Shown: one piece after another, positions 1 through 64,000 of the stretch | Numbering within the stretch: position 1 is the first letter of the stretch | Layout: every line of letters starts with the position of its first letter | Source of the DNA: Escherichia phage pEC-N1203-2Af.1 | Direction: 5' to 3' (one strand) | Length of the DNA: 64,000 nucleotides | Sequence record: OQ540978.1 | Program-made: the position numbers and the translations under genes | The notes under the pieces: generated by a model | What the model saw: the letters and a program-made list of their open reading frames with translations, nothing else | What the model was told of the DNA's origin: nothing | Database searches by the model: none

Positions 1-2
1 CT

Positions 3-112
3 CAAGGAAAGGCACTAGCCACTACGTTGGAGTGGTATCAGGACCAGTACACAGAATGTGCTGCTAATCACAATGGATTGTTAGAAGCTCTGAAAGAGCG
101 TGGAATAGAGTA

Positions 113-113
<1 letters not shown>
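3..113 (+). CDS. 3' end of an upstream gene (partial, hypothetical protein)
   Basis: Frame open from window edge, stop TAA 111-113 overlapping next ATG (TAATG); no recognisable motif. Confidence 0.3.
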
Positions 114-1599
<1,486 letters not shown>

Positions 1600-1609
<10 letters not shown>

Positions 1610-1875
1610 GAAGCCCAGCTTTAGATGTTATGGTCGGTGGTGCACATTACGGACCTGATAGTAAGAAGATTCAACCTGTTGAGTTCTACCACGCAAACCC
1701 TCAGTTGAACTTTCAACAAACTAACATGATCAAATATGCCTATCGACACAAAGAAAAGAATAAGGCTCAGGATTTGTTGAAGGTTGTTCACTATGCTCTT
1801 CTTGAGTGTGGGTTTGAATATCCTGAAGAGTATGATAACTTCCGAGATGAAATTCGTAAACTGTTAGGAGAATAA
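1600..1875 (+). CDS. Conserved phage protein (DUF3310-like)
   Basis: ORF 91 aa; GGAHYG...IKYAYRHKEKN pattern recalled from a phage-restricted family; weak. Confidence 0.35.
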
Positions 1876-1876
1876 T

Positions 1877-2695
1877 ATGGAAGACGTTAAGCTCCCTGAA
1901 GTAGCTATAGTGGATGCTGACGTTCTTCGATATGAAGTGGGTGCTCTTACTCAGGAGCATCCCTTCCTTGACACAGGACGTGTTCCAGTTGATTACAATT
2001 TCATGATTGAACGACTTCAGTACAAGATAGATACTATCATAGCTCAATCAGGTTGCAGTAAGGTTGTATTCTACTTCAGCGAAGGTGGTAACTTCCGTTT
2101 CGATGTTGCTAAGCAGCAAGACTACAAGGCAAATAGACCTCCCGGAGAAAGGCCTTTTCACTGGCAAAATGTTGGCGATTACATTAAAGGTAAATATGAA
2201 TACATAGATGTATTTGGGAGAGAGGCTGATGATGCACTAGCTGAAAGGCAACGTAGGGATAAGAACACTATCATCTGTACTAGAGACAAGGATTTGTTGA
2301 TAACCCCCGGATGGCATTACCGTTGGGCTTGTGGAGAAAGGCAGAAAGAGGTTCCTCCTCACTATGTATCTGACTTAGTTTCATGGCAAAACTTCTTCTA
2401 TCAGATGTTGATTGGAGATGGTACAGATAATATCCCCGGATGTGGAGAACGTAAAGAAGTTATGTGGGGTGGTAAGCTCCAGCTTCGACGTCAAGGAATA
2501 GGGAAGAAAGCAGCAGCTAAGTTGTTGGCTGGTGTTACAGACAAGTGGACCATGTATCATATAGTACGAATGGAATATTATAAGAAGTTCGATACTGAAG
2601 ATGAAGAGAAGATGCTTGAGAATGCTCGGCTGCTCTTTGTTGGTCAGACTCCGGAAGACCTGTTCGACTGGACATGGTTAAACAAATCTTGGTAA
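1877..2695 (+). CDS. 5'-3' exonuclease / flap endonuclease (FEN, PIN-like)
   Basis: ORF 272 aa; acidic N-terminal site IVDADVLRY, ICTRDKDLL and GDGTDNIPG helix-hairpin-helix region typical of T7 gp6 / T5 D15-type exonucleases. Confidence 0.7.
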   Translation: MEDVKLPEVAIVDADVLRYEVGALTQEHPFLDTGRVPVDYNFMIERLQYKIDTIIAQSGCSKVVFYFSEGGNFRFDVAKQQDYKANRPPGERPFHWQNVGDYIKGKYEYIDVFGREADDALAERQRRDKNTIICTRDKDLLITPGWHYRWACGERQKEVPPHYVSDLVSWQNFFYQMLIGDGTDNIPGCGERKEVMWGGKLQLRRQGIGKKAAAKLLAGVTDKWTMYHIVRMEYYKKFDTEDEEKMLENARLLFVGQTPEDLFDWTWLNKSW

Positions 2696-2708
2696 TAAGG
2701 ATATTATA

Positions 2709-2886
2709 ATGGGTAAATTTGATTATCGTTCATATGATGAAAACTCCTCCAATCGTGAATCTCGTAAGGAGCAGCGCATTAAGTATAGCCATGAATTAGG
2801 AAGTCGCTATATTAAAGAAAAGCGTGAAAAAGTATCACATCGAGTAGGTAAGCGCGTATGGGAAGAAGCTGATTATGGCGAAGTCT
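2709..2886 (+). CDS. Small hypothetical protein (59 aa)
   Basis: Untracked short ORF MGKFDYRSYDE...; fills intergenic gap and overlaps next start. Confidence 0.3.
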
Positions 2887-3276
2887 GAGAAGACTAGATG
2901 CTCCGGCATGTGGACTGAGGCCCGTTATAATTCTTTCATCAAGTCAGGGATTCGTTCTCTGACTAGAAAGTGGAAGCCCATGTTCGATGCACTAGCAGAC
3001 GCCAAGACAGAGCAGAAGATTAATCCAAAGACAGGAAGACTGGCAATGCACTTTAAGTGTGCCATGTGTGGTTCTGACCACCCTGTAAAGGATATGGCTA
3101 TTGACCACATAGATCCTATAGTTCCTCTTGACCACGAAGCAACTTGGGATGAAATTATCTCTCGTGCTCTGTGTGAGAAAGAAGGTTTTCAGGTTCTGTG
3201 TAAAGACCCTTGTCATAAGATTAAAACAAAAGAAGAGAATGATGCAAGAAAACAATTCAAAAAAGGAAATGAGTGA
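2875..3276 (+). CDS. HNH endonuclease-like protein
   Basis: ORF 133 aa; CAMCG...DHIDPIV...CKDPCHKIK gives the Cys/His HNH zinc-finger pattern. Confidence 0.5.
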   Translation: MAKSEKTRCSGMWTEARYNSFIKSGIRSLTRKWKPMFDALADAKTEQKINPKTGRLAMHFKCAMCGSDHPVKDMAIDHIDPIVPLDHEATWDEIISRALCEKEGFQVLCKDPCHKIKTKEENDARKQFKKGNE

Positions 3277-3496
3277 TGATCAAAAATCTACGCAACAAGT
3301 GCTTCGCTTTCGCTATCGCAATTGGAGAGGCGAGGTTGCTGACCGGTCCGTTATTCCACTCCGAACCTCCGTTGCTAGCTCCCGTTTTCATAACGGTGGC
3401 AAACCTTGTTGGATTATGACAGCGATAGATATAGAGAAAGATGAGATTCGAGAGTTCAAACTCTCTGACATTATTCAGTATTACGATTTAATCTAG
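3269..3496 (+). CDS. Small hypothetical protein (75 aa)
   Basis: Internal ATG of tracked ORF 3128-3496, starts at the stop of the HNH gene (ATGAGTGA); earlier part of that ORF overlaps the HNH gene out of frame. Confidence 0.3.
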   Translation: MSDDQKSTQQVLRFRYRNWRGEVADRSVIPLRTSVASSRFHNGGKPCWIMTAIDIEKDEIREFKLSDIIQYYDLI

Positions 3497-3505
3497 GAAC
3501 TGAAA

Positions 3506-3667
3506 TGATCACACAAGCAGATAAAAATAAACTCTTTGACTTAATCCACGATCTATTAGAAGCTCAAGGCTTCATTGACCATGCAGATACTTGGGACATG
3601 GAAGCAGCTGGAAAAGCTTTTGATGATAGTGAAGAACGTCTGATTAATTTCATCAATAACCTCTAGA
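3506..3667 (+). CDS. Small hypothetical acidic protein (53 aa)
   Basis: Untracked short ORF MITQADKNKLFDLIHDLLEAQGF... ending just before the terminator. Confidence 0.3.
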
Positions 3668-3711
3668 AATAATAAAGCCCCCTTGGATTTCTCCTTGGGG
3701 GCTTTTCTTTT
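3664..3711. terminator. Bidirectional rho-independent terminator between converging plus and minus transcription units
   Basis: AGCCCCC...GGGGGCU stem with inner GGA/UCC pairs, T-rich runs on both sides, between stop at 3667 (+) and stop at 3713 (-). Confidence 0.6.
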
Positions 3712-3712
3712 A

Positions 3713-6700
3713 TCACTCCTTAGGTCGAACTCTTACACGGAGTCTCGATTGACGCTTACTGCGTTCAAGCTTCTCTGACAATGAGCCACGTTTAATCTTC
3801 GGCTTCCCTTCGTCATTAAACTTCTCCAAGAACTTCAAGTACTCAGTACGATTCGTTGTCTTGTAAGAAGGAATCTTAATATCAGGGTTCTCTTCAATTA
3901 CACGTCTCATCTTCGCTACATCATCCCTACCAAGCAACTTACTCTTAGCCTGTTCAGCTGTAGAACCAAAGATCTTCTCCAATGCTCTAGATTTGTTACC
4001 ACCTGCGGAAGAAGCACCAAGTTTAGCAATAGCAGAGTAATCATCAGCACTAAACCAAGCTACCGGATTATCGCCATACTTCTTCTTGTTTTCAGCAGCA
4101 GTCTGCAATGCACGTACAAAGCGACGGTTGTTACCAGCCTTGTCTGCACCATGAACCCTGTCTAAAACTTCAGCCACACTAGCTAACTCGTCCAAGCTCT
4201 TCCCGCTTAAGAAAGCTTTCTCTACTTTATCAGCAAAGACTTCTTCCTGCTGTTTGATACTTTCCAAGATATCAGAATTTGCTTGAGATTTTTCATCGTC
4301 AGGCAGAGCAGAACGAATCTTCTCCATCTCCAACTCTTCCTCTTGCAGTTTCTTAATATCAGAGTCAACCTTCTGAGCCTCCTCAACAGCCTTCCTAGTA
4401 TCCGCATCCAAGTTATCAAGCTTACCTTCAGTATCTCCAGTAATCTTAACAATCTCTTTCTCGATAGGGGTCATTGATTCGTACTTCTTAGCAAACTTCT
4501 CAACATCAGCTTCGATACGAGAACGAGCATTCTGATGTTCAGTAGGAGTCATAGGCTTATCAAGAAGTGCATAACGGTTATCCATGTAGGAACCAGCAAA
4601 TGCTTCAGCATCCTCTTTAGATATGCCTTTATCTTCCAAAGTATGCATCAGGCGACGATGAATGTCGTCACGTTGACGTTGTACTGCCATGAGATCATTC
4701 TCACGCTTCTGAGCCGCTTTAAGCTCTTCACTGCGTTTAACTCTTTTGTCTATATCAAATTTACGGTCCATCTCTTCCGCTTGCTCATACATCTTATTCC
4801 ACTTAGCCTGACGAGCATCCTCCTCTGCGTCAGTTAAACGACGCTGACGATCAAGGTAATCTGACTCGGCGTTATGGATACGTTCAATGTAACTACGGAA
4901 CTTCTCTGGAGGAACTGGAGAGTTCTTATCGTGGTGAGCAGCCAACTGTTTCAATGTACGAGATTCCTGAGCCTCACGAACAGGTTTAGGTAAACCTTCC
5001 ATCATCTTCTCAATCTCACTCTTCTGAGCTGCAATAGCCTCTAGAGTTTTACGTTCATTCTCAACAGCAGCTTTAGCATCTGAACGAGCCTGTGCCCTAT
5101 TTCTCAGAGTAGCAAGACGTTCTTCACGAGCCTGCAAGTGTTTAGCAGCAGCTTCGTATTGAGAGTTCTTGTTAGCTTTGTTGAAGGCATTCACTTCTCT
5201 GTTATAAGTGTTAATAAACCCATCCCAAATATCCTTCATCTGACCAACTTCCAAAGCCTCTTCCCTACCAGCTTTCTCTGAAGATTTAAACTTCCCATCT
5301 ACAAAGTCATTCATCAGCCTACGCATAGCATCTTTCTGAGCAGGACGTAAAGGTTCAGAATCAATCAAAGTATCAATCTCAGACTGAAGCTCTTTCTTCT
5401 GGTCAACCAGTTTAGGAGCATCCTTCTTATCGAAAGCTTTGTTCTCTTCCAGAGCTTCTTGATACAGTCTATCAAACTCAGCCTCACGTTGCTTCTGGTA
5501 CAATCTTTCAGATCTACGTTTCAGGCTTTCCAAGTTAGTTACGTTCCCACCTAAACCACTCTCTTCAGCACGTAATGCCTTAGTAGCAATATCTTCTGGC
5601 AGACCACGTTCTTTAACCCATTCAGCAAACTCAGATCGTACAGCGTTGTTCTTAGCAGTAGCAATACCTTTCTGAGTAGCTCTCTGATTACGAGCCATTT
5701 CTTCATGACGTTCAGTATTGATAGCATTATCTTCCCGACGAATACGACGCATCAACTCCAAAGGATCGCCTTTGTAAGCTAAGAAGTTTTCAGCAGTAGC
5801 TTTAGCCTTAGCAGCATTAGAGTATAAGGATTTAGCAAAACGTGTTGCACGATCTTTAGCAACTTGACGAGCAGTGCTTGACATAGCAGCTAGGTACTCT
5901 ATACCGCTTTCCGGTTTAACCTCCTGTACTGCCTCCTCAGGAGCTTTAGGAGCACGAGCAGGTAATGGCTCAGCTTTGACTGTTGGTTCCTCTACGGTTG
6001 GTTCTGGAGCCTGTGCGGCCTCTTCTTGAGCACGTTGCTGTTCCATTGCACGACGTTCCTCTAAAGGATTACGAGCAGGGAGAGGTTCAGCCTGTGGAGA
6101 CTGTTCAACCGGAGCTTCTTGAGCAGCTGCCTCTTCTTCAGCACGACGCTGTTCAGCCTGACGAATAGCACGTCTTTGCGCAACTAAATCGCGAGCTGTA
6201 AGAGGAGCTTCTTGAGGAGCAGAAGAAGGAAGATTTTCTTCCGTCACAGTACTAGAAGAAGGCTCCCGAACCGGTTCGGTTTCCACGTCATTTTGCGTCT
6301 TAAATTTAATGTCATCAACAACTGGCTCTTCTTCCATTTTATCACGAGCTTCATCAACAGTAGACTTAGCACGAGCAACTTCCAAATCACCACGAGCCAG
6401 AGAGCGGATAGCTTCACTGTTGGATTCTTGTTGCTTAACACGTTGAGATCGAGCACGCTGAGAAGAGAAGCGATTCAGAGCATATTTAGCAGCACCAAGT
6501 GTGTTCATAACCAGACTAGGAGAAGAAGTCTCACGGAAGCCATCATCAGTCAGGGAAGTCCAACCACGGTCTTGATTGCTCATGAACTTAGCTGTGTTAT
6601 TCAGAGTATAAGCGTCTTGGATAGGATTAAAACCTTCAGGCATACCTTTCAGTTTCTTCAACCCACCAATAGCTTTCTTCATCTCTGGAGAAACATTCTC

Positions 6701-8131
6701 AGCCATCTTCTGTAGTTCAGCAGCTTTCTCTACAAAGTTATTAAAGTCTTCACCATCACGAGCTTTGAATCGATTTGCTTCATTATAGAAAGTCTTGTAA
6801 GCATCAATGAAGTCACGGTCAGCTTGTGTGCGATTCTTAACGTCAAGTGGACTACCGGTGAAGTGTCCAGATGCTCTAAGAGAAGTTAATTCACGGTCTA
6901 GGTTATCTAGAACATCTGTAAGAGCTTTCGTGTTATCCTTGGTGTAGTCAGCCATTGCATCTTTCATAGCAACTGCTTTCTTCTGGTTGTGCTCATTATC
7001 AGCGAATGCTTTACCACGAGTCTTAGCAGGAGAAGCCAAAGGATTGAGTCCCGGAATGTTAGAATGCTCTTTCTGAGCAGAAGCAGCTTTCTCAGCACGA
7101 GCTTGGTCTGTATTAAGAATACGCTGAGCAGCAGGAGAGTCTACAGCAACAGCATCAGTAATACGGAATCCATTCTCATCCAGAAGATTAAGAGCGGAAG
7201 CAGCGTTAGCAGTTTCAGCTTTAGAATAAGCTTCTTTCAGTTCATCAACATTCTTAGCACTTCGAATCAGTTCATCATCAGCAGCAATGTCAGTCTTTGC
7301 ATACTCTGGAGTATTCTTGAAGACAGCAGAATCTGGACGATTAATCAAACCATGAACGCCACCAACTGCACCACCGAATGCAGCACCCATAGCGCCTTCT
7401 TCAATAGCACCTTCTAAGACATTAGCAAAGGTTGTGTCATCACCATGTTTGTTCTGAGCTTCAGCAGCACCAACAAGAGCACCACCTTTAGCACCAGCCA
7501 CTGCGTTACTAGCAACGTTCTGACTGATACGACCAAGTGTAGACTCAGCTGTACCAACAGCACCCGGAAGGATTCTCTGAGCTGCATAGTTAGCACCACC
7601 AACTAGAGCGGCATCCAGAACAGACTTATCTTCTCCCTCTTCAGGAGTTTGGTCTGCATATGCACGACCTGTCTCACGACCTGCAATGATAGCAGCGGCA
7701 GCTAATGGGTTAGCAACAGTCAAACCAATATCACCAACAACGCCAGCATATTGCCCAGCAGTTTTACCAATCCCATCCTCAATCTTATCCATACGTTCTT
7801 TCAGAAGGTTCTGAGAGTTCTCTTGGATACGCTTTCCATAACTAGTTTGTGCTCCAGCTAGATTCTCACCAATCTCAACTAAACCACCAATACCTTTAGC
7901 AGCACTAGCTGCAATATTTGCACCACCAGATTGAAGAGCATTTGACACACCTTGAGCAAACTCACCTATAACACCACGTTCTTCTTGTTGTGGTTGTGCT
8001 ACTGGCTGTTCCTCAGGAATAGAGCCACCTGCTGCCTTATATTGTTCTCTCATTTGAGCTTGCTGCTCCGGAGAGGCATTCAGATACGCAGGAGCTTTGG
8101 AAGCTTCTTCCCACGGTTTAATGTTAGCCAT
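3713..8131 (-). CDS. Large internal virion / ejection protein (coiled-coil rich, 1472 aa)
   Basis: ORF 3713-8176; likely start is ATG at 8131 (MANIKPW) preceded by AAGGAG; Ala/Glu/Lys/Arg-rich coiled-coil composition; last gene of late operon. Confidence 0.55.
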   Translation of the reverse strand: MANIKPWEEASKAPAYLNASPEQQAQMREQYKAAGGSIPEEQPVAQPQQEERGVIGEFAQGVSNALQSGGANIAASAAKGIGGLVEIGENLAGAQTSYGKRIQENSQNLLKERMDKIEDGIGKTAGQYAGVVGDIGLTVANPLAAAAIIAGRETGRAYADQTPEEGEDKSVLDAALVGGANYAAQRILPGAVGTAESTLGRISQNVASNAVAGAKGGALVGAAEAQNKHGDDTTFANVLEGAIEEGAMGAAFGGAVGGVHGLINRPDSAVFKNTPEYAKTDIAADDELIRSAKNVDELKEAYSKAETANAASALNLLDENGFRITDAVAVDSPAAQRILNTDQARAEKAASAQKEHSNIPGLNPLASPAKTRGKAFADNEHNQKKAVAMKDAMADYTKDNTKALTDVLDNLDRELTSLRASGHFTGSPLDVKNRTQADRDFIDAYKTFYNEANRFKARDGEDFNNFVEKAAELQKMAENVSPEMKKAIGGLKKLKGMPEGFNPIQDAYTLNNTAKFMSNQDRGWTSLTDDGFRETSSPSLVMNTLGAAKYALNRFSSQRARSQRVKQQESNSEAIRSLARGDLEVARAKSTVDEARDKMEEEPVVDDIKFKTQNDVETEPVREPSSSTVTEENLPSSAPQEAPLTARDLVAQRRAIRQAEQRRAEEEAAAQEAPVEQSPQAEPLPARNPLEERRAMEQQRAQEEAAQAPEPTVEEPTVKAEPLPARAPKAPEEAVQEVKPESGIEYLAAMSSTARQVAKDRATRFAKSLYSNAAKAKATAENFLAYKGDPLELMRRIRREDNAINTERHEEMARNQRATQKGIATAKNNAVRSEFAEWVKERGLPEDIATKALRAEESGLGGNVTNLESLKRRSERLYQKQREAEFDRLYQEALEENKAFDKKDAPKLVDQKKELQSEIDTLIDSEPLRPAQKDAMRRLMNDFVDGKFKSSEKAGREEALEVGQMKDIWDGFINTYNREVNAFNKANKNSQYEAAAKHLQAREERLATLRNRAQARSDAKAAVENERKTLEAIAAQKSEIEKMMEGLPKPVREAQESRTLKQLAAHHDKNSPVPPEKFRSYIERIHNAESDYLDRQRRLTDAEEDARQAKWNKMYEQAEEMDRKFDIDKRVKRSEELKAAQKRENDLMAVQRQRDDIHRRLMHTLEDKGISKEDAEAFAGSYMDNRYALLDKPMTPTEHQNARSRIEADVEKFAKKYESMTPIEKEIVKITGDTEGKLDNLDADTRKAVEEAQKVDSDIKKLQEEELEMEKIRSALPDDEKSQANSDILESIKQQEEVFADKVEKAFLSGKSLDELASVAEVLDRVHGADKAGNNRRFVRALQTAAENKKKYGDNPVAWFSADDYSAIAKLGASSAGGNKSRALEKIFGSTAEQAKSKLLGRDDVAKMRRVIEENPDIKIPSYKTTNRTEYLKFLEKFNDEGKPKIKRGSLSEKLERSKRQSRLRVRVRPKE

Positions 8132-8169
8132 AACGTCTCCTTTTATAAATAAAAATGTCCTACCCCCTA

Positions 8170-8178
8170 TATACATTA
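8170..8178 (-). promoter_or_regulatory. TAATGTATA motif (candidate phage-sigma-dependent late promoter element)
   Basis: Minus-strand TAATGTATA about 38 nt upstream of ATG 8131; identical 9-mer upstream of gene 24947-25699. Confidence 0.4.
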
Positions 8179-8198
8179 TAGAAGGCAGGACTTAGGTC

Positions 8199-9848
8199 TT
8201 ATTGCGTGAACCAGCTAGTGTCTTCGACAGCTGATAAAGCACCGTTCAGTTTAGGATTGGTTGCTGCACCACCAACATAATCTTCTGCTTCATCAGAGAA
8301 AACACCGAGAGGGTCATAGAAACCGCCAGAAGGAATTGCACGGTTAACCAATGCAGTAGCTCTCTTCTTATCCATACCAGAACCAACATAAGCGTTGATA
8401 GTATCTCTCTTAGCATCAGCAACACCTTTCATAGCAGAGGTATGACCGACGTTAGCCTGTTTACGAGCATAAGCAAGAGCAGAATCAGTAGGACGCCACC
8501 CAGACTTCAGAGCGAACTTGTTACCTACACGGATAAAGATTGATGGGTCTTCTGCAAAATGTCCCAAGTCTTCTTCAGTAAGAGAACGAGTAGAACCGAT
8601 TTCAGCCCTTGCGGAGTTCATGATAGCCTGCATGTAAGCAGAACGAGCCGTCTGGTAATCCTTGTCCTTAACAGCTTTATCAGCCAAGTCCAAGTCTTTA
8701 TTAGACTGGTTAAACAAGCCACCTTTCTCTGCCCACTGCTTAGCGATAGTACCTTCAGCCGTATTCTGAGCGTTACGAATTTCTTTCGTGGGGAAGTTGA
8801 AACTTTGAGCAACTTGTTCAGCACGTTCAGCCTTAACTTTATCACGATAGCCAATCAACTCTTTCTGACGTTCAAAGTTCATATCAGTTCTCTTTTCAGC
8901 AGCACGACGAGTTTCCTCGGCACGTTCACGCATAGCCTGCTCTTGAATCTGTTGACGTCTATCCCATTCAGCATTCTGACGTTCTTCACGAGCAGCATAC
9001 AGAGCTTCTTTCTGAGCAGGATCTACAGCTCTCATCTTCAGTAGAGATGGGTCTCCGTTAGCAATAGCAGCTGCGATCGAGTCTTGAGAGAAGCCTTGTT
9101 CAATCAGAGCATCACGGTTAGCTTCCAGTTGCTTCTTAGTCTCATCTTGATTAGCCATTCCCTGACCAATCTGGAAAGCTTCAATAGGAGACTTACCTGA
9201 CATAATGGAAAGACCTACACCCATCAAACCTGTGTAGAAACTAGAGTTCTGATAGAATGGTTCTTTCTGTAGCTTGTTCCAAGCTTCCGAAGGGTCTTTA
9301 GCTTTCGCAACTTGCAAGATATCGTTGTTAACACGTTCCTGATCTTTAGCACGAGTAGCAGCAGTCATTCCATCACCAGCGTCTTGTCCTTGAGCAAGAG
9401 TATTAATCACACCTTGTGCCTGTTCCACCTGAGAAGGAGTGAACTCCATAGGACCAGCTTCTAACGGTTTAGTAGGAGGTGTTACCGGAAGAGGTTCTGA
9501 TTCTGGAGGAATAGAAGAAGGAGAAAGTCCAGCAGCTTGCATGGTTTCTTGATTCTCAAACTCAGGAAGAGTTACAGCCTGTTGTGCCTGAGGTTGTACA
9601 TCATTTGGGATATCAGAAGGAAGGCCGTTACTCTGAACAGGATTCAACATATTCTGATAATCTACTGAAGTTTGACCTACAAGAGAGGAAAGCCCAGCAG
9701 GTATAGCAGGACGTTGATACATAGAAATATCTGCTGTCTGAGTAGGTCTAGCCATATAAGGAGAGGCCGAAGCCGCTCCCGGATTAACACCATAGAAAGT
9801 ATTTCTCGGGTCGCGACTTCTGACCTGAGCATAAGTTGTCTGTTGCAT
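8199..9848 (-). CDS. Internal virion / structural protein
   Basis: ORF 549 aa in late operon between Q/N-rich proteins and large coiled-coil protein; Pro/Gln-rich N-terminus. Confidence 0.45.
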   Translation of the reverse strand: MQQTTYAQVRSRDPRNTFYGVNPGAASASPYMARPTQTADISMYQRPAIPAGLSSLVGQTSVDYQNMLNPVQSNGLPSDIPNDVQPQAQQAVTLPEFENQETMQAAGLSPSSIPPESEPLPVTPPTKPLEAGPMEFTPSQVEQAQGVINTLAQGQDAGDGMTAATRAKDQERVNNDILQVAKAKDPSEAWNKLQKEPFYQNSSFYTGLMGVGLSIMSGKSPIEAFQIGQGMANQDETKKQLEANRDALIEQGFSQDSIAAAIANGDPSLLKMRAVDPAQKEALYAAREERQNAEWDRRQQIQEQAMRERAEETRRAAEKRTDMNFERQKELIGYRDKVKAERAEQVAQSFNFPTKEIRNAQNTAEGTIAKQWAEKGGLFNQSNKDLDLADKAVKDKDYQTARSAYMQAIMNSARAEIGSTRSLTEEDLGHFAEDPSIFIRVGNKFALKSGWRPTDSALAYARKQANVGHTSAMKGVADAKRDTINAYVGSGMDKKRATALVNRAIPSGGFYDPLGVFSDEAEDYVGGAATNPKLNGALSAVEDTSWFTQ

Positions 9849-9861
9849 ATTTATCTCCTAA

Positions 9862-10830
9862 TTAAGAACTAGCCATCCCGCCAATCACCCCTCCAGCCAA
9901 AGCACCCCAAGGACCAAAAGAAGAACCAGCTGCTGCACCACTCATAGCTCCACCTAAGAAGCCACCACCCCCACCAGATGTTTTAGTAGTTGTAGTTTGT
10001 CCGAGAGCGCCGTTAAGTACACCTGCTGCACCGAGTTGGTTATTGATATCTTGCCACCCCCAATTAGCTGCGTTCTGAGCATTCTGGTAGGCATTATCAT
10101 ATTCATTCTGCTGTTGCTGTTGTTGCTGCAACCCAGCCTTCCATTGGTTTAATATTTGCTGTTGAGATAAATCAGCACCTTGTTGACCTAAGTTGGAAAG
10201 GTTAGAACCAATAGTAGAAAGACCTGAGAGAGCAGCTGCCTGATTCTGTCTATTACCAGAGAGAATGCTTTCAGCTTGGTTGATAGCCGAGTTATAAGCA
10301 CTGTTGGTAATATCCGTTGCTTGACTTTGCATCTGATTCAGAGCATCACCTTGAGCAAAAGATTTAGCCATACGAGCACCTGAACCCTGCTGACCAGCAT
10401 ACTGTTGAGCCAACTGAGGAAGAGCATTACGTGCTAGGTTCTGTTGGACTTGTTCATTATTAGCTGTAATAGCTGCCTGAACAGCATCGTCATCATACAA
10501 TTGACCAGCAAGAGCACCAATCTGTTCTCCAGTAACTCCACCCTGTCCAGAGAGGCTCTGATAGCCTTTATAGGCATTATCCAGATAACCTAACCCCTGA
10601 CCTGCTGCATCCATGTATTGCTGCGAGAGAGTCCCTAAGGCACCAGATTGTGCCAAGTTGTTAAGAGCCTCTGTCTGGTTGTTATTAAACCCTACATTGT
10701 CACGATAAACATAATCCCCTGAACTAGTATTACCAATCTGTTGGTTAAGCTGGTCAATATACTGTTGAATGTATTCAGGGCGAATCATTTGGGAAGTAGT
10801 TTTACTATTCCCTCCTCTAAATAAAGCCAT
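9862..10830 (-). CDS. Q/N/G/A-rich low-complexity structural protein
   Basis: ORF 322 aa; poly-Q run, Gly/Ser-rich C-terminus; composition resembles neighbour 10843-11895. Confidence 0.45.
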   Translation of the reverse strand: MALFRGGNSKTTSQMIRPEYIQQYIDQLNQQIGNTSSGDYVYRDNVGFNNNQTEALNNLAQSGALGTLSQQYMDAAGQGLGYLDNAYKGYQSLSGQGGVTGEQIGALAGQLYDDDAVQAAITANNEQVQQNLARNALPQLAQQYAGQQGSGARMAKSFAQGDALNQMQSQATDITNSAYNSAINQAESILSGNRQNQAAALSGLSTIGSNLSNLGQQGADLSQQQILNQWKAGLQQQQQQQNEYDNAYQNAQNAANWGWQDINNQLGAAGVLNGALGQTTTTKTSGGGGGFLGGAMSGAAAGSSFGPWGALAGGVIGGMASS

Positions 10831-10842
10831 ATCAAATCTCCT

Positions 10843-11895
10843 TTAGTTTGCTCCGAATGCCCCTAAGACACCACCTAAGATATTATTACCCGTTGTGGAT
10901 AACCAGTTAGACTGGCCTTTCTGTTGAGAAAGATTAGAACCACCGATCATAGGACCAGCCATACCAGACTGCCCACCTGAGTTGTTATAGGAACTCCAAG
11001 CATTCTGGGTCTGTTGGTTAGGAGAGAAAGCACCCAAACGACCTGCAATACCCAAGCCAGTGATACCAGCACCTAGGAGCTGTTGTCCAGTATTGACTCC
11101 CGGAGCAGCATTCTTAATTGTGTATCCAGCCATCGGGCTTACACTGTTTAATACATTAAGTTGGTTGTTAAGCTGATTCCATCCATACTGCTGAGAGCCA
11201 ATAGCATTCTGCCAATTAATATCAGCTTGAGATTGAGCTTGTTGCTGTTGTAGATTACCAGCCATGAGTTGATTCTGGATAGCTTGTTGAGTTGCCTGAA
11301 CACCTTGCGCACCAAGATTGAGATTCTGTCCAGCTAAACCAGACTGAGCACCAAGCAAACCTCTCTGGAAGTTCTGGTCTTGTTGAAGAGCACTGATTCC
11401 CATGTTCTTACCATTGATGGTACGAGATAGGTTTGTATTAGCACCATTCAAAGCCGCCCCTTGAGCCGCAGCCCTACGGAGAGAGCCTGAATCAGAGCCA
11501 TTGCCAAGAGAAACATTAGAAGCTGCTTTGCTAGTAGCCTGAGCAAGAGCTGAGCTGTTTAAGCCTTTACTAAAGTTATTAACACCATCAGCAGTTAAAC
11601 CACCACCATTGACAATATTCTGGTACTGTTGGGCAAGAGAGTTCAATTGGTCTAAACCTTGCTGTGTACGAGGTGTGTACATATCAGCCAATTGCTTTTG
11701 AGTTGTAGAAGCTGCTAAGTTATTCAGAGCACCTTGTTGGTTGCCATTAAACCCAGCCAGCTGTTGGGAAATAAATCCCTGATCGTTGTTCTGCATATTC
11801 TGAGCATTAGCAACAATCTGCTTCAGCAGGGCATCAACCTGAGAGGAAGGAGCCACTGTGGTTTTGCTAGAAGCTGATTTTCCAAATAAAGACAT
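10843..11895 (-). CDS. Q/N/G/A-rich low-complexity structural protein (paralog-like)
   Basis: ORF 350 aa; same biased composition as 9862-10830. Confidence 0.45.
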   Translation of the reverse strand: MSLFGKSASSKTTVAPSSQVDALLKQIVANAQNMQNNDQGFISQQLAGFNGNQQGALNNLAASTTQKQLADMYTPRTQQGLDQLNSLAQQYQNIVNGGGLTADGVNNFSKGLNSSALAQATSKAASNVSLGNGSDSGSLRRAAAQGAALNGANTNLSRTINGKNMGISALQQDQNFQRGLLGAQSGLAGQNLNLGAQGVQATQQAIQNQLMAGNLQQQQAQSQADINWQNAIGSQQYGWNQLNNQLNVLNSVSPMAGYTIKNAAPGVNTGQQLLGAGITGLGIAGRLGAFSPNQQTQNAWSSYNNSGGQSGMAGPMIGGSNLSQQKGQSNWLSTTGNNILGGVLGAFGAN

Positions 11896-11914
11896 AAGTC
11901 CTCCTTAACGATTA

Positions 11915-12697
11915 TTACTTAACACCAATGCTAGCCAAACGTCTAAGCACTGCTTGTGTTTGTGGGCTGTACTGAGAACCTGCCGCATGTGGTGCACTCG
12001 CTCTCTGAACTGTTTGAGATGTAGGAGGTTTACCAGCAAGCATAGCAGCTACTCCTAATACTGCATTACCAAAGTTCTGTTGAGGCTTCTGATCTTCACC
12101 TTCCTGCACTTCATCAGAGTAAAACTCTACCGGATTACCACCTAAAGCACCTGTCTTAGAAGCAGCAATCTCTGCCTGAGTGGGAGCTTGTGCAGCCTTC
12201 TCTCTGTCTAACAAGTCAGGATTAAACTGATTGACTGGTTGAACAGCTTGCAAAGCTCCAATTGGGTTAGCAATCTGAGAAGCTGCATCGCCGTAAAAAG
12301 GAAGAAAGTGTTTGTTGTTCATTGAGTCAAGAGCCTGAGGAGTAAATCCTTTCTTACCAGCGAACATCTGCCTAGCACCACCGGTTCCTTCAGAGTAGCC
12401 GACCATTGCCTTCTTAACATCACCATTGAAAGCTTTTAAGTTATCTCTGATATAACGAGCACCCATGTCAATATTCTTTGCTGGGTCCAGTCTGTCTTCT
12501 AGTTTGTATCCATAGTCTTTAGCCAATCCTTTACTGATCTGCATTAAACCTACAGGACCAGTTCCAGAGGCTACTTTAGGACGTCCACTAGACTCTCTTT
12601 GGATTACAGCATGAATCAAAGCAGCAGGAATCCCATACTTCTTTGAAGCTTGCTGTACCATTGGGTCTAGTTCTTCGATACCCATTCTAATTGCCAT
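11915..12697 (-). CDS. Lytic transglycosylase (SLT domain) virion protein
   Basis: ORF 260 aa; ESSGRP...GPVGLMQI catalytic Glu-Ser and GLMQ motif of soluble lytic transglycosylases. Confidence 0.7.
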   Translation of the reverse strand: MAIRMGIEELDPMVQQASKKYGIPAALIHAVIQRESSGRPKVASGTGPVGLMQISKGLAKDYGYKLEDRLDPAKNIDMGARYIRDNLKAFNGDVKKAMVGYSEGTGGARQMFAGKKGFTPQALDSMNNKHFLPFYGDAASQIANPIGALQAVQPVNQFNPDLLDREKAAQAPTQAEIAASKTGALGGNPVEFYSDEVQEGEDQKPQQNFGNAVLGVAAMLAGKPPTSQTVQRASAPHAAGSQYSPQTQAVLRRLASIGVK

Positions 12698-12706
12698 AAT
12701 ATCTCC

Positions 12707-13741
12707 TTATTGTATACTCCTGAATATCTTTCTAGCATCTAATACTGGAATACTTAACCCGAGGGCACCACCCCCTCCTAAATCATATTGACTACTCCAA
12801 GAGTAAATCATCCTTCCGAAACCTGTACCGAAAGAAGAGCCATTCATCATGTGAGATCTTGTGTGTTGAAAATACCAACCACTAGCCTTACCTCTTATTG
12901 CTCCAGCACCATAAGATAGAGGTATCATTGGATAGGCCAAAGATGTGTTACCACCACTCATAGGCATAAATCCCTCAACACTAAAAGGGGTTCTATATGT
13001 AGAAAAAACACACTGAGACCCATTTGGAGAAAAGATATTTAAACCTCCATTGTGGGTTGGTACTCCAGAACCATCACAGAAGACGGCAATTCTAACACCA
13101 CCGATGGACCCTGTTTGGTTTGTGTTACCATTATCATGAGACCTGTTCTGGTACACATAAACAACCCTGTTGGATGGATTGTATAGTAGACCTGCTCCGC
13201 CGTTACTCCAATTCGCGTAGACAGTTGCTCGGCTCATATCAAAACCACCAATATCTGGTATTTGAAGAGCACCATGTATGTCACCCTCCCAAGCCCAAAT
13301 ACATTGACCAACAACTCCAGAATCAGAGATTGAGAAATAGTCAGCAGAGTTGGAGAATGTGATTCCATAGTTCCTATTAGCTCTAGGCCATATTTGATAT
13401 ACATTAAAAGCCATATCAAATACCCAACCGTTTACGTTATAGTCCATAGTAACTCTGAAGGTTGAGTTATTAATAACAGATATATCCGTTATCCAATACA
13501 CATCAGACGTTACATTAGGAGGTATGTATCTCTCCCAAACAACAGACCCTGTTGGGACTACAACTATCTGACCACTTCCATCCCAACCGCTTATAGGCAA
13601 GTCACAGGTATTTCCACTAAAAGAGAAATTCCCACTTACCCTATTTCTGAGTTGAGGGAAAGTGCTACCACTGTCAATGTAAATATCAGCAGGTGCCGCT
13701 GGACCCGGACCGACCGGGCTTGTCCATATTCCATATGCCAT
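12707..13741 (-). CDS. Hypothetical virion (tail-associated) protein
   Basis: ORF 344 aa, Gly/Ser/Asn-rich, in tail gene block. Confidence 0.4.
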   Translation of the reverse strand: MAYGIWTSPVGPGPAAPADIYIDSGSTFPQLRNRVSGNFSFSGNTCDLPISGWDGSGQIVVVPTGSVVWERYIPPNVTSDVYWITDISVINNSTFRVTMDYNVNGWVFDMAFNVYQIWPRANRNYGITFSNSADYFSISDSGVVGQCIWAWEGDIHGALQIPDIGGFDMSRATVYANWSNGGAGLLYNPSNRVVYVYQNRSHDNGNTNQTGSIGGVRIAVFCDGSGVPTHNGGLNIFSPNGSQCVFSTYRTPFSVEGFMPMSGGNTSLAYPMIPLSYGAGAIRGKASGWYFQHTRSHMMNGSSFGTGFGRMIYSWSSQYDLGGGGALGLSIPVLDARKIFRSIQ

Positions 13742-13742
13742 G

Positions 13743-14777
13743 TTACCAACTCCCTATTCTTATGCGAAGAGTTCCACTCCCATCATAAAAATCTATTCTA
13801 TTACCGTTCATCCATAACTGAGAACCGCCTGTACCACCCATAACAAAATCACCACCAACAGTAAGCCTCCAGTTAGAACCCCACATAGAACCAGCAGTAA
13901 TCTTATCCGCTGACAAGTTCTGAATTTGAGCGTTGGAAATAGATACGTTGTCTATCTGTGCCCATTGGATTCTGGCGTTGGCGATCTGAGCCGTTGTGAT
14001 GTTGACGTTCTTTATGTCAGCGAACTCCATCCTAGCTCTTCCACCCTCAAACACAAAAGGGGTATTACCAGAGCTGCCATCACCAACAATAAACTTGTTA
14101 GCTGTTACTTGGAATTGACTGTTTGTTCCGTTGTTAGTTAACTTGACCCCAGCATATCTTCCGTTGACTGTAGAGTTAACTCCCCATGTAGCTTCATACT
14201 CAGAAAGCTTCATATACTGAGATAGGCTTCCATTAATATTTTGAATCTCTGTCTGAACTAAAGCAATCTCTTGACCTTGGTCGTTAACAATCCCTTCTAC
14301 CGTTTGAATCTTAGTTGTGTTACCTTCAATACTTGTTTTAAAGCCAGATACAGTGCTTTCTAATTTTACAGGAGGTTGAACAGAATTATCCCAAATATCT
14401 TCAGTGGAGAGGTTCCCCATCTGTGTTATAATATCTGCAATAGCTGTCTCTATCTCTGTAGTAATTCTATTCTCAAGCTCATCAAATTGTAAGTTCATCG
14501 CATGAAGAGCTTTGATACGAACATCAATCTCATCATGAATCTCATCAATAGCTTGGAACATTTGGTTAGTAGCTGTACTAACTTTCTGTAGCTCGTCATA
14601 TACGGCTACGTTATATGTTTCTGTGTCCTGTACATTATTGAGAAACCCAACGTTGTACGGAAGTGTGGTGTTATTACGACCAGTGTTCTTACGAAAACCA
14701 CCTGCACCCATAAGTTCCTCCAAAACAATAAAAGGGGCACGAAGCCCCTTGTTGTTATCTCCGTCCGCCAACAGCAA
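13743..14777 (-). CDS. Tail fibre-like protein
   Basis: ORF 344 aa; N-terminal coiled coil, C-terminal repetitive NAQI/beta-rich segment typical of fibre tips. Confidence 0.4.
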   Translation of the reverse strand: MLLADGDNNKGLRAPFIVLEELMGAGGFRKNTGRNNTTLPYNVGFLNNVQDTETYNVAVYDELQKVSTATNQMFQAIDEIHDEIDVRIKALHAMNLQFDELENRITTEIETAIADIITQMGNLSTEDIWDNSVQPPVKLESTVSGFKTSIEGNTTKIQTVEGIVNDQGQEIALVQTEIQNINGSLSQYMKLSEYEATWGVNSTVNGRYAGVKLTNNGTNSQFQVTANKFIVGDGSSGNTPFVFEGGRARMEFADIKNVNITTAQIANARIQWAQIDNVSISNAQIQNLSADKITAGSMWGSNWRLTVGGDFVMGGTGGSQLWMNGNRIDFYDGSGTLRIRIGSW

Positions 14778-17772
14778 ACTCTATCGTTAACCCATTGATA
14801 GCAGCATTACTGTTAACATCATTATCTATAACATTATAGAAAAGGTATGGATGGTTCAGTCTCACCGAGACATGCCTGTCAACACCAATCGTATAAGTCT
14901 TAGATGTGTGTGGGTGTCCATATTCATTTGAGAATTGACTACCTCCAGCTTCAAAGGTATAAGTGCCTGAGCCGGTTGTCTGAGGACGGAATCTGTTAAT
15001 ATGCTTCTGATTCCATTCGTTAGTGATGTTATCAAAATCCATACCAGTTCTTTCTAACCTCATCTCCAGTGGTTTTTCTATAACAACATCATTTAACCTG
15101 TCATAGAAATAATCAAGAGCACCTACATCCACTTGGTAGAATCCCCTCAAGAACGAACCTACTATCGTAACCCTCTGTCTAAAGTTTGTTGCATCCTTTC
15201 TCCAAACGAGTTCTTTGATAGATGGGTCATCCCAAGTAATCTCTTGGAAGTCAGACCAGATTGGACCTCTCTCTAGAACAGGAGGATCAACCAGACCGAT
15301 ACACTGAGCATAAGGGATAGTACGGAAAGACCAAGTATCAAACTCGTAGTTCCATACAGCAGCTTTAGTGCAAGCGAAGCTTTCTTTCGGCTCTCCCGGA
15401 CCTACATAGAGAACCCAAACTTCTTTCTTATCCTGATGCAAGTGTACTCGAGTTGCTAGAGGGTTAACCAGACACACCTCATTAATCAGCATGTTCTTAA
15501 CACGGTTAGATGCAATTGACTTCTTGGTTGCACCATTGTGTAGGATTACATCGTTCTGAGTAACTACGAAGTGGCTACCTTCTACTTCAACCACACACTC
15601 AGGAGCAAGGATACCGGAGTCGTTAAAAAGTTTCTTGAACATCAGAGGTTGGTATGTGTTATTAGTAGGAGAACCAATATACGTTTCAAACTCTGTATAA
15701 ACGAACAAGTAATCTTTAAGAGGTAGGATATCAATCAAGCTACCATTAGAATCCGCCAAGTCAATGTAACCAGCATATCCATTTTCTAAAGCCTGAGTCT
15801 GTCCTACGATGTTAGAAGCCAAGTCCGAAGACACAACTCGATCGTAGGCAAAGTCATCCCACAGTGTAGGAGCTTTGTTCTCATTAGCAAAGTTAGACCA
15901 ACGAAGACGAAGTGGATAGTTAGTGGTAACACCAGAAGCATTAGCCTCTCTCATATTCAGAGCAAAAAGACGGTTGTTAAAAGATCTTACTCTTTCACAT
16001 TTCCAGTTAAACTTCTTGACTGAAGGGTTTCCATCATTATCAACAACTGTTTGCTCACCCCATCCCGGAAGATCTACAAAGTATTCTGATTCGAATTCTT
16101 TTACCTGAGGGGTTTCATAGTGAGTTGTAGCAACTGCACAGTTAGAGATAACAGCGTGATACCAAGGGTAGTCATCAAAAGCATCATAATCTTTCTGAGT
16201 CATTTGACTGACAGTACATGTTACGTTAATCTCTCCTTTACGAAGAGCAACCAGTTTGATAGATTTACCAGTAACTGAAGTTGTAGAAACATAACCTGTC
16301 TTATCAACAGACCACTGATAAGAATAATCACCTTCTGGAGAAGCTGTAGCTGTGATAACAATCTCTTCACCAACATCGAGAGAAGCGCTGACAACATCTA
16401 AGGTTACGGATGACAAAGGAGTTGCGAACAAAGAAGCTCTTGCAAAACCTTCAATATCATTTACGTTAGAATAGTCATAGAAGTTGTTACCTTCGTACAT
16501 CCCTGACGTATCAATACCAGACGTAGGCTCAGCAAAATAAACCACTTCTTCACTTTCAGTAGGAGTTACTGCTTCCTCCTCTTGTGATTCAATTGGTTCT
16601 GATGCAGGTGCAGCAAATGCCATAGCACTTGTTCTCATCGCCCTTCCAGCTAAGTCTACTCGTACAGTACAGACAGCAACTCTGTTACCTTCTTCAGTGG
16701 TAGCCGTAATCTCAGTAAAGCCAGCAAGTAAAGCATTTACTGTCCCTTGTGTACTGGTCCCTGATACTGTTGCAATATTTGGATTAGAAGAAGTCCAAGT
16801 AATATTTTGATTAGGGGCGTTAGCAGGAGAAAGGGTAGCAGTTAAGATATACTGAGAACCTCTACTAACTATCACATCTGACTGACTTAAAGTGATACTG
16901 TCAATCTGAGGAATGGAAACAACCTCACAAGAAGCAGTCTTCGTTCCATTATCAGCAGTGATTGTTACATTGCCCTCACCATTAGCAGTAATGACTGCCG
17001 TTAGAGAATTGGCGTTAGGGGTCACGGATACAATAGAAGCGTTATTGCTGGACCAAGTTACAGGGGTTTTACCAGTAACAGCTGTAAGAGTGGTAGTCCC
17101 TCCTTTACGGATAGTAACAGTATCTTGACTCAAGAAGATGCCTGAATCACCATCTATAATGTTCACAGCAATCTGAGCCACTACAGAATCATCAGCAGTA
17201 GAGATGGTTACTACAAGATTACCCTCTCTCTCAAAAGATGTTAGAGTAGCAAGTTTAGAATCACTGGGATCTACTGTAATACTTCCATAAGTTGAATTAC
17301 TAACCTCCCAAACAAGATCGGTATTGTTAGCATCAGCAGGAAGAAGAGAAACTTCTAGATTCTTAGTCTGATTGAAGTTCATTGAAATAGTTGATTCTTT
17401 TGGAACAATCTGAGAAACAACCGGATAAATCTTAATCGAGGCAGAAGCCTTTTTAGTGACTGTAGCAACCTTACGGCTAATGTCAGTCAAGCTTTCATCT
17501 GTCAGTTTATATAACTTCTTATCCGTACCTACAACAAGAAAGCTATTACCTGCGCTATAATAATCGAAAGGCATAGATATGAAAGACAGAGGGGTTAAAT
17601 CCTTATCTTCGTCTACATAAGAAAGAGGGGCATTGCCCCCCGTCTTAAATACTCTCTGCTCAACAAATCGAGCATTTATAGCATTAGTGAAAGCATTAGG
17701 AGCTAAGTCTGTCGGAGCCTGATCAGCGATAACGCCTACAGCACCTAACGACTTTATTGGATACAGCGCCAT
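14755..17772 (-). CDS. Large tail protein with tandem bacterial Ig-like (BIG2-type) domains
   Basis: ORF 1005 aa; repeated Ig-like segments (e.g. SITLSQSDVIVSRGSQYILTATLSPANAPNQNITWTSSNPNIATV). Confidence 0.5.
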   Translation of the reverse strand: MALYPIKSLGAVGVIADQAPTDLAPNAFTNAINARFVEQRVFKTGGNAPLSYVDEDKDLTPLSFISMPFDYYSAGNSFLVVGTDKKLYKLTDESLTDISRKVATVTKKASASIKIYPVVSQIVPKESTISMNFNQTKNLEVSLLPADANNTDLVWEVSNSTYGSITVDPSDSKLATLTSFEREGNLVVTISTADDSVVAQIAVNIIDGDSGIFLSQDTVTIRKGGTTTLTAVTGKTPVTWSSNNASIVSVTPNANSLTAVITANGEGNVTITADNGTKTASCEVVSIPQIDSITLSQSDVIVSRGSQYILTATLSPANAPNQNITWTSSNPNIATVSGTSTQGTVNALLAGFTEITATTEEGNRVAVCTVRVDLAGRAMRTSAMAFAAPASEPIESQEEEAVTPTESEEVVYFAEPTSGIDTSGMYEGNNFYDYSNVNDIEGFARASLFATPLSSVTLDVVSASLDVGEEIVITATASPEGDYSYQWSVDKTGYVSTTSVTGKSIKLVALRKGEINVTCTVSQMTQKDYDAFDDYPWYHAVISNCAVATTHYETPQVKEFESEYFVDLPGWGEQTVVDNDGNPSVKKFNWKCERVRSFNNRLFALNMREANASGVTTNYPLRLRWSNFANENKAPTLWDDFAYDRVVSSDLASNIVGQTQALENGYAGYIDLADSNGSLIDILPLKDYLFVYTEFETYIGSPTNNTYQPLMFKKLFNDSGILAPECVVEVEGSHFVVTQNDVILHNGATKKSIASNRVKNMLINEVCLVNPLATRVHLHQDKKEVWVLYVGPGEPKESFACTKAAVWNYEFDTWSFRTIPYAQCIGLVDPPVLERGPIWSDFQEITWDDPSIKELVWRKDATNFRQRVTIVGSFLRGFYQVDVGALDYFYDRLNDVVIEKPLEMRLERTGMDFDNITNEWNQKHINRFRPQTTGSGTYTFEAGGSQFSNEYGHPHTSKTYTIGVDRHVSVRLNHPYLFYNVIDNDVNSNAAINGLTIEFAVGGRR

Positions 17773-17781
17773 AATTCCTCC

Positions 17782-18585
17782 TTAGCTAATACGTCTCCAA
17801 ATGTGAGCCGCTCTGAATGGTGGCAAAGTGTTAATAGGTTGACGAGAAATGTCATCACGACCAAGACTCACACTACCAGAGATTGTATGAGAGTGTGTGT
17901 CATTCTCTGTTCTCTGACTATAACCACTACCCGGACTGTACCAGTTAGGTGAGCTGTTATGACCGCTAGCATCCCCACGACCAAACACCATGTTGTGACT
18001 GTGGGTGTTACTGGATAAGGAGAAGCTGGAGCCATTAACTGTCATCAAAGGTACGTTCTCTGTACGAATGGTATTAAAGACACGACCACCTGTACCGCCT
18101 GCTTGGAACTCAACTCTCTGAGCATTAGGAACAGAACCATCAGGGTTTACAACACCAGTACCCATGATAACACCAGTCACTTTAGCCCAAGAGCCAAACC
18201 CTAAGGAGATAGAATCACCGGGGTTAATATCTTCTTCAGTGATGTAGTAAGAGCCAATTCTATAGAGCTTATTCTCCATCCAGTTTTTCATGAACGCTTC
18301 CATCTGACCTTTAGTAACAACATCTTTGTCACCAGTACCCGGAGTGACGTTCTTAATCATCAGACCACCAACATCCATTGCATCACCAGTAAACTTGAGC
18401 TTCTCTGACATAATCTTAAAAGTGTCAGAATCAATATCAACTGGTTCTGTGACATTGGGGAATGTGTTCTGTAGTGTTTGTTTAATGAGGCGGATTTGAG
18501 CCGCCCCTTCGTAGATATAATCCCTATCTCTAGGATAGAGCGGGTTTAAATCGGTAACAACTACCGCATTAGTCTCGATAGCCAA
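17782..18585 (-). CDS. Tail-associated structural protein
   Basis: ORF 267 aa, Gly/Ser-rich beta-type composition, between tail protein and endolysin. Confidence 0.35.
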   Translation of the reverse strand: MAIETNAVVVTDLNPLYPRDRDYIYEGAAQIRLIKQTLQNTFPNVTEPVDIDSDTFKIMSEKLKFTGDAMDVGGLMIKNVTPGTGDKDVVTKGQMEAFMKNWMENKLYRIGSYYITEEDINPGDSISLGFGSWAKVTGVIMGTGVVNPDGSVPNAQRVEFQAGGTGGRVFNTIRTENVPLMTVNGSSFSLSSNTHSHNMVFGRGDASGHNSSPNWYSPGSGYSQRTENDTHSHTISGSVSLGRDDISRQPINTLPPFRAAHIWRRIS

Positions 18586-18597
18586 AAGGCACCTCCA

Positions 18598-19089
18598 TTA
18601 ATATTTACCTTCAGTGTAAAGATCAGCTTCTGCAACCCTTCTATTATGAAGACCCTGACTTCTCTGCTTTTCTCCCCTGACCGTTATTTTATCCCAACGA
18701 AGAAATTCGGAATATACATCCCCTTTCACTTCTCCATTGATAACCTTCCTTAACTTAGATGTGCTCAAAGCACCACTGCCAACATTGAAGTTGAAAGAAG
18801 TGAGTGCATCAAACTCATGAACTAGCAAAGGAATCTTTATGTTCTTCTGAGTAGCACGAACAGAGTCTTGTGTGTCTCTATCTAGCAGAGCTAGACAATC
18901 CTCTATAGAATACGTTAATCCTTGTCTAACCGGATAACCATTCATATCGCGCGTAGCCCCTACACATATCGTCCAGATACCTGCGGAATCTTTATAAGCC
19001 TTGGTTCTCATACCCTCATGCTTCATGATGAATTCCATTCCAGCTGGGCTTAAGTTTAATTGTACAGGCGGCAATGCGGCGTTATCCAT
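18598..19089 (-). CDS. Endolysin, GH24 (T4/lambda-type) lysozyme
   Basis: ORF 163 aa; EGMRTKAYKDSAGIWTICVGAT contains the catalytic Glu and the Y.D..G.WTIG.G motif of phage lysozymes. Confidence 0.8.
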   Translation of the reverse strand: MDNAALPPVQLNLSPAGMEFIMKHEGMRTKAYKDSAGIWTICVGATRDMNGYPVRQGLTYSIEDCLALLDRDTQDSVRATQKNIKIPLLVHEFDALTSFNFNVGSGALSTSKLRKVINGEVKGDVYSEFLRWDKITVRGEKQRSQGLHNRRVAEADLYTEGKY

Positions 19090-19117
19090 TTCTAACCTCC
19101 TTTGTAGTCCCTTTAAA

Positions 19118-19336
19118 TTAAGGTAGTATCTTTCTCAGAGCGTTAGATTCAGCATCAGGACAAATAACAACTAGGTTATTTTGAATTGTTCTCTGCTTGC
19201 ATTGAGAGCTAAGCTTCTCTACTGGAGCAGGGACAGTTACTAATGGATGAACTGCGCTTACAGGAACTGCGGTTGACACCACAACGCCTGCACCTAAACA
19301 GATTAAACCATATGCAGCCTGTTTCATCATTTTCAT
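19118..19336 (-). CDS. Small signal-anchored protein, putative lysis accessory (spanin/holin-like)
   Basis: ORF 72 aa; hydrophobic N-terminus MKMMKQAAYGLICLGAGVVVSTA; directly upstream of endolysin. Confidence 0.35.
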   Translation of the reverse strand: MKMMKQAAYGLICLGAGVVVSTAVPVSAVHPLVTVPAPVEKLSSQCKQRTIQNNLVVICPDAESNALRKILP

Positions 19337-19392
19337 TTTAGTATCTCCTATATATTAACCTCTTGGGATATATTAGTTTCATTACTTACTAA

Positions 19393-19425
19393 GGGTACTT
19401 ACTACTAAAGCCCCCGAAGGGGCTT
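19393..19425 (-). terminator. Hairpin with UUCG tetraloop (weak terminator/attenuator)
   Basis: Minus-strand AAGCCCC-UUCG-GGGGCUU followed by an A/U-rich tract. Confidence 0.35.
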
Positions 19426-19495
19426 ATATTACTTCTCTGATAATTTTGTTTCTAAAGCCTCGACCTTATAGCAAGACTGAAGGTTATTTGCCAGA

Positions 19496-19744
19496 TTAGT
19501 CGGGAAGCGGGATGTTGAAAAGTTCTTCAAACTTTCCCGCGTCACTCAAAGGTTTTGCAGCAATGTAATAATTCTGCCACTCGACCAGTTTATCCTTATA
19601 GTCATCCATGAAACTTGACATTGCAGTACATTCTTGTATTTTAGTTACACACACTGAAAGTCTCATTTCAGCTGTTTTAACGTAGTCAATATTTGTATTA
19701 ATCATATTACTCCCTCCAAGTAGATTGAATGACGCCGGTTGCAC
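19496..19744 (-). CDS. Hypothetical protein
   Basis: ORF 82 aa downstream of tail fibre gene; no motif. Confidence 0.35.
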   Translation of the reverse strand: MQPASFNLLGGSNMINTNIDYVKTAEMRLSVCVTKIQECTAMSSFMDDYKDKLVEWQNYYIAAKPLSDAGKFEELFNIPLPD

Positions 19745-21584
19745 TTAAAAGTACCCACACCACAATAGTAGATGAGGACCTATTGTGGATAAACCCAGAG
19801 CACCGACTTAGGCCAAGACCCTCGCACTTAACATCCCAATCCGCAGAGTTACCAGCCTCACCAATAACTGATAAACTAGGATAGTTAGTGAAAGGTGATG
19901 CCCCTTCATCCACAAAATTCCAATTCCAATTTGTAGCAGAGTTAGGGGGGCAGGTTACAGGATAACGTCGTGATATAATCTGCCAACCGCGAGTATTGTT
20001 CTTAATAATGTTAAGTGACTGACCACCTGTTCCGGAATTGGTAACCTGATAGGCATCCCTAATAGGTCTATCATAGGATGATGATGTGCCTGTGCGGTTA
20101 TCAGTGACACGAATAATCGGGATAATTTCTCCATTTTCCGTATAGCGCGTCATAATACTTGAGCCTACACGTAGTGCACCGTTGACTCTATACTCACTGG
20201 AAACTTCCCCGCCGTAAATACTCACATCAGATGGAGGTACAGTGGTGCCACTATTAATAACAGACCAAGAAGTATTGGCAGCAGTAAATCCACCAGAGGC
20301 GCGGATAATCCAGATGCCACCTGCGTGGTTCGGAGCAAGGGTATTACCCAGCTTGCCGTAGGTGTCATTAGATGATGTTGCGCTAAACAATATCTGGTCG
20401 CCCTTCTCCGTACCTCCAACGGTTAATGAGCTACCTGAATCCATCACTCCCAGCTTAAAGGCACCACTGGCATCCGACGCATCCGCATTCGCACCGTGAG
20501 TATAAAAAGTCCCGGTGATATTCGGTGCAGATTGGGGGGCAACGACCCCCGCAACCCCATCAACAGTCCAATCCGTCGACTTTCCACTTGAGCCTGACAA
20601 GAAGATTCGACTCAGAGAATCGGTCTGAACCCCGTTCAAATCAGGAACGCGGAAGTTCGTCGACCCATCCCCGGTCGAGTATTTAGCCCTGTGAAGGAAC
20701 TTAACCCCGACAGCGTTCAGCCAGCCCGTCTCGTCAATAGACATCAACAACCCAGCATCTACAGCCGCCCACAAGTCAGGGTAATCGGTACGAGTCAATA
20801 GTTGACCATCAGCAGCGACATACCCAGCCGGCAACTTGACTCTTGAGCCCTGCCACCACTCCACCGCACCGATAAAGTTATTCATCACCCCACTCATGGA
20901 GGCACCGCCACCACTGCCGCCACTATTTCGGAGTTGTCTCACTGTCACAGCATCGTAGTCCCCAACACCATCTGGTACAGTAACAGGTTGGGTAAAGGTT
21001 ACTTTCTGGGTGAGTTGTTTGATATCGGAGTTGATACCGGTACGGTTTACACCAATAGTCCGACCTTTGGAATCTTTGACATAAGAACCAATTGCAGCAA
21101 AAGGCAAATCCTCAATCTCTGGACGATATCGTTTAGAATACACAGGGTATTTAGTTTCTACTCCGGAGTCGTTCTGGTCTACAACCTGAAGACGACCAGC
21201 AGAGTGAATCTCTACCCCTTGAACAGAAGAAGCATAGCTACCAATCTTGATTGCGTTGTCAGTAGTAACCTTCATCATATCAACTGACTCTACACCATTA
21301 GCCCCAGCAGAACGGAAAGGGATGTTATTATCTACAAAAGGGTCTGCTTTGAACAAAGCACCTTCCATGATAGGTTGAATTGAATCTAATACATAATCTT
21401 TAGATGCACCTTCTGTTTTAGTTTGATATACATCAGCCGCTTCTGTTTTCTGCAAGTATTTATCAGTTAAATTTACAGCTCCAGCAACACCATCTACAGT
21501 GGAAACGCCAACAACAGCTGCATCTCTGGAAACAACAACATATGGTTGAAGTATACCAGATTTGGGCATTAAATCTCTAGACAT
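19707..21584 (-). CDS. Tail fibre protein with phage tail-collar domain
   Basis: ORF 625 aa; ADGQLLTRTDYPDLW...KYSTGDGSTNFRVPDLNGV matches tail-collar / T4 gp12-like motif; shares long segments with 21626-24937. Confidence 0.65.
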   Translation of the reverse strand: MSRDLMPKSGILQPYVVVSRDAAVVGVSTVDGVAGAVNLTDKYLQKTEAADVYQTKTEGASKDYVLDSIQPIMEGALFKADPFVDNNIPFRSAGANGVESVDMMKVTTDNAIKIGSYASSVQGVEIHSAGRLQVVDQNDSGVETKYPVYSKRYRPEIEDLPFAAIGSYVKDSKGRTIGVNRTGINSDIKQLTQKVTFTQPVTVPDGVGDYDAVTVRQLRNSGGSGGGASMSGVMNNFIGAVEWWQGSRVKLPAGYVAADGQLLTRTDYPDLWAAVDAGLLMSIDETGWLNAVGVKFLHRAKYSTGDGSTNFRVPDLNGVQTDSLSRIFLSGSSGKSTDWTVDGVAGVVAPQSAPNITGTFYTHGANADASDASGAFKLGVMDSGSSLTVGGTEKGDQILFSATSSNDTYGKLGNTLAPNHAGGIWIIRASGGFTAANTSWSVINSGTTVPPSDVSIYGGEVSSEYRVNGALRVGSSIMTRYTENGEIIPIIRVTDNRTGTSSSYDRPIRDAYQVTNSGTGGQSLNIIKNNTRGWQIISRRYPVTCPPNSATNWNWNFVDEGASPFTNYPSLSVIGEAGNSADWDVKCEGLGLSRCSGFIHNRSSSTIVVWVLLSATGVIQSTWRE

Positions 21585-21589
21585 TTAAA

Positions 21590-21615
21590 TCTCCTTAAAG
21601 CTCCCCGAAGGGAGC
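21590..21615 (-). terminator. Hairpin with UUCG tetraloop immediately upstream of the RBS of gene 19707-21584
   Basis: Minus-strand GCUCCC-UUCG-GGGAGC followed by UUUAAGGAG. Confidence 0.3.
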
Positions 21616-21625
21616 ATTATTTATA

Positions 21626-24600
21626 TTACCGTGCTCTTAATTCATTTACTTCTTTCTCAAGAGCTTCTATTCTATCTAACAAAACTAAGAGGACTTCGTG
21701 ATGCAGTGCAGCAGCTACCCCATAGGTGTCTACAGACTTAACATCTTTCACAATAGTTCCATCTTTCAATTCAGTGTCTGAATATTGGAGAGCCTTAACA
21801 GCGTCAGGGAAAACCTTCTCCACATCTTGCGCAAGGAAGCCAATACCATTAGGTTTAGGAAGTTTATCAAGACGTTCCCAAGTAACCCCTTTGATAGCCT
21901 TAAGTTTTTCAATGGGATTCTCAATACGCTTGATGTTAGTTTTAAGTCTTTCGTCTGAAGTGCTTGACCAGTTCCCTGCTTGAGCGGTTCCGTCCGGCAT
22001 GAACTTAAAATCAGCTGCTACACCTTGACCGTTGTTTACCGCAATCTGAGCATGAATCAGGTCTGTACCAGTACCACGAACGCCACCAAGAGTGTAACTA
22101 CCATCATACCAATCTCCAGAGAAATAAGAAACATATCCAGGAGTGGTTTGATTGAAGTTAATCATCCTCATACCGTTCCTCTCACTGGCTGCTACACCAA
22201 CAGAGGCGTTAGCTCTGACCAGCAAGTCAGTGGGTCTTAGGTATGCATCAATTGTTAGTGCCCCATCAGGTCTTTCTGTGCCAAGCTGAGATACTGCATT
22301 AGGAAGAACTAACGTTCCAGCATTATTGAATTTCCACTCCTGAGACCCGTTTAAGATTTTAGCTCCAGATGTTCCGGAGGCTCCGTCAATTTGCCCATAA
22401 GCAGATAAGGTTGCTGAGTAAGTTAGGTCGGTCCCTATTTTATACTCAGAGCGGACTAAACCACCAGACACCGTAAACCCAGTAGAAGGTTTGGTTGCAT
22501 CGGAGTTAATAACAGACCAAGATGTATTAGCAGCAGTAAATCCACCATTAGCACGAATTACCCAGACACCGGTGAAGCTGTTGGTGCGGACTTCGGTCGT
22601 GTTGTCGCGCCCATAAACAGAACTGGAAATGGAAGCATCAAGCGTTACAGATGCTGCTGCCGTGTTGAGGCCAGAATCCGCTGAAACGTTGGGGCGCCTT
22701 TTATCCTGCGCCCCCGCTTGCATAGCACCAGTGGCCGAGCCAATCACACCATAGTTGAAATCGTTCACCAGAGTGACAAATTCGCCTACGATGTTTGGCG
22801 CGGCGCTGCGGAATATTTTACCGTTATTGCTCGATACACCACCGTCACCGCGAGCATACAGACCAGAGATAGACCCACTTTGGACACCATTTCGGTCCGG
22901 GACACGGAAAGTAGTAGAACCATCCCCCAGTGAATATTTACCCCTTTGTTGGGGGTCAGCCAGCCAAGCAGCATCTGTGATAGGGGATAATGCTTGAGCA
23001 TAAGCCCACAGATCTGGATATGCCGTACGAGATAATAATTGACCGTCAGAAGTTACGTCATTAGAGTGAATAAGAGCACGACTGTCTACTAAACGGAAAT
23101 CGCCAATATTGAAATTAGAGACACCGTTCAAGCTAGCCCCACCACCGCCACCCCCTTGGTTTCTTAACTGACGTAAGGTAACAGCATCCAGATCACTTAC
23201 AGCATCTCCACCCAGTCGAGTAGGGCCAACCAAACCCTCAAGCTTAGTGATATCCCCGTTAACCCCAGCAGAGGTTATAGCAGCAGCCCCTATTTCAGCA
23301 GGAGTTGGTTTATTAGCCTCAGTGTAAAACTTCTTCTCTCCCGAATCGTTTACATAAACAGGGACATCAGAAGATAAGATTTTAGCTTTAACTGTATCAC
23401 TACCGAGAAGAACGGAACCATCAGTTGCAACAGTTGCTATATTAATAGATGTTCCAGAACTCGCGGTACCCGTTAACACAATACCAGAGCTGAGATTTAG
23501 ATGGCCTGTCATCTTACCACCAGTAGTAGGAAGGGCACCTACATCTGATGCTGTGACTGTAACATTACCTGTTGCTTCATTAGGGATCTTACCGTTAACA
23601 GCAACAACATAAGGAACCTGAGAAAGAGGTCTTCCATCATACTGAGTGTCATTTGTTTTACTTGGAGATCTAATTGCCTCACCACCTGTCCAATCGGGAA
23701 GTCGAATATTGATAAAATTTGTTGAATCCGCATCAGTAACCCCATCAGCCAATTTGCCCCAAGAGAAATACTGTTTAGCTCCAGCTTGCCACGCAGTTTC
23801 AGAAACAACAGGAAGTTGACCACTGACAAGAGATGGACCTAAATCAGCAGCGTTATCTTTAGACACTAAACGACCATCAGCTGGAAGAACACCCGGATAT
23901 GACACCTGTTTGGCTGGGTCATAAGGGAACATTAACATCTCACCCAAATACAAAGATGGGTTACCGGTAGGTATTGTAATATCAATATTACCAGTAGAAT
24001 CTGGAACTCGAGAGTTTACTGTAACAATCCTATTTTCTGTTTTAGAAAGAGTTAGTGTTTTATCAGCAGCTACAGTGTAGAAGACGTATTTATAATCCTC
24101 CCAAACTAGGATGTTTTCACCAACCTTTCGGTTAACTGCATCAGCATCCGCAGCAGCTTTGGTTCTGTAGGTTTTAACATACCCATCCACTTTACCATCA
24201 ACTTGAGAGATACTATAAGAGGCTACGTTAACTACATTATTAAGACCTACAGTAGTTTTGTCTAGGACCAGATTAACTTCGCCATCAGCAGGTGTTCCAC
24301 CGTTGACAGAAACAGAACGAACAGATGGGATTAAGTTAGCGATGTTCTCTAGAGTAGTTTTGTGGACAGTGTTGTCATCTTTGTCAACATAGAAACCTAA
24401 GTCACCTAACTCTGGAACACCGGTAGGTGCTGTATCTAAATCCTTAACAGAACCATCCTTTCCGGGATCACCTTCTGGAATACCTAAAGAGATTACACCA
24501 GTGGTCGGATTAAAAGAACCAGTAGCTTGACTCCCCGGAGGAAGGGTAGTTACATCAACAGACATTCCCAACAGAACATCAAGCTGTTTCTGGACTTCAA

Positions 24601-24937
24601 TGAGCTTCTGATTAATGAGAGCAACAGCGTTATTAGCATCAGAGACTGCTGCGTTAGTTTGAGCAACCAAGCTCATCAGACGAGCATCTTGATCTATAAA
24701 ATCCTGCTTAAGATCTTCAATGTCTTGCTTCATCAGAACACCTTGTTGATACAGACGTTCTACTTCAGCGATCAAGTCATCAATTGTACCAAACTTAGAT
24801 TCCGCTAGCAGTGCCCAATATTTAGAATCAGCTGCATATTCTGCTGCTTGCTTGTAAGCTCCGATAGAGCCTTCAGTAGCACCAAACTGCCCAACATTAT
24901 TCACTGCATCAGGTGCTTGGTTATTATAAACGATCAT
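21626..24937 (-). CDS. Tail fibre/tailspike with tail-collar domain and C-terminal S74-type intramolecular chaperone
   Basis: ORF 1103 aa; SDGQLLSRTAYPDLW...GDGSTTFRVPDRNGV collar motif; C-terminal SDERLKTNIKRIENPIEKL...GFLAQDVEKVFPDAV typical of autoproteolytic chaperone domain. Confidence 0.7.
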   Translation of the reverse strand: MIVYNNQAPDAVNNVGQFGATEGSIGAYKQAAEYAADSKYWALLAESKFGTIDDLIAEVERLYQQGVLMKQDIEDLKQDFIDQDARLMSLVAQTNAAVSDANNAVALINQKLIEVQKQLDVLLGMSVDVTTLPPGSQATGSFNPTTGVISLGIPEGDPGKDGSVKDLDTAPTGVPELGDLGFYVDKDDNTVHKTTLENIANLIPSVRSVSVNGGTPADGEVNLVLDKTTVGLNNVVNVASYSISQVDGKVDGYVKTYRTKAAADADAVNRKVGENILVWEDYKYVFYTVAADKTLTLSKTENRIVTVNSRVPDSTGNIDITIPTGNPSLYLGEMLMFPYDPAKQVSYPGVLPADGRLVSKDNAADLGPSLVSGQLPVVSETAWQAGAKQYFSWGKLADGVTDADSTNFINIRLPDWTGGEAIRSPSKTNDTQYDGRPLSQVPYVVAVNGKIPNEATGNVTVTASDVGALPTTGGKMTGHLNLSSGIVLTGTASSGTSINIATVATDGSVLLGSDTVKAKILSSDVPVYVNDSGEKKFYTEANKPTPAEIGAAAITSAGVNGDITKLEGLVGPTRLGGDAVSDLDAVTLRQLRNQGGGGGGASLNGVSNFNIGDFRLVDSRALIHSNDVTSDGQLLSRTAYPDLWAYAQALSPITDAAWLADPQQRGKYSLGDGSTTFRVPDRNGVQSGSISGLYARGDGGVSSNNGKIFRSAAPNIVGEFVTLVNDFNYGVIGSATGAMQAGAQDKRRPNVSADSGLNTAAASVTLDASISSSVYGRDNTTEVRTNSFTGVWVIRANGGFTAANTSWSVINSDATKPSTGFTVSGGLVRSEYKIGTDLTYSATLSAYGQIDGASGTSGAKILNGSQEWKFNNAGTLVLPNAVSQLGTERPDGALTIDAYLRPTDLLVRANASVGVAASERNGMRMINFNQTTPGYVSYFSGDWYDGSYTLGGVRGTGTDLIHAQIAVNNGQGVAADFKFMPDGTAQAGNWSSTSDERLKTNIKRIENPIEKLKAIKGVTWERLDKLPKPNGIGFLAQDVEKVFPDAVKALQYSDTELKDGTIVKDVKSVDTYGVAAALHHEVLLVLLDRIEALEKEVNELRAR

Positions 24938-24946
24938 ATTATCTCC

Positions 24947-25699
24947 TTATACACGAGAAGTACGAATACCATAAATATCAGGCAGGCTGCTCTGAAGTCG
25001 AGTCATGTTATTCGGAATTGCGATAGGTGAACCTGAGTACTCTTGCTTCTTATTCTGCTCTACCATTTCATCAAGGATAGCTTTTCCTAATGCTGACCAT
25101 TTCTGAACTCCATTATCATCTTGAACAAACAAGCAAGCATGACGTAGAGTGAAATACAGAAGAAGTTCTGGTGCAATAGTAAGGATAGCACTGGTATCTG
25201 TATCTTCATGGAACTCCGGTGGGTCTGCATAATAACTAAGAATGACTGAGTTTTCTGCTGGAATCAAAGGACTTCCATCATCAGGATAAACAGGAGTATC
25301 TGCTTCAATGCTAGGGTAGAAAATGAAACGACTACCGAAACGAGCAAAGTTAACAGGTTGGTTATTCCAGTGAGATGGGTTAATTGTTCCATGCTGTCTA
25401 CGATAGCTAATCTCTTCAGGAGATGTTACTTGGAAGATTGTACCATCTTTGGCTCTCATCATCCATTGAGCTTCTAAGTAATCAGGAGGAATGTAAGCTA
25501 CTCCATCTTTAATATCTAAATACACTTCTTTTTCCAGAGGAGGAATACGTAAGTTACGATAAATCTCTTTCTCTGCAAAGTTAATAAAGTTTGGAATTTG
25601 ATTAACAAATTCGTCATCGTCCCTATCTGCCCAGAGGGCCACGGCCTTCTTTAGCCACCCATAGGTATTGATGGGGTATTGAACATCTGGCATCGCCAT
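24947..25699 (-). CDS. Virion protein (possible head-tail adaptor / tail tubular protein)
   Basis: ORF 250 aa between capsid and fibre genes; TAATGTATA motif upstream. Confidence 0.4.
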   Translation of the reverse strand: MAMPDVQYPINTYGWLKKAVALWADRDDDEFVNQIPNFINFAEKEIYRNLRIPPLEKEVYLDIKDGVAYIPPDYLEAQWMMRAKDGTIFQVTSPEEISYRRQHGTINPSHWNNQPVNFARFGSRFIFYPSIEADTPVYPDDGSPLIPAENSVILSYYADPPEFHEDTDTSAILTIAPELLLYFTLRHACLFVQDDNGVQKWSALGKAILDEMVEQNKKQEYSGSPIAIPNNMTRLQSSLPDIYGIRTSRV

Positions 25700-25732
25700 A
25701 GGTTGTCCTCCTTGTTATATGTAGACAAAGAA

Positions 25733-25741
25733 TATACATTA
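25733..25741 (-). promoter_or_regulatory. TAATGTATA motif (candidate phage-sigma-dependent late promoter element)
   Basis: Minus-strand TAATGTATA about 36 nt upstream of ATG 25699, just downstream of terminator 25764-25792. Confidence 0.4.
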
Positions 25742-25763
25742 CACACTAGCTTGTATAGGTCTT

Positions 25764-25792
25764 AAAACAAGAAAAGCCACCCGAAGGCAGCT
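25764..25792 (-). terminator. Rho-independent terminator (UUCG tetraloop) after capsid/Ig-like genes
   Basis: Minus-strand AGCUGCC-UUCG-GGUGGCU (G-U wobbles) followed by UUUUCUUGUUUU. Confidence 0.6.
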
Positions 25793-25798
25793 TTAGTT

Positions 25799-26347
25799 TT
25801 AGGCTTTGGGGGTAACACCTGTGAATTCACAAGTGGCTGTTACAAGAGGTTTAGTCTTGTGTGTAGCTGCAACAGAGACTGTACCAGTAGCAGCATCAGC
25901 AAGAGTCAAAAGACCAGCTGCACTGACAGTACCTGCTTCAGTAGGGGTTACAACAAAATCATAATCACTACCAGCAGAATTGGTTACAGTAAACATTGTA
26001 GAGAAGGCAGTAGTAGAACCACCGACTTTACCAGCAATAGGACCACGACTTACAATTGTAGGTTCAGGGTCAGCAATAGCTGAGATCGTAGATGTACCGG
26101 ATTTACCACCTTTAGTAGCTTTCACTGTAATCGGGGTTTCTTGCGACGCACTCGGTGCAGTGTACAGTCCAGAAACAGAAATAGCCCCACCACCCTCAAC
26201 GGACCAAACAAATCCAGTTGTTGATGTGGAGCTATCACTCATTTGTGCTGTAGCTGTAAACTGCTGAGTAGCCCCCGTCGGAAGGCTTGCAACCGACGAA
26301 GGACTAACAGTTATGGTATCTACTGTTACGCCGCCACCGCCTTTCCC
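25799..26347 (-). CDS. Ig-like (BIG2-type) capsid extension/decoration; probably the -1 frameshift C-terminal extension of the major capsid protein
   Basis: ORF 25799-26242 is open upstream in the same frame through the capsid stop to the slippery site; product reads GKGGGGVTVDTITVSPSSVASLPTGATQQFTATAQMSDSST..., Thr/Ser/Gly/Val-rich Ig-like pattern. Confidence 0.5.
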   Translation of the reverse strand, partial: GKGGGGVTVDTITVSPSSVASLPTGATQQFTATAQMSDSSTSTTGFVWSVEGGGAISVSGLYTAPSASQETPITVKATKGGKSGTSTISAIADPEPTIVSRGPIAGKVGGSTTAFSTMFTVTNSAGSDYDFVVTPTEAGTVSAAGLLTLADAATGTVSVAATHKTKPLVTATCEFTGVTPKA

Positions 26348-27387
26348 GCAGCAGTGAACAGAACGCCGGAAGCATACGGGTTGCGGTGACGCAGACCAAC
26401 TTCCATCTCAATCATCCACTTCTCGTAAGAACCATCTTTCGCCAGTTCAGTACGTTTCGGAGCACGCAGAACCATCTGGGTCCAGTCAGCGCTACGGAAG
26501 AAGTAAACTGCATCGGTAGGCATCCAACGGTTAACGATGATTTTGTAGCTCTGGCCCAGCGGGTCAGTGATGCTGTTAACTTCGTAGATGAACTGCTTGG
26601 TGTTCTCAAAGATACGCTTACGTGAACCCTGAGTATTTTCTTGCAGACCAGCGAAGATCTTAGCATGAGCCGGGTTAATCATGATGATATCTGCTTCAGA
26701 ACCAGCGGTGTAAAGTTGCAGAGTCATATCAAAGATATCTGCTTCATCAAAACCGATGTTAGTAGCCGGGTTAGAAGCGTTCTGTGCAACTTTAACAGTG
26801 ATTGCACCGGTATCTGGGTCAGCAGGACCATTCTTGGTTTTGTCAACAACGCCACCAGCCAGACCGCCGTGAGCACACAGGAACTGGAAAGCACCAGTCT
26901 TACGAGCTGCATGGGTGTCGTTCTTACCGATCTGAGCCGGATCAGCGGCAGAGTTAGTCAGATACTGGTCAGCCAGAACGTCGGTACGAGCCTGACCGGA
27001 CAGAAGGATTTTCTCGAGGTCACGCTTGATCTCTTTACCTTTCTTCTCCAGCTGATACATCAGTTCACGACCACGACCGTAGTTAGCGGTGGTGTTAGCA
27101 GTGTCAGAAACACGAACAACCTTACGCAGAATCTGAGTAACGTTAGACTTGATAACAGTCGGTTTCATTTCGCCGTCTTCAGCACGAGAGCCTTCGACGT
27201 GTGCGTTATTACCATCAACGCTTGCCAGTGCATCGGTCTGCCAGCTAAAGATAGTCTGGTTGATAGACTCTTTACCGGTCATAGATACGAACGGAGTATC
27301 CTGAGGGGACAGAACAGAAATCCAGTTAGCAAAAGAAAGTTTTTTACCATTCTGGTCATACGATACAAATAAAGTTGGATTAGCCAT
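26326..27387 (-). CDS. Major capsid protein
   Basis: ORF 353 aa located after scaffold gene and before Ig-like extension; strong RBS; position/size typical of HK97-fold capsid proteins. Confidence 0.65.
   Translation of the reverse strand: MANPTLFVSYDQNGKKLSFANWISVLSPQDTPFVSMTGKESINQTIFSWQTDALASVDGNNAHVEGSRAEDGEMKPTVIKSNVTQILRKVVRVSDTANTTANYGRGRELMYQLEKKGKEIKRDLEKILLSGQARTDVLADQYLTNSAADPAQIGKNDTHAARKTGAFQFLCAHGGLAGGVVDKTKNGPADPDTGAITVKVAQNASNPATNIGFDEADIFDMTLQLYTAGSEADIIMINPAHAKIFAGLQENTQGSRKRIFENTKQFIYEVNSITDPLGQSYKIIVNRWMPTDAVYFFRSADWTQMVLRAPKRTELAKDGSYEKWMIEMEVGLRHRNPYASGVLFTAAGKAVAA
26341..26347 (-). other. Candidate -1 programmed ribosomal frameshift slippery heptamer G_GGA_AAG
   Basis: mRNA GGGAAAG 7 codons before capsid stop; -1 frame opens into the Ig-like ORF; same heptamer as the lambda G-T shift site. 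Confidence 0.5.
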
Positions 27388-27428
27388 GTTATGTTAGCTC
27401 CTATACTATTAAATAATTAATTTGTCGA

Positions 27429-28514
27429 TTAATCTACGAGGAATTTGAATGCGTCTTCGTGACTAACGCGACCCTCTGCGAATGCCTTGGCAACCTTAGC
27501 GTTGTCTGGCTTATTGGAAGTACGAGACTTTGCAGCATCAGACTTCACAACCTTGCGTGGAGCACCGGGACGTTTAATCTTAGCCATCACCTGCTGCTTA
27601 CCTTTATCAAATTGGTATGCTTTATGGAGAGCTAGGAAAATAGACGGACGGTTTTCCTTCAATACTTCTTCTTCAGTAGCACCTAAGTCAATTGCATATT
27701 GCATTAAGTTTTGATATAAGTTTTCATCCCAATTTGGAATCTCACGTTTCAGAATATTAACGCACTCAACACTTTTGGCTTGGAAAGCTTCCTGTTCTTT
27801 AGCTGCTGCTTCCTGCTTAACACGCATCTGAGCCTGTTCAAGCTGGTTACGACGAGCTGTGTACTTCTCTAGGAAACGTTTGTTTTCAACATATGCTTGA
27901 GGATCTTCTACTGCAAGCTTGTCCCAATCAAATCCGTTGTAATCTTCAATTACTCGGTCTGCTTCTAAAGACGCTAATTCTAATACATCCTTCAAACCTA
28001 CTACACGTTCCTCAAATGCTTCCATGTGACGCTGAAGAGTTGATTCTCGTTCGGTCATGTCAGCACCAGTAAGATAGCCATTGGAGAGTTCTTCAATAGT
28101 CATCTCACGTCCATCAGGAAGGGTGATAACGGTTTCGTAGTCTACATCAAAGACTTCACCATCACCGTCAGCAGAATCATCTTCATATCCTGCATCGCTT
28201 GAGTCTTCCTCTTCTACTTCAGTGTTTTCATCACCTTCATCAGAGTCATCCCCATCTTCTTCGACTTCGCCTTCCTCATCATGATCTTCCCAACCATCTT
28301 CATCTTCGAACTTAAGCTCATCGCTTTCGCCGAGAAGGTCGGTATCAAAGTCGAAATTGTCACCGGTATCTTCCGGGAACTCATCGTCAATGTCCACTTC
28401 TGGTTCTTGTTCAGATTCTAATCGACCAAGCTCTTCTTTAAAAGAGCCTTTCAGGTCATCCAGTTGGAGGAAAGATTTAAAATCGTTCGGGTCAATATAA
28501 TTATCTTGTGGCAT
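27429..28514 (-). CDS. Scaffolding protein
   Basis: ORF 361 aa, extremely acidic N-terminal half (poly D/E), coiled-coil C-terminus, between portal and capsid. Confidence 0.6.
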   Translation of the reverse strand: MPQDNYIDPNDFKSFLQLDDLKGSFKEELGRLESEQEPEVDIDDEFPEDTGDNFDFDTDLLGESDELKFEDEDGWEDHDEEGEVEEDGDDSDEGDENTEVEEEDSSDAGYEDDSADGDGEVFDVDYETVITLPDGREMTIEELSNGYLTGADMTERESTLQRHMEAFEERVVGLKDVLELASLEADRVIEDYNGFDWDKLAVEDPQAYVENKRFLEKYTARRNQLEQAQMRVKQEAAAKEQEAFQAKSVECVNILKREIPNWDENLYQNLMQYAIDLGATEEEVLKENRPSIFLALHKAYQFDKGKQQVMAKIKRPGAPRKVVKSDAAKSRTSNKPDNAKVAKAFAEGRVSHEDAFKFLVD

Positions 28515-28750
28515 TATGAAACATCTCCTGCACTATTGATAGCAGCTTTTATGACCTCTTTTAAGCTACCCACCATTTTATACTTTTGATAACAATCTTC
28601 GCGTTTCTTATTCTCATGAGGTTCAGTTTGAACTATCTCTGTCATGAGTCTTTCTTTCAATGCCTCTAATGCTGCGTCAAGACTGCCGTTAAGATTGAGA
28701 GCCGCCAAAGCGGCGGCGTGCTCTTTATTGAATTGATGCCTAATGTTCAT
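28514..28750 (-). CDS. Small hypothetical head-module protein
   Basis: ORF 78 aa between portal and scaffold genes. Confidence 0.35.
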   Translation of the reverse strand: MNIRHQFNKEHAAALAALNLNGSLDAALEALKERLMTEIVQTEPHENKKREDCYQKYKMVGSLKEVIKAAINSAGDVS

Positions 28751-28759
28751 TCGACGTCC

Positions 28760-31003
28760 TTACTTTTTACTTCCAAGACGTTTGCCCGGAATCCGTGAAT
28801 CTTTGAGAGAAGCTTGTTGCTCTTTCTTAGTTACATTTGCTTCTTTCTTCTGGAGTTCCAAAGTTTTATCCTGAACACGAGTTTGCTGAACAATCTTCTC
28901 TTGGTCAACCTGATGCTCCATAACCATCTGCAATTCTTTCAGTACAGACTCATACTGACGGACCTGCTGTTGCATAAGAGCTAGCTTGTGCTTAGCTTGT
29001 TCCAGAGTTGCATTGTTATCTTCTTTACGGTTTTCCAGAGTCATAGCATCTGCTGCATTTTCTTGCTTGAACTGCAACTCTTCCTGACGCAGACTTAATT
29101 CATCCGCAGCTTTCTGCTGTTCGAATGTAGTACGTTCACGCTGGTCGAATGCATCAGCAATCATCTTCTGAGAAGAAGCCTGTACGTTCTCAACCTGTGC
29201 TTTAGTCATCTCGAGCTGGAGGATTTCCATCGGAGACGGCTCAGGAGGCTGATACTGTTCCAGAGGCAGTAAGTATTTATGAGTGTCTTTAATACCCATC
29301 AACTCAAAGATCTGTGCAGTCATGTAACGGTCTTGCTCCAAACCGAAGAGAGGTGCTAGCTGTGCATCTGCTGCAATCAGCTGTTTCAAGCTAATCAGTT
29401 TCTGTGCACGTTCTGCTTTCTCATTAGGAGAGATGGCTACAACAACTTGAAGATTATGACGAGCTGGTAATTGTTTCGGATTAACCTGAACCATACCACG
29501 AGGAGTTTGTACCTCAATAGGAACTTCACCGTTTTCTCTGATAAGGCTGTAAATACCACGCATCAATTCAACCATACCGTTGTGAGCAATGTTACGACAT
29601 ACCATACGGAGACGGTTCTGTGCAGCATTCATCATCAAGCCTACGGTTGCATAAGCGTTATCGTTCTTAAACACATCAGGGTTGATACCCATGCCAAGTT
29701 TAGTTACACCGGTACGTGTCTCTTTAAGCTCCTCAGACATGCCTAGGAGGCCGTCAATACCTTGAGGTAGGTTATGGTATGGGAACAGGTCAATAGCGTC
29801 CTGACGTTCCATTTCAACCACTCCACCGGGACGGTTATCAAGCAGAGAGCGGCGATCGTATGCACCAACAAGAGCTTTGTATCGACCATAGTTAGCATTG
29901 TTGACGTTATCAATATAACCACGAACTAACGCGGTACGTAAATCCTGAATATCTTTCGTAATGTCATAGACTGATTGACCATAGAAGGAACCCGGAATCG
30001 GATACGGACAGAAGGTTACAAACGGAATGTGAGTTACTTCTTCAGTGTGAAGGATATGCTCACCAGCTTGAATAACCTGATAGAGTTTAGATTCTTTATT
30101 CTTATCTAGAACACCAGTACGGATGTAGTGCTCATAAACCCAAACCATAGTAGCGATATCTTCAGTATCTGTACCAATGTCAGCATCAATGTCCTGACGC
30201 CAGTCAGTACGAGACCAAGCAACTGTAGATTGAGTGGTATCCATCGTGTCTGTCCAGTCGTTGAATGCTTCAATCTCATCTTTAGGGAAGCCCATAGCAA
30301 CCAGATCTTCTTTAGAACGACGTACACGATGACAGAAGTATTGTGCATCTGCAAAAGAGGTAGCATGTTCATCAACAAAGATTTGCTCTGAAGGAACATA
30401 TTCAACTTTCACACGTTTAACAGTTTGTTCGTAAGTAACTTTAACATCAACTGTACCATCTTCGTTTTCTTCAGTGAATATTTCCAGATTCTTGAGTCCA
30501 CCAGCTTCTAATCCCTGAACATATGCAGCCAATGCTTCCGGTGGTACACCTTCAGCTTCTTCAGTTTGAGTAGAAGTGTGCTCATCCCAATAGTATTTGA
30601 TAAAAGAGTTACGAGTAACCAGACATTCTTGTGCAGCAGAGGAGATAATATTGTATCCCGGATTATCACGCAGAAGAATTTGGTTAACTAATTTAGTTGC
30701 TACATCAGCAGCATCAGAATCCTGTTGGTTATCAGCTACGAAAGTAACTGCTTCATCACCAGAACAGAATACGTTAATAATATCTTGCAGTGTACCGTTA
30801 ACAGATTCCCAAACAGTACGATCTACCCAACTAGAGCTGCCAGCAGTTACTGGTGCAGGTAAGTTACCATAGAAATATTCCCAAGCTTCACGAGCATAGC
30901 CCTTAACAGCCATGTCAACGTAACCTTGAGCGTAATTAAAACGACGTTGAAGGTCAACACGTAACTCGTCCAACACCTCTTCACTATATTTTTGCTTAGC
31001 CAT
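28760..31003 (-). CDS. Portal protein
   Basis: ORF 747 aa immediately downstream of large terminase; size and position typical; C-terminal coiled coil. Confidence 0.6.
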   Translation of the reverse strand: MAKQKYSEEVLDELRVDLQRRFNYAQGYVDMAVKGYAREAWEYFYGNLPAPVTAGSSSWVDRTVWESVNGTLQDIINVFCSGDEAVTFVADNQQDSDAADVATKLVNQILLRDNPGYNIISSAAQECLVTRNSFIKYYWDEHTSTQTEEAEGVPPEALAAYVQGLEAGGLKNLEIFTEENEDGTVDVKVTYEQTVKRVKVEYVPSEQIFVDEHATSFADAQYFCHRVRRSKEDLVAMGFPKDEIEAFNDWTDTMDTTQSTVAWSRTDWRQDIDADIGTDTEDIATMVWVYEHYIRTGVLDKNKESKLYQVIQAGEHILHTEEVTHIPFVTFCPYPIPGSFYGQSVYDITKDIQDLRTALVRGYIDNVNNANYGRYKALVGAYDRRSLLDNRPGGVVEMERQDAIDLFPYHNLPQGIDGLLGMSEELKETRTGVTKLGMGINPDVFKNDNAYATVGLMMNAAQNRLRMVCRNIAHNGMVELMRGIYSLIRENGEVPIEVQTPRGMVQVNPKQLPARHNLQVVVAISPNEKAERAQKLISLKQLIAADAQLAPLFGLEQDRYMTAQIFELMGIKDTHKYLLPLEQYQPPEPSPMEILQLEMTKAQVENVQASSQKMIADAFDQRERTTFEQQKAADELSLRQEELQFKQENAADAMTLENRKEDNNATLEQAKHKLALMQQQVRQYESVLKELQMVMEHQVDQEKIVQQTRVQDKTLELQKKEANVTKKEQQASLKDSRIPGKRLGSKK

Positions 31004-31023
31004 CTATTCTCTCCCTCGGTTGA

Positions 31024-31057
31024 TAGCTTAAATAAAAGAAGGGAGGACAAACCTCCC
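31024..31057 (-). terminator. Hairpin/terminator between terminase and portal genes
   Basis: Minus-strand GGGAGG-UUUGU-CCUCCC followed by UUCUUUUAUUU. Confidence 0.5.
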
Positions 31058-31064
31058 CCTTACT

Positions 31065-32606
31065 TTAGTAGCTCTGATTCCATCTGCTTACGTTTGCCTC
31101 ATACAAAGAAGCGCTTCCGTAGCTAACATCATGCTTAGAGCGACCACGATGTGTAACAGAGCACGCTGAATAACGCATTGCATCCATTAAGTCATCATGT
31201 TCTTTAATAATCTTACCAACCTTACGGTGATATCTAGCTTTCTCTTCGAATAGCTTAGCGTTAGCGGCTGTGTTAAAGACTTTAAAGCGTCCACTCATCA
31301 TTCTTTCTCGGATATCTGTGATTCCCGGTTCTACAAAGAAGTTCTTTTTACCATCCATTCCAATTTTGTTGTAGAAGGTCTCACTCTGTACGTTAACTCC
31401 TGCATTCTTATAGAATTGAGCAACAGATGAACCACTACCTTTCTCAGTATTGTCCGCATCATGCGGTAGGATGACAGGAATCCACTGACCACGACCATTA
31501 ATAGCTGGAGCATGATACACTGGAGTAAAGCCACCTTCTTTATATGAGTCGTAAACATAGATAGTATCCGTGTTTGCGTCGTAAGCTGTCCAAACAGCAG
31601 CAGTTGGGTGATCAATACCAATATCAATTGCACAGACACGTTTCCACGTATCAGGAATTTCGAATGGTTCACATTTAATTGTGTCATCCGATACATCATA
31701 AATCAAACCACTTCCTAACAATGGCATACCTTTTGAACGCATCTCTAATTGCCACGCTGGAATACCTTCAGTCATATCTTTTATATCTTGGTCAGTGATG
31801 TGTCCACCTAAGTCTGCATGAGCATCCCACCAAGAAGCATTCTGGAAATATAGAGAACCTGTGTTCTCATCTCCTTCACCTTTCATAAATTTATCTACCA
31901 GTTCAGTTAAACCGTTCTCTGGTGTAGCTGTAATTGTAACTAGACCTTTAGTTGTGAGTGTACGTGTGACGCACTGTGCGAATATAGCCATAGACTCGTA
32001 TGGATCTTCTTCGTCTAACCAAATGTAGTCAACTGTTGCACCCATCAATGTGTGTTCACCCTGTTGGGTTGAACGGAATTCTAATGTACTTAAACCGTCA
32101 AACTCTCCTCTCTCATTTTGATGTTTGATTTGTACGATTTGAAGTTTGTTACCATCTCGTTCTATCGTATCAATGACGATAGCATCACGAGGAATGACAC
32201 CTGTCCCTAATAAATTTGTATCCTTTCCGATAGGTGTACCAAACAGTTCCTTTTGCAATACCTTCCTTGTGGAATCCCCTGTAATACCAACTGCCCATGC
32301 TAAGATAGGTCTTTTAAATTTATATCCTGTCCACCAAGTTGGGTAGCGACCTGTGACATGACAAGCAAACTCGTATGCCTCGCTGTAAGATTTACCAACA
32401 CGGTTCGCTGCACACAAGAATCTAAAGCGATGCTTCAATCCTGCTGCATAAAATTTCTTTTGGAAGTCATACGCCTTGAAAGACAAAATCTTATTATACT
32501 TCCTCCATTGGTCACGCTCTTTCAACATATTCAATAGTGCTTTCTTTTCCTCTACACTAAGGTTGTTACCAGTTAGAGCTTCATAAATTTGTTTATCTAA
32601 TGACAT
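31065..32606 (-). CDS. Terminase large subunit
   Basis: ORF 513 aa; N-terminal ATPase (Walker A-like CAANRVGKS, Walker B-like DYIWLDEED) and C-terminal nuclease-like acidic residues (CAIDIGIDH...). Confidence 0.8.
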   Translation of the reverse strand: MSLDKQIYEALTGNNLSVEEKKALLNMLKERDQWRKYNKILSFKAYDFQKKFYAAGLKHRFRFLCAANRVGKSYSEAYEFACHVTGRYPTWWTGYKFKRPILAWAVGITGDSTRKVLQKELFGTPIGKDTNLLGTGVIPRDAIVIDTIERDGNKLQIVQIKHQNERGEFDGLSTLEFRSTQQGEHTLMGATVDYIWLDEEDPYESMAIFAQCVTRTLTTKGLVTITATPENGLTELVDKFMKGEGDENTGSLYFQNASWWDAHADLGGHITDQDIKDMTEGIPAWQLEMRSKGMPLLGSGLIYDVSDDTIKCEPFEIPDTWKRVCAIDIGIDHPTAAVWTAYDANTDTIYVYDSYKEGGFTPVYHAPAINGRGQWIPVILPHDADNTEKGSGSSVAQFYKNAGVNVQSETFYNKIGMDGKKNFFVEPGITDIRERMMSGRFKVFNTAANAKLFEEKARYHRKVGKIIKEHDDLMDAMRYSACSVTHRGRSKHDVSYGSASLYEANVSRWNQSY

Positions 32607-32611
32607 ACTTC

Positions 32612-32646
32612 CTCCAGTTTAAAAATAGAAAAGGGAAAGTCCCTTC
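32612..32646 (-). terminator. Hairpin/terminator upstream of large terminase gene
   Basis: Minus-strand AAGGGA-CUU-UCCCUU followed by UUUUCUAUUUUU. Confidence 0.45.
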
Positions 32647-32723
32647 GTCAAAGAACCTCCCCCTCTCTTATTCGCTGCATATCTGGTTAACTTAAAATCC
32701 AGCATCCATACAGCTTCCTTTAA

Positions 32724-33197
32724 TTAACTCTCGTCCGCTTCCTCCCCCTTTTCAGCGTCCTCAGAGTTGTCTTCTTCTGGAGGCATAACGTCGATACCAA
32801 GTGCTCCAGTCAAGAAGTCCTTGATTTGTGCATTCAATGATTCTTCGTTGATTACATTCTCTTCCTCAATCTTAACTTCAACAGAGGCCGCCTTAGGGTA
32901 TACCAGATCTGCAACTTTTGATGCAGCCTTGAATCTAAGATCAGGTGGAATATTAGGATCTTCGTAAATTTGAATTAACACTTCATCAGGAGACAAATGA
33001 CTTGCAGCAACACGGTCCAACATTAATTGTGTCAGTTTACCTCTACTACCTCTGGGTCGTCCGAATTTATTTCCCTTTTGAAACTTCCCATTGCTTGGGT
33101 TCATACCACGGCTTTCAAGTTCTTCCGTTACTCCGGGTAATCTTCCTGTAATCTCAGCTACCTGTGCAGGTGTGAGTTCTCCGTTTTCTCCAAACAT
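32724..33197 (-). CDS. Putative terminase small subunit
   Basis: ORF 157 aa directly upstream of large terminase; basic GNKFGRPRGSRGK segment, acidic C-terminus. Confidence 0.45.
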   Translation of the reverse strand: MFGENGELTPAQVAEITGRLPGVTEELESRGMNPSNGKFQKGNKFGRPRGSRGKLTQLMLDRVAASHLSPDEVLIQIYEDPNIPPDLRFKAASKVADLVYPKAASVEVKIEEENVINEESLNAQIKDFLTGALGIDVMPPEEDNSEDAEKGEEADES

Positions 33198-33218
33198 TTT
33201 ATACTCCTTCTACATTAT

Positions 33219-33248
33219 CAACAACACAAAAAGCCTCCCAAGGGAGGC
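33219..33248 (-). terminator. Rho-independent terminator
   Basis: Minus-strand GCCUCCC-UUGG-GAGGC followed by UUUUUGUGUUGUUG. Confidence 0.6.
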
Positions 33249-33253
33249 AAACA

Positions 33254-33940
33254 TTACTTACAATCACCAACGGACAGGTTAAACATCTTACCTAAAGCAA
33301 TCGTCTCACCCTCCCACGGAAGTTCTACACCCTTCTCTTCCTCTAAAATAATAGAGCCGTCGACCAAAAATTTTTCGTAGTCTCGCAGTGCGTCGTCTAC
33401 TAACTCACTCTTGTGAATCCACGTAATTGTTTCCGTACCATCCTCTTCGATTCGAACATCACGATGCCATTCATCTTTGGAGGTAATGTAATCATGGAGC
33501 ATTTCATATTCAGCTTCTTCAATCATCTCAATCATTGCACGAGCATAGTCAGGGAGGTGATCATGTTTAGTAGATACATACGGAACAACTTCTAGATTGG
33601 AAGGACACTTACGTTTAACTTCCTTTGCTACAGTGAAATAGTCTTTCACATCTTTAGCTTCTGTACGAGGAATCAAACCTTCCCATATTTCACGGGTTGA
33701 AGGAGCATAACCATACACAGAACCATGAGCCAGTTGTTTTACCATCTCAACTCGGGACTTACCTCCAGTAGTTTCATGAACACGGTTCAGATAGAGAATG
33801 TCCTCTGGTAAAGGACGGAGAGGACCACCATTGAAAACAACCTCGCCTTTACATCCCATGTTCTCATAGATTGCATTCAGTGTATTAGTTCCTGTCATAT
33901 TGTTATTCATCATTCTCTCCTTCAGTGTCAGTGTTATCAC
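33254..33940 (-). CDS. Hypothetical protein
   Basis: ORF 228 aa at head of late operon; no motif. Confidence 0.45.
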   Translation of the reverse strand: MITLTLKERMMNNNMTGTNTLNAIYENMGCKGEVVFNGGPLRPLPEDILYLNRVHETTGGKSRVEMVKQLAHGSVYGYAPSTREIWEGLIPRTEAKDVKDYFTVAKEVKRKCPSNLEVVPYVSTKHDHLPDYARAMIEMIEEAEYEMLHDYITSKDEWHRDVRIEEDGTETITWIHKSELVDDALRDYEKFLVDGSIILEEEKGVELPWEGETIALGKMFNLSVGDCK

Positions 33941-34175
33941 TATAACGATAGTCTTTATAAGTCTCAGCCTTGTAGGTTACAAAGCATCTCATGTACAACC
34001 AGCCCAATGAACTCAGGTCTATTGTAACATCAAAATCTTCATCATCGTCTAGGTCTACTAATCTACCCAAACAAGTTATTACTTCAGTGCCCCCAACTTC
34101 TTCAACTTTAAATGCACATTTTTCAGTGCGGAAGTAAGGAATCAACTCTGATAAAAAGTCTAATACTAAATTCAT
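33903..34175 (-). CDS. Hypothetical protein
   Basis: ORF 33903-34211; preferred start ATG 34175 (MNLVLDFL) with GAGGAG RBS. Confidence 0.4.
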   Translation of the reverse strand: MNLVLDFLSELIPYFRTEKCAFKVEEVGGTEVITCLGRLVDLDDDEDFDVTIDLSSLGWLYMRCFVTYKAETYKDYRYSDNTDTEGENDE

Positions 34176-34198
34176 AATTCTTCTCCTCTGAATAAGAT

Positions 34199-34309
34199 TC
34201 AATCTACCCATTCACCGTTGCCACCTTTTTGGTAGAACCATGCATTGCGGGATACTGAGTACACTATGTCCTTATAAATTAAGGAGTGTAGTTCTTTTAA
34301 AAACTTCAT
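34199..34309 (-). CDS. Small hypothetical protein (36 aa)
   Basis: Untracked ORF MKFLKELHSLIYKD... with an RBS nearly identical to that of 33903-34175 (TTATTCAGAGGA). Confidence 0.25.
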   Translation of the reverse strand: MKFLKELHSLIYKDIVYSVSRNAWFYQKGGNGEWVD

Positions 34310-34332
34310 ATTCTATCCTCTGAATAAAAGTA

Positions 34333-34454
34333 TAAAGGGCTAGGCATATCCAACCCGTAAAGGCCACATCATACTAACAACCCGTGTACGCTGAAGTAAA
34401 GGGCATGTCATAAAGGGGACTTCATAAAGGCCATGTCACGTTAAGGCCTGTCCA
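34333..34454. repeat. Iteron-like array: six copies of 14-bp unit TAAAGGSSAYKTCA, four in tandem
   Basis: Units at 34333, 34358, 34397, 34411, 34425 and 34441; the middle three are contiguous head-to-tail, the last follows a 2-nt insertion. Confidence 0.6.
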
Positions 34455-34740
34455 CCCACGTACTGAATCTCAACTTACCACATTCCTTACACTTCCATGT
34501 TGATAGGTAGAGACCATGTATTCTTTCATCCCCGTAAGCTTTACGAAGAAGGTAGTAATTGTGCTTACACTTCATCCGTCTAAATACTTTAATTAGATCC
34601 ATTAAGTTCTCTCTTAAGCTTATATACATCTGTTTAAAATTCTGATTTGACCGAGTGGGGCTAGGCACTCCGCGGCGAATTGTTAAAAAGGGGGAGTCCT
34701 CATTTAAAAAATGGTTATTGGCAATGCCTTTACACCTTCT

Positions 34741-34820
34741 TCCGTGTTCCAACCTTTCCCCGTGCCTACTCCCCGTTATTCTTTCCCCGTGTATACTACC
34801 CAATACATTTACTACCCGTT
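34741..34820. repeat. Short repeat array YCCCCGTK (about 14-bp spacing)
   Basis: CCCCGT copies at 34758, 34771, 34785 and 34815. Confidence 0.5.
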
Positions 34821-35142
34821 TATTTAGTACCCCTTTAAAGAGTAGGAGAAAGGCTAGTCACTGATAATGATTAGATTAAGGCACTATGAATAGGCTAATA
34901 ATACCCCACAGTTACTACCCACTTCCCCCATAGTTTGATTGTAAATAGTTTCAATGGTAATGATTATGAGTGTAATAATGATGTATGTATTAATTAAGTG
35001 GAAGATAGTAATTAACAGTTATTATTTCTTTTTATTCTTTTCTTTTTCAGCGTGCGTGAGTACGCAGTACGAACGGTTTTTGATGTTTGAGTTATACAAT
35101 TATTTAAGTGGTATATTATTACCGCACTATCTGGCCATGCTT

Positions 35143-35206
35143 CCCCGTGGTCTGTTCTGCGGTTGTGTGTTCCCCGTCCTATATAGTAGAAATAGTTTAC
35201 CCGTGG
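35143..35206. repeat. Second YCCCCGTG repeat cluster (about 28-bp spacing)
   Basis: CCCCGTG at 35143, CCCCGTC at 35172, CCCGTG at 35200. Confidence 0.45.
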
Positions 35207-35273
35207 TTGCTTGTCTTCCTTGTTAAGTAGTAGTAAATTGAAGCCTATTGATTGAGTGATTGGAGTGATAAAA

Positions 35274-35447
35274 ATGATGATTCTAGTAATGATGGCAATG
35301 GCTATAGTGTTTCCTTTACTTGTTCTGATCGTTTGTGAAGTAGTTGAGCCGTTCGCTGATAGCAAGTTAAGCCCGAAAGATAAGCCTAGTAAGTTTAATG
35401 GCGCTACTTTTAGCAGAAAGAAAGTTAGAAAGATGGTTGCAATGTAA
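35274..35447 (+). CDS. Small hydrophobic membrane protein
   Basis: Within tracked ORF 35256-35447; ATG 35274 preceded by GGAG; one predicted TM segment. Confidence 0.3.
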   Translation: MMILVMMAMAIVFPLLVLIVCEVVEPFADSKLSPKDKPSKFNGATFSRKKVRKMVAM

Positions 35448-35502
35448 GAAAGCGTGTCCTATTATATCCCTACCGTCCTGATTTTCTGAATAGCAAGGAT
35501 TT

Positions 35503-35667
35503 ATGATGGGTATTAAATTCCGTGTTATGGTTGACCTTGAAGGATTCGGCGCTCCTGATGAGTTAGCTGGTATCTTCTTATCTATGGATACCGCTATATT
35601 GTGCGCTGATTCCATTCGTGAAATTGAAGGCTTGAACACCTATATTATTGAATCTATCGAGGATTAA
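35503..35667 (+). CDS. Small hypothetical protein (54 aa)
   Basis: Untracked ORF MMGIKFRVMVDLEGFGAPDEL... with AAGGA RBS. Confidence 0.3.
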   Translation: MMGIKFRVMVDLEGFGAPDELAGIFLSMDTAILCADSIREIEGLNTYIIESIED

Positions 35668-35670
35668 ATC

Positions 35671-36162
35671 ATGGCTAAAATAATGCAAGTAGTAAATCTG
35701 GCAAGTTATGCACTAGTCGCCGCGATCGGTGTTAGTGCGCTGGTATCTTCCTTTCCTGATAAGGCTGTTGCTAGTCCTGCTCCTGCAACTGATGCGGCTA
35801 GTGTCTTCGTTAGTTCCATCAATAAAGGTTGGATGATTTGCAACGGTGCTGATAGTGACACCAATCAGATCGTTTTAAAGGTTAAATTCAGTAACGTTTC
35901 CCGTGATGGTCTGGTCGTTAGTACCAAAACACTGGACAATCAGCCTAACAGTGATCTAGTTCTCAAGCGTACTGATAACGATGCGGATATGGTGACTTAT
36001 GGCACTGTACAACGTTACAGCCATGCGAAAGCTGTCACGAATCTGGTCAGTTATGGCCCGGTTAAGGAGTCGATGATCGCCACCACGGTTTACAATAACG
36101 CTGATAACGCTGTTTATACCGTTCACGTTAATCTAGCCAACTGTATTAAGGCTAGTAAGTAA
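35671..36162 (+). CDS. Secreted/periplasmic protein (signal peptide), unknown function
   Basis: ORF 163 aa; N-terminal hydrophobic signal with AxA-like cleavage region; codon usage visibly more GC-rich than phage core genes. Confidence 0.5.
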   Translation: MAKIMQVVNLASYALVAAIGVSALVSSFPDKAVASPAPATDAASVFVSSINKGWMICNGADSDTNQIVLKVKFSNVSRDGLVVSTKTLDNQPNSDLVLKRTDNDADMVTYGTVQRYSHAKAVTNLVSYGPVKESMIATTVYNNADNAVYTVHVNLANCIKASK

Positions 36163-36188
36163 ATAACTTATTTTTGGGAGTGTAAAAA

Positions 36189-36455
36189 ATGACTATCAAA
36201 GAAATTAGATTATCTAATGGCTTTTCTTGTTTTGTTGGCGATCAATCTATCATGTTTAACACGCTTGATGGTCAGCTTACAGTGCCTATTATCACTTTTT
36301 GCAAAATGGACTTTCAACCGGCTAGAAACTGGTTAGCATTTGCTGGCCTTGAAATCACCCGCGATGATTTTCGTTCAATTTATTTTGACGGTGGCTTATC
36401 ACTGGCGAATCTGCTCAATCATGGACTAATTGAGGGTGATACCAATGGGGAATGA
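36189..36455 (+). CDS. Hypothetical protein
   Basis: ORF 88 aa. Confidence 0.4.
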   Translation: MTIKEIRLSNGFSCFVGDQSIMFNTLDGQLTVPIITFCKMDFQPARNWLAFAGLEITRDDFRSIYFDGGLSLANLLNHGLIEGDTNGE

Positions 36456-36583
36456 TTGTTTCTGGCGTTGCTTATTCGTTGTTACAGTGGCGTTATTCGT
36501 CGCTGATATGCTTTATTCTTACATCCTTTGAGGTCCGGTTGTGTTGTTTCTGTTTTTGTTTGCCATTGGCTTCCTTTCTTTAA
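36452..36583 (+). CDS. Small hydrophobic protein (43 aa)
   Basis: Untracked ORF with ATGA overlap with upstream gene; Cys/Phe/Leu-rich. Confidence 0.25.
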   Translation: MIVSGVAYSLLQWRYSSLICFILTSFEVRLCCFCFCLPLASFL

Positions 36584-36643
36584 ACTATTTATTGATTGTT
36601 GCCGCTTTCGATATTCTTAAACTAATTAAAGAGGTTTATTGCT

Positions 36644-37009
36644 ATGTGGTTTATTAAATTCATCGTTAAGATGGTTGTAGGCTTTTTTCTGGTTGTTCTT
36701 CTGTTAGGTGTCCTGCTATCGGCTATGGGTAGCGTTAAGGCTGCAACGTTTTCCCCTGATACGGTTGACGGTTTACAGTGTACCTATCTCGTAGAAAACT
36801 ATGAAACTGGTAAAAAGTCACCTAAAGTTATTATTTTGCATGTAAATGATTTTGATCATGTGCAATCAGATAGTAAAACTATTCTACTGGTAAACGAAAC
36901 TACCGGTAAACAAATCACGGTCAATCACTTGATGCGCTCATCGTTGACGCTCTTTGATGAGTCCATGAATGAAATTGAGTCCGGTAATGGTCAATGTGTA
37001 AATCCATAG
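36644..37009 (+). CDS. Signal-anchored / secreted protein, unknown function
   Basis: ORF 121 aa; N-terminal TM/signal MWFIKFIVKMVVGFFLVVLLLGVLLSAMG. Confidence 0.45.
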   Translation: MWFIKFIVKMVVGFFLVVLLLGVLLSAMGSVKAATFSPDTVDGLQCTYLVENYETGKKSPKVIILHVNDFDHVQSDSKTILLVNETTGKQITVNHLMRSSLTLFDESMNEIESGNGQCVNP

Positions 37010-37085
37010 GCTTAATCTTTCTCCTTTATTGTGCCGTAGTCATGCCTATGGTCATAATCTATCTGATGTTTTAAAGCCTCCTGAA

Positions 37086-37112
37086 AGCCTCGCCATGAGG
37101 CTTTTTTCTTTT
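37086..37112 (+). terminator. Rho-independent terminator
   Basis: AGCCUC-GCCAU-GAGGCU followed by UUUUUUCUUUUC. Confidence 0.6.
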
Positions 37113-37268
37113 CTAAGGTGATTGTATACCTTACTCCCTTTTAGCTCGCTGTAGCGCGTTTTAGGCCGCCTATTGTTGCTTTACAAGCCGTTTTCTATGA
37201 TGTATCACGTGCGCCCGCTCTTTTACCTTCCTATAGTGAAAAAGTTTAAAATAATTTGCTTTGCCCTA

Positions 37269-37296
37269 TTGCACTTCCTGAAAGCTCACGTATACT
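37269..37296 (+). promoter_or_regulatory. Candidate sigma70 promoter (TTGCAC-N16-TATACT)
   Basis: -35/-10 hexamers with 16-bp spacer in the ORF-free region. Confidence 0.35.
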
Positions 37297-37332
37297 GATT
37301 TTCATCGGGTACGATGTAAAACATACGCCGCG

Positions 37333-37411
37333 CGCTCTTTAAAAATCAGGCTAGAAAGTGAAAAATACTTGAAAAAGTATTTGACAACTGGAAAGCCTAA
37401 CCTATAATGAG
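37333..37411 (+). repeat. 79-bp direct repeat, copy 1 (promoter module)
   Basis: Identical to 37552-37630; contains CGCTCTTTAA motif, AAATACTT/AAGTATTT inverted repeat, TTGACA and TATAAT. Confidence 0.8.
37381..37408 (+). promoter_or_regulatory. Strong sigma70-type early promoter (TTGACA-N16-TATAAT) with A/T-rich upstream element
   Basis: Consensus -35 at 37381-37386 and consensus -10 at 37403-37408. Confidence 0.6.
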
Positions 37412-37551
37412 CTTAGAAAGACAAGATGACCGCTCAAGTAACTCCCTAGTGAGTGAAGCAAGTCAGACGCAGGCAGGCGGATACCATTCCCCGGAATAAT
37501 CGCAGGTTATCTGATTATCAAATGGTGTTATGGGAGCCATACAGCTTTAAA

Positions 37552-37630
37552 CGCTCTTTAAAAATCAGGCTAGAAAGTGAAAAATACTTGAAAAAGTATT
37601 TGACAACTGGAAAGCCTAACCTATAATGAG
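37552..37630 (+). repeat. 79-bp direct repeat, copy 2 (promoter module)
   Basis: Identical to 37333-37411. Confidence 0.8.
37600..37627 (+). promoter_or_regulatory. Strong sigma70-type early promoter (TTGACA-N16-TATAAT)
   Basis: Consensus -35 at 37600-37605 and -10 at 37622-37627. Confidence 0.6.
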
Positions 37631-37904
37631 CACAAGTCAGCGATGACGTGAAACATCCCCGCTCTTTAAAAATTTATCATCTTGCCCTTTCGCATAGATT
37701 CACGCGAGATAAGGGAAAAGAATAAAAGAAGATGATAAAAAGAGTTTGACAAGCTAACACGACGTGTTAAGCTGTAAATGTAGTAACCGCTCTTTAACAA
37801 TATGGATCATAAGTTTAAGCCTCATCGCTTGATCTTCAATCAAACAAAGCTGATTGATATATCCTCCCAATAGCGGGAACGATGAAAAAAGATTAAAAAA
37901 GCGG

Positions 37905-37933
37905 TTGACAGCGAAAACATCATGGTCCATAAT
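37905..37933 (+). promoter_or_regulatory. Sigma70-type early promoter (TTGACA-N17-CATAAT) with upstream A-tract
   Basis: -35 at 37905-37910, -10 at 37928-37933, preceded by AAAAAAGATTAAAAAAG. Confidence 0.55.
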
Positions 37934-38735
37934 GAGCGTACTCACTAGGCAAATCACCGCTTAAGTGAAAAGCGAAACAACGGCTTACAGTTGCGTAGCG
38001 TGAGAAAGCACGCTGACAGATTTACCGCTCTTTAATAATTTAAACATTCTCATATATCGGTTGAATATGCTGGAAGATAATAACCATCGGAAAGCATACC
38101 AGATAAAACGGCGTAAGGCTCCCTAAAACATCAGGGTAAACAGTTTTACAATCCCTTAACTGGAAACGTCACCACTGATAAGCGGATTCATTGAGTACAC
38201 GCAACGGTTTAAGCTAATCGCCCACGGTTAAGGGTAGCGGCGGCCATCGCTAACACGGTGCTACAGTGAAAGAAACTAATCAGGGCAGACAAGTCCGACG
38301 AATTAACGCCCAATTGAGGGCGGCGGGGGATGGTTAAAGGGTAGCAAATTGCTATTTAACAATAAGGTTTAGTGTGAACGTTTACGATGCGAACGGCTTG
38401 AGATTCGTCTTATGATGAAAGTACATAGTCGGTTTATGTAGTAAACTTGCCGAAAGATATAAAACGCCGGAATGTTAGGCGGTTAGTGACTTTTTCGCAA
38501 TAGTATCCCATAGTGGGCGATGACTAGCGAAAGAGAGCTGATACAAAAGGATAGGCGGGAGCGAAAGCAAAGTAAACGATATTGCCGATGGTTACAGCAA
38601 TGTAATTAAATTGAATCGGACGCACTGCCTTATTGTGATGATTGATCATCGCTATCAGGTCGGCTTCGTTTATAGCGACTAATTAAAGATACCAGATGAA
38701 ACATCACGGATAAGGGAGCGGCAAGGTTAACTCCT

Positions 38736-38789
38736 GATAAGACCGCTCCGCTTATCAATATTTACTTAACATTGAGTGGATATTGATAA
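38736..38789. promoter_or_regulatory. Nested inverted repeats (GATAAG...CTTATC and CTTATCAATAT...ATATTGATAAG), operator-like
   Basis: 11-bp perfect inverted repeat separated by 18 bp plus an overlapping 6-bp inverted repeat, about 60 bp upstream of gene 38851. Confidence 0.4.
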
Positions 38790-38850
38790 GTCAATAATGG
38801 CTTAAAAGGCTCATAGCGAGCGGGGGCAATAGTGCCCTTACAATTGAAAG

Positions 38851-39759
38851 GTGAATATCATGGCTAAAATTTTCAATCTGGTAAAAGAATCCGGTTTTAA
38901 CGCACTGGCAAACAATATCCGCAGTAATAACGCAGCGATTAAGCAAGATGTTTCTAATTTTCTGTTAGGGCACTTGCAGCACTTCCGCAGCAACGGCAAG
39001 AAGTTAGATGTATTGCAGTCGGCGGTTGATTTTCTGTTAACCGAACGTTTCCGCGATATGGACGTGATCGCCACTGCAATTACTTTCTTAACTCCCATCA
39101 AGTTCAACACCGATGCGGCAAACGGTCGTAAAAAGTGGATTAATCTGGAAGGTGAGGCGAAAGCGAAAGAAGATGCGAAAGAAGCGCAAATTAAGGCCAA
39201 AATGGAACAAAACCGCGCTCGCTGGTCAAATGCTTTCGAAAACTTTGCTTTAGGCCGTGAAATTGAAGTTGATAATCCTAACTTTTACAAAGGTTGCAAT
39301 GACAACGTGGCGGCCCACCTTCAAATCCCGGCGAAAAATAAGGAAGATTTTAACCAAGATATTTACGCTTTGGTTGAACGCTTGAATGCAATCCGTATTG
39401 AAGTCAAATTGTTGGCTGATGAGCGCAATGGCGCTACCAGTGACAACACTATTGCCTTAAGTGAAGACGTGGGGAAAGTTAAAAAGTCCTTTGATTCACT
39501 CATCAAGAAAGTAACGGCCTCAACGGTAGCGATCTCTGACGATTATCTGATGAACGCATCAAGCAAGGAATTAGAATCACTCGATTCATACGCTGATGAA
39601 ATGGAAAAAGTAGTCAGTGAGATGCAGGACAAGCTGAACAACCTGCGCCAACGTATCGAAACTGCCACCACTATTAAGGCCAATGAGAAAGCAGCGGCAG
39701 AAGAGGAAGAAGTATTGCGTAAAGCGGCTGAAATTATGGCGGCACGTCAGGCGGCATAA
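38851..39759 (+). CDS. First early gene, hypothetical protein (302 aa)
   Basis: ORF with GAAAGG RBS; Lys/Glu/Ala-rich helical composition; E. coli-like GC-rich codons. Confidence 0.5.
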   Translation: MNIMAKIFNLVKESGFNALANNIRSNNAAIKQDVSNFLLGHLQHFRSNGKKLDVLQSAVDFLLTERFRDMDVIATAITFLTPIKFNTDAANGRKKWINLEGEAKAKEDAKEAQIKAKMEQNRARWSNAFENFALGREIEVDNPNFYKGCNDNVAAHLQIPAKNKEDFNQDIYALVERLNAIRIEVKLLADERNGATSDNTIALSEDVGKVKKSFDSLIKKVTASTVAISDDYLMNASSKELESLDSYADEMEKVVSEMQDKLNNLRQRIETATTIKANEKAAAEEEEVLRKAAEIMAARQAA

Positions 39760-39861
39760 GTAATACGATTATAATAAACATGAGGCGCTATCTTAACGGG
39801 TAGCGCCTTTTCTTTTATCAGTGCATTGATTCAGTGCATTAATCAAAGAATATAATCAAAG

Positions 39862-40089
39862 GTGACGATCATGTTAATTACGCATACCACGATTTATAGG
39901 AACCTTGTCAACGGTCAACATTACCGACTATCTAAAAAGTATGGCGTTGAGTGTAAATGCGTGCTTACTGGTGAATGGTATCCGTCACCAATGAAAATTG
40001 AAACGTTGGAACGTGAAGCAATCAGCTATATTATCACGCAAGAAACAACGTTAGGCCGTATCTTAAGAAAGCTGGGATTGAGAAAATGA
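39862..40089 (+). CDS. Small hypothetical protein
   Basis: ORF 75 aa; AGGTGA RBS; ATGA overlap with next gene. Confidence 0.4.
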   Translation: MTIMLITHTTIYRNLVNGQHYRLSKKYGVECKCVLTGEWYPSPMKIETLEREAISYIITQETTLGRILRKLGLRK

Positions 40090-40310
40090 TATTCAGTAAT
40101 AATTTTGGCAAGTGTCCTATTTGTGAGAAACATCGCAGCACGGGAAACCATAGAAAATGTAGTAAGATATTACAGCGCCAACGTGATGATACTCACTGGG
40201 ATACTGTGCACACCAACCAACGTAAGGAAGAAGTTAGAAAGATGGCGGTTAAAGCGTCATTTGCTCAATCCACCCGTATTGAACATATTCAAAGGTATCA
40301 AGCATTATGA
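40086..40310 (+). CDS. Small Cys/His-containing protein (possible zinc finger)
   Basis: ORF 74 aa; CPICEKH...HRKC; translationally coupled by ATGA overlaps on both sides. Confidence 0.4.
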   Translation: MIFSNNFGKCPICEKHRSTGNHRKCSKILQRQRDDTHWDTVHTNQRKEEVRKMAVKASFAQSTRIEHIQRYQAL

Positions 40311-40516
40311 TCACTAATATTTCAGAGTTTAAGAAAGCGCCATCTCGTTTGTTAGGCCGTCGTGTTATATATCTTTACAGCAATAAAGGTAAATGTACAA
40401 CCGGACAAATTACAACGGTGAGCAGTACCAACAAAACATTACTAAAGTTATGCGTAACTATGGATGATGGTACAATCCTTCTACGCAGTTGGAAGTCGTT
40501 TAGTTTACTTGATTAA
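40307..40516 (+). CDS. Small hypothetical protein
   Basis: ORF 69 aa, ATGA overlap with upstream gene. Confidence 0.4.
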   Translation: MITNISEFKKAPSRLLGRRVIYLYSNKGKCTTGQITTVSSTNKTLLKLCVTMDDGTILLRSWKSFSLLD

Positions 40517-40586
40517 GTTATTTGTTCAAGCCCGTCGCCTTGATGGGCTTGCCCGATATAATTTATCACTAAAAAGGAATAAGATT

Positions 40587-41030
40587 GTGACTAAATCTAA
40601 AATCAGCATGAAAGGCGGGCGTTGTTTTTCTATCTCTGAGCTGGAGAAAGAGAAACCAAAGGCAACCAATCACGTCAGTAAGCGCAGTTTAAAACGTCGT
40701 GCTGCAAAGGCTGAGGCTGAATCTCATATTCCTTCTAGTGTGGCAAAGCGTGTAGGCCATCGCGTTCATCGTGCTGATGCGTTATTGTTAGCCGATCATA
40801 AACGTTCTTTATTAAAGAGCGGGGGAGCTAAAACAGAAGAGGAGAAGAAGTTAGAAATCTTCTGTAATGGTCGCACCCGTGGTAAGCAGAAGTTTAAAGG
40901 TAGCACGAAAGACCCTCAAGCATTCCCTAAAAGTAGCCAGTGTGCGCCTGATGTTTTCTACGCAGACAGTAAACACAAATGGGGCGTTGAGAAATACATT
41001 GACCCCATCAAAGAGGCAAGGGTTAAGTAG
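40587..41030 (+). CDS. Basic hypothetical protein
   Basis: Within ORF 40464-41030; GTG at 40587 has AAGGAA RBS; Lys/Arg-rich. Confidence 0.35.
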   Translation: MTKSKISMKGGRCFSISELEKEKPKATNHVSKRSLKRRAAKAEAESHIPSSVAKRVGHRVHRADALLLADHKRSLLKSGGAKTEEEKKLEIFCNGRTRGKQKFKGSTKDPQAFPKSSQCAPDVFYADSKHKWGVEKYIDPIKEARVK

Positions 41031-41111
41031 TAGGACTATAGACCCCTCTTTTAGTACTATGACGCTCTTTCTGTAGCGTCGTGCCCTCTCCCCCATTTGA
41101 AGCTTCCGCAT

Positions 41112-41135
41112 AGCCGCCTTTGAGCGGCTTTTTGC
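41112..41135 (+). terminator. Rho-independent terminator (first of tandem pair)
   Basis: AGCCGC-CUUUGA-GCGGCU followed by UUUU. Confidence 0.5.
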
Positions 41136-41196
41136 GTTGCTGTAAGTACATTTGCGAGTGTATTTATAGCAACGGTCATGTGTTGCTTTCAGGTTT

Positions 41197-41224
41197 GCCC
41201 CGGCTACGGCTGGGGCTTTTTTAT
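41197..41224 (+). terminator. Rho-independent terminator (UACG tetraloop)
   Basis: GCCCCGGC-UACG-GCUGGGGC followed by UUUUUUAU. Confidence 0.6.
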
Positions 41225-41246
41225 ATCTATTGTATAGGAATTTTCT

Positions 41247-41564
41247 ATGAAAAACCCATTCGAGCTGATAAGTACAGATCCTGTAGAGGTCAACATGCTT
41301 TCATTGAAGTCCAAACTGGTCATCATTCTTACGAAGCTAATTCGTGAGCAGGGTTGGTCGCAGTGTGTTGCCGCAGAGAAGCTAGGTGTTAGCCAGCCAA
41401 GGATTAGTAACCTTATGAATGGACAGCTTTCAAAGTTCTCCGTCGATACATTGTTGGAAATGGTTTTCAAGATGGGGTATAAGCTGGACATGGACTTCAC
41501 TCCACTAAACACCAGATCGCCACTGGCAATATTTGTAAAAGGTGATGGTGTAAGTTACAAATAG
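41247..41564 (+). CDS. XRE-family helix-turn-helix DNA-binding protein
   Basis: ORF 105 aa; GWSQCVAAEKLGVSQPRISNLMNG is a classic XRE/HigA-type HTH. Confidence 0.6.
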   Translation: MKNPFELISTDPVEVNMLSLKSKLVIILTKLIREQGWSQCVAAEKLGVSQPRISNLMNGQLSKFSVDTLLEMVFKMGYKLDMDFTPLNTRSPLAIFVKGDGVSYK

Positions 41565-41677
41565 TAAGATAACACCTATTCCGAAAGGATGGGTGTCACT
41601 ATAAGCATCTTTTCGAGGGGTGTTTATGGAAACAACAAAACAGGAGGTAGCAAGTTCTGATAACAACGGCCCAGCTA

Positions 41678-42067
41678 ATGTTGACATTGACTATTTATTA
41701 TGAGGCAGGGAACCAGCCAACCGCATGTAAGGCTTTAGTTGCGGATACCGTGATAAATAGAATGGCCCAACGAAAACTGACCGCTGAACAGGTGATAAGA
41801 CAAAAGAACCAGTTTGAGTGGATTCCGGTACTATTAAAACAGGAGAAACCTTATAAACGTTATGTAAAGCTGATTCGTGATAAGAATCCGATGACTAAGC
41901 AAGCCATTGGAGAAAGCGAGCGACTTGCTAAACGTGCCCTTAAGAAGAATTATGTTCCGCTGTATAGTGGGACTTACTTTCAGAGTAAGAGCGAAGGGGT
42001 GCCAAAATGGTATGCCAATCCTATGTATTGTGGTGATTTAGTGTTCGATAATAGCTCTAGGGAATAA
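41678..42067 (+). CDS. SleB-like cell-wall hydrolase domain protein (putative)
   Basis: ORF 129 aa; TIYYEAGNQP...ALVADTVINRM...QFEW resembles the Hydrolase_2/SleB motif. Confidence 0.4.
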   Translation: MLTLTIYYEAGNQPTACKALVADTVINRMAQRKLTAEQVIRQKNQFEWIPVLLKQEKPYKRYVKLIRDKNPMTKQAIGESERLAKRALKKNYVPLYSGTYFQSKSEGVPKWYANPMYCGDLVFDNSSRE

Positions 42068-42266
42068 TCACTAGTGCCAGATTTGACAAACTAAATTCCT
42101 TTATAAACCAACCACTTAGTAAATTTATTGAAAAAGATGGTAGTATTCTGGGACTATAGGTAATGCTCTGTATATAGACCCTTTGAAAATTTCTTAGAAA
42201 ATAAGTTTACTAAATATAACTTACTTAAATAATATTACTTTTAATCTCTGATAAAGGGTAAATAAT

Positions 42267-42563
42267 ATGACTTTAGAAGTATATAAATTCCTTTTTGTAA
42301 GCTGTTTAACTATCAGCGTTATAGGATTTATTGTTCTCAGAAACAAAGCAGCAAGCTGGGAGAGAATGTATAGATCTCTAGTCCGAGTGGATGAGATGTA
42401 TAATGAGAAAGTTAAAGCAACTCTTAATGATCTTATCATGCAAGTTGAAGACAGAAACAAGCGTCTTCAGAATCTCAATCATGAAGTGTTGCGCCTTGCT
42501 CGTGCTAATGAAGATTTGCGAGTAGCTATAGCTAAGCAGCAGGAGATTAACAGTGATAATTGA
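42267..42563 (+). CDS. Membrane-anchored coiled-coil protein
   Basis: ORF 98 aa; N-terminal TM FLFVSCLTISVIGFIVL then heptad-like region. Confidence 0.45.
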   Translation: MTLEVYKFLFVSCLTISVIGFIVLRNKAASWERMYRSLVRVDEMYNEKVKATLNDLIMQVEDRNKRLQNLNHEVLRLARANEDLRVAIAKQQEINSDN

Positions 42564-42792
42564 CATGAATCACCCACCGAAGAGGTTAACTCTTGGGGAT
42601 CTAGATTCAGGTGATGTGTTCCAATTCCTTGTGAACTCTGATGATTTTTACATGGCTTCCTGTAGATTTAATAAATCGGATGGTTGTAGAAATTACATGA
42701 ACCTTTCAAACGGTGTGATCTCAGCAGATCGTAATAGTGTGGTTGTTAAGAAGATTAACAATGCTCGACTCACGAACAAGGCGGAAGAATGA
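42553..42792 (+). CDS. Small paralogous early protein, family member 1 (GD[VI]F ... NL[ST]xG motif)
   Basis: ORF 79 aa; LTLGDLDSGDVFQF...YMAS...NLSNGVIS. Confidence 0.5.
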   Translation: MIIDMNHPPKRLTLGDLDSGDVFQFLVNSDDFYMASCRFNKSDGCRNYMNLSNGVISADRNSVVVKKINNARLTNKAEE

Positions 42793-43046
42793 AGATTGAT
42801 CTTGAGATGAAAGACCCAGATCTTACAGTGGGTGATTTAAAGCTTGGAGATGTATTCCAAGTTAAAGCTACACGCGTCGATCATTATTTGGTTGTTAGTT
42901 TATTCACTCCACACGTAACCGAGTCGAACAGGAAAGATTCTGGAACAGTTGTGCTTGGTTTAAGAACTAATCAGGTTATGAAGCTCAATTCAAAACTTCC
43001 TGTAATCCTTATCCCAGATGCAGTAATTACTAATAAAGGTAAGTGA
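42789..43046 (+). CDS. Small paralogous early protein, family member 2
   Basis: ORF 85 aa; LTVGDLKLGDVFQV...YLVVS; ATGA overlap with member 1. Confidence 0.5.
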   Translation: MKIDLEMKDPDLTVGDLKLGDVFQVKATRVDHYLVVSLFTPHVTESNRKDSGTVVLGLRTNQVMKLNSKLPVILIPDAVITNKGK

Positions 43047-43265
43047 ATGGAAATTAAAGTGGTTGATTATCCTAAATATGCAAATGCAGAAGACGTTAAA
43101 GGTGGTGATGTTTTCTCTTACGATAAACGTTTCTGGCTGATGCTAGAAGATAAAACCCCTGATGGTTTGTGTAAGGCTGCTAACTTGAGCAGTGGTTCTG
43201 TTGAAGTCTTCGGTCTATCAACCACTGTTATGCCACGTCCTGATCTGTGTTTATCTCAAAAGTAA
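43047..43265 (+). CDS. Small paralogous early protein, family member 3
   Basis: ORF 72 aa; EDVKGGDVFSY...NLSSGSVEV. Confidence 0.5.
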   Translation: MEIKVVDYPKYANAEDVKGGDVFSYDKRFWLMLEDKTPDGLCKAANLSSGSVEVFGLSTTVMPRPDLCLSQK

Positions 43266-43622
43266 CACCGACTTATAGCCCTTGTGTTTATCAGAGGGCT
43301 ATGTGAGGGTGTTCCTCATTAACTTATTAATTCAGGCATATGCCACACCGCTAGGGAGAGCTTGCTCGAACATCCGGTGCTAGACTAAAACCTGTTAATT
43401 TTCGAAAGACTTTCTAATATGTAGGGGTACATATTGGTTTGGGATTCAGGAGACTTCCTAGGGGTAGGGAGTCTTCACCAGTTGGAATAAGAGATAGCTC
43501 TAGAACCTGAACTCTTAGGCAGAGAAGGTCGGCAATGAGTACGCGGTCAGGATTAGTCTACTGACTAGGGCTATCCCTTATATCAACTGGCAATAATGCC
43601 TCCACTAACAAAGAGAGATAGG

Positions 43623-43763
43623 TATGAAAGTATCAACCAAACGTATGAACCGCCCTGAACGTATGGATGCAGTAGCTAACGGTGCTCTGAAACTGGAAGG
43701 CTTCTGGGTTCATGCAATGTCAGCCATCCGTAACAAGCAAGGCAACTGGACATATGGTAACTA
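43623..43763 (+). CDS. Small hypothetical protein (46 aa)
   Basis: Untracked ORF MKVSTKRMNRPERMD...; follows a 357-nt ORF-free stretch. Confidence 0.25.
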
Positions 43764-43957
43764 ACAAAGAACAAAAAGCGATCTGTCGTTGTGCCCCTTT
43801 CTTCTTTGCAGAAGACGGGGATGTGTTCAGTAAGCTTGCACAAGAGTTGGGATGTTCTCGAACTGGTGCTAAGGTAGTCTTTCATAAGTGGATTATTTCT
43901 TCTGACTCTTATGTGGCTATGAAACTTCGAGAGCTGCAAATACATACTCTTGAATAA
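43754..43957 (+). CDS. Small hypothetical protein
   Basis: Internal ATG of ORF 43712-43957 (MVTNKEQKAI...). Confidence 0.3.
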   Translation: MVTNKEQKAICRCAPFFFAEDGDVFSKLAQELGCSRTGAKVVFHKWIISSDSYVAMKLRELQIHTLE

Positions 43958-43963
43958 AAGAAA

Positions 43964-43992
43964 GGCTGCCTTCGGGTGGCCTTTGTTGTTTT
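43964..43992 (+). terminator. Rho-independent terminator (UUCG tetraloop)
   Basis: GGCUGCC-UUCG-GGUGGCC followed by UUUGUUGUUUU. Confidence 0.65.
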
Positions 43993-44163
43993 AATTAAGG
44001 GACAACTCTTACTTAAACTAACAACGGGTGTATGGTATTGACAGGCATCGGCATGGAACTTGTTACCAACAAGGTTGGCGAATCAAGACCTCTGTGAAGC
44101 TCCGAAGAAATCAAGGCAGGTTCGACTCCTGCTCCCCGACCAAATTAACAATAGGAAGCTCAA

Positions 44164-44340
44164 ATGTCTAAGCAAACAATCAAGAATACACAAGCTGGTT
44201 ACTCTTATGTTAACTCTCCTTGCTGTGGTGCTCGTGTTAATCTGGTTAAAGAAGAGGTTCGTATCGTTCAGCGTGGCGCTACTGTTGTTCGTTCATGCTG
44301 TGTCTGTGGTAATGACATTTTTATCAAAGGTAAAGTATGA
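44164..44340 (+). CDS. Small Cys-rich protein (58 aa)
   Basis: Untracked ORF MSKQTIKNTQAGYSYVNSPCCGARVNL...SCCVCGND; ATGA overlap with next gene; tracked ORF 44060-44356 in another frame judged spurious. Confidence 0.35.
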   Translation: MSKQTIKNTQAGYSYVNSPCCGARVNLVKEEVRIVQRGATVVRSCCVCGNDIFIKGKV

Positions 44341-44561
44341 TTATCATCCGCTCTGAGCCTAGAGATAATACTTTTGGCAGTCTACGTAATGGTGATGTGT
44401 TCTCTCTAGAGATAGATGGGGATACAAAACCTCCTTTATATATGAAGGTTATGCACAGACATGCTATCTGTATAAATAACCCTGAAACAAGATTTACATT
44501 TGATAGAACTTGCCCTGTCAAATACTATCAAGCTACCCTAAATGTTAGGAGAGTAGGATGA
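44337..44561 (+). CDS. Small paralogous early protein, family member 4
   Basis: ORF 74 aa; FGSLRNGDVFSL...YMKV. Confidence 0.5.
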   Translation: MIIIRSEPRDNTFGSLRNGDVFSLEIDGDTKPPLYMKVMHRHAICINNPETRFTFDRTCPVKYYQATLNVRRVG

Positions 44562-44809
44562 AAAACTTCCAAGCTGCACCAATAACTAAAGTAATTGAAG
44601 TTGATGGTGTGATGATGACTGTTCCTCTGAACACTCGTTACATTGCAATTGACAAGATGGGTTATGTATGGGCTTGGAAGATTAAGCCTAGCTATAACGC
44701 ACTGTTTGATGAGTTTGTTTGTACTGGTACTTACAGTCCTACATTCTTGGGTTTATTTGGAGAGTTCGAAGGTCAGTATAAAATCATCACTCTCCCTGCT
44801 TGTGTTTGA
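44558..44809 (+). CDS. Hypothetical protein
   Basis: ORF 83 aa, ATGA overlap with upstream gene. Confidence 0.45.
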   Translation: MKNFQAAPITKVIEVDGVMMTVPLNTRYIAIDKMGYVWAWKIKPSYNALFDEFVCTGTYSPTFLGLFGEFEGQYKIITLPACV

Positions 44810-44816
44810 GGTTAAT

Positions 44817-44978
44817 ATGTTCAAGTGGCTAAAGCGTGTCTTTCATTGTCATGATTGGAAGATTATTAATACTCGCCCTCTGGTCTATACAGATTCAGAT
44901 GGAAACAATGACAAGGGCACACGTTACATTATCCAGTGTAAGGTGTGTGGTGAAGTCAGTCATCGTGATGTAATCTAA
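44817..44978 (+). CDS. Small zinc-ribbon-like protein (53 aa)
   Basis: Untracked ORF MFKWLKRVFHCHDW...IQCKVCGEVSHRDVI; same C-H...C-x2-C pattern as 44987-45196. Confidence 0.35.
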   Translation: MFKWLKRVFHCHDWKIINTRPLVYTDSDGNNDKGTRYIIQCKVCGEVSHRDVI

Positions 44979-44986
44979 GGGGTGTT

Positions 44987-45196
44987 ATGTTCTTCCGTAA
45001 GAAAAAGCCCGAAGATTCTGAGTGTAAACATGAGTGGGTGATCACTGAGAATCTTCAAATCACTCACGCTAAAGACACTCCAGTCGAGAGAAAAGAATCT
45101 CGTGTATCTCGTATCTGTAAACGCTGTTTGAAAATAGAGCAGCATAAAGTTCCCGGTCATATAGGTCATGATGTGGCCTTGCGTATCTTCAGTTAA
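44987..45196 (+). CDS. Small zinc-ribbon-like protein
   Basis: ORF 69 aa; ECKHEW...ICKRCLKIEQHKV. Confidence 0.4.
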   Translation: MFFRKKKPEDSECKHEWVITENLQITHAKDTPVERKESRVSRICKRCLKIEQHKVPGHIGHDVALRIFS

Positions 45197-45214
45197 ACAA
45201 ATTCAGAGGTTAAT

Positions 45215-45523
45215 GTGAAACAAAAGCATTTTATCATCTCAACCTTACTACTAATGACAACCATTGGTATCATCTCTGTTAATAGTGCAGAGATTGGAGT
45301 TAAGTATCAGAGTGTTCAGCAATGCACTCTTAAAGAGCATAGCTTAACTGGTATCAAAGAATCTCATGGTATGGTAAGAGATGGGCTTCTGTTTGTAGAA
45401 ACAACTTCTGGTAATCGTGTCATGGCTACTGATGGCAAAGAAACAAAGTATGCCTACTTCCCTGATACAACAGGCTACTACACTTTTGAAGAGAAGGATT
45501 GTAAGAAGTCTTTCTCTTTATAA
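45215..45523 (+). CDS. Secreted protein with signal peptide
   Basis: ORF 102 aa; MKQKHFIISTLLLMTTIGIISVNSAEIG. Confidence 0.5.
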   Translation: MKQKHFIISTLLLMTTIGIISVNSAEIGVKYQSVQQCTLKEHSLTGIKESHGMVRDGLLFVETTSGNRVMATDGKETKYAYFPDTTGYYTFEEKDCKKSFSL

Positions 45524-45532
45524 AAGAATCAA

Positions 45533-45607
45533 GTCCCTATAGTTAAAAGGATATAACAGATTTCTTCTAAAAATCCATTCTAGGTTCGAGTCCTAGTGGG
45601 GACGCCA
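45533..45607 (+). tRNA. tRNA-Arg (anticodon UCU), CCA encoded
   Basis: Manual cloverleaf: acceptor GUCCCUA/UGGGGAC, D-stem GUUA/UAAC, anticodon stem GAUUU/AAAUC with loop CUUCUAA, T-arm CUAGG-UUCGAGU-CCUAG, discriminator G, CCA. Confidence 0.8.
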
Positions 45608-45626
45608 AATCAAATAGGAGGTGGTT

Positions 45627-45926
45627 ATGAGTTGGGGTGGTGTAATTACCTTAACCTGTATCTTTATCGCCTGTGTAGCTCTTACAGGCTGCGTACAGCA
45701 TCGTCCTGATGGATGGTGTGCAGTAGCAGTGGATGGTATTTGTGTTTCTCGCTGGCATAAAGGTGAGAAGATTCCTTCTGGTGAAATTGATATGCGCTGG
45801 AACGGAGCAACCTGCTCCAATGCTAACCCTTCTATCAACGAAGAGGAGTCTACGCCAGACAATGTTGTGATTGATACAGCGTTGTGGTGTGGTGGCTCTA
45901 CGACTACAACCGGTAAGGAGTGGTAA
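45627..45926 (+). CDS. Putative lipoprotein (candidate superinfection-exclusion factor)
   Basis: ORF 45621-45926; ATG 45627 after AGGAGG; signal peptide ending in lipobox-like LTGC; Cys-rich mature part. Confidence 0.45.
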   Translation: MSWGGVITLTCIFIACVALTGCVQHRPDGWCAVAVDGICVSRWHKGEKIPSGEIDMRWNGATCSNANPSINEEESTPDNVVIDTALWCGGSTTTTGKEW

Positions 45927-45927
45927 T

Positions 45928-46176
45928 ATGACAGCTCATTATTGGAATACAAAGAAGCTTCTTGAAGAGATGGCTGGGGGTAGTAGAGTACAACTAATCT
46001 CTATGCTTCGAATGGATGCTCGCTCTTTACGCTTTCAAGTGAAGATCGGTAACTTCAGTGATGGTCTTTATTATACCTTGAAGGAAAGGATTAAGAAGAC
46101 TCACTTCATCATGTACGGACTCAAACCGAGAACGTACGTTAACTACATGTATTGGGATACATGCTACGATAATTGA
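45928..46176 (+). CDS. Hypothetical protein
   Basis: Within ORF 45871-46176; ATG 45928 (MTAHYW) preceded by TAAGGAG. Confidence 0.4.
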   Translation: MTAHYWNTKKLLEEMAGGSRVQLISMLRMDARSLRFQVKIGNFSDGLYYTLKERIKKTHFIMYGLKPRTYVNYMYWDTCYDN

Positions 46177-46183
46177 GGGTGTT

Positions 46184-46405
46184 ATGATATTCGAAGCCAA
46201 GCAAACATTGCCGGTAGTTCCTTTGTCTACACTTCTTAGTGGGAGTGCTTTTAGACATGATAACGGTTTTTGGATTAAAGGAAACCAAGAGGTTGGAGGA
46301 TATATCACCTGCATCAATATCTGCAATGGTGTTGTTGAGGTAAAGCGTCCAGCCGCTGAAGTAACTCCTCAACCCAATGCAAAGGTTGTAGGTTTGGTAT
46401 ATTAA
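46184..46405 (+). CDS. Small paralogous early protein, family member 5
   Basis: ORF 73 aa; very similar to 46415-46636 (shared FWIK...GYITC.N..NG...P.AKV.PQP.AK..GLVY). Confidence 0.55.
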   Translation: MIFEAKQTLPVVPLSTLLSGSAFRHDNGFWIKGNQEVGGYITCINICNGVVEVKRPAAEVTPQPNAKVVGLVY

Positions 46406-46414
46406 GGAACTTAT

Positions 46415-46636
46415 ATGAAATTAGATTCTAAACAATCCCTTAAAACTGTTGAACTGTCCACACTGCCAAACGGAAGTATCTTTGGTCACGATAAACACTT
46501 CTGGATTAAAACAGACTACTTGAACGATGGGTATATCACCTGTGTCAACCTTTGGAATGGTTCAGTGGATGGTTATCGCCCTAATGCAAAGGTAATCCCT
46601 CAGCCTGATGCAAAGGCTACAGGTTTAGTTTACTAA
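46415..46636 (+). CDS. Small paralogous early protein, family member 6 (tandem duplicate of member 5)
   Basis: ORF 73 aa; near-colinear with 46184-46405. Confidence 0.55.
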   Translation: MKLDSKQSLKTVELSTLPNGSIFGHDKHFWIKTDYLNDGYITCVNLWNGSVDGYRPNAKVIPQPDAKATGLVY

Positions 46637-46645
46637 GGAGTTCAT

Positions 46646-46819
46646 ATGAGCTGTTATGGTGGCGGTGAAGTATATGATGACGATGACATGGAATCCAATG
46701 GTACATGCCCTGACTGTGGGTGTGAGACGTTTGATGGTGTGTCAGTATATCCTGCCTGTAGTTATTCACCAGTGATCTGTAAAACATGCGGAGATCAACC
46801 TTGTGATCAGTCCTGTTAG
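46646..46819 (+). CDS. Small Cys-rich protein (57 aa)
   Basis: Untracked ORF MSCYGGGEVYDDDDMESNGTCPDCGCETF...ICKTCGDQPCDQSC with AAGGAG RBS. Confidence 0.35.
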   Translation: MSCYGGGEVYDDDDMESNGTCPDCGCETFDGVSVYPACSYSPVICKTCGDQPCDQSC

Positions 46820-47036
46820 TATCTTGATTGTCTACTTAATAGGTATGGTGATAGTTTCAGCTCTGATAAAATTCCTCGATGTAAAAGGTAGTGTCGAGTT
46901 CAGAGGGTGGAATAACGAACCAAACTTATCAAAGATAGCGATTATGGTTTTTCTATGGCCCATCGTTGCTGTGATTCTTATATCTCTTGTTTTGTGGGCA
47001 TGGCTGTGGGATATGATTCTTCCCGCAAGAAAGTAA
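46803..47036 (+). CDS. Small membrane protein (2 TM)
   Basis: ORF 77 aa, two hydrophobic segments; start uncertain (GTG). Confidence 0.35.
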   Translation: MISPVSILIVYLIGMVIVSALIKFLDVKGSVEFRGWNNEPNLSKIAIMVFLWPIVAVILISLVLWAWLWDMILPARK

Positions 47037-47252
47037 GAGCTTATCGTTAAGGATTCTTACGAGAGTCCTTTGAGATAGGACTTCAGATCTCCTATCAAAC
47101 TAACATTCACGTAACTAGCCCATAAGGGCGTTACCCTTTAATAACCCAGCCCACTAAGGGGGCGGGAGTTTAGTGCTGGATGAGCATAACGCTTATTCCT
47201 ACAAAGGCAACCGATTGTTAGATCTTACATGCAACATTAATTAATAGGATAA

Positions 47253-47284
47253 GGGAGGATTCGTCCCCTCCCCCTATTTTATTG
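47253..47284 (+). terminator. Hairpin/terminator
   Basis: GGGAGG-AUUCGUCC-CCUCCC followed by CUAUUUUAUUG. Confidence 0.4.
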
Positions 47285-47331
47285 AATCTTTATCTAAGCA
47301 AGTCTTATATAAATGTTTAATTGGAGGATGT

Positions 47332-47643
47332 ATGAAAGCTCGAAGAACTATATGGACTCCGATACAGATTGAAAATCTTCGGAGACTAATCAAAGAGTAC
47401 TCTGTTCAAGAGGTTGCTCAGATTATGAATGTAACGGAGAATGCAGTTAATACAGCTTGTACTAAGTTCGGTATATCAAGAGCTGTACTCCGAGTTAAGT
47501 GGTCTAAAGAAGAAGACCAGTTCCTTATCCGTAATGCTGGGTTTATGTCTATTCAGAGAATGGCTGACATGCTCGGTAGAAGTTATGCTGCTGTACAGAA
47601 CAGAGCATGTATGCACCTTAACATTAGTCTAAAACTTAAATAG
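47332..47643 (+). CDS. DNA-binding protein with two HTH-like repeats (putative transcription regulator)
   Basis: ORF 103 aa; two similar segments (WTPIQIENLRRLIKEYSVQEVAQIM... and WSKEEDQFLIRNAGFMSIQRMADMLGRS). Confidence 0.45.
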   Translation: MKARRTIWTPIQIENLRRLIKEYSVQEVAQIMNVTENAVNTACTKFGISRAVLRVKWSKEEDQFLIRNAGFMSIQRMADMLGRSYAAVQNRACMHLNISLKLK

Positions 47644-47651
47644 GAATCAAT

Positions 47652-47897
47652 ATGAAGATCATCCCAAAGAAAAAGGATAATACGGTACGATTGGAAACAA
47701 TCATTCCCGGAAACCCTTTCGTGGTTCAGCACGGAAGTGCCTCTCCTCAATATTATATGAGGGTTGAAAATGCATCTGGTAACATCCGTATAGCCAGTGG
47801 TTGGATTCCTGTAGTGAATCTATCCACTGGAGTATTAGCTGTTAAAGGTGCTGATGAACAGGTTGAAATGATTCGTATGTCAGTGGTTCAGGAGTAG
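47652..47897 (+). CDS. Small paralogous early protein, family member 7
   Basis: ORF 81 aa; LETIIPGNPFVV...YYMRV...NLSTGVLAV. Confidence 0.5.
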   Translation: MKIIPKKKDNTVRLETIIPGNPFVVQHGSASPQYYMRVENASGNIRIASGWIPVVNLSTGVLAVKGADEQVEMIRMSVVQE

Positions 47898-47899
47898 GT

Positions 47900-48142
47900 A
47901 TGAGCACAATACATATCAAAGTTCATCATGAAGAAGAAAAGAAACTCTTTGTTAAAGATCTATCGATCGCTGATATCTTCACTTTAAAAGAAGATGATAA
48001 TCAGATCATCTATTTGATGATGCCTGTGACTGGAGGGTATCGAAGGGCTGTTTGTTTGGGTACAGGTGTGCCCCGTCCTGTTGCTGATACTCTTGAAGTT
48101 GGTGAGAAGTTTAGTAAGGCTGAAATTATCTTAACTCCATAG
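47900..48142 (+). CDS. Small paralogous early protein, family member 8
   Basis: ORF 80 aa; LSIADIFTL...YLMMP...LGTGVPRPV. Confidence 0.5.
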   Translation: MSTIHIKVHHEEEKKLFVKDLSIADIFTLKEDDNQIIYLMMPVTGGYRRAVCLGTGVPRPVADTLEVGEKFSKAEIILTP

Positions 48143-48150
48143 GAAAATAA

Positions 48151-48267
48151 ATGAGACGTAAAGCATATTCTTATGACGATATGATTAACCAGAAAGGCTT
48201 CGGTCAACGACAGCCTGATGGTTCAATTATCTGGTTCGTAAATGGACAGAAAAAGGTAGCTAAATAA
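48151..48267 (+). CDS. Small hypothetical protein (38 aa)
   Basis: Untracked ORF MRRKAYSYDDMINQKGFG... Confidence 0.25.
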   Translation: MRRKAYSYDDMINQKGFGQRQPDGSIIWFVNGQKKVAK

Positions 48268-48373
48268 GCCCTCTTCTCTCCTCCTTTTAGTACTATGACG
48301 CCTCTCTGTGGGCGGCCCAATTTGCGTAGGGAATTCCCTCTACGCAGCCATAACTTTTTAAGGAATTTCCCCT

Positions 48374-48607
48374 ATGTCTAAAGTAAGCGCAATCGATGCA
48401 ATCCGTCAACCGTTCCAGTTCCAATCCAAATCAACTCAAACCTTCAGTGAGCCTAAGCAAATTCGCTTGGGTGGCACAGAGAAGACTGTATTTGATCTGG
48501 CTAAAAACAAAAGCGTTACCGTAGTTGATGGTGGCACTCTGGTTAACGTTTCCCATCGCATCCGCACTGGCAAAACTGCCAAAGATCGTGCCAAGAAAGG
48601 TGAGTGA
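48374..48607 (+). CDS. Hypothetical protein
   Basis: ORF 77 aa. Confidence 0.45.
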   Translation: MSKVSAIDAIRQPFQFQSKSTQTFSEPKQIRLGGTEKTVFDLAKNKSVTVVDGGTLVNVSHRIRTGKTAKDRAKKGE

Positions 48608-48846
48608 TGAAAATAGGGAAACCGGCTGATGGTATAATAAAGATTAGTGATATATCTATTGGGGAAGTTTTCTCAGCAGAGCACTTTTCAAGTTACTACA
48701 TGAAAATCCCTAACACTAAAGTAGAGGGTTGCATCATTCCTGCCAACGCAGTTAACCTGAACACAGGCCATCTGTCTGCATTCAAACCTGATTTACAGGT
48801 TACTGAAATCCGAGATGCCTATCTCGCCTTTGGTGGGGATAAATAG
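48604..48846 (+). CDS. Small paralogous early protein, family member 9
   Basis: ORF 80 aa; ISDISIGEVFSA...YYMKI...NLNTGHLSAF. Confidence 0.5.
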   Translation: MMKIGKPADGIIKISDISIGEVFSAEHFSSYYMKIPNTKVEGCIIPANAVNLNTGHLSAFKPDLQVTEIRDAYLAFGGDK

Positions 48847-48850
48847 AGTG

Positions 48851-49066
48851 ATGATAACACTTGTGTCAGTAGTTTACAGATTACACTATCGTCTAGATAA
48901 AGGAAAATCCTATAAATGCAAGAGTAAGACAGGGAATCGATGCTCTGTAGAAAATAACTCTGGTCAATGGGTGGATGTACCTTGTTGTTGGTTCAGGAAA
49001 GATTTGACTAGCAAAGAGATTGACGAAATTCTTAGTGATGATTTTGTAAAATCAGGTGATTTTTAG
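48851..49066 (+). CDS. Small Cys-rich hypothetical protein
   Basis: Within ORF 48815-49066; ATG 48851; CKSKTGNRCSVENNSGQWVDVPCCW. Confidence 0.35.
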   Translation: MITLVSVVYRLHYRLDKGKSYKCKSKTGNRCSVENNSGQWVDVPCCWFRKDLTSKEIDEILSDDFVKSGDF

Positions 49067-49303
49067 TTGTAGTAACGCCTATAGCCTTCCCTCCGGAGGG
49101 CTATGTGAGTTATTCTGACTCAACTAACCTAATCTTAATATATTTCCCGTATGGGGCCGATGCTAGGGCGAGGAGTGTTCCTCAAACATCCGTCGGATAG
49201 ATATTTTAAGAGCAGGTTATCCACAGATATTGGGTAATATCTTTTTGGATTTAAAGCTTGGCTCTTTTCGGAGAGTCCTTTTTTAAATTCAATGAGAGGA
49301 AAT

Positions 49304-49456
49304 ATGTCTAAATTAGATTTAAAACTGCTAGCAGCAGCGGTAGTGATTTGTGCACTAGCACTGGTAACGCAGAGAACATCTGGATTTATTCAGTGTTTCT
49401 TTTCTGGGCAATCCACTTATCAGTGGATTATTGACGAGTGTAAACAACAGGAGTAA
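49304..49456 (+). CDS. Small signal-peptide/membrane protein (50 aa)
   Basis: Untracked ORF MSKLDLKLLAAAVVICALALV... with GAGAGGA RBS. Confidence 0.3.
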   Translation: MSKLDLKLLAAAVVICALALVTQRTSGFIQCFFSGQSTYQWIIDECKQQE

Positions 49457-49458
49457 GT

Positions 49459-49821
49459 ATGAATACACGTCCCATTAAGGGCAACGTTAATATTGAAACT
49501 CTGAACAAGGTTGCATCAAATCTCGGTGGAATGTCCAACGAGGATCTTGAGCAAGAACTTGCTTGGATTGCAAATGGTATCAAAGTTGCTAAAGGTAAGA
49601 TTGCTCGTGAGCAAAGCAACATGAAAGCTCACAAGTATATCATCCGTCGTGCAAATACGTTACCAGAGCGGGTTGTACATCTTGCCCGTAAAAACTACGC
49701 AGATGCAAAGAAAGCTATGGAAGAAGCTACTTTCCAGAAGCACCAATTTATGAACAACTACAGAAACTTCCGAGATATTCTTTATATCCGTAAGTCAATT
49801 GAGTTGATTAAAAACCAATAG
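49459..49821 (+). CDS. Hypothetical protein
   Basis: ORF 120 aa, first gene of the amidoligase island. Confidence 0.45.
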   Translation: MNTRPIKGNVNIETLNKVASNLGGMSNEDLEQELAWIANGIKVAKGKIAREQSNMKAHKYIIRRANTLPERVVHLARKNYADAKKAMEEATFQKHQFMNNYRNFRDILYIRKSIELIKNQ

Positions 49822-49832
49822 AGGTTGGTATA

Positions 49833-51026
49833 ATGTTTCCAGTAACATTAGAAGATACTGAAGGTAATGTTTTAACGGTCCACCCTCCTTGTTATGGGTT
49901 CCTTCAGCTTCGCAACTATAATGGTGGCGTTGATGAAGATGATTACGAAGATGAATACTTCGACCCTAACATGTATGAGGCAACTCATGGATGGAATATG
50001 CACGTTCGAGTGTGGCATGAAGAAGCTAACGTTCGTAGTGCTGATGGGGAAGAGTTCCTGTTAAGCCGAGAGATGGATATGTGTAAAATCAAGCATATCT
50101 GGAACTCCGGAACTCACATGAAGATGTTAGGTTTTAGACGATGGCGTGATGAAAAACCTGTATCCGCAGATTTATGTTGGGGTGCAATTGATCACGAAGG
50201 CGAGCTTAAAAATAACATTGAGCACTGGAATGATAAAAACCCTGAGTATCAAACCTCACCTCGTGCTGTACTGGAAGCTATGGAAGCATTTGTGGACAAA
50301 GATCGTCCCTCCTGTTTACGCTGGCACGAAAAAGGTTTTATGGGTGTAGCAACTGAGAATGTTCCTGCTGATCGTTGTCTGTTCTATTTAATGTTAGATC
50401 GAACCTTCTATTGTGATGATGAAGAGAGTCAAGTTGAAACCTTCCTTCATAAATGGTTGGTTGAAGGCTGGACAATTCTTCAGGCTTACGTTTACTCACG
50501 AATGGTTAGCACTTACACTAACCTCTTGGGTGAAACGAAAGCTACTCTTGTTGGTAATGATTGGGATGCTTGTATCTTCCCAGCGTCGTTGTTTACGGTT
50601 GGTATGGCTGATAAATATGCTGAAGCATTTCAAGTGCCTTGGCGTCAACAGTCATACAGAGATGGATGCGGTCACTTCCGTGATGAAGACTTTAAGTGGA
50701 TTCATTACGAGAATGATGAAACAGCAGAATTACGAGTTAATAACTCGATGTTCTTGCCGGTGATGCACCCTGATTTAGTAGAGAATGAATCAGAAATCCT
50801 GAAATGTGACAACCTTCTGATTAACTTTACCCGTCGCGTATCTAAAGATGAGAGAACAGCTAATAGTCTAATCTACGGCATCCGTGCTGAGACTAAAGAT
50901 CTGTTCAACATTTATAACATTGTTCAGCGATTTAGTAGTGGAACTATGGACCAAAGTTCAGTGTATTCAGTGATTCCATCCTCTGAGTGGGATGGTATTA
51001 TGAGCGGATTATTTTTAGGAAAATAA
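49833..51026 (+). CDS. Hypothetical protein (amidoligase island, unknown function)
   Basis: ORF 397 aa; Trp/Asp/Glu-rich; no motif recognised. Confidence 0.5.
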   Translation: MFPVTLEDTEGNVLTVHPPCYGFLQLRNYNGGVDEDDYEDEYFDPNMYEATHGWNMHVRVWHEEANVRSADGEEFLLSREMDMCKIKHIWNSGTHMKMLGFRRWRDEKPVSADLCWGAIDHEGELKNNIEHWNDKNPEYQTSPRAVLEAMEAFVDKDRPSCLRWHEKGFMGVATENVPADRCLFYLMLDRTFYCDDEESQVETFLHKWLVEGWTILQAYVYSRMVSTYTNLLGETKATLVGNDWDACIFPASLFTVGMADKYAEAFQVPWRQQSYRDGCGHFRDEDFKWIHYENDETAELRVNNSMFLPVMHPDLVENESEILKCDNLLINFTRRVSKDERTANSLIYGIRAETKDLFNIYNIVQRFSSGTMDQSSVYSVIPSSEWDGIMSGLFLGK

Positions 51027-51036
51027 AAGGTTAGTT

Positions 51037-52008
51037 ATGTCAATCTCCACAACGATCGTACCTCTGAATCTTCAACAAGATTTAGGGGAACAGAAGTTCT
51101 TAGGTCGTGGGTGCTTCGGTATCCACAACTATATGCAAGGCCAGTGTGTAAATGATATTAATGGTGAAGTTATCACTGAAGAGGGGCGTTATAGACGCTT
51201 CAACCGTGATATCAACTTGCAATTGGAGATGTTGAATTACTGGACTCACTCTTTTCACGGTCATGTTCCATCTGAAATTGAAAAGAACTTGGTTGAAACA
51301 GCAGACATTATGAACTCTATGTCTTGCTATCGTGATGTATTTACAATCACTTCAGCGAATAGTGTAGCTGTCAACCTCCGTGAGCATCCAGCAGATCAGA
51401 TCTTCACAGGACTTATGCTCTTCCGTAGCATTCTGGAAGGGCAGTATCGTGGAATGGATTTCCTAGCAGAAGGAATTGAAGACAGGGAAGAGTGGCTGAA
51501 GCGTAAACGCATCGGAATCGCTCTAGTGTTAGCTGGGTTGGGTCGTGACTTCTTCGGTGGGTGGTCTCAACGAGGAAGAGCTAATGGGAGTAGCGAGAGC
51601 ACCTCTATTGTTGTTAATAACGATATGTCAGCAGCAGCATTCCTTCCTTTGGTTGTAGACTCTGATGAATACACGAAACAAGTATGGGTTCAAAACCCCT
51701 TCGGTGTTGGTGACAACGAGAATGGTTATGTTCGTAACCATAGTCAAGAAGCCTTACGAAGATTTGCTCGTGCTAAAGATCAAGACCCGGACGAGTATGA
51801 AACAATGTCAGAGTGGTTAAGACTCTGGTCCAACTGTCATGGTCACAAACGTGAAGCAATAGACAATAAGTTGGAAAACATTACAGTACAAAACTTTACA
51901 GCCCGACTAATTCAGCGTACTGGCCCAAGCTCTGGCCTTGCTATTGAAGAAGTTGGTAACACAATCTCATCTCTATTTTCTGAACTAGTGGAGTATTACA
52001 ATGACTAA
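51037..52008 (+). CDS. Hypothetical protein (amidoligase island, unknown function)
   Basis: ORF 323 aa; no motif recognised. Confidence 0.5.
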   Translation: MSISTTIVPLNLQQDLGEQKFLGRGCFGIHNYMQGQCVNDINGEVITEEGRYRRFNRDINLQLEMLNYWTHSFHGHVPSEIEKNLVETADIMNSMSCYRDVFTITSANSVAVNLREHPADQIFTGLMLFRSILEGQYRGMDFLAEGIEDREEWLKRKRIGIALVLAGLGRDFFGGWSQRGRANGSSESTSIVVNNDMSAAAFLPLVVDSDEYTKQVWVQNPFGVGDNENGYVRNHSQEALRRFARAKDQDPDEYETMSEWLRLWSNCHGHKREAIDNKLENITVQNFTARLIQRTGPSSGLAIEEVGNTISSLFSELVEYYND

Positions 52009-52807
52009 GCGCAAATTCCTTATCGGCTCTGACCCTGAAATGTTCGTTCGTACCAGCAATGGCATCATCACCTCTGTGGCTGGTCTGTTAGGTTGTTCTA
52101 AGGACGATAAGATCACTCTGGCTAAGGATGTTCGTCTTCAAGAGGACAACGTACTGGCTGAGTTTGATATCGACCCACAGAGCGGTTTTGAAGCGTTTAA
52201 CGATAACATGCAACGTGGTATCGATCTCACCAACAATGTCCTGAACAAACTGGACATGGAAACAGCTCCGGGTGTTAGCTCTCACATCTTCACTGAAGAA
52301 GAGATGAAGACTTTCAATGAATCAGCGTTCATCTTCGGATGTACTCCTGATTTCAACGCTTTCACTGGTCAGAAGAATCCATCCCCGACTTCTCAGAATA
52401 AAGGGCTTCGTACTGCCGGTGGTCACGTACATCTTGGCGTAGTTGGTGCTTTGGATATCACCCTGCAAACTCAAATGATGCTGGGTGTGCTGTGTGACTA
52501 CTTCCTGTCCCTCCCAGCAGTTATTATGGATAAAGATACTCGCCGTAAAGAACTCTACGGTAAAGCGTCTGCAATCCGTTATAAAGATTATGGTATTGAG
52601 TATCGTTCACTGTCTAACTTCTGGATTAGTGATCGTGAAAACCGTAAGTTTGTTTACGATCAGGTTGACAAAGTTGTTCAGCAGTGTGATATGTCCACTC
52701 TGATGGCATTGCACTCTCGCCTTCCGATTGAGAAGCTTCATGAAATCATTAACGGCAACAACGTTAAAGAAGCGGACCAGCAGATCAAACTCCTTCAGGT
52801 AGCATAA
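52001..52807 (+). CDS. Glutamine-synthetase-like carboxylate-amine ligase (amidoligase) paralog A
   Basis: ORF 268 aa; FLIGSDPEMFV and RTAGGHVHLGV parallel GIELELEG and RCSTHVHMDMR in 53431-54534; pattern of GCS2/YbdK-type amidoligases. Confidence 0.45.
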   Translation: MTKRKFLIGSDPEMFVRTSNGIITSVAGLLGCSKDDKITLAKDVRLQEDNVLAEFDIDPQSGFEAFNDNMQRGIDLTNNVLNKLDMETAPGVSSHIFTEEEMKTFNESAFIFGCTPDFNAFTGQKNPSPTSQNKGLRTAGGHVHLGVVGALDITLQTQMMLGVLCDYFLSLPAVIMDKDTRRKELYGKASAIRYKDYGIEYRSLSNFWISDRENRKFVYDQVDKVVQQCDMSTLMALHSRLPIEKLHEIINGNNVKEADQQIKLLQVA

Positions 52808-52816
52808 GAGGTTATC

Positions 52817-53434
52817 GTGAGCTTAGTAGCTGATTTTTCTCATTACTATAATGGTACATGGATTGCTAAACGAGCAGGTAATATCAACCTTCCGTGTTTT
52901 GTGATTGGTGTTGAGCAGAGCGGTAACTTCCGCAGCGATGACTTCTCTCACGAAGCAGAACAGGCTCTGTACTTTGTTGTAGAGCAGTGGTATAAGAACG
53001 AGCAAGGGCATCTTCGAAACACTACAATGAATATTCCAGTGTTCGACCCAACCTTGATTCTTGAATCACCTGACGTTGGTTATCTGTTCCATAATGGTAA
53101 CACTGTAAGCTGGACTCATATTAACCCTGTTCGTCAGAGAGCAAAGGGTTTAATGGGTAATAAGATTCGAAATGCTCCGGGTATTGGTCGTGCTATCTCC
53201 GGGGAGATGGTTTACAGCCTGTTCAATCCTGAATTCGAAGGATTGGTTACTCGTTATATTTACATCAACCCTACTGATGGTAAGGTGCATTATAAAGGTG
53301 CACTGGTAGGACAAGTAGATCTGGAAGCGCCTCGTGACTCTTACGGTCAGCAATCAATTCGACTTCTGGAACACTTTCATCACATTTCTGAAAACCTTAG
53401 CAATTATAATATTACGTTGGTGGATTCGTTATGA
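52817..53434 (+). CDS. Hypothetical protein (amidoligase island)
   Basis: ORF 205 aa; ATGA overlap into next gene. Confidence 0.5.
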   Translation: MSLVADFSHYYNGTWIAKRAGNINLPCFVIGVEQSGNFRSDDFSHEAEQALYFVVEQWYKNEQGHLRNTTMNIPVFDPTLILESPDVGYLFHNGNTVSWTHINPVRQRAKGLMGNKIRNAPGIGRAISGEMVYSLFNPEFEGLVTRYIYINPTDGKVHYKGALVGQVDLEAPRDSYGQQSIRLLEHFHHISENLSNYNITLVDSL

Positions 53435-54534
53435 CAACTGTAGCGCAAACTTTTGGATATCGAGAAGGTCATTTAACTGAGGCGCATAGTTCAATTGCAC
53501 TTCAGTGTGGTGTCGGTATCGAACTAGAACTCGAAGGTTCCGATCATATCGAAGCAGATATGTGGGATTGTACAGAGGATGGTTCCCTGCGTAATGGTTG
53601 TGAAATGGTATGTTCACGACCTTACAACGGACAGGAGTTGTTAGACGCTATCAACAACCTGAGTGAAGCAGTAGCTGAATCGCACGCCGAGGGGACTTGG
53701 CGTTGCTCTACTCACGTTCATATGGATATGAGGGATGCTGATAGTAATATCCTCAAGAAAACCATTCTCGCTTGGACCTTCTATGAAAAGATGTTGTTCA
53801 AGTGTTCAGGCTACCATCGTTACCGTAGCAACTTCTGCCCTGCTTTCGCAGTGGTACAAGCACAGGTAATGAATGCCTCTGACGCATTTAACTACGACGA
53901 TGAAGAGTTCTTCAACCGTCTGGTTCGTTCATGGGATAAATATACATCTCTGAACCTTCTGCCACTTGCCCAATACGGTTCGATCGAGTTCCGTATCAGT
54001 GAGCCTAAGTGGAAACGTGGTCAACTTCTCAATCTGGTTAACCGCTTCTTGATGTTGAAGAAGCTTGCATTAGATAACGCAGAGATGAGCAATGATCAGT
54101 TTATTGAGCATTTAAATACTGTACGATTTGCCCCAATGCTTCCTTACCTTCCTCTGGATTACAATCTGGACGAATCGGATTTGCATTCAGGTTATTGTAT
54201 GGCCCGTGATGTTTTGTATTGTCGTTCTCATGAAGTAGAACAGTCTGGTCGTATTCGTTTACGTCGAACCAACTCCAACGGAGAAGTTCTTGTTGACCTA
54301 CGTCATATCTCAGACTTCTACGGATTCCTTGGATATGTCCGAGGGAACGCTAACAACTTGTACCAAGAGATTCTGGTTATGCTTCGTACAACTGATCTAT
54401 CTACTGTACGATCTGCACCAGAGCAACGTATCCGTGCTATTTTTGACTTGCTACGTGAGTCAGGCCACAGTGATAACAACATCACAGGATACATTCCAGA
54501 TCATCTGGAAAATCAGTTAGAGCAAGTGCTGTAA
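53431..54534 (+). CDS. Glutamine-synthetase-like carboxylate-amine ligase (amidoligase) paralog B
   Basis: ORF 367 aa; GVGIELELEG...EDGSLRNGCEMV...STHVHMD motifs. Confidence 0.5.
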   Translation: MTTVAQTFGYREGHLTEAHSSIALQCGVGIELELEGSDHIEADMWDCTEDGSLRNGCEMVCSRPYNGQELLDAINNLSEAVAESHAEGTWRCSTHVHMDMRDADSNILKKTILAWTFYEKMLFKCSGYHRYRSNFCPAFAVVQAQVMNASDAFNYDDEEFFNRLVRSWDKYTSLNLLPLAQYGSIEFRISEPKWKRGQLLNLVNRFLMLKKLALDNAEMSNDQFIEHLNTVRFAPMLPYLPLDYNLDESDLHSGYCMARDVLYCRSHEVEQSGRIRLRRTNSNGEVLVDLRHISDFYGFLGYVRGNANNLYQEILVMLRTTDLSTVRSAPEQRIRAIFDLLRESGHSDNNITGYIPDHLENQLEQVL

Positions 54535-54613
54535 TCAATGGGTGCCTCTGACAAAGGGGCACAATTTAAAGGTTAATTAGATGAAAGGGTTTACCCTTCA
54601 GGTGGATTAGAAA

Positions 54614-56644
54614 ATTTGTGGCATCGTATTAGCTGGCGGTAATCTGTCAAGCACTGATTTAGACGTATTTAACCAACTCTTTTATGCTGGGGTATTCCGA
54701 GGTCAACATTCCTCTGGTATCTTTGGTCAGCGTAAGAGCACTAAGGAAGTCTTCACTTATAAAGAAGCCCTTCCTTCTTTCGCATTCATCCTCCAAGATG
54801 AGTACAAGAAGCACACCACTGGTGAAACAGCTTACACTGTAGCGCCTTCATGGATTGTTGGTCACAGCCGTCATGCAACGAAAGGTGCAGTTAACGCCAA
54901 GAACGCCCATCCTTTCCAACATGGTAACATCACTCTGGTTCATAACGGAACCTTGATGGACCAAGATCTGTTACCTGACAGTAAAAACTTCGAGGTAGAC
55001 AGTGAGAACATCTGCCACTCTATTAACACTATTGGTGCAGCAGAGACTATACAAAAGCTGGATGGCGCTTTCACCTTAATCTGGCATGATGCTTCTGATA
55101 ACCGTCTTCATATCATCCGTAATGAAGAGCGTCCTTTCCATCTCGCACGTTGTAACAGAGATTGGTTTGGTGCTTCTGAAGAAGATATGTTGATGTGGAT
55201 TCTGAAGCGTTCTAAGTCTCACAAGAACCGTATTGACGAGCACTTTGAATGTAAAGTTGGTACAGAATATATCTTTGATATGTCAAACAACAGCATGACT
55301 CTGGTTGAAGAGGTCGCCCACGAGCTTCCGGTTTTTACGGTAATCAATCGTTGGGGCAATTACTACTCGAACAACTACAGCCAAAGCAACTATCAAAGTT
55401 CCTCAAAAAGCAGTACAAGCAATCCTTACGACACGAAGCCGGGAGTGACAGCGGCAGACGTTCGTCGAAGAAACGCAGTGGTAAGTCAAAACAAAATCGC
55501 AAGCGATCGAAACATTGATATTCGCCGCGATATGACTGTGGAAATCACACCACATGAGTTTGTTCCTTATGCAACTGCTGGTGCTGTTCCTTCTCGTGGT
55601 AAGATGATTGGTTATATCTACGATGAGAAATCTCAAGAGTATATCGAAGGTGATGTTCATAACGTAGATATTAAGGCTTATCAGGATGCCCTGAAAGACC
55701 CTAAAATCGTTTACCGTGGGACAGTATCCTGCATCTCCGAAGTTAATGCTATGGTTCGTTTAGTGATCACAGCAGGTCGTTTTGTTGACCCATCTCTGGA
55801 GAAAAAGGAGCCTGAGTCTACTACTGCTGACTTTGATGATGATATCCCTTTTGACATGAATGATAGTTTCGTCAATAAGAATGGCGTTACTATCACTCGT
55901 AAATTCTGGGAAGCACACTCTCATGGTGATTGTGGTGGTTGTGACAAACACATTGATTGGAAGGATGCACCTAAAGCAGTCTTCGCATATCAGTGCTACT
56001 GGCACCCTGAATGTCTGGAAGGTTTGACTAAACCTAAAGATGAAGAAGAGGAGGAAACTCCTATTGGTGTTTGTGAAATCTGTGGTGAAGTTAAAACGGA
56101 GAATGAGTTCGATGAAGAGCTTAGTCGTCTTCGTGGTGAAGATATCTGTAAAGTCTGCGCTGTAGATGTAAAGAAGAAAGTATCTAATGCTACAATCAAA
56201 GATGGTTATGTCTGGATTAAAGCAACAGATACAACAAACGCCCGTCGTCCTGAATTTGCTTTACGTGTAACTGAAGATATGATCGGTCGTATGACTGTAT
56301 TACCTTCCTCAGCGAAACAGACAGGCATCACTCTGGAGGATGTTGTTGATGCTTATGTTGAGAAACGTAGCAACAGTATTTTTGCAATCTCAACTAAGCC
56401 AAAAAAGGAGGAACCTGCTGAGAAAGCAGGTGTGTTTCCTGAATCACGAACAGCTCTCCGCAAAACTGTTGTCAGCTTCGACGGAAACCGAAGCACTGAC
56501 TTCACCAAAGCCATGTGGTCAACCCTCGGATACTGCTCAGAGTGTTTTAAGCAGATTCCGTGGCGCGATGCTGAAAGTTGTACGCTTGGTTCTATGAATC
56601 AAGTTTATTGTAATTCTCCTAAATGTTCATTGAATAGAGGTTAA
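54614..56644 (+). CDS. Class-II (Ntn) glutamine amidotransferase domain protein with C-terminal zinc ribbons; non-canonical ATT start proposed
   Basis: Frame open from 54611; CGIVLAGG...SRHATKGAVNAKNAHPF...HNGTL is the GATase-2 N-terminus with nucleophile Cys directly after a candidate ATT start (SD GGTGGA 9 nt upstream); tracked ORF 54953-56644 is internal; C-terminal CxxC pairs. Confidence 0.55.
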   Translation: MCGIVLAGGNLSSTDLDVFNQLFYAGVFRGQHSSGIFGQRKSTKEVFTYKEALPSFAFILQDEYKKHTTGETAYTVAPSWIVGHSRHATKGAVNAKNAHPFQHGNITLVHNGTLMDQDLLPDSKNFEVDSENICHSINTIGAAETIQKLDGAFTLIWHDASDNRLHIIRNEERPFHLARCNRDWFGASEEDMLMWILKRSKSHKNRIDEHFECKVGTEYIFDMSNNSMTLVEEVAHELPVFTVINRWGNYYSNNYSQSNYQSSSKSSTSNPYDTKPGVTAADVRRRNAVVSQNKIASDRNIDIRRDMTVEITPHEFVPYATAGAVPSRGKMIGYIYDEKSQEYIEGDVHNVDIKAYQDALKDPKIVYRGTVSCISEVNAMVRLVITAGRFVDPSLEKKEPESTTADFDDDIPFDMNDSFVNKNGVTITRKFWEAHSHGDCGGCDKHIDWKDAPKAVFAYQCYWHPECLEGLTKPKDEEEEETPIGVCEICGEVKTENEFDEELSRLRGEDICKVCAVDVKKKVSNATIKDGYVWIKATDTTNARRPEFALRVTEDMIGRMTVLPSSAKQTGITLEDVVDAYVEKRSNSIFAISTKPKKEEPAEKAGVFPESRTALRKTVVSFDGNRSTDFTKAMWSTLGYCSECFKQIPWRDAESCTLGSMNQVYCNSPKCSLNRG

Positions 56645-56646
56645 GT

Positions 56647-56880
56647 ATGGAAATTCGTAAGATGATGCTGGATAACGTTGTAACTACTCGACGTATCCCG
56701 ATGACGAGCACAGGATGTGACAACCTTCGTGCAATCCAGAAGTGGATGCAAGCTGGTATTGGTCAAGTACTTGAGACACAGGTTGAGGTTCCTTTCCCAA
56801 CGGTGATCAATAACGTACTTGCTGATTATGTAAAAATCAAAGGCATTAAGGTAGAACCTCATGTCAAATCTGGTTCCTAA
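56647..56880 (+). CDS. Small hypothetical protein
   Basis: ORF 77 aa. Confidence 0.4.
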   Translation: MEIRKMMLDNVVTTRRIPMTSTGCDNLRAIQKWMQAGIGQVLETQVEVPFPTVINNVLADYVKIKGIKVEPHVKSGS

Positions 56881-57085
56881 GAAACCGAAGATCACTCTCC
56901 TACAGTATTACATAGGAGTTCATATCGAATTAGTAACGGAGCAGCGAAAGCTGTATCCGTTCGCTTTCGGTCTAATTGATGCACCATCCGATGAAGTAGA
57001 GAACGACGCGTTCAACGACTACTTCGAAATTGAAGCTCAGATTCAAAAAACTCGTAACGAAATTCTTAAACTTAAAGGTATCTAA
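56861..57085 (+). CDS. Small hypothetical protein
   Basis: ORF 74 aa. Confidence 0.4.
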   Translation: MSNLVPKKPKITLLQYYIGVHIELVTEQRKLYPFAFGLIDAPSDEVENDAFNDYFEIEAQIQKTRNEILKLKGI

Positions 57086-57087
57086 CA

Positions 57088-58284
57088 ATGACTACTCGTA
57101 TCCGTGTTCTTCCTTATGGCCCTTCTGATTCAGTTCGTGAACTTACTTCTGCAATTAACACTAAGATTCAGGAACTTCGCTTAAATGCTAACGTAATGTC
57201 TCTGGTATCAGAGGGTTCTCGTTATCGTTCTCGTGCTGGTGATATTGTTGTAAACTATGGCAACCGTCGTTATGATGCTTCTTTCTTTGGTGGTGCAACT
57301 GTACTGAATACCGTTGAAGCTCTGAACCGAGCAGCTAATAAAGTTGCAGCATTTAACGCACTGCGTTTAGCTGAAGTCAAAACTGTTGAATACACCATCG
57401 ATCGTGAAGTAGCTCAGAACTGGAACCGGAATGAAATTGTTTATGAACGTGGAACCTTAACTGGTCACTCTGGAGAAGGTATTACTGTTCGTCTTACGAG
57501 AGAAGGTGTTGCGGAAGCTCCTCTGTATACCAAAGGAATCCAAGGCCCACGTCGTGAATGGCGTGTTCATGTGTTTGAGGGTGTTATCACTTACGTTCAG
57601 AAGAAGATTCGTCGTAATGGTTATCGTGAACTGGAAAGTTATCGTGAAGATATTCGTAACCATCACACTGGTTGGGTTTATTCTAACTCCTTCACTGAAG
57701 CGCCTCCTGATCAAGTTCTTATTCAAGCTCACAAAGCTGTATCTGCTCTGGGTTTGAACTTCGGTGCTGTTGACCTGATTAGCAAAGGTACTAACGCATG
57801 GGTTCTGGAAGTTAATACAGCTCCGGGCCTGACTGGCACAACTCTGGAAACCTACACTCACAACATCGTTGAGTTTGTTAAGAGCTTCTCTGGTGTTGAG
57901 CCTGACTACCGTGTTGCTTACGAACTGCCTGTTGAAGAAGTGGAAGAAGAATTTGCTGAATCGGCAGATGATGAGAACTTTGCATTGGCAGCTGAGCCAG
58001 TTGCTGAAGAGTCTTCGGAACCTGTTCCTGAAACAATGCAAGTTGAAGAGCAAGGGTTAGAGATCAACCCTGTAACCCGTCGTACTTTACGTCGTGGCTA
58101 TTATATCGCTAACATCAAGCACCCTGAGAACGGTTCAACTGTAGCAAGTAACGTAATCGTTTTCTTCTGTGGTCGTAATTTCTACCGCTCTGGCTGGAAC
58201 GCACCGATTAGCGATCATCAGCTTGGTCGTGTGTTACAGATTAATAGCCTTACCCTGAATGATGGTACTGTTGTAAACTACTAA
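57088..58284 (+). CDS. ATP-grasp family ligase (RimK/glutathione-synthetase-like)
   Basis: ORF 398 aa; central region with ATP-grasp pattern (...GAVDLISKGTNAWVLEVNTAPGL...); acidic linker then C-terminal domain. Confidence 0.6.
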   Translation: MTTRIRVLPYGPSDSVRELTSAINTKIQELRLNANVMSLVSEGSRYRSRAGDIVVNYGNRRYDASFFGGATVLNTVEALNRAANKVAAFNALRLAEVKTVEYTIDREVAQNWNRNEIVYERGTLTGHSGEGITVRLTREGVAEAPLYTKGIQGPRREWRVHVFEGVITYVQKKIRRNGYRELESYREDIRNHHTGWVYSNSFTEAPPDQVLIQAHKAVSALGLNFGAVDLISKGTNAWVLEVNTAPGLTGTTLETYTHNIVEFVKSFSGVEPDYRVAYELPVEEVEEEFAESADDENFALAAEPVAEESSEPVPETMQVEEQGLEINPVTRRTLRRGYYIANIKHPENGSTVASNVIVFFCGRNFYRSGWNAPISDHQLGRVLQINSLTLNDGTVVNY

Positions 58285-58290
58285 GGATAT

Positions 58291-64000: not shown

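What the first reader, a model, noticed from the sequence alone, without database searches (positions are those of the whole stretch)
35671..37009. Cluster of GC-shifted, signal-peptide genes between the repeat arrays and the early promoters
The genes at 35671, 36189 and 36644 (and gene 38851 further on) visibly use more GC-rich, E. coli-like codons than the phage core, and two have signal peptides or anchors. They are separated from the rest of the plus-strand genes by the promoter region and end at their own terminator, which looks like a moron or accessory cassette of envelope-targeted proteins.
Basis: partly seen in the sequence, partly recalled or inferred. Interest (0 to 1): 0.4.

Follow-up and report, generated by a model that had tools for sequence, protein, structure and literature searches.

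The report
Early envelope-protein operon of a Kuravirus
The three genes are a conserved small early operon at one end of a phiEco32-like coliphage genome that sends at least two small proteins to the host cell envelope; it is not GC-shifted and shows no sign of bacterial origin, so it is an ordinary, uncharacterised part of this phage group.

Summary
The window is a phiEco32-like (Kuravirus, Gordonclarkvirinae) coliphage. The genes at 35671, 36189 and 36644 are real, under purifying selection, and correspond to phiEco32 genes 128, 127 and 125. They lie just inside the 193-bp terminal repeat and end at a conserved intrinsic terminator, upstream of the strong early promoters.

- **Composition:** the GC claim fails. 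The region is 40.3% GC against 42.5% for the window, and GC3 is not raised (p=0.19). Synonymous codon choice is modestly shifted towards average E. coli usage, and strongly so for the gene at 38851.
- **Export:** two proteins have export signals and two invariant cysteines each. One is predicted to be an 8-stranded beta-barrel. A conserved 28-aa membrane micro-ORF adds a third envelope product.
- **Origin:** no bacterial homologue exists, and the genes occur in 76-93 of about 97 related phage records. It is therefore not a moron.
- **Function:** unknown. My best guess is early envelope remodelling or superinfection exclusion.

The more notable thing lies next door. The ORF-free leader of about 900 nt at 37940-38859 is a strongly covarying structured RNA present in all 97 relatives, with no Rfam family.

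The parts
34663..34855 (.). Equivalent of the 193-bp direct terminal repeat of phiEco32. It marks the genome end next to which the cassette sits.
   Evidence: The first 193 nt and the last 193 nt of the phiEco32 record both map here. A 193-bp repeat is reported for phiEco32 and SU10, and repeats are annotated in PAS59 and 4E8.
35274..35447 (+). 57-aa single-pass membrane ORF (63 aa from the GTG at 35256). It lies upstream of and overlaps the cassette promoter. It occurs in only a few relatives, and its expression is uncertain.
   Evidence: Kyte-Doolittle 19-aa window 3.08. Matches phrog_7482 at E=2.5e-14. tblastn finds it in only 10 phage records.
35437..35465 (+). Candidate sigma70 promoter of the cassette: TTGCAA-17-TATTAT, 9 of 12 consensus positions, with an A-rich upstream tract at 35413-35436.
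   Evidence: Scans. It is the positional homologue of the near-consensus TTGACA-N17-TATAGT promoter in phiEco32, SU10, 4E8, PAS59 and UKE3, sharing the upstream 'AGAAAGTTAGAAA..ATGGTTG'. Its consensus score alone is no better than background.
35503..35667 (+). 54-aa ORF with no relatives, carried on a roughly 200-bp insert that the closest relative NJ01 lacks.
   Evidence: No tblastn match in 50,697 phage records. Not on record in the assembly collection. The insert is visible in the alignment.
35671..36162 (+). 163-aa exported protein, homologous to the C-terminal part of phiEco32 gp128. It has an N-terminal export helix or anchor, and residues 42-160 are predicted as an 8-stranded up-and-down beta-barrel with invariant Cys57 and Cys158.
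36189..36455 (+). 88-aa protein without an export signal, homologous to phiEco32 gp127. It is widely mislabelled 'polymerase' or 'DNA polymerase B region'.
   Evidence: dN/dS 0.16-0.31 against Kuravirus relatives.
36445..36531 (+). Conserved 28-aa single-helix membrane micro-ORF (MGNDCFWRCLFVVTVALFVADMLYSYIL) with its own Shine-Dalgarno site.
   Evidence: An ORF of 27-32 aa with the same hydrophobic pattern is open at the same position in all six phages compared. It is annotated only in UKE3, as gp112.
36541..36657 (+). Diverged tandem duplicate of the micro-ORF (38 aa, GTG start), present in the window and in NJ01 only.
   Evidence: Direct repeat D13 with 88-nt spacing. ORF comparison.
36644..37009 (+). 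121-aa exported protein, homologous to phiEco32 gp125. It has a signal peptide (cleavage candidate VKA|A) and a beta-rich mature part with invariant Cys46 and Cys118. It is widely mislabelled 'terminase'.
   Evidence: The signal region diverges faster than the mature part between genera (dN 1.05 against 0.29). The structure model is poor (pLDDT 53).
37083..37113 (+). Intrinsic terminator closing the cassette: a 9-10-bp stem, a short loop and the run UUUUUUCUUUUC.
   Evidence: -12.2 kcal/mol. The same element is listed as a terminator in SU10 and annotated in 4E8.
37381..37933 (+). Context: block of four sigma70 early promoters. These are 37381-37408 and 37600-37627 (both 12 of 12 consensus positions, inside an exact 80-nt duplication), 37746-37773 and 37905-37933.
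38860..39759 (+). Context: phiEco32 gp124 homologue and first gene of the main early operon. This is the 'gene 38851' of the finding.
   Evidence: The PHROG alignment starts at residue 4 of the GTG-started ORF. It is present in all 97 related records at 80% identity or more. Its codon usage is the most E. coli-like in the window.

Best explanation
This is the terminal early operon of a phiEco32-like virulent podophage.

**What it is (confidence about 0.85).** It sits 0.6-2.3 kb inside the direct terminal repeat, on the same genome arm and strand as the early genes. It is read by host sigma70 RNA polymerase from its own promoter and closed by its own intrinsic terminator. It makes a small set of proteins, most of them directed to the cell envelope:
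- a 163-aa protein whose C-terminal 120 residues form a small disulfide-closed 8-stranded beta-barrel in the periplasm;
- a 121-aa beta-rich periplasmic protein with one disulfide;
- a 28-aa membrane micro-protein;
- one 88-aa cytoplasmic protein.

**What it does (inferred, about 0.35).** Within minutes of infection these proteins are exported through Sec, oxidised by DsbA, and bind envelope components. This would protect the infected cell from further phage attack or from envelope damage, in the manner of T4 Imm/Sp or T5 Llp. Possible mechanisms are superinfection exclusion, receptor or entry-channel masking, or inhibition of an incoming virion's cell-wall hydrolase.

**Origin.** It is an old, fast-evolving, lineage-specific part of the E. 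coli Gordonclarkvirinae genome with variable slots. It is not a recently captured bacterial moron.
For: **Identity and position**
- The window matches phiEco32-like phages. The genes correspond to phi32_128, 127 and 125.
- The terminal repeat maps to 34663-34855. PAS59, UKE3 and 4E8 show the same layout: repeat, about 500 bp, barrel gene, small genes, 108-121-aa gene, terminator, early promoters.

**Transcription unit**
- A near-consensus sigma70 promoter lies in front of the barrel gene in relatives, with a diverged positional homologue in the window.
- The SU10 paper states that, as in phiEco32, one promoter lies upstream of this cluster with a terminator after it.
- phiEco32 early genes are transcribed from four sigma70 promoters (PMC8948821).
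- No phage-sigma (gp36) promoter motif occurs upstream on this strand. The terminator is supported.

**Real, constrained genes**
- dN/dS is 0.10-0.31 where dS is below saturation.
- The genes are found in 93, 86 and 76 of about 97 related records.

**Export**
- Signal features are present in both proteins.
- Each has exactly two invariant cysteines in the mature part.
- The barrel model has pLDDT of about 85, with hits to soluble 8-stranded barrels.
- In phiEco32-type phages the same hydrophobic helix is internal, preceded by a basic stretch and a 125-aa N-terminal domain, with no ribosome-binding site in between. It therefore works there as a membrane-inserting segment.
- A membrane micro-ORF is conserved in six of six phages.

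**Fast evolution and mosaicism, as expected for host-interface genes**
- Against PAS59 the barrel protein is 42% identical and the 88-aa protein is undetectable, while the genome median is 76%.
- The 88-aa gene is 61% identical to NJ01 while its neighbours are 94-95% identical.
Against: - The barrel fold is generic.
- Export was judged by heuristics, not by SignalP or experiment.
- The window's own promoter is weak by consensus (9 of 12), no better than background hits. Expression of this particular copy is therefore not shown.
- Early timing is taken from relatives. The primary phiEco32 papers could not be read.
- Which genome end enters the cell first is not known for these phages.
- Many other early genes of the window are equally divergent, so fast evolution is not specific to this cassette.
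Confidence: 0.5

Rival explanations
1. One reading: a moron. On this view it is a recently acquired, compositionally foreign accessory cassette of bacterial or prophage origin, inserted between the repeats and the early promoters.
For: - It has its own terminator and, in relatives, its own promoter.
- Synonymous codon usage is shifted about one third of the way towards average E. coli usage.
- Individual slots inside the unit are variable: the 54-aa ORF is unique, the 57-aa membrane ORF is in 10 records, and a gp126-like gene is present in phiEco32, 4E8 and PAS59 but absent here.
Against: - GC and GC3 are not raised.
- The core genes are near-universal in the phage group.
- No convincing homologue exists outside Kuravirus-size contigs in 1.84 billion or 5.8 billion proteins.
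- There is no DNA match in 5,426 E. coli genomes.
- The phage is virulent, so there is no lysogen to benefit.
- The same codon shift is stronger in the core gene at 38851 and in capsid and other highly expressed genes. It therefore does not mark foreign origin.
Confidence: 0.07
2. Lysis-timing control. The exported proteins would act in the periplasm as antiholin-like or spanin-related regulators, as T4 RI does, with the weakly hydrophobic, unusually conserved N-terminal helix of the 163-aa protein serving as a signal-anchor-release domain.
For: - The N-terminal helix of the 163-aa family is 53% Gly/Ala/Ser/Thr.
- That helix is more conserved than the mature domain: 10 invariant residues in the helix (positions 9-22), and dN 0.33 against 0.62 between genera. 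This is the opposite of an ordinary cleaved signal peptide.
- T4 RI is also a small early periplasmic protein (general knowledge).
Against: - The lysis genes sit in the late module: a lysin at 18598-19089 and a small membrane protein at 19118-19336.
- There is no sequence or fold similarity to RI, holins or spanins, and neither protein has a lipobox or a coiled coil.
- Both subfamilies keep plausible signal-peptidase sites.
Confidence: 0.1
3. Envelope-directed host takeover or counter-defence. The proteins would neutralise a host periplasmic or membrane factor, for example an envelope stress response, a membrane-acting abortive-infection effector, or a periplasmic nuclease or protease. They would not be excluding other phages.
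For: - The evidence for early expression and export is the same as for the main explanation.
- Gordonclarkvirinae are reported to be unusually resistant to the defence systems tested (PMC11990801).
- The genes evolve fast.
- Small barrels of this kind often act as binders or inhibitors.
Against: There is no similarity to any known anti-defence protein and no PADLOC-related hit. No target can be named. The present data cannot distinguish this from the main explanation.
Confidence: 0.2
4. The ORFs are chance reading frames in a non-coding terminal region whose real function is packaging or replication.
For: - The region lies next to the terminal repeat and to clustered CCCCGT repeats.
- Two ORFs of the unit, the 54-aa and 57-aa ones, have weak support.
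Against: - dN/dS is well below 1, with saturated or high dS.
- Cysteines and hydrophobic patterns are conserved at 44% identity.
- Shine-Dalgarno sites are good.
- The fold prediction for one protein is confident.
Confidence: 0.02

Closest known systems
phiEco32 genes 125-128 and SU10 CDS121-125: the terminal early transcription unit of Kuravirus phages
   Same: - The genes are orthologous: 71-91% amino-acid identity to phiEco32.
- The position next to the 193-bp terminal repeat is the same.
- The terminator is the same, and the promoter occupies the same position.
   Different: - The window lacks the gp126-like gene.
- It lacks the 125-aa N-terminal domain that phiEco32 gp128 carries.
- It has instead a 57-aa membrane ORF, a unique 54-aa ORF and a duplicated micro-ORF.
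- Its promoter is degraded from TTGACA/TATAGT to TTGCAA/TATTAT.
T4 Imm and Sp (spackle) and T5 Llp: early phage proteins sent to the envelope for superinfection exclusion
   Same: They are small proteins made early by virulent coliphages and exported to the membrane or periplasm. This likeness is functional analogy only, drawn from general knowledge.
   Different: - There is no sequence or fold similarity.
- Sp is helical and Llp is a lipoprotein with a lipobox encoded next to the receptor-binding protein gene.
- Here there is no lipobox, one protein is a beta-barrel, and the genes sit at the genome end.
- The function has not been tested.
Morons of lambdoid phages (for example bor and lom)
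   Same: It is an autonomous promoter-to-terminator unit inserted among phage genes and encoding envelope proteins.
   Different: - The base composition is not atypical.
- It is near-universal in its phage group.
- The phage is virulent.
- There are no bacterial homologues.
Lipocalin/calycin-like and designed 8-stranded beta-barrels, including the Cap15 barrel and the periplasmic MliC/PliC lysozyme inhibitors as a functional idea
   Different: - Sequence identity is 5-16%.
- There is no Pfam match.
- No lipocalin GxW motif is conserved across the family.
- MliC and PliC were not among the top hits.
- The resemblance is at fold level only.
T7 class I early region: leading-end sigma70 promoters followed by an early terminator
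   Same: Host-polymerase promoters and a terminator sit at the genome end that carries the early genes, in a phage with short direct terminal repeats.
   Different: - Here the terminated mini-operon lies upstream of the main early promoters rather than being the main early operon.
- Its products are envelope-directed rather than cytoplasmic takeover proteins.
- The order in which the DNA enters the cell is unknown.

Membership tests
Moron (autonomous accessory unit in a phage genome) | Own promoter and own terminator | tested here: met
   The terminator lies at 37083-37113. Relatives have a near-consensus promoter; the window has a diverged positional homologue at 35437-35465 whose activity is not shown.
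Moron (autonomous accessory unit in a phage genome) | Base composition different from the neighbouring phage genes | tested here: not met
   Region GC is 0.403 against 0.425 for the window. Pooled GC3 is 0.379 against 0.358 expected (p=0.19). CAI is ordinary. There is only a modest shift in synonymous codon choice, and core genes share it.
Moron (autonomous accessory unit in a phage genome) | Present in some but absent from other closely related genomes | tested here: not met
   The 163-aa, 121-aa and 88-aa genes are in 93, 86 and 76 of about 97 records that carry the group's terminase and gp124. Only sub-elements are sporadic.
Horizontally acquired bacterial gene | Detectable homologues in bacterial genomes | tested here: not met
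   The profile search of 1.84 billion representatives returned five family members plus three weak partial hits to very long repetitive proteins. Hits among 5.8 billion clusters come from Kuravirus-size contigs or short fragments. There was no blastn match in 5,426 E. coli genomes.
Sec (type I) signal peptide proteins | Basic n-region, hydrophobic h-region of 7-20 residues, small residues at -3 and -1 | tested here: met
   Cleavage candidates are AVA|S (or VQA|K in the other subfamily) and VKA|A, conserved in alignments. SignalP was not available, so cleavage as opposed to anchoring is not resolved for the 163-aa protein.
Bacterial lipoproteins (type II signal, as in T5 Llp or Cor) | Lipobox [LVI][ASTVI][GAS]C at the end of the signal | tested here: not met
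   Neither protein has a cysteine within or just after the h-region. The first cysteines are at positions 57 and 46 of the precursors.
Periplasmic disulfide-bonded proteins | Even number of conserved cysteines in the exported part | tested here: met
   Cys57 is invariant and Cys158 is kept in 22 of 23 aligned sequences. Cys46 and Cys118 are invariant in all 16. Disulfide formation itself cannot be tested here.
Lipocalin / calycin superfamily | 8-stranded antiparallel up-and-down barrel | tested here: met
Lipocalin / calycin superfamily | Sequence signature (GxW in the first strand) or a Pfam lipocalin match | tested here: not met
   There is no Pfam hit. The 'KGW' of the window protein is not kept in the second subfamily. 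It is therefore lipocalin-like in fold only.
Terminase / DNA polymerase (names given in RefSeq and PHROGs) | Terminase or polymerase domains | tested here: not met
   There are no such Pfam or NCBIfam domains. The proteins are only 121 and 88 aa. The real large terminase is at 31065-32606. The names are propagated annotation errors.
Superinfection-exclusion proteins (T4 Imm/Sp, T5 Llp type) | Expression in the host blocks infection by the same or other phages | not testable with these tools
   This needs plating and adsorption assays. Only location, inferred early timing and export are consistent with it.

The most novel reading that the evidence does not exclude
The 163-aa protein would found a new family of phage periplasmic effectors. 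A disulfide-closed mini beta-barrel would be held at, or released from, the inner membrane by an unusually conserved, weakly hydrophobic helix rich in small residues. Together with the 121-aa protein and the 28-aa membrane micro-protein, it would form an early envelope complex. That complex would either sense or block secondary infection, or inhibit an incoming virion's cell-wall hydrolase. This would be a mechanistically new superinfection-exclusion or lysis-inhibition module specific to O-antigen-dependent Gordonclarkvirinae.
Probability: 0.2. Interest if true: 0.55.

Novelty: new member of a known kind. Interest (0 to 1): 0.3.

Why it matters
- **Phage therapy relevance.** Gordonclarkvirinae are common, broad-host-range and defence-resistant coliphages used in phage-therapy work, yet their early genes have no known function. 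Knowing that the very first operon next to the genome end delivers proteins to the envelope gives a concrete, testable entry point. The experiments are export fusions, deletion, and exclusion assays.
- **Annotation.** It corrects the widespread 'terminase' and 'polymerase' labels.
- **For the scan.** The main lesson is negative. The visual impression of a GC shift was wrong, and the unit is an ordinary conserved part of the lineage.
- **The neighbouring RNA.** The adjacent structured early RNA of about 900 nt may be the more valuable lead.

Tried and rejected
- **Phage-sigma promoter.** The gp36 motif TAATGTATA is absent upstream of the cassette on the plus strand.
- **Relatives' promoter.** The exact sequence is absent from the window. 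Consensus scoring of the window's candidates is no better than background.
- **Family and structure libraries.** Pfam, NCBIfam and PADLOC gave nothing above threshold, and PHROGs only unnamed or misnamed families. PDB sequence searches with both family profiles found nothing meaningful.
- **Fold searches.** The AlphaFold database Foldseek library was not available. BFVD gave only family members and weak generic barrels.
- **121-aa structure.** The model was too poor to search with (pLDDT 53).
- **Rfam.** Nothing was found on 34000-39000.
- **Small ORFs.** The 54-aa ORF has no relatives. BLASTP shows no similarity between the 88-aa protein and phiEco32 gp126.
- **Literature.** The primary phiEco32 papers (PMC2587145, PMC3275717) are not held, so early expression of genes 125-128 could not be read directly. 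A literature search found no functional study of these genes and no report of a phiEco32 non-coding RNA in the held library.
- **Terminator folding.** The hairpin's energy is not unusual against shuffles (z=-1.15). The call rests on the motif and on its conservation.
Full report
**Identity of the window and of the genes.** A megablast of 35400-37200 hits 80 phage records, all Escherichia or Shigella phages of the phiEco32 type (Kuravirus, Gordonclarkvirinae). The closest are NJ01 and 172-1 at about 90% identity. The window's plus strand is the minus strand of the phiEco32 record. The ORFs at 35671-36162 (163 aa), 36189-36455 (88 aa) and 36644-37009 (121 aa) correspond to phi32_128 (C-terminal part), phi32_127 and phi32_125. 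The ORF at 38851-39759 corresponds to phi32_124.

The first and the last 193 nt of the phiEco32 record both map to window 34663-34855. That is the 193-bp direct terminal repeat reported for phiEco32 and SU10. The cluster therefore lies 0.6-2.3 kb inside one genome end.

PAS59, 4E8 and the Suseptimavirus UKE3 show the same order. It runs terminal repeat, about 500 bp, barrel gene, one or two small genes, a 108-121-aa gene, terminator, early promoter block, then the gp124 homologue.

**Check of the observation: composition.** I predicted 78 strand-consistent ORFs and compared the four named genes with the other 74.
- The region 35671-37009 has 40.3% GC, below the window mean of 42.5%. This is the 10th percentile of sliding windows of the same size.
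- Gene GC is 0.445, 0.393 and 0.385, against a reference of 0.416 +/- 0.028.
- GC3 is 0.415, 0.337 and 0.377, against a reference of 0.366 +/- 0.054.
- CAI with the Sharp-Li E. coli weights is 0.35, 0.28 and 0.29, against a reference of 0.29 +/- 0.09.

I then redrew each gene's codons from the phage's own synonymous usage. Pooled GC3 is 0.379 against 0.358 expected (p=0.19). Only the 163-aa gene is slightly high on its own (0.414 against 0.335, p=0.013).

A log-likelihood ratio of E. coli K-12 against phage synonymous usage does show a real but modest shift. The three genes lie about 35% of the way towards E. coli usage. Single-gene z is 2.5-3.4 and pooled z is 5.0, and only 9.5% of control genes exceed z=2. 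The shift comes from extra GCG, ACG, GGC and CTG and fewer TCT, ACA and CTT.

The phage's typical T-ending codons are the translationally optimal ones of E. coli, so the shift is towards average rather than optimal host usage. The gp124 homologue is much more shifted: GC3 0.472 against 0.364, z=9.3, 72% of the way. The capsid gene and a few others also score high. This pattern therefore does not mark foreign DNA. Both E. coli tables were entered from memory, which is a caveat on the exact numbers.

**Check of the observation: signals, promoter, terminator.** Both named proteins have a basic n-region and a hydrophobic h-region with no acidic residue. Both have -3/-1 sites: AVA|S after residue 34 and VKA|A after residue 33. 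All three genes have good Shine-Dalgarno sites.

A hairpin with a U-run lies at 37083-37113. The same sequence is listed as a terminator in SU10 and annotated in 4E8. Downstream lie four sigma70 promoters, two of them perfect 12/12 matches inside an exact 80-nt duplication.

Relatives carry a near-consensus promoter directly in front of the barrel gene. It reads TTGACA-N17-TATAGT, preceded by AGAAAGTTAGAAAATAAATGG. The SU10 paper says that, as in phiEco32, one promoter lies upstream of this cluster and a terminator downstream of it. phiEco32 early genes are said to be transcribed from four sigma70 promoters.

The window lacks an exact copy. It keeps the upstream tract, followed by TTGCAA-17-TATTAT at 35437-35465. 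This is a positional homologue, but by consensus score it is no better than background. No phage-sigma motif lies upstream on this strand.

**Are they real genes, and where else do they occur?**
- Pairwise dN/dS against phiEco32, NJ01 and 4E8 is 0.10-0.31 for all four genes.
- Word-indexed searches of 5.8 billion proteins return only proteins from contigs of 75-79 kb or short fragments, named as Escherichia phage proteins where named.
- An exhaustive HMM search of 1.84 billion representative proteins with the 163-aa family profile finds five family members and three weak hits to very long repetitive proteins.
- There is no blastn match to the cassette or to the gp124 homologue in 5,426 complete E. 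coli genomes.
- In the phage collection the large terminase at 80% identity or more and the gp124 homologue each occur in 97 records. The 163-aa, 121-aa and 88-aa proteins occur in 93, 86 and 76 records, all Escherichia or Shigella phages.
- No hit appears in the Salmonella, Cronobacter or Aeromonas relatives, whose terminase is about 60% identical.

The unit is thus near-core for the E. coli Gordonclarkvirinae and has no detectable bacterial source.

**Anatomy of the products: the 163-aa family.** It has two subfamilies about 44% identical. Cys57 is invariant and Cys158 nearly so. AlphaFold with the family alignment gives a confident domain (pLDDT about 85) from residue 42 to 160. It has one short helix and eight antiparallel strands.

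Unusually, the N-terminal helix (NLASYALVAAIGVSA) is the most conserved part of the family. Between genera dN is 0.33 in the helix against 0.62 in the mature part, with saturated dS. The helix is 53% Gly/Ala/Ser/Thr.

In phiEco32-type phages the same helix is internal. It follows a 125-aa N-terminal domain and a basic stretch, with no ribosome-binding site in front of the internal Met. There it must act as a membrane anchor with the barrel outside. Whether the helix is cleaved or retained is open.

**Anatomy of the products: the others.**
- The 121-aa family behaves as a classical secreted protein. The signal diverges faster than the mature part (dN 1.05 against 0.29) and Cys46 and Cys118 are invariant. 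Its model is poor (pLDDT 53).
- The 88-aa protein has no export signal.
- Between the 88-aa and 121-aa genes all six phages compared keep a 27-32-aa hydrophobic ORF. In the window it is 36445-36531 (MGNDCFWRCLFVVTVALFVADMLYSYIL) with its own Shine-Dalgarno site. The window and NJ01 carry a diverged tandem duplicate at 36541-36657.
- Upstream, the window and a few relatives have a 57-aa membrane ORF that overlaps the promoter.
- The window alone has a 54-aa ORF with no relatives.

The unit is mosaic. The window's 88-aa gene is 61% identical to NJ01 while its neighbours are 94-95% identical. The gp126-like gene of phiEco32, 4E8 and PAS59 is missing here. Against PAS59 the barrel protein is 42% identical, the 7th lowest of 60 shared genes. 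The 88-aa protein is undetectable and the 121-aa protein is 60% identical, against a genome median of 76%.

**Most likely mechanism.**
- Shown here: position at the genome end, terminator, promoter homology, coding constraint, export-type N-termini, paired cysteines, barrel fold, distribution.
- Inferred: transcription by host sigma70 polymerase early in infection, before the phage inhibitor of sigma70 acts. This rests on homology with phiEco32 and SU10.
- Inferred: export through Sec and oxidation in the periplasm.
- Inferred: action on envelope components.

I commit to early envelope remodelling that protects the infected cell. This would be superinfection exclusion, receptor or channel masking, or inhibition of an incoming cell-wall hydrolase, by analogy with T4 Imm/Sp and T5 Llp. 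I give the function about 0.35 probability and the structural description about 0.85.

The rivals are envelope-directed counter-defence (0.2), antiholin-like lysis timing (0.1), a captured moron (0.07) and non-coding DNA (0.02). No family library gave any functional hit.

**Comparison with known things and novelty.** The transcription unit itself is already described for phiEco32 and SU10, and the genes are annotated as hypothetical in more than 90 genomes.

New at annotation level:
- the envelope destination of most of the products;
- the barrel fold;
- the conserved anchor-like helix and its fused form;
- the micro-ORF;
- recognition that the RefSeq and PHROG names 'terminase' (121 aa) and 'polymerase / DNA polymerase B region' (88 aa) are errors. 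There are no such domains, and the real terminase is at 31065-32606.

It fails two of three moron criteria and the bacterial-origin test. I rate it a new member of a known kind (early phage envelope proteins), of modest interest.

**Noticed next door.** The 920 nt between the last early promoter and the gp124 homologue (37940-38859) contain only short ORFs (34-42 aa, all on the minus strand) and nothing on the transcribed strand. This stretch folds far better than shuffles (-279.8 against -235.4 +/- 8.0 kcal/mol, z=-5.5). It is 89% conserved across six phages of two genera, more than most proteins.

It shows massive covariation: 278 pairs in 43 helices with 98% of cells paired. There are 61 pairs with compensatory double changes, against 19.0 +/- 3.3 in shuffles (0 of 500) and 3-6 in slid controls. 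It is present at full length in all 97 related records, mostly unannotated. It has no Rfam family, and I found no mention of it in the held literature. This large structured early RNA deserves its own follow-up.

Noticed in passing
window 37940-38859 (+): The leader of about 920 nt between the last early promoter and the gp124-like gene is a large structured RNA.
- Folding z-score is -5.5 against shuffles.
- The consensus structure has 278 pairs in 43 helices, with 98% of cells paired.
- 61 pairs show compensatory double changes, against 19 +/- 3.3 in shuffles and 3-6 in slid controls.
- It is 89% conserved across two genera and is present at full length in all 97 related phage records.
- It has no Rfam family, and no report was found in the held literature.
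- One invariant helix pairs the region around 38020 with the Shine-Dalgarno region of the downstream gene.
   Followed up: yes
window 37332, 37551, 37659, 37787, 38025 (+): The motif (C)CGCTCTTTAA(A/T)AAT occurs five times. The first four copies lie about 50-110 nt upstream of a -35 element. The fifth lies inside the structured leader. Its function is unknown; it could be a processing site, a binding site or part of an UP element.
   Followed up: no
window 37333-37412 and 37552-37631 (+): An exact 80-nt duplication carries a perfect TTGACA-16-TATAAT promoter with its A/T-rich upstream region.
   Followed up: no
window 36445-36531 and 36541-36657 (+); L001 2338-2442, L002 4354-4467, L004 1875-1970, L005 1772-1864, L006 1788-1892: A hydrophobic micro-ORF of 27-32 aa is conserved just upstream of the 121-aa gene in all six phages compared. 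It is annotated only in UKE3 (gp112). It is tandemly duplicated and diverged in the window and in NJ01.
   Followed up: partly
window 36644-37009 and 36189-36455; many RefSeq and GenBank records: The 121-aa exported protein is annotated 'terminase' and the 88-aa protein 'polymerase' or 'DNA polymerase B region' in dozens of records and in PHROGs. Neither has such a domain, so these are propagated annotation errors.
   Followed up: yes
L001 739-1611 (phiEco32 gp128) against window 35671-36162: In phiEco32-type phages the exported barrel protein is fused in frame to a 125-aa N-terminal domain, with no internal ribosome-binding site. That makes it a predicted type II membrane protein. In the window, NJ01, 4E8 and PAS59 the barrel protein stands alone.
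   Followed up: partly
window 35695-35740 (residues 9-22 of the 163-aa protein): The N-terminal hydrophobic helix is the most conserved part of the family, with 10 invariant residues at 44% overall identity and saturated dS. This is the reverse of what cleaved signal peptides usually show. The helix is rich in small residues.
   Followed up: partly
window 35466-35675: A roughly 200-bp insert relative to NJ01 carries a 54-aa ORF. The ORF has no match in 50,697 phage records or in the assembly collection.
   Followed up: yes
window 45533-45607 (+) and 38860-39759 (+): The only tRNA in the window is tRNA-Arg(TCT), located in the early region. The gp124-like gene, first after the early promoters, uses 0 of 15 AGA codons, against 14-26% AGA in other gene classes. 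This fits translation before the phage tRNA accumulates.
   Followed up: partly
window 34530-35177 (+): Six of the window's 18 YCCCGT matches, all on the plus strand, cluster in and next to the terminal repeat. Similar CCCCGT(G) and TACCCGT repeats are visible in 4E8, PAS59 and phiEco32 at the same place. They may be packaging or replication signals.
   Followed up: no
window 36189-36455 against its neighbours: There is gene-scale mosaicism inside the cassette. The 88-aa gene is 86% identical to Ptacy1479 (85% to SU10) but only 61% identical to NJ01, while the flanking genes are 94-95% identical to NJ01.
   Followed up: partly

Follow-up and report, generated by a model that had tools for sequence, protein, structure and literature searches.

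The spacer that separates the phi32_125 and phi32_124 homologues of phiEco32-like (Gordonclarkvirinae) coliphages is probably the main early control region of these viruses, laid out as a miniature rRNA operon. In this combined reading, an rrn-mimicking early unit would enlist Nus factors of the host for the synthesis and folding of a large phage RNA, which would be abundant at the start of infection and functional in its own right, perhaps acting with the product of the phi32_124 homologue (gp124), rather than being only a passive spacer. The RNA itself, a segment of 835 nt, is a genuine multi-domain structured RNA and represents a new family. The analysis was made on a window of 64,000 nt from Escherichia phage pEC-N1203-2Af.1 (OQ540978.1), in which this spacer is the location of an ORF-poor stretch.

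Predicted promoters, terminators and genes of the early unit

The following features delimit the unit (positions within the window):

36644-37009: phi32_125 homologue, a gene of the upstream operon
37083..37114, + strand: intrinsic terminator closing the upstream operon, 10-bp stem GAAAGCCTC...GAGGCTTT, then a T-run
37269..37296, + strand: tentative weak promoter P0, TTGCAC-N16-TATACT, 8/12 to consensus
37333..37412, + strand: duplicated module, copy 1, with putative boxA-1 (37334-37344), A/T-rich upstream element, palindrome (37363-37382) and P1
-35 at 37381-37386 and -10 at 37403-37408, + strand: predicted promoter P1, TTGACA-N16-TATAAT, 12/12
37552..37631, + strand: duplicated module, copy 2, with putative boxA-2 (37553-37563), the same upstream element and P2; 100% identical to copy 1
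-35 at 37600-37605 and -10 at 37622-37627, + strand: predicted promoter P2, TTGACA-N16-TATAAT, 12/12
37661..37671, + strand: putative boxA-3, GCTCTTTAAAA, then ATTTATCA; about 27 nt past the predicted P2 start
37746..37773, + strand: predicted promoter P3, TTGACA-N16-TAAGCT; weak in this phage, 10-11/12 in relatives
37789..37799, + strand: putative boxA-4, ACCGCTCTTTAACAAT; 12/12 to the rrn boxA GCTCTTTAACAA
37905..37933, + strand: predicted promoter P4, TTGACA-N17-CATAAT, 11/12; predicted start at about 37940
37997..38014, + strand: boxB-like hairpin, AGCGUG-AGAAAG-CACGCU, 12 nt upstream of boxA-5
38020..38856, + strand: large structured noncoding RNA, about 835 nt, 228 predicted pairs, 37 helices
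38027..38037, + strand: putative boxA-5, the final copy, not followed by a promoter
38846..38862, + strand: Shine-Dalgarno AGGTGA and ATG (38860) of the phi32_124 homologue
38860..39759, + strand: phi32_124 homologue (gp124), 299 aa
39782..39819, + strand: strong intrinsic terminator ending the promoter-boxA-RNA-gp124 unit, 12-bp stem, then TTTTCTTTTATC

The upstream terminator is annotated at the matching place in the records of phages SU10 (PMC4281155) and SU7. Also, three sigma70 early promoters were described in the corresponding spacer of the SU10 genome, between CDS 120 and 121 (PMC4281155).

An earlier note on this DNA, made from the sequence alone, predicted at least four sigma70-like promoters. 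At the level of sequence, this prediction holds: three near-consensus promoters (P1, P2, and P4) are accompanied by P3, which is weak here but not in relatives, and the predicted promoters combine -35/-10 consensus hexamers, a spacing of 16-18 nt, and conserved positions. P4 lies at about -940 to -960 in 27 of 27 close relatives. P1, P2, and P4 are the sole sigma70 matches of at least 11/12 on either strand of the whole window; since three such matches per 64 kb are not above chance (about two in simulation), the case for the promoters rests on their clustering, shared strand, and conservation. The candidate P0 would place boxA-1 in an RNA. The duplication reported to be perfect and 79 bp long is indeed perfect (100% identity), with a length of 80 nt: positions 37333-37412 are repeated at 37552-37631, with a spacing of 219 nt. 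Its A/T-rich upstream element with the palindrome AAATACTT/AAGTATTT was found as described, at 37363-37382 and 37582-37601.

The protein gp124 belongs to a PHROG family without assigned function and has no Pfam match above the cut-off and no sequence match in PDB; when its AlphaFold model (pLDDT 73) was compared with PDB and BFVD, none of the fold matches was informative.

A large covarying RNA upstream of gp124

The RNAalifold fold was calculated from an alignment of 27 phages, which are 73-97% identical to the window. It consists of the following parts:

38039-38060 with 38295-38338, + strand: H2/H3, closing Domain I
38359-38385 with 38572-38636, + strand: H17-H19, closing Domain II
38637-38838, + strand: 3' hairpins H29-H37
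38020-38026 (ATTTACC) with GGTGAAT of the Shine-Dalgarno region: tentative helix H1

The earlier note considered the last kilobase structured and named a covariance search of the segment 38.0-38.8 kb across related phages as a check. This search revealed a heavily covarying fold of about 835 nt, and both covariation and folding energy strongly confirm the structure. Compensatory changes occur at 75 of the 228 pairs, as compared to 6-12 when the partners are slid; 99.3% of the cells at predicted pairs are paired, and 366 cells are doubly changed versus 13-37 in the slid controls. None of 500 shuffles reaches the observed values. The fold was assigned to the transcribed strand because of its G-U pairs, which occupy 727 cells; on the opposite strand, the paired fraction falls to 87%. 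The minimum free energy z is -6.3 for the plus strand and -2.4 for the minus strand. The pattern that marks a structured RNA, namely compensatory, strand-specific substitutions without coding signal, is what this segment displays. It extends to uncultivated relatives, in which gp124 is only 47-70% identical: 60-80% of the pairs are kept there versus 31-49% with slid partners, and 139 pairs are doubly changed, including those of the long-range helices H2, H3, H18, and H19.

Of the two possibilities raised earlier for this segment, a long structured leader or a set of small RNAs, the former agrees with the single large multi-domain RNA found here, while no evidence of discrete small RNAs was obtained. 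The supposed higher GC content holds only marginally, with 42.5% in the RNA half versus 40.3% in the promoter half; the former value equals the mean of the 64-kb window, and the peak (47%) is at 38100-38399. Long unpaired segments of the RNA are invariant, and one invariant internal loop bears a self-complementary GUUAAC. Two further candidate features were examined and discarded. A pseudoknot between the two CAAUUG motifs (H15 loop and 3' tail) is contradicted by variants in TH34, PAS59, and Bas93, which do not covary. A CsrA-type enrichment of GGA in loops was dismissed on a by-eye estimate of about ten GGA triplets in 835 nt, which is not above composition.

Hidden small protein-coding genes could in principle account for the conservation, and short hypothetical proteins are annotated across the region in some database records; several records carry such spurious calls over the large RNA. 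However, no frame is open in all relatives. The longest plus-strand ORF in 37010-38850 encodes 57 aa, in line with the claim that none on the coding strand exceeds 60 aa, and the longest on the minus strand encodes 67 aa. Within the last 845 nt, the longest stop-free stretch in any frame shrinks to 24-35 aa across the 27 relatives, and no 3-base periodicity was seen in them, the variable columns being distributed 126/125/127 by codon position. Substitutions are, moreover, pairwise compensatory. A conserved ORF, named beforehand as the observation that would speak against an ORF-free leader, was thus sought in these relatives and is absent from 37010-38859. We find hidden coding genes barely credible as an explanation.

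Nor does a function at the level of DNA explain these data well. T7 and T4 origins are marked by large ORF-free regions with strong promoters, and in phiEco32 coordinates the end of the genome is a few kb away from the present region, so that a replication origin, with an R-loop or primer supplied by transcription, or a packaging or entry signal might be envisaged, its conservation reflecting DNA function. The 727 G-U cells tolerated in the alignment indicate strand-specific selection for RNA folding over duplex DNA, however, and the length is conserved nearly without indels at 73% identity; an origin or packaging signal is accordingly most improbable.

No prior description of the RNA was found in the literature searched. 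Comparison of the window with Rfam 15 (GOLLD, ROOL, OLE, introns, RNase P, 6S, and others) at gathering scores returned a tRNA at 45533 as the sole match; with E up to 10, all matches in the region were sub-threshold and far under gathering scores. The phage RNA shares with GOLLD, ROOL, and OLE a size of 600-900 nt, many helices, and a frequent association with phages (PMC12286853; PMC5737381), but differs from them by the lack of a covariance-model match, by its occurrence in virulent coliphages, and by its position as an embedded leader between boxA and a gene.

The structured RNA is conserved throughout the phiEco32-like coliphages; it and gp124 are present in the same 97 phage records, and the RNA is always located upstream of the phi32_124 homologue. 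The more distant RNA homologues were reached only via homologues of gp124. A scan of metagenome and genome collections with an 18-base invariant motif gave 59 loci; as tested by nhmmer, eight metagenome contigs were real homologues, all of them close relatives, and none of the matches in the genome collections was. The search of IMG/VR by protein and RNA motif yielded nothing beyond the same five phiEco32-like genomes. In phage 7-11, the leader contains no E. coli-type boxA and has no nhmmer match, and gp151 of this phage shows no detectable relation to gp124. When 37320-38860 was compared by blastn with 5,426 complete E. coli genomes, a chance match of 33 nt was all that emerged; the element is therefore neither prophage nor host DNA and has no extended rrn homology.

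The boxA array and its rrn counterpart

A recurring motif, CGCTCTTTAA, had been noticed in five copies. The number is correct, while the positions required shifts of 1-3 nt and an extra 5' C belongs to only three of the five copies. Exact copies begin at 37333, 37552, 37660, 37788, and 38026, all on the plus strand; the window holds one other exact copy only, at 40812 on the minus strand. Judging from the sequence, CGCTCTTTAA is boxA, at which NusB/NusE load in the rrn leaders of E. coli, a point missed by the earlier note. All five copies fit GYTCTTTAANA, the published gamma-proteobacterial boxA consensus (PMC5725501), with matches at 37334, 37553, 37661, 37789, and 38027, within 704 nt of the transcribed strand; the whole window contains eight matches to this consensus versus 0.64 expected. 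Together with its flanks, boxA matches the rrnB leader of E. coli over 16-19 nt, a score reached by 0-1 of 300 shuffles. In boxA-3, 18 of 19 bases are identical to the rrnB leader GCTCTTTAACAATTTATCA (0 of 300 shuffles), and ACTGCTCTTTAACAATTTA, found in two distant relatives, is identical to rrnB over 19 nt.

The array is conserved as well. Exact GCTCTTTAA cores were detected upstream in all 27 close and 9 distant loci with enough upstream sequence, on the plus strand only, with 3-5 cores per locus and fewer only where the contig ends. In these 36 phages, a boxA follows nearly every promoter scored at least 10/12, and the last boxA is located at -825 to -936, preceding an untranslated RNA of 825-936 nt. 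Its place is in the predicted nascent RNA, past a promoter and before the RNA that it would protect. The GCTCTTTAA core of boxA-5 is invariant in 36 of 36 aligned phages, and in the predicted fold this copy is mostly single-stranded, between helices H1 and H2. A degenerate look-alike, GCTATTTAACAA (38351..38362, + strand), was rejected as a Nus site and considered structural: it fails GYTCTTTAANA, its critical position 4 is occupied by A, and it forms part of the paired helices H16/H17. Mutations of C4 abolish boxA function (PMC5725501).

That CGCTCTTTAA instead represents a DNA-level element, either an upstream part of the promoters or an operator bound by a protein of the host or the phage, is suggested by two copies located exactly 47 nt upstream of -35 hexamers, both within the duplicated module; for these two, such a role is conceivable. 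Yet the distance to the next promoter varies (47, 47, 86, and 116 nt), and no promoter follows the last copy, which is the most conserved. In 36 phages every copy lies on the transcribed strand, the match comprises the 11-nt RNA consensus together with rrn flanks, and it is the helix-buried copy that deviates at the critical position 4. We regard a DNA-level role of the motif as very unlikely and retain the assignment to boxA.

The boxB-like hairpin has compensatory changes at five of its six pairs, with 84.9% of cells paired versus 22-47% when slid, so that the boxB-then-boxA order of the rrn type is present at boxA-5. A lambda-type nut site was discarded, as the hairpin stands 5' of boxA and the nut order is boxA, then boxB. 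The spacing between hairpin and boxA is 12 nt in the phage versus 2-3 nt in rrnB; boxB is dispensable in rrn (PMC10250234). No boxC, the TGTGTGGG-like GT-rich element that lies 18-19 nt past boxA in rrn and belongs to its leader-trailer helix, was found after any of the five copies, and local alignment to the rrnB leader ends within boxA and its flanks.

The phage unit resembles the E. coli rrn operon (PMC10250234) in several respects. Its predicted sigma70 promoters are strong, stand in tandem and have A/T-rich elements upstream; a boxB-type hairpin precedes a boxA that matches rrnB over 16-19 nt; a long, untranslated, highly structured RNA comes next; and the unit ends at an intrinsic terminator. 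The phage differs in having a boxA per promoter (five copies), no boxC, and a longer hairpin-boxA spacing; its RNA is unlike rRNA and has a protein gene behind it, and the proposed closing helix is short and unsupported. Chromosomal host boxA loci resemble the phage region in a boxA that would act without a phage N protein, in the same consensus GYTCTTTAANA, and in the location of boxA, which precedes a long noncoding transcript or lies close to a Shine-Dalgarno sequence; they possess a single boxA, whereas the virulent phage carries an array before a structured RNA of its own.

Lambdoid nut sites with N protein and HK022 put sites likewise employ cis RNA signals just past early promoters to modify host RNA polymerase for processive antitermination, as proposed here. 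The nut sites of lambda contain boxA, although in the order boxA-boxB as opposed to boxB-boxA in the phage; the lambda boxA is a weaker form, while the phage copies have the full rrn consensus. No similarity to HK022 put was detected in the phage region by Rfam search. The T7 early region, with the very strong host-polymerase promoters A1/A2/A3 clustered near a podovirus genome end and an untranslated leader into the first early gene, is comparable in these respects, but the T7 leader is shorter, has an RNase III site, and is not known to contain a boxA or a large covarying fold.

Proposed mechanism and significance

Transcription would start downstream of the first terminator, at a tandem series of four or perhaps five sigma70 promoters preceded by A/T-rich elements, and each transcript would carry an rrn-type boxA about 10-140 nt from its start, with the boxB-like hairpin before the last boxA. 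The nascent boxA RNA would bind host NusB/NusE, and the Nus complex (NusA, NusG, and SuhB) would assemble on RNA polymerase. The modified polymerase, Rho-resistant, fast, and tethered to boxA, would then transcribe and help to fold the untranslated RNA of about 835 nt before the phi32_124 homologue and would halt at the intrinsic terminator past gp124. From the motifs we infer Nus recruitment, and with it antitermination or RNA chaperoning. In rrn, boxA is necessary and sufficient for formation of the antitermination complex (PMC10250234), and boxA shields long noncoding CRISPR transcripts from Rho (PMC7665894). Several points count against this model: boxC is absent, the hairpin stands farther from boxA than in rrnB, the closing helix H1 does not covary, and the structured RNA may resist Rho unaided, rRNA having been reported to be intrinsically Rho-resistant (PMC5725501).

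The RNA could also be a purely cis-acting 5' untranslated leader of gp124 mRNA that governs stability or translation and has no function in trans, for example through sequestration of the Shine-Dalgarno in H1 or through a boxA-RNA polymerase loop hindering ribosomes, as at suhB and lambda N. RNA and gp124 are contiguous, with no terminator between them, and occur in the same records. The pairing of ATTTACC with the Shine-Dalgarno region (GGTGAAT) appears in the fold of the alignment as well as in that of the single sequence, and Nus/boxA complexes repress the downstream Shine-Dalgarno at suhB and, from about 200 nt, that of lambda N (PMC5725501). However, H1 is invariant, never covaries, and is lost in distant relatives that retain the core fold; for its failure in these relatives it was kept as a tentative prediction only, also as an rRNA-like leader-trailer helix. 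Furthermore, 37 helices and long invariant unpaired segments far exceed the needs of known translational leaders, and the core is conserved where gp124 is only 47-49% identical. A leader restricted to this cis function seems to us unlikely.

A bolder version of the preferred reading is that the phage copies the host rRNA-operon cis-signals, borrows the antitermination/chaperone complex, and folds a giant RNA acting in trans. We offer it as a rather doubtful suggestion: the role in trans is pure conjecture on our part, and the RNA could be a cis leader only. Such an RNA could form a scaffold or ribonucleoprotein with gp124, a ROOL/GOLLD-like homo-oligomer (via the GUUAAC loop), or a decoy that, with five boxA copies per transcript, could deprive the host of Nus factors or of further RNA-binding proteins as infection begins. 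If this were true, host shut-off might be one consequence, or else the resistance that the BASEL study reported for this phage group against the defence systems examined there (PMC11990801).

Large structured RNAs without assigned function are rare, and almost none is available in a genetically tractable system. The phiEco32-like phages that carry this RNA provide such a system; among them are the BASEL isolates Bas87-94, for which E. coli K-12 with restored O-antigen serves as a plating host (PMC11990801). The phage RNA is a natural non-ribosomal substrate with which to ask whether the Nus complex is mainly an antiterminator or a co-transcriptional RNA chaperone. For the related phage 7-11, the antitermination strategy was said to remain "to be defined" by its authors (PMC8948821). 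In phiEco32-like phages, boxA is a concrete candidate for the element that makes early transcription processive. To our knowledge, no earlier virulent phage is known to possess N-independent, rrn-type boxA signals; if the proposed mechanism is correct, this phage would be the first such case.

The phi32_125/phi32_124 spacer and its promoters

Region 37010-38850 matched 97 records of phiEco32-like podoviruses with 73-97% identity. These phages belong to the Gordonclarkvirinae (Kuravirus, Suseptimavirus, Nieuwekanaalvirus). The equivalent in phiEco32, whose record runs opposite to the window, is the 1.9-kb spacer between phi32_125 and phi32_124. The earlier note had read the region as an early leader devoid of sizeable ORFs; the observation was confirmed and the interpretation is supported, the longest plus-strand ORF being 57 aa. 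The promoter module is perfectly duplicated as claimed, with a length of 80 nt (37333-37412 = 37552-37631) instead of 79 bp. All five copies of the recurring motif were recovered as exact plus-strand matches to CGCTCTTTAA within 37333-38035, a few bases away from the positions reported earlier. The last part of the region, described as GC-richer, is so only marginally (42.5% vs 40.3%).

The only promoter matches of at least 11/12 in the 64 kb are located here, on the plus strand and within 550 nt: TTGACA-N16-TATAAT (two copies) and TTGACA-N17-CATAAT (one copy). This promoter component was known in outline beforehand. No description of the motif or of an RNA structure at the spacer was found in the searchable literature, a body that does not extend to the primary phiEco32 papers. 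Exact copies of TAATGTATA, the promoter element of the phiEco32 sigma factor gp36 (PMC4281155), occur on the minus strand only (8170, 13398, 25733); the lack of a copy in the studied region is consistent with an early region served by host sigma70.

PHROG labels the early proteins of 121 aa (36644-37009) and 88 aa (36189-36455) 'terminase' and 'polymerase', and several records annotate them likewise. These labels are implausible for proteins so small. In phage Bas94 (L001, 7834-8199), the 121-aa gene lies several kb downstream, not upstream, of the spacer, which indicates that early modules are shuffled between phages.

Identity of the recurring motif

The motif was compared directly with the leader sequence of E. 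coli K-12 rrnB, where the boxB hairpin GCCGCTGAGAAAAAGCGAAGCGGC is followed by AC and TGCTCTTTAACAATTTATCAG. Local alignment yielded matches of 16-19 nt to the phage copies, with scores equalled in 0-1 of 300 shuffles, and no homology past boxA and its flanks. Three phage copies are:

37658, plus strand: boxA copy CCCGCTCTTTAAAAATTTATCA
37786, plus strand: boxA copy ACCGCTCTTTAACAAT
38024, plus strand: boxA copy ACCGCTCTTTAATAATTTA

The boxA consensus derived for gamma-proteobacteria, GYTCTTTAANA (PMC5725501), is fitted by all five copies. It has eight matches in the window (0.64 expected); the three outside the region are at 40810-40820 (-), 45328-45338 (-) and 31199-31209 (+). Judged by its sequence, the recurring motif is boxA. 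A look-alike, GCTATTTAACAA, at about -509 carries A at position 4, where mutation abolishes boxA function (PMC5725501), and is buried in predicted helices H16/H17.

Each of 27 related phage loci contained 3-5 exact GCTCTTTAA cores on the plus strand within 2 kb 5' of the phi32_124 homologue. Nearly all promoters scoring at least 10/12 in these loci are followed by boxA. No promoter lies downstream of the last copy, which is invariant and located at about -830; this result contradicts action of the motif at the DNA level.

The last boxA is preceded, at a distance of 12 nt, by the hairpin AGCGUG-AGAAAG-CACGCU, the loop of which is purine-rich. Compensatory changes affect five of the six pairs, and pairing holds in 85% of cells, versus 22-47% in slid controls. 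The order is thus that of rrn leaders, a boxB-like hairpin and then boxA; the phage array differs in that no boxC is present at its boxA copies.

The structured RNA upstream of gp124

An alignment of 27 phages covered the 845 nt that precede the start codon of the gp124 gene (the phi32_124 homologue). RNAalifold predicted 228 pairs in 37 helices, with 99.3% of 6,146 cells paired, 366 cells doubly changed and compensatory changes at 75 pairs. Controls with 3' partners slid by 1-3 columns gave 13-37 doubly changed cells at 6-12 such pairs, and none of 500 shuffles equalled the observed pairing values. The complement of the fold would be 87% paired; the 727 G-U cells assign it to the plus, transcribed strand, which contradicts an origin function. 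The minimum free energy of the single sequence is -256 kcal/mol (z = -6.3; opposite strand, z = -2.4). Hidden ORFs are likewise contradicted, since the alignment revealed neither a reading frame open across the relatives nor 3-base periodicity among variable columns. A large structured RNA makes up the final ~835 nt. None of 5,426 complete E. coli genomes contains the element, and it matches no Rfam family; the sole Rfam gathering-score match in the window is a tRNA-Arg (anticodon TCT; 45533-45607, plus strand).

The fold model comprises the following parts:

38020-38026 (ATTTACC) with GGTGAAT of the Shine-Dalgarno region, plus strand: helix H1, predicted by alignment and single-sequence folds
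38039-38060 with 38295-38338, plus strand: domain I, closed by H2/H3
38359-38385 with 38572-38636, plus strand: domain II, closed by H17-H19
up to 38838, plus strand: 3' hairpin series

In this model the last boxA is mostly unpaired, between H1 and H2. Both strands of H1 are invariant, and the helix is a tentative prediction. Invariant unpaired segments include ACGGTTAAGGGTAGCGGCGG at 38226 and GGCAAGGTTAACTCCTGATAAG at 38720. The latter is an internal loop (38720-38741) invariant in close relatives; its self-complementary hexamer, GUUAAC, might mediate kissing or dimerisation. The motif GGTTAA(A)GGGTAGC occurs twice (38228-38244, 38331-38347). An inverted repeat at 38751-38790 (+), with 19-nt arms 84% complementary, corresponds to H34 plus an extension. 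This helix, the longest uninterrupted one in the RNA, shows strong covariation and may be a target of RNase III, whose cleavage could free the RNA from gp124 mRNA.

A strong intrinsic terminator (39782-39809, plus strand) follows the gp124 stop codon, which defines a unit of promoters, boxA copies, RNA, gp124 and terminator, ~1.9 kb from promoter P4 (37905-37933). Beyond it, TTGATT...TATAAT with a 19-nt spacer (39828-39856, plus strand) precedes the next gene (ATG 39871), and SU7 has an equivalent promoter annotation; this suggests that the early genes further downstream are transcribed independently of the unit. The gp124 of the window is 100% identical to a protein of Escherichia phage pEC-N1203-2Af.1. 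No function is recognisable for gp124: its PHROG is of unknown function, Pfam and PDB gave no sequence match, and its AlphaFold model (pLDDT 73) gave no informative fold match.

Distribution and possible role

The RNA and gp124 homologues were found in the same 97 phage records. A large protein collection yielded more divergent gp124 homologues, encoded on uncultivated contigs and sharing 67-70% or 47-49% identity. Distant loci with enough upstream sequence contain three exact GCTCTTTAA cores each, mostly about 45-100 nt past a TTGACA-type promoter, the last at -870 to -936; ACTGCTCTTTAACAATTTA, present in two of these loci, shares 19 identical nt with rrnB. The stretch from their last boxA to the ATG was matched by a profile built from the close-relative alignment, with E-values of 1e-101 to 1e-17. 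In a purely sequence-based alignment of 36 phages, the distant sequences kept 60-80% of mapped pairs (31-49% in slid controls), and 139 of 228 pairs had both bases changed with pairing preserved in one or more of these sequences. Long-range helices H2, H3, H18 and H19 and hairpins H15, H22, H27, H30, H32 and H34 were clearly maintained; H1 was not (67% and 48% paired in the two distant groups).

The gene-free stretch 5' of gp124 homologues reaches ~3 kb in three loci (L094, 983-4000; L096, 955-4000; L097, 563-4000), with divergent genes beyond. In these distant relatives, 1.7-2 kb of the stretch precede the promoter/boxA modules; this part lacks ORFs above 69 aa and could hold further noncoding elements. 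Salmonella phage 7-11, a distant prolate-head relative (L093, NC_015938 88864-89916, minus strand), has ~1.05 kb free of ORFs that separates early gene 151, its first, from the end of the genome. The folding z-score of this stretch is -4.5 for the transcribed strand. It has only four distinct relatives in the phage collection, and shows neither an E. coli-type boxA nor sequence similarity to the phiEco32-type RNA.

In rrn operons, boxA is sufficient and necessary for an antitermination complex of NusA, B, E, G, SuhB and S4, which is Rho-resistant, elongates faster and keeps its tether to boxA; a chaperone role for long-range rRNA helices is also ascribed to it (PMC10250234; PMC5725501). Long noncoding CRISPR transcripts are also protected from Rho by boxA (PMC7665894). 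By placing boxA behind each early promoter, the phage would have host polymerases that start there Nus-modified before they enter 835 nt of untranslated RNA; this may secure full-length synthesis and possibly correct folding. A purely cis-acting leader is plausible, as H1 is predicted to pair the Shine-Dalgarno region and Nus loops repress translation at suhB and lambda N (PMC5725501). With its size, 37 helices and invariant unpaired segments, the RNA may well have a function of its own instead of being a simple leader. An rrn-mimicking boxA array leading into a new family of large structured RNAs, in a tractable group of coliphages, exceeds in interest what the earlier note had claimed.

What the first reader, a model, noticed from the sequence alone, without database searches (positions are those of the whole stretch)
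42553..48846. Nine-member family of small paralogous early proteins
Nine ORFs of 72-85 aa, scattered over 6 kb and often coupled by ATGA overlaps, share a common layout: an N-terminal [LV]xxGD[LV]...GD[VI]F motif, a central Y[LM] and a C-terminal NL[ST]xG. Members 46184 and 46415 are near-identical tandem duplicates. Such expansion of one small fold in the early region is typical of host-takeover or anti-defence proteins diversifying under selection.
Basis: seen in the sequence. Interest (0 to 1): 0.7.

Follow-up and report, generated by a model that had tools for sequence, protein, structure and literature searches.

The report
Nine-copy small early phage protein family
A phiEco32-like E. coli phage carries nine diverged copies of one small beta-barrel protein in its early genes; the family is real, widespread in phages and has no known function, most plausibly a set of binders aimed at host proteins.

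Summary
The nine ORFs exist as described and are true paralogues. Every one is found by a profile built from the other eight (E 2.8e-17 to 3.4e-3), and each orthogroup matches the rest of the family by HHalign (97-99% probability). No tenth member lies in the window.

The window is a Kuravirus (phiEco32/NJ01-like). The genes sit 4.6-11 kb downstream of three consensus sigma-70 promoters, in the cluster that is experimentally early in phiEco32.

AlphaFold models (pLDDT 85 and 80) give a generic SH3-like small beta-barrel. There is no Pfam, NCBIfam or PADLOC match, and the PHROGs that match have no assigned function.

It has 846 clusters at 50% identity and includes N4 gp21, PaP3 ORF.65 (an experimentally early gene) and four genes of Salmonella phage 7-11.

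Kuravirus relatives carry 8-11 copies in four slots, and divergent alleles are swapped between otherwise ~95%-identical genomes. Close orthologues show dN/dS 0.13, the same as neighbouring genes, so this is cassette shuffling under purifying selection, not measurable positive selection.

The pair 46184/46415 is 55% identical, not near-identical.

Function is untested. The best guess is host-protein or defence-protein binders (~0.5).

The parts
42553..42792 (+). Family member 1 (79 aa, GTG start with AGGAG 7 nt upstream). First gene of slot A. Overlaps the upstream gene by 11 nt and the next member by ATGA.
   Evidence: leave-one-out E 7.1e-15; HHalign 99.3%. Best PHROG 9955. The most variable slot: 57-61% identity to its closest relatives in SU10, NJ01 and Ptacy1479, and 31-35% best hit in phiEco32, MN05, EP335 and SR02.
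42789..43046 (+). Family member 2 (85 aa), slot A.
   Evidence: E 1.5e-7; 98.8%. PHROG 9955 E 6e-42. 93% identical to phiEco32 gp114 but 56-66% to the other six relatives.
43047..43265 (+). Family member 3 (72 aa), slot A. Its start abuts the stop of member 2 (TGAATG).
   Evidence: E 1.4e-8; 99.0%. PHROG 6570. dN/dS 0.10.
44337..44561 (+). Family member 4 (74 aa), solitary copy, ATGA-coupled on both sides. The most divergent member; it lacks the NLxxG turn.
   Evidence: E 2.5e-3; 3.4e-8; 97.1%, E 7.5e-11. PHROG 10911. AlphaFold model pLDDT 79.5 with the same fold. dN/dS 0.11. No orthologue in Ptacy1479, EP335 or SR02.
46184..46405 (+). Family member 5 (73 aa), first gene of the slot B tandem pair. 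It corresponds to the allele that occupies this slot alone in SR02 and MN05.
   Evidence: 54.8% identical to member 6; E 9.7e-15; 92% to SR02, 88% to MN05, 53-58% to phiEco32, SU10, NJ01 and EP335, 37% best hit in Ptacy1479; dN/dS 0.15.
46415..46636 (+). Family member 6 (73 aa), second gene of the slot B pair. It corresponds to phiEco32 gp104, the allele found alone in phiEco32, SU10 and NJ01.
   Evidence: E 2.8e-17; orthologue at 80-97% in most Kuravirus records; dN/dS 0.13.
47652..47897 (+). Family member 7 (81 aa), slot C, immediately downstream of the two-HTH regulator gene 47332-47643.
   Evidence: E 6.1e-9; 98.5%. PHROG 7431. dN/dS 0.11.
47900..48142 (+). Family member 8 (80 aa), slot C. 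One of the two weakest members by sequence.
   Evidence: E 3.4e-3; 6.3e-7; 3.8e-14 with the larger HMM; 97.2%, E 3.2e-11. PHROG 12612. 98-99% identical to MN05 and Ptacy1479 but about 50% to phiEco32 and SR02.
48604..48846 (+). Family member 9 (80 aa from GTG 48604; more likely 79 aa from ATG 48607), slot D. Among the eight relatives compared, only EP335 has an orthologue.
   Evidence: E 7.8e-13; 89% to EP335. AlphaFold model pLDDT 84.9, pTM 0.72. Foldseek top hit is the EP335 orthologue.
37381..37933 (+). Context: three tandem sigma-70 consensus promoters (12/12, 12/12 and 11/12 matches). They most likely drive the rightward early transcription unit that contains the family.
   Evidence: They match the 'three promoters in the spacer between genes 120 and 121' described for SU10 and phiEco32 (PMC4281155). 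Their function in this phage is inferred.

Best explanation
SHOWN. The nine genes are diverged paralogues of one roughly 75-residue, cytoplasmic, single-domain protein predicted to fold as an SH3-like small beta-barrel. They lie in the sigma-70-driven early gene cluster of a Kuravirus (phiEco32-like podophage).

They belong to a large, unnamed, so far phage-only superfamily. It has 846 clusters at 50% identity and includes N4 gp21, PaP3 ORF.65 and four genes of phage 7-11.

In Kuravirus relatives the family occupies four slots between conserved anchor genes. Each slot holds 0-5 copies drawn from at least two dozen allele types, giving 8-11 copies per genome. Alleles are exchanged between otherwise near-identical genomes, and each allele is under purifying selection.

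Conservation is confined to the hydrophobic core and turn residues. The rest of the sequence is free to vary.

INFERRED. Each paralogue acts early in infection as a stoichiometric protein-binding module. A constant barrel carries variable loops and surface that bind, and thereby block or redirect, a different host factor or host defence protein. The array is thus a shuffled repertoire of inhibitors. Which targets are bound is unknown.
For: Family and coordinates.

Phage identity and early class:
- 95% identity to NJ01, 90% to phiEco32; synteny with phiEco32 gp95-gp115.
- (three consensus sigma-70 promoters upstream).
- (no exact match to the gp36-type promoter consensus in the region).
- PMC8948821 and PMC12276001 (this cluster is the experimentally early, sigma-70-transcribed class, 'likely host takeover').
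- PMC4707531: PaP3 ORFs 57-71, including the family member ORF.65, are expressed in the presence of chloramphenicol, i.e. early.

Breadth: 846 clusters; PaP3 ORF.65, E 3e-8; N4 gp21, E 2.9e-17; four members in 7-11; eight natural two-domain fusions.

Cassette behaviour.

Real, maintained genes: (dN/dS 0.13).

Protein binder rather than nucleic-acid binder: pI ranges from 4.9 to 9.2 with a family median of 6.5. Conserved positions are almost all hydrophobic or Gly/Asn/Asp turn residues.

Circumstantial: the BASEL study finds Gordonclarkvirinae 'remarkably resistant' to restriction-modification and to all tested defence systems but Fun/Z, with no known anti-restriction gene (PMC11990801).
Against: - No member of the superfamily has any experimental function.
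- There is no homology to any known anti-defence, host-takeover or other characterised protein.
- No positive selection is detectable among close orthologues. An arms-race model might have predicted it.
- Several orthogroups (those of 42789, 43047, 47652 and 47900) are present in all seven Gordonclarkvirinae relatives compared, which fits a core phage function as well as an accessory one.
- Terminator-like hairpins lie between the early promoters and the family (41197-41216 and 43961-43984). Expression timing in this particular phage is inferred from synteny, not measured.
Confidence: 0.5

Rival explanations
1. They are small nucleic-acid-binding barrels (KOW/Sm/Tudor/cold-shock-like). They would act on RNA, the ribosome or DNA, for example as translation or mRNA-stability modulators of early infection.
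Against: - Net charge at pH 7 runs from -2.5 to +2.7, and the family median pI is 6.5 with only 32% above pI 8.
- No conserved basic or surface aromatic positions; the conserved columns are core hydrophobics and turns.
- No KOW, Sm or CSD Pfam hit for any of 64 diverse members.
Confidence: 0.15
2. They serve the phage itself rather than targeting the host. For example they could be redundant regulators or adaptors for phage replication or transcription, or chaperones. The copy-number variation would then be neutral.
For: Purifying selection equals that on neighbouring genes. Four orthogroups are present in all seven Gordonclarkvirinae relatives compared. Slot C always follows the conserved two-HTH regulator gene.
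Against: - Whole alleles are swapped and slots vary from 0 to 5 copies among genomes that are otherwise ~95% identical, which is unusual for essential machinery.
- No conserved partner gene appears across N4, PaP3, 7-11 and Kuravirus.
- The genes are placed early, before the replication genes.
Confidence: 0.15
3. They are Tudor-like RNA-polymerase-binding domains (as in CarD, the Mfd RID and the UvrD CTD). They would redirect host transcription alongside gp79 and gp36.
Against: [quoted passage not shown] The structural scores are no better than for dozens of unrelated SH3-like barrels.
Confidence: 0.07
4. The ORFs are chance or decaying reading frames, and the shared motif is a compositional artefact.
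For: Many pairwise BLASTP comparisons among the nine are insignificant. Large repeat proteins (RCC1, cadherin) also hit the profile spuriously.
Against: - Leave-one-out HMM, independent-profile and HHalign tests are all significant.
- dN/dS is 0.10-0.25 with dS 0.2-0.46.
- Each gene has a Shine-Dalgarno sequence or is translationally coupled.
- The AlphaFold folds are confident and concordant.
- There are 846 related clusters of the same length.
Confidence: 0.02

Closest known systems
Coliphage N4 gp21 (YP_950499, 74 aa) and Pseudomonas phage PaP3 ORF.65 (NP_775193, 79 aa)
   Same: They are sequence-level members of the same superfamily: E 2.9e-17 and 3e-8 against the family HMM. Both are also Foldseek hits of the model. 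They have the same length and the same MKI...G[DE]xF...Y[MIL]K...VNLxTG layout. PaP3 ORF.65 is experimentally an early gene (PMC4707531).
   Different: They are single-copy in their genomes, against nine here. Neither has a demonstrated function, so they give no mechanism. Only profile methods link them to the window genes; tblastn does not.
PHROG families 6570, 7832, 7431, 8365, 9955, 12612, 16423, 34455 and 10911
   Same: All nine window proteins match one or more of these at E 1e-22 to 1e-42, and cross-hits tie the PHROGs together.
   Different: PHROGs keeps them as at least nine separate families, all labelled 'unknown function'. That they form one superfamily, and one expanded array per Kuravirus genome, is not recorded there.
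SH3-like small beta-barrel folds (ribosomal L2 C-domain, EF-P/eIF5A domain I, KOW, FeoA, Tudor/PWWP, DtxR C-domain)
Variable clusters of small early 'host-takeover' or accessory genes in lytic phages, such as the T4 hyperplastic regions, the SPO1 host-takeover module, T7 class I genes and anti-defence gene islands (comparison from general knowledge)
   Same: Short, translationally coupled genes sit behind strong host-type promoters, with mosaic presence/absence among close relatives and mostly unknown function.
   Different: In those clusters the neighbouring genes are mostly unrelated to one another. Here a single fold supplies about a third of the genes over 6.3 kb and recurs in four slots.
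phiEco32 gp79 (sigma-70 displacing factor) and PaP3 gp70.1 (RpoS binder)
   Same: They are small early or middle proteins of the same or related phages that act by binding a host protein. They are the only characterised examples of the proposed mode of action in these phages (PMC12276001, PMC5035744).
   Different: They are not homologous to the family. The family HMM finds no further member in the window. PaP3 gp70.1 is a 130-aa protein on the opposite strand and is not hit.

Membership tests
Unnamed phage superfamily containing N4 gp21, PaP3 ORF.65 and PHROG 6570/7431/9955 etc. | Significant full-length profile match to the roughly 75-residue domain | tested here: met
   All nine score E 6.7e-23 to 6.3e-7 against an HMM built mainly from unrelated members. 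HHalign gives 97-99%.
Unnamed phage superfamily containing N4 gp21, PaP3 ORF.65 and PHROG 6570/7431/9955 etc. | Signature residues: N-terminal MKI, G[DEN][VI]F (F invariant), Y[MIL][KR], VNLx[TN]G, and C-terminal V...AxL | tested here: met
   Column statistics are and the alignments. Member 44337 lacks the NLxxG turn and 42789 has GLRTN there, but both keep the rest of the signature.
Unnamed phage superfamily containing N4 gp21, PaP3 ORF.65 and PHROG 6570/7431/9955 etc. | Shared predicted fold | tested here: met
   Models of 48604 and 44337 both retrieve the same BFVD phage proteins. The 44337 model matches the 48604 orthologue of EP335 at TM 0.76.
SH3-like small beta-barrel fold class | Five to six strand partly open barrel of 60-80 residues with a 3-10 turn | tested here: met
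KOW / Tudor / FeoA sequence families | Match to the Pfam model, or conservation of the KOW glycine motif or the Tudor aromatic cage | tested here: not met
   No Pfam hit at E <= 0.01 to any KOW, Tudor or FeoA model in the nine or in 64 diverse relatives. The only conserved aromatics are F23 and Y32, inside predicted strands.
RNAP-interacting Tudor-like domains (CarD, Mfd RID, UvrD CTD) | Physical association with RNA polymerase | tested here: not met
   This rests on literature rather than a test of my own. [quoted passage not shown]
Known anti-defence or host-takeover proteins | Homology to a characterised inhibitor family | tested here: not met
   No Pfam, NCBIfam or PADLOC match, and no PDB sequence match (best E 0.21). 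A dedicated anti-defence HMM library was not available.
Known anti-defence or host-takeover proteins | Demonstrated inhibition of a host defence system or host enzyme | not testable with these tools
   This needs genetics or biochemistry. Only circumstantial support exists: early placement, cassette mosaicism, and the broad defence resistance of Gordonclarkvirinae (PMC11990801).
phiEco32-type early gene class | Transcription from sigma-70 promoters early in infection | tested here: inconclusive
   Synteny with phiEco32 gp95-gp115 and consensus promoters at 37381-37933 both fit. However, terminator-like hairpins intervene, and there are no expression data for this phage. The primary papers (Savalia 2008, Pavlova 2012) could not be read.

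The most novel reading that the evidence does not exclude
The superfamily is a phage-wide 'constant barrel, variable surface' binder scaffold. Kuraviruses keep a recombining library of 8-11 such binders, each neutralising a different host defence or host factor. This would explain why Gordonclarkvirinae resist restriction-modification and nearly all tested defence systems without any recognisable anti-restriction gene. The natural two-domain fusions would mean the working unit is a dimer.
Probability: 0.2. Interest if true: 0.8.

Novelty: new member of a known kind. Interest (0 to 1): 0.5.

Why it matters
Early phage genes of unknown function are the main reservoir of host-takeover and anti-defence proteins. 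Here about a third of the genes in a 6.3-kb early stretch collapse into one fold.

That fold also ties together at least nine 'unknown' PHROGs, N4 gp21, PaP3 ORF.65 and 846 metagenomic clusters. One experimental characterisation would therefore annotate a very large set of phage ORFans.

The cassette-like variation gives a natural experiment: closely related phages that differ only in their alleles. Kuraviruses that plate on K-12 derivatives (BASEL Bas86-93) now make the test practical.

If the proteins turn out to be anti-defence binders, they could explain the unexplained restriction resistance of this phage subfamily, which is used in therapy-oriented collections.

Tried and rejected
- Pairwise BLASTP among the nine. 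Only 5 of 36 pairs reached E <= 1e-3, so profile methods were needed.
- Pfam, NCBIfam and PADLOC on the nine, and Pfam on 64 diverse relatives: nothing significant.
- Profile search of all PDB sequences: best E 0.21, noise.
- Large multi-stretch hits of the representative search turned out to be spurious repeat matches: P0092 is an RCC1 protein and P0095 a cadherin. P0144 and P0219 gave only fragmentary domain hits.
- tblastn of distant metagenomic members against cultured phages: essentially nothing, so their phage types remain unknown.
- The search for related loci with the diverse alignment failed because no stretch was conserved enough. The second homologous-protein search returned only 12 proteins.
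- PaP3 gp70.1, an RpoS binder, was considered as a characterised relative and rejected: it is a 130-aa protein on the other strand and is not hit by the HMM.
- A possible tRNA remnant at 44116-44132, suggested by the hairpin scan, was not supported by ARAGORN or Rfam.
- A literature search found no description of this paralogy in any accessible Kuravirus, phiEco32 or 7-11 paper. The two primary phiEco32 papers are not held, so an earlier mention there cannot be excluded.
- No residue-level burial analysis was possible, because model coordinates are not exposed to scripts.

Full report
**What the window is.** Megablast of 42000-49000 finds 111 phage records, almost all Escherichia Kuravirus/Gordonclarkvirinae. 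The best are NJ01 at 95% identity and phiEco32 at 90%.

Late genes lie on the minus strand (about 3.7-34 kb). From about 35.6 kb everything runs rightward. Three near-perfect sigma-70 promoters sit at 37381-37408, 37600-37627 and 37905-37933. These match the three early promoters described between genes 121 and 120 of SU10 and phiEco32 (PMC4281155).

The gp36-type middle/late promoter consensus TAATGTATA matches exactly only in the late region. The finding's interval corresponds to phiEco32 gp115-gp93. [quoted passage not shown]

**The observation.** All nine ORFs exist at the stated coordinates. Their mean pairwise identity is only about 25%, and just 5 of 36 BLASTP pairs reach E <= 1e-3. Profile tests are nevertheless unambiguous:
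- A leave-one-out HMM finds each omitted member among the 454 window ORFs at E 2.8e-17 to 3.4e-3. The full model finds no tenth member (next best E 0.47).
- An HMM built from 64 sequences, of which only three come from the window, recovers the other six at E 1.5e-19 to 6.3e-7.
- HHalign of each orthogroup against the rest of the family gives 97.1-99.4% probability, E 7.5e-11 to 1.6e-21.

Each gene has a Shine-Dalgarno sequence or is translationally coupled.

Four details of the finding need correcting:
- 46184 and 46415 are 55% identical in protein, with about 60% of nucleotide columns invariant. They are not near-identical.
- The first 'GD' of the proposed motif is present in only two members.
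- True ATGA overlaps occur at three junctions.
- The last member probably starts at ATG 48607.

**Fold.** AlphaFold2 with a 98-107-sequence alignment gives confident all-beta models for 48604 (pLDDT 84.9, pTM 0.72) and for the most divergent member, 44337 (pLDDT 79.5).

Foldseek against viral models returns dozens of uncharacterised 65-90-residue phage proteins. The two window models hit the same set, and the 44337 model matches the EP335 orthologue of 48604 at TM 0.76.

Sequence libraries give nothing: no Pfam, NCBIfam, PADLOC or PDB-sequence match. PHROGs splits the family into at least nine groups, all of unknown function.

**Breadth.** An exhaustive HMM search of 1.84 billion cluster representatives finds 846 at E <= 1e-3, nearly all 65-90 residues long. 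Eight of the best 150 are genuine fusions of two complete domains. The very large hits are repeat-protein artefacts.

Scanning fetched genomes shows N4 gp21 (E 2.9e-17), PaP3 ORF.65 (E 3e-8) and four genes of Salmonella phage 7-11 to be members. Two metagenomic phage-like contigs carry one or two.

PaP3 ORF.65 belongs to the ORF57-71 set that is expressed in the presence of chloramphenicol, meaning it is an early gene (PMC4707531). In PaP3, 7-11 and the window, the members lie in the early block upstream of a shared amidoligase/GFAT module.

**Dynamics in Kuravirus relatives.** Copy numbers are:

| Phage | Family members |
|---|---|
| window | 9 |
| phiEco32 | 9 |
| SU10 | 9 |
| Ptacy1479 | 10 |
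| NJ01 | 10 |
| MN05 | 8 |
| EP335 | 11 |
| SR02 | 8 |
| Salmonella phage PKM.Hi.22.6 | at least 6 |

The 83 members fall into 24 groups at 55% single linkage. They occupy four slots bounded by conserved genes:
- Slot A, after the gp116-like gene: 3-5 copies.
- A solitary gp109-type copy.
- Slot B, after the gp105-like gene: 1-2 copies.
- Slot C, after the two-HTH regulator: 2-5 copies.
- An occasional copy after the gp93-like gene (the 48604 type).

The window's slot B holds side by side the two alleles that occur singly in SR02/MN05 (46184 type) and in phiEco32/SU10/NJ01 (46415 type).

Best-hit identities of family genes to seven relatives are bimodal, either 86-99% or 30-69%. Most neighbouring genes are 90-100% identical.

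Among orthologues at or above 75% identity, Nei-Gojobori dN/dS is 0.10-0.25 per family gene. Pooled it is 0.13 with dS 0.32, against 0.12 for non-family genes. The genes are therefore real and constrained. The diversity comes from swapping old, divergent alleles, not from measurable positive selection on recent lineages.

**What constrains the sequence.** Weighted column statistics over about 300 members show where the high-information positions lie: M2, K3, I4, F/L14, D16, L17, G20, D21, V22, F23, Y32, M33, K34, G42, A49, V50, N51, L52, T/N54, G55, V66, A72 and L74 (numbering of the 48604 ORF). These are predominantly strand-core hydrophobics and turn residues, and everything else is free.

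The nine proteins have pI 4.9-9.2 and net charge -2.5 to +2.7. The family median pI is 6.5.

**Interpretation.** These points are shown:
- a nine-member paralogous family with one predicted SH3-like fold;
- early-cluster location by synteny and promoters;
- membership of a large uncharacterised phage superfamily;
- cassette-like variation under purifying selection.

The function is inferred. A constant scaffold with a variable surface, no enzymatic motif, neutral charge, early timing and mosaic repertoires best fit stoichiometric protein binders directed at host factors or host defence proteins (about 0.5).

That fits the unexplained resistance of Gordonclarkvirinae to restriction-modification and to almost all tested defence systems (PMC11990801), though this is circumstantial.

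The rivals are:
- Nucleic-acid or ribosome binding (0.15). The L2/EF-P/KOW matches suggest it; charge and the conservation pattern argue against.
- A phage-internal role (0.15). Universally present orthogroups and purifying selection suggest it.
- RNAP binding through a Tudor-like surface (0.07). It is disfavoured because RNAP from phiEco32-infected cells carried only gp36 and gp79.
- Non-genes (0.02), which the tests above refute.

**Novelty and score.** The genes are annotated 'hypothetical protein' in over 100 deposited genomes. None of the accessible Kuravirus, phiEco32 or 7-11 papers mentions the paralogy. The 2008 and 2012 phiEco32 papers could not be read.

Expanded, mosaic sets of small early genes are a familiar phage phenomenon. 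What is added here is threefold. One fold accounts for nine genes in this window. That fold unites many 'unknown' PHROGs with N4 gp21 and PaP3 ORF.65. Its variation is by allele shuffling.

I rate it a new member of a known kind, with interest 0.5. It is solid and useful for annotation and for choosing experimental targets, but it has no established mechanism.

Noticed in passing
window 37381-37933 (+): Three tandem sigma-70 consensus promoters (12/12, 12/12 and 11/12 matches) sit in a ~1.8-kb gene-poor spacer. They are the likely early promoter cluster of the phage.
   Followed up: partly
window 49833-56644 (+): A module of two conserved unknown genes, a COOH-NH2 ligase, an amidoligase and a glutamine-fructose-6-P aminotransferase-like gene. 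It is syntenic with PaP3 orf45-50 and 7-11 gp102-107. In all three phages the small-barrel family lies upstream of it.
   Followed up: partly
window 41197-41216, 43961-43984 and 39782-39809 (+): Strong terminator-like hairpins with T-runs lie inside the early transcription unit, between the early promoters and the family. This implies read-through, antitermination or internal promoters.
   Followed up: no
window ~44817-44978 and 44987-45196 (+); also 44164-44340 and 46646-46819: Several Cys-rich mini-ORFs. The first two share a C-x-H-[DE]-W ... C-K-x-C layout (BLASTP E 0.004 for the single comparison). They may be a second small paralogue pair of zinc-ribbon-like proteins.
   Followed up: partly
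window 47332-47643 (+): A 103-aa regulator with two helix-turn-helix repeats (Sigma70_r4_2-like, annotated 'D5-like transcriptional regulator' in phiEco32). It immediately precedes family slot C in every Gordonclarkvirinae relative examined.
   Followed up: partly
window 41247-41564 (+): An HTH_37/XRE-type protein (E 5.6e-18). Only one of the seven relatives compared (SR02) has it, so it is an accessory regulator gene in the early region.
   Followed up: no
window 41678-42067 (+): A SleB-like cell-wall hydrolase domain (Pfam Hydrolase_2) is encoded in the early region and is 89-100% conserved across relatives. The same domain occurs on the unrelated metagenomic contig L003, which also carries a family member.
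   Followed up: no
window 45533-45607 (+): A tRNA-Arg (anticodon TCT) lies in the middle of the early gene cluster. It is conserved in position in the relatives.
   Followed up: yes
L002 (GCA_037194205.1 contig JBANSD010075327.1, 136,940 bp), locus 1-20249: A large phage-like contig with two family members (10001-10249 and 13463-13699). None of its 36 called genes in 20 kb has a Pfam hit, so it may be a very poorly charted phage lineage.
   Followed up: no
P0094, P0107, P0108, P0113, P0125, P0131, P0151, P0199 (representative-library proteins): Natural fusions of two complete family domains in one 125-184-aa polypeptide. This hints that the domain may work as a dimer, or that tandem genes fuse readily.
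   Followed up: partly

Follow-up and report, generated by a model that had tools for sequence, protein, structure and literature searches.

Two intergenic spacers in the early operon of Escherichia phage pEC-N1203-2Af.1 carry paralogous copies, here called A and B, of one structured RNA domain of 143-155 nt (143 nt in A, 155 nt in B). The phage is phiEco32-like, and the domain is transcribed as part of its long early RNA, in the sense orientation. Two hairpins (P1 and P2) form the 5' portion of the fold and a three-way junction the remainder, with helices P1-P6 of 3-10 bp each. It is a real RNA structure, as can be seen from its covariation, which extends over coliphages, more distant phages of Salmonella and a contig of Flavobacterium, and from its confinement to one strand. 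From the anatomy of the domain and its surroundings we infer that it is a cis-acting RNA controlling transcription termination or read-through, a reading that we find quite plausible while stopping short of calling it probable. The window, i.e. the whole stretch of DNA that was analysed, comprises 64,000 nt (OQ540978.1), and every feature described below lies on its + strand.

The early operon of the window occupies the + strand from ~37 kb on. Its small genes, lying in a row with several structured spacers among them, correspond to phi32_124 down to phi32_86. Copy A lies in the 358-nt gap (43266-43623) between the homologues of phi32_113 and phi32_112, and copy B in the gap (49067-49303) between the homologues of phi32_91 and phi32_90. 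BLAST searches returned ~95-100 phage records that match both regions with 80-99% identity, from phiEco32-like coliphages; the relatives of the window are members of Kuravirus, and Suseptimavirus is more distant. In the database records the two spacers are mostly unannotated, or have short hypothetical ORFs called across them. The only ORFs found in A or B are of 31-33 codons with TTG or GTG starts, and since the homologues differ from one another by indels of 4, 6 and 7 nt, the coding of a small protein is ruled out for both copies.

The fold was derived from copy B (49072..49226). A MAFFT-based alignment of 13 homologues from two phage families, 68-98% identical, in which the 7-11-like Salmonella phages represent the different family and are only 68-73% identical to the window, yielded through RNAalifold and pair counts a six-helix consensus of P1, P2, a long closing helix P3a/P3b, P4, P5 and P6. 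In copy B of the window these are P1 at 49081-49104, P2 at 49106-49122, P3a at 49125-49130 with 49214-49219, P3b at 49134-49138 with 49206-49210, P4 at 49146-49155, P5 at 49157-49162 with 49191-49196, and P6 at 49170-49183, whose loop varies among the other B homologues (ACAC, AUAC, AUAA and others). A covariance model, R1, which was built from the B sequences alone and contains no A sequence, recovered copy A from the 64-kb window (43262..43405) at full length with 50.4 bits and E=2.4e-9, and it is this recovery that establishes the paralogy of the two copies. R1 found no third copy in the 64-kb window, the remaining hits (E of at least 0.0015) all being to the reverse strand of the palindromic P1. 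Alignment and covariation place the helices of copy A at 43275-43302 (P1), 43304-43318 (P2), 43319-43323 with 43394-43398 (the closing helix P3), 43335-43344 (P4), 43346-43350 with 43375-43379 (P5) and 43358-43367 (P6). The domain starts with GTAAC, which usually has the TAA stop of the upstream gene inside it, as in copy A (43263-43265); P1 begins 8-12 nt 3' of the upstream stop codon, and the onset of copy B is 5 nt 3' of its stop codon.

An earlier, sequence-only reading of this DNA had pointed to a hairpin, TATAGCC...GGCTATG, that is conserved in both regions and is followed by GCTAGGG...ACATCCG blocks. Both are indeed there, the blocks occurring exactly twice in the window against 0.00 expected, but they make up only part of the six-helix domain, in which the hairpin is helix P1. 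A third block listed as shared, GTGTTCCTCA, is a word that both copies contain, but not at homologous positions, as it forms the loop and 3' arm of P2 in A (43309-43318) and those of P6 in B (49176-49185).

The B-only alignment has standard pairs in 98.4% of its pair cells and double changes in 11 pairs, and when the 3' partners are slid by 1-3 columns, pairing falls to 32-48% of cells. Across the whole family of 31 distinct A, B and Flavobacterium sequences, the alignment of which was fitted to the model and thus leans towards the structure, 96.7% of pair cells are standard, and compensatory double changes are found in 26 of the 39 pairs, compared with 4-10 in the slid-register controls; the independent MAFFT-based count for B agrees. 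None of 500 shuffles reached the family-wide values for pairing and double changes. The earlier suggestion that a conserved stem with a varying loop denotes a functional RNA structure is therefore upheld, and the covariance analysis that had been proposed as its check detected compensatory double changes family-wide. Moreover, fixed U.G pairs in P1, P3b and P5 mean that the structure fits the + (sense) strand only.

The most constant part of the domain is a 7x7 internal loop in the P5-P6 arm, with CUAGGG(M) opposite (R)AACAUC. In copy A it is formed by CTAGGGA (43351-43357) opposite GAACATC (43368-43374) and is invariant, and in copy B by CTAGGGC (49163-49169) opposite AAACATC (49184-49190). 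The 12 loop bases of CUAGGG and AACAUC are without variation in 31 of 31 sequences, from the coliphages to the Flavobacterium contig. At the pair by which this loop is closed against P6, 20 sequences have A.G, 10 have C.A and one has A.A, and the pair switches within each clade. Such switching beside 12 fixed bases points to a specific non-canonical pair belonging to a defined tertiary motif.

To define the range of the family, public sequence collections were scanned with core patterns, and the results were screened by R1. Kuravirus and Suseptimavirus possess both copies, and the 7-11-like phages copy B only. One distant member was found in a Flavobacterium MAG contig, L149 (3020-3170, E=5e-9 with R1), with P1 and P5 sequences that are quite different and a loop core that is identical. 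This contig looks like a phage early region, as it carries a run of small ORFs and has matches to phage protein families, one of which is described as 'decoy of host sigma70' (Srd-like family). L149 had no match in the phage collection; downstream of the domain no protein is common to L149 and the window, and the flanking ORFs have no Pfam match. The presence of the same core in such a contig shows that the fold is not a local curiosity. A loose pattern, GCTAGGG-N8-30-ACATCCG, occurred at 120 loci in viral contigs, mostly by chance and in no case with a match to the model, and tighter core patterns applied to viral, genome and metagenome collections gained only Kuravirus-like and 7-11-like sequences and the one Flavobacterium member. 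As a negative control, R1 was run on 831 kb of unrelated viral contigs having both heptamers, and gave no hit. Five soil contigs (L168, L169, L175, L176 and L181) and five freshwater contigs (L147, L148, L162, L167 and L180) with core-pattern hits but no model match were treated as chance occurrences.

When the whole window was compared with Rfam 15 at gathering thresholds, only a tRNA-Arg was returned, and permissive scans of 40900-49400, A and B gave nothing above 24 bits, all far under the gathering scores. Membership in any Rfam 15 family, including the riboswitches, EAR, self-cleaving ribozymes, small RNAs and tRNA-like elements, was thus rejected, with no model reaching its gathering threshold. 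Mimicry of a host sequence by copy A was looked for in 5,426 E. coli genomes and no match was obtained; copy B has a single marginal 42-nt match in E. coli, located upstream of nrdD (E=5e-3), with a DnaA-box word inside. In the literature searched, we found neither a description of the domain nor a report coupling phiEco32 with boxA, and the top-ranked results on non-coding RNA included no phiEco32 report. Cis-acting structured RNAs are known as a kind from the early operons of phages; what is new here is the fold, its invariant loop and the arrangement in two copies.

The transcription of the region can be outlined from its promoters and terminators. The window has three consensus sigma70 early promoters at 37.4-37.9 kb, in agreement with phage SU10, in which 'three promoters in the spacer' have been described (PMC4281155), and copies A and B are located between genes ~5.5 kb and ~11 kb downstream of them. 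Within or just 5' of A or B, the only promoter-like sequence found is a weak 9/12 match at 49115-49144, which is not kept in relatives. Copy B is followed, after ~35 nt that include a short variable hairpin, by an intrinsic terminator (49260..49283; hairpin as called by the terminator scan, 49260-49277), consisting of GGCUCU-loop-AGAGUCC with one bulged U and then U6. The stem, the bulged U and the U6 of this terminator are kept in Kuravirus, Suseptimavirus and the 7-11-like phages while its loop varies, and the annotations of phages 4E8 and SU7 list its counterpart as a terminator. Directly 3' of it, the phi32_90 homologue has its ribosome-binding site (GAGAGG, 49294-49299) and its ATG (49304), and the order of domain, terminator, ribosome-binding site and ATG is kept in two phage families. 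As the ribosome-binding site and ATG come within 20 nt of the terminator, no space is left for a promoter, and no promoter-like site was found between the terminator and the next gene. Furthermore, the + strand from 49.3 to 64 kb has no TAATGTATA promoter (that of the phage sigma factor gp36) and no strong or consensus sigma70 match, leaving the + strand genes past 49283 with ~15 kb of the window in which they have no promoter-like site of their own. Primer extension in phage 7-11 has placed early transcription at two right-end promoters, with transcripts over almost half of the genome (PMC8948821); copy B and its terminator lie inside this transcript, so that the polymerase must pass the terminator. 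The shared hairpin itself, for which a terminator had been among the functions proposed, is not one: in an intrinsic terminator a U tract comes immediately 3' of a GC-rich hairpin, whereas P1 runs on into GUGAG... with no U tract, and the scan does not call it. The three functions offered for it (processing site, terminator or small RNA) were too narrow or wrong for P1 alone. P1 forms a single helix of a larger domain, and the invariant internal loop of this domain goes beyond what a terminator or a processing hairpin would require.

Since copy B stands just before a conserved terminator that the polymerase must pass, its role is probably the control of read-through. A surface for specific docking is probably provided by the CUAGGG/AACAUC loop in combination with loops of like sequence, UAGGG(G)UA, in neighbouring hairpins; the partner might be RNA polymerase or an elongation factor, or else an early protein of the phage. 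The RNA would act in cis on the polymerase that had transcribed it. At copy B the result might be passage of the polymerase, perhaps conditional, through the conserved terminator, and copy A may be a duplicate sensor joined to other outputs, namely a long hairpin of the RNase III type and a tail that possibly masks a ribosome-binding site. Several observations argue against this control of termination. Copy A has no terminator directly 3', the next one (43961-43992) being ~560 nt on behind two small ORFs, and no terminator was detected for the Flavobacterium copy. The other intrinsic terminators of the early operon, at 41112, 41197 and 47253, are upstream of A or B or have no domain before them, so the domain cannot be the sole read-through device. 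Five boxA-like CGCTCTTTAA words near the early promoters, at 37.3-38.0 kb, are a separate candidate signal, and the terminator at 49260-49283 may simply be leaky. A version in which the domain works by switching in the manner of a classic riboswitch is disfavoured, because no pairing that competes with the B terminator is conserved, the best partner of the terminator's 5' arm differing in position from one homologue to another.

The spacer that holds copy A is structured throughout its 358 nt, and not only in the first ~130 nt that had been described before. Each of its other hairpins shows compensatory changes between Kuravirus and Suseptimavirus. Hairpin H1 (43414..43437; CUAAUAUGUA / UACAUAUUGG) has an invariant G-rich loop, GUAGGGGUA, and a compensatory AU<->GC change in its stem, and its counterpart near copy B is an AU-rich hairpin with a GGG loop just 3' of the domain (49225-49242). 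Hairpin H2 (43449..43476) has an invariant loop, CUAGGGGUAGG, and a covarying stem with double changes in three pairs. TAGGG occurs five times in the 358 nt of A and 26 times on the whole + strand, where ~50 would be predicted from composition, and this enrichment of UAGGG in A suggests binding of a partner at several sites. The five UAGGG motifs in the loops of A also favour a second reading, according to which the domain and the G-loop hairpins are cut from the early transcript as a stable non-coding RNA that acts in trans, either by titrating a host or phage RNA-binding protein through the UAGGG loops or by base-pairing through the invariant single-stranded segments; the 3' end of B would then be made by the terminator, as in 3'-UTR-derived small RNAs. 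Copy B, which starts 5 nt past a stop codon and ends in a U-tailed terminator, has the typical anatomy of such RNAs, the genes downstream differ by phage family, which fits a function independent of the neighbours, and in one 7-11-like phage this region includes a gene for a protein of the ProQ/FinO family. This reading is possible and on the unlikely side, in that copy A has no 3'-end-forming signal, a promoter was found for neither copy, the domain is large and rigidly conserved in comparison with known seed-pairing small RNAs, and no likeness to any host RNA was found.

The 3' half of the same spacer bears on a third reading, in which the spacers would punctuate the polycistronic early mRNA, serving as RNase III or RNase E sites and as protective hairpins between cistrons. 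The early region of phage T7 has five RNase III sites, and the lambda N leader has an RNase III hairpin. Hairpin H3 (43478..43590), found in both the minimum-free-energy and the RNAalifold structures and having double changes in two pairs, is long and irregular with ~25 bp at its base, and is shaped like an RNase III substrate; directly 3' of it is a small hairpin, GGCAAUAAUGCC (43589-43600). The tip of H3 is a 67-nt module (43501..43567) that BLAST found to be ~80% identical to a segment of P22-like Salmonella phages and that is missing in Suseptimavirus, as an indel in the alignment. Its P22-like counterpart is located between PL-nutL (boxA CGCTCTTTAAC, boxB GCGCTGACAAAGCGC) and the ribosome-binding site of gene 24, and in phage SE1 the module has the same tip position on a hairpin of ~110 nt. 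The RNase III hairpin of the lambda N leader has this same location. H3 and the P22-like hairpin are both irregular duplexes of ~20 bp or more, as RNase III substrates are, which the helices of the shared domain are not. The tail of the spacer (43601..43626) contains CCUCC, a spacer, the ribosome-binding site AAGAGAGA and the start codon of the phi32_112 homologue (ATG, 43624). In the RNAalifold structure CUCC is paired with the ribosome-binding site, and as these pairs are invariant, covariation speaks neither for nor against them. H3, its tip, the several structured spacers of the operon and the onset of P1 8-12 nt past a stop codon, a good site for a hairpin that protects a 3' end, are all in keeping with processing. 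As an account of the shared domain, processing is nevertheless unlikely: a processing hairpin needs neither a three-way junction, nor 12 invariant loop bases, nor a covarying non-canonical pair; RNase III would need longer helices than P1, with its 9-10 bp, and the others of the domain; and H3 is explained better by it than is the domain to which attention had been drawn in the first place.

If the domain were the aptamer of a metabolite-sensing riboswitch, the B terminator would be its expression platform, regulating in Kuravirus the downstream operon with its COOH-NH2 ligase (amidoligase) / glutamine amidotransferase / ATP-grasp gene cluster. The aptamer-like domain, the terminator and the ribosome-binding site are in the classic order, the domain covaries as an aptamer would, with double changes in 26 of 39 pairs around an invariant loop that could be a ligand pocket, and the ligase and the amidotransferase are enzymes. 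But there is no conserved antiterminator helix that would exclude the terminator, copy A lacks an expression platform of the terminator type, and no Rfam riboswitch family matches. The downstream genes also belong to no consistent functional class, since copy B precedes a small membrane protein gene in Kuravirus and a cell-wall hydrolase gene in the 7-11-like phages, and copy A and the L149 copy precede unrelated small ORFs. A riboswitch is thus improbable. Lastly, structured hairpins of single-stranded DNA with a DnaA box can assemble primosomes, as at the A site of plasmid R6K, and the tail of copy B, GGTTATCCACAG, has a perfect DnaA-box word, TTATCCACA, at 49217-49225 that is invariant in 19 of 19 B sequences. 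An element that works as DNA, through DnaA binding or as a replication or priming signal (a single-strand initiation site), is very improbable all the same, given that A and the Flavobacterium copy have no box, that only three of the nine box bases are in a helix, that there is one box and no cluster, that the G.U strand asymmetry and an orientation co-linear with transcription fit RNA, and that the sole similarity to E. coli is the marginal match upstream of nrdD.

A second motif of the early operon had been noted as a 17-mer, TTTTAGTACTATGACGC, at about 41050 and 48279, each time just after a gene end. It does recur (twice in the window against 0.01 expected) and does follow gene ends, but the second position is a few bases off. 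The 17-mer extends to an exact 18-mer, CTTTTAGTACTATGACGC, at 41048-41065 and 48284-48301, in each case 18-19 nt past a stop codon. It is not an isolated word but belongs to a separate hairpin module that is conserved in synteny, the word itself being made up of the 3' end of a C/U-rich tract and the 5' arm of a small GC hairpin (GACGCY...RGCGUC). The first module (41048..41080) has the C/U-rich tract 5' of the hairpin GACGCU (41061-41066) / AGCGUC (41075-41080), and stands directly upstream of two tandem intrinsic terminators (41112-41135 and 41197-41223). In the second (48284..48346), which is preceded by the tract CCCUCUUCUCUCCUCC, the hairpin CGCC (48299-48302) / GGCG (48311-48314) is followed by another at 48323-48346. 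Both copies are syntenic in Suseptimavirus with 2-4 substitutions, and there a U tract comes after the hairpin and gives it the look of a terminator, which that of the window does not have; the equivalent of the copy 2 hairpin in phage 4E8 also has a U tract and is annotated as a terminator. A lambdoid nut site, for which a boxA of the form CGCUCUUUA and a boxB were looked for, was rejected, copy 1 having CGCUCUUU inside the hairpin and copy 2 having CGCCUCUCU. The early operon thus has, besides the A/B domain, a smaller intergenic module that is likewise paralogous; it is unrelated to the domain in sequence and is probably also tied to termination. The sequence-only reading had made its case depend on conservation in related genomes; both of its elements are conserved there, and in this respect it stands.

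Phages phiEco32 and 7-11 are models for transcription programmes driven by sigma factors, and we found no explanation in the literature searched for how the host polymerase traverses the many terminators of their early operons. For phage 7-11, the authors have stated that the antitermination strategy 'remains to be defined' (PMC8948821). The domain is a concrete candidate that can be tested by mutation: it is strongly covarying, has an invariant core, is absent from Rfam, and one of its copies is directly before a terminator. In its most specific form, which we consider doubtful and put forward only tentatively, the proposal is that the domain is a processive antiterminator RNA of a new class, related to put and EAR in neither sequence nor fold. 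The RNA would dock on the host polymerase during elongation, either unaided or together with an early protein of the phage that is specific for UAGGG loops. If so, it would explain how phiEco32- and 7-11-like phages make early transcripts of tens of kilobases in spite of several intrinsic terminators on the way, the strategy sought for phage 7-11 would be found in it, and the Flavobacterium copy would show the device to work across bacterial phyla. Should the domain be a sponge or a processing element instead, it would still amount to a new and well-defined family of phage RNAs, of ~30 distinct members, with a model that can be used at once for database searches.

Among known systems, orphan riboswitch candidates resemble the domain in having a covarying aptamer-like structure followed by an intrinsic terminator and a ribosome-binding site; the domain differs from them in its lack of a conserved antiterminator helix, its inconsistent downstream genes and its second copy without a terminator. 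The early RNase III sites of T7 likewise lie as structured spacers between cistrons, on a long early RNA that is transcribed by host RNA polymerase, but they are single irregular hairpins of ~60 nt, while the A/B domain is multi-branched with an invariant loop core. To the N-gene leaders of lambda and P22 the window is linked by the 67-nt tip in spacer A, ~80% identical to the tip of the post-nutL hairpin in SE1 and ST64T, and by the boxA-like words near its own early promoters. Unlike the case in these leaders, no boxB and no N-like gene were identified in the window, the P22-like leaders have no counterpart of the shared domain (no model hit), and the 67-nt module is absent from the A copies of Suseptimavirus.

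EAR (eps-associated RNA) of the Bacillales is a processive antitermination RNA of ~120-150 nt inside an operon. Like it, the domain is a structured RNA in an intergenic gap of a long operon and is proposed to mediate read-through of downstream terminators; unlike it, the domain belongs to another host group, matches no Rfam model, and has in copy B a terminator directly 3'. The putL and putR sites of phage HK022 encode cis-acting antiterminator RNAs that bind RNA polymerase, through the beta-prime zinc-binding domain, and suppress pausing and termination without protein factors. The put RNA has two adjacent stem-loops of ~70 nt in total, arranged in a V shape (PMC9378689), compared with the 143-155 nt, six helices and three-way junction of the A/B domain, and put adjoins its promoter, whereas A and B are ~5.5 and 11 kb downstream and intergenic. 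A comparison of putL (NC_002166) with A, B and the 67-nt module revealed only a shared 8-mer or 13-nt stretch (shuffle p = 0.19-0.43). With a similarity that is not significant and an architecture that differs, the domain is, as judged from sequence comparison, not a member of the put family. In other respects the two systems are alike: both have two paralogous structured RNAs in a phage early unit, upstream of intrinsic terminators that have to be passed, B being ~35 nt before a conserved promoterless terminator and A ~560 nt before the one at 43961-43992; the A/B domain, as with put, has no switch-type alternative pairing; and no N- or Q-type protein is known in the phage group of the window, as far as established. 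A metabolite switch being disfavoured by the lack of a conserved antiterminator pairing, the differing downstream genes and a copy A without a terminator, we lean towards a put- or EAR-like or a protein-assisted device as the more plausible nature of this domain.

In both paralogous copies of the structured RNA domain, A and B, and in their homologues, the first helix (P1) is preceded by an RTAAC word (43262-43266 and 49072-49076, respectively). In A, as well as in the B copies of Suseptimavirus, 4E8 and the 7-11-like phages, the upstream gene ends within this word, at its TAA stop codon. The 5' arm of P1 would thus be occupied by a ribosome terminating at this stop, a hint that domain folding is coupled to the translation of the upstream gene. 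At the opposite edge, the 3' tail of domain B carries a perfect DnaA-box word, TTATCCACA (49217-49225), which is invariant across all the B homologues, including those of the 7-11-like phages, and which occurs as three exact copies in the window, counting either strand, versus ~0.5 expected. The core words GCTAGGGGGAG...CTCAAACATCCG were also found, with plausible flanking pairing, in several environmental contigs (the freshwater contigs L147, L148, L162, L167 and L180, and also L157). None of these contigs was detected by the covariance model, which was built from B homologues alone, and they are either chance matches within coding sequence or very distant relatives.

The intergenic gap that holds domain A (spacer A) shows two further features. 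TAGGG is under-represented on the + strand of the window (26 observed versus ~50 expected from composition). Five copies on this strand are clustered within the 358 nt of spacer A, at 43352, 43422, 43459, 43465 and 43566, and fall mostly in hairpin or internal loops, which suggests a repeated binding motif. In addition, a 67-nt RNA module in the Kuravirus spacer A (43501-43567) is ~80% identical to positions 1501-1567 of two P22-like Salmonella phage sequences (L122 and L123), where it is located in the PL-nutL-gene 24 leader. The module forms the tip of a long hairpin in both settings and is absent from spacer A of Suseptimavirus. It looks like an RNA module that has been exchanged horizontally.

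Farther downstream, a + strand sequence at 44113-44146, just 3' of the terminator at 43961-43992, resembles the 3' half of a tRNA: it has a T-arm, GGCAGGTTCGACTCCTGC, and then TCCCCGACCA, in which a CCA is encoded. Neither ARAGORN nor Rfam called it as a tRNA, and a search for a matching 5' acceptor strand found none; possible readings are a tRNA gene that has decayed and a processing signal of tRNA-like form. A real tRNA, tRNA-Arg(UCU), is encoded at 45533-45607. Another structured spacer, of 295 nt (47037-47331), contains several hairpins and a terminator (47253-47272; GGGAGGATTCGTCCCCTCCC then CCTATTTTAT). A 7-11-like Salmonella phage (L125, 25557-25575) carries the terminator sequence in nearly identical form. 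In the window, a possible promoter lies 3' of the terminator at ~47281.

The early operon is preceded by a gene-free spacer of ~1.9 kb (interval considered, 37216-38362, + strand), with consensus σ70 promoters at 37381-37408 and 37600-37627 (12/12 matches each) and at 37905-37933 (11/12), all on the + strand. Five exact + strand copies of CGCTCTTTAA occur in this spacer versus 0.1 expected. The copy at 37788 reads in full CGCTCTTTAACAA, which agrees at 12 of 13 positions with the rrn boxA, TGCTCTTTAACAA, and at every position with the P22 nutL boxA. The placement of the copies is mixed, some being 5' of a -35 element and others 3' of a start site; at 38026, a small hairpin precedes the word, an arrangement resembling boxB-boxA. 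These words are kept in Kuravirus and Suseptimavirus, and the 7-11-like locus lacks them. Together, these features suggest boxA-type antitermination of the early transcripts via Nus factors.
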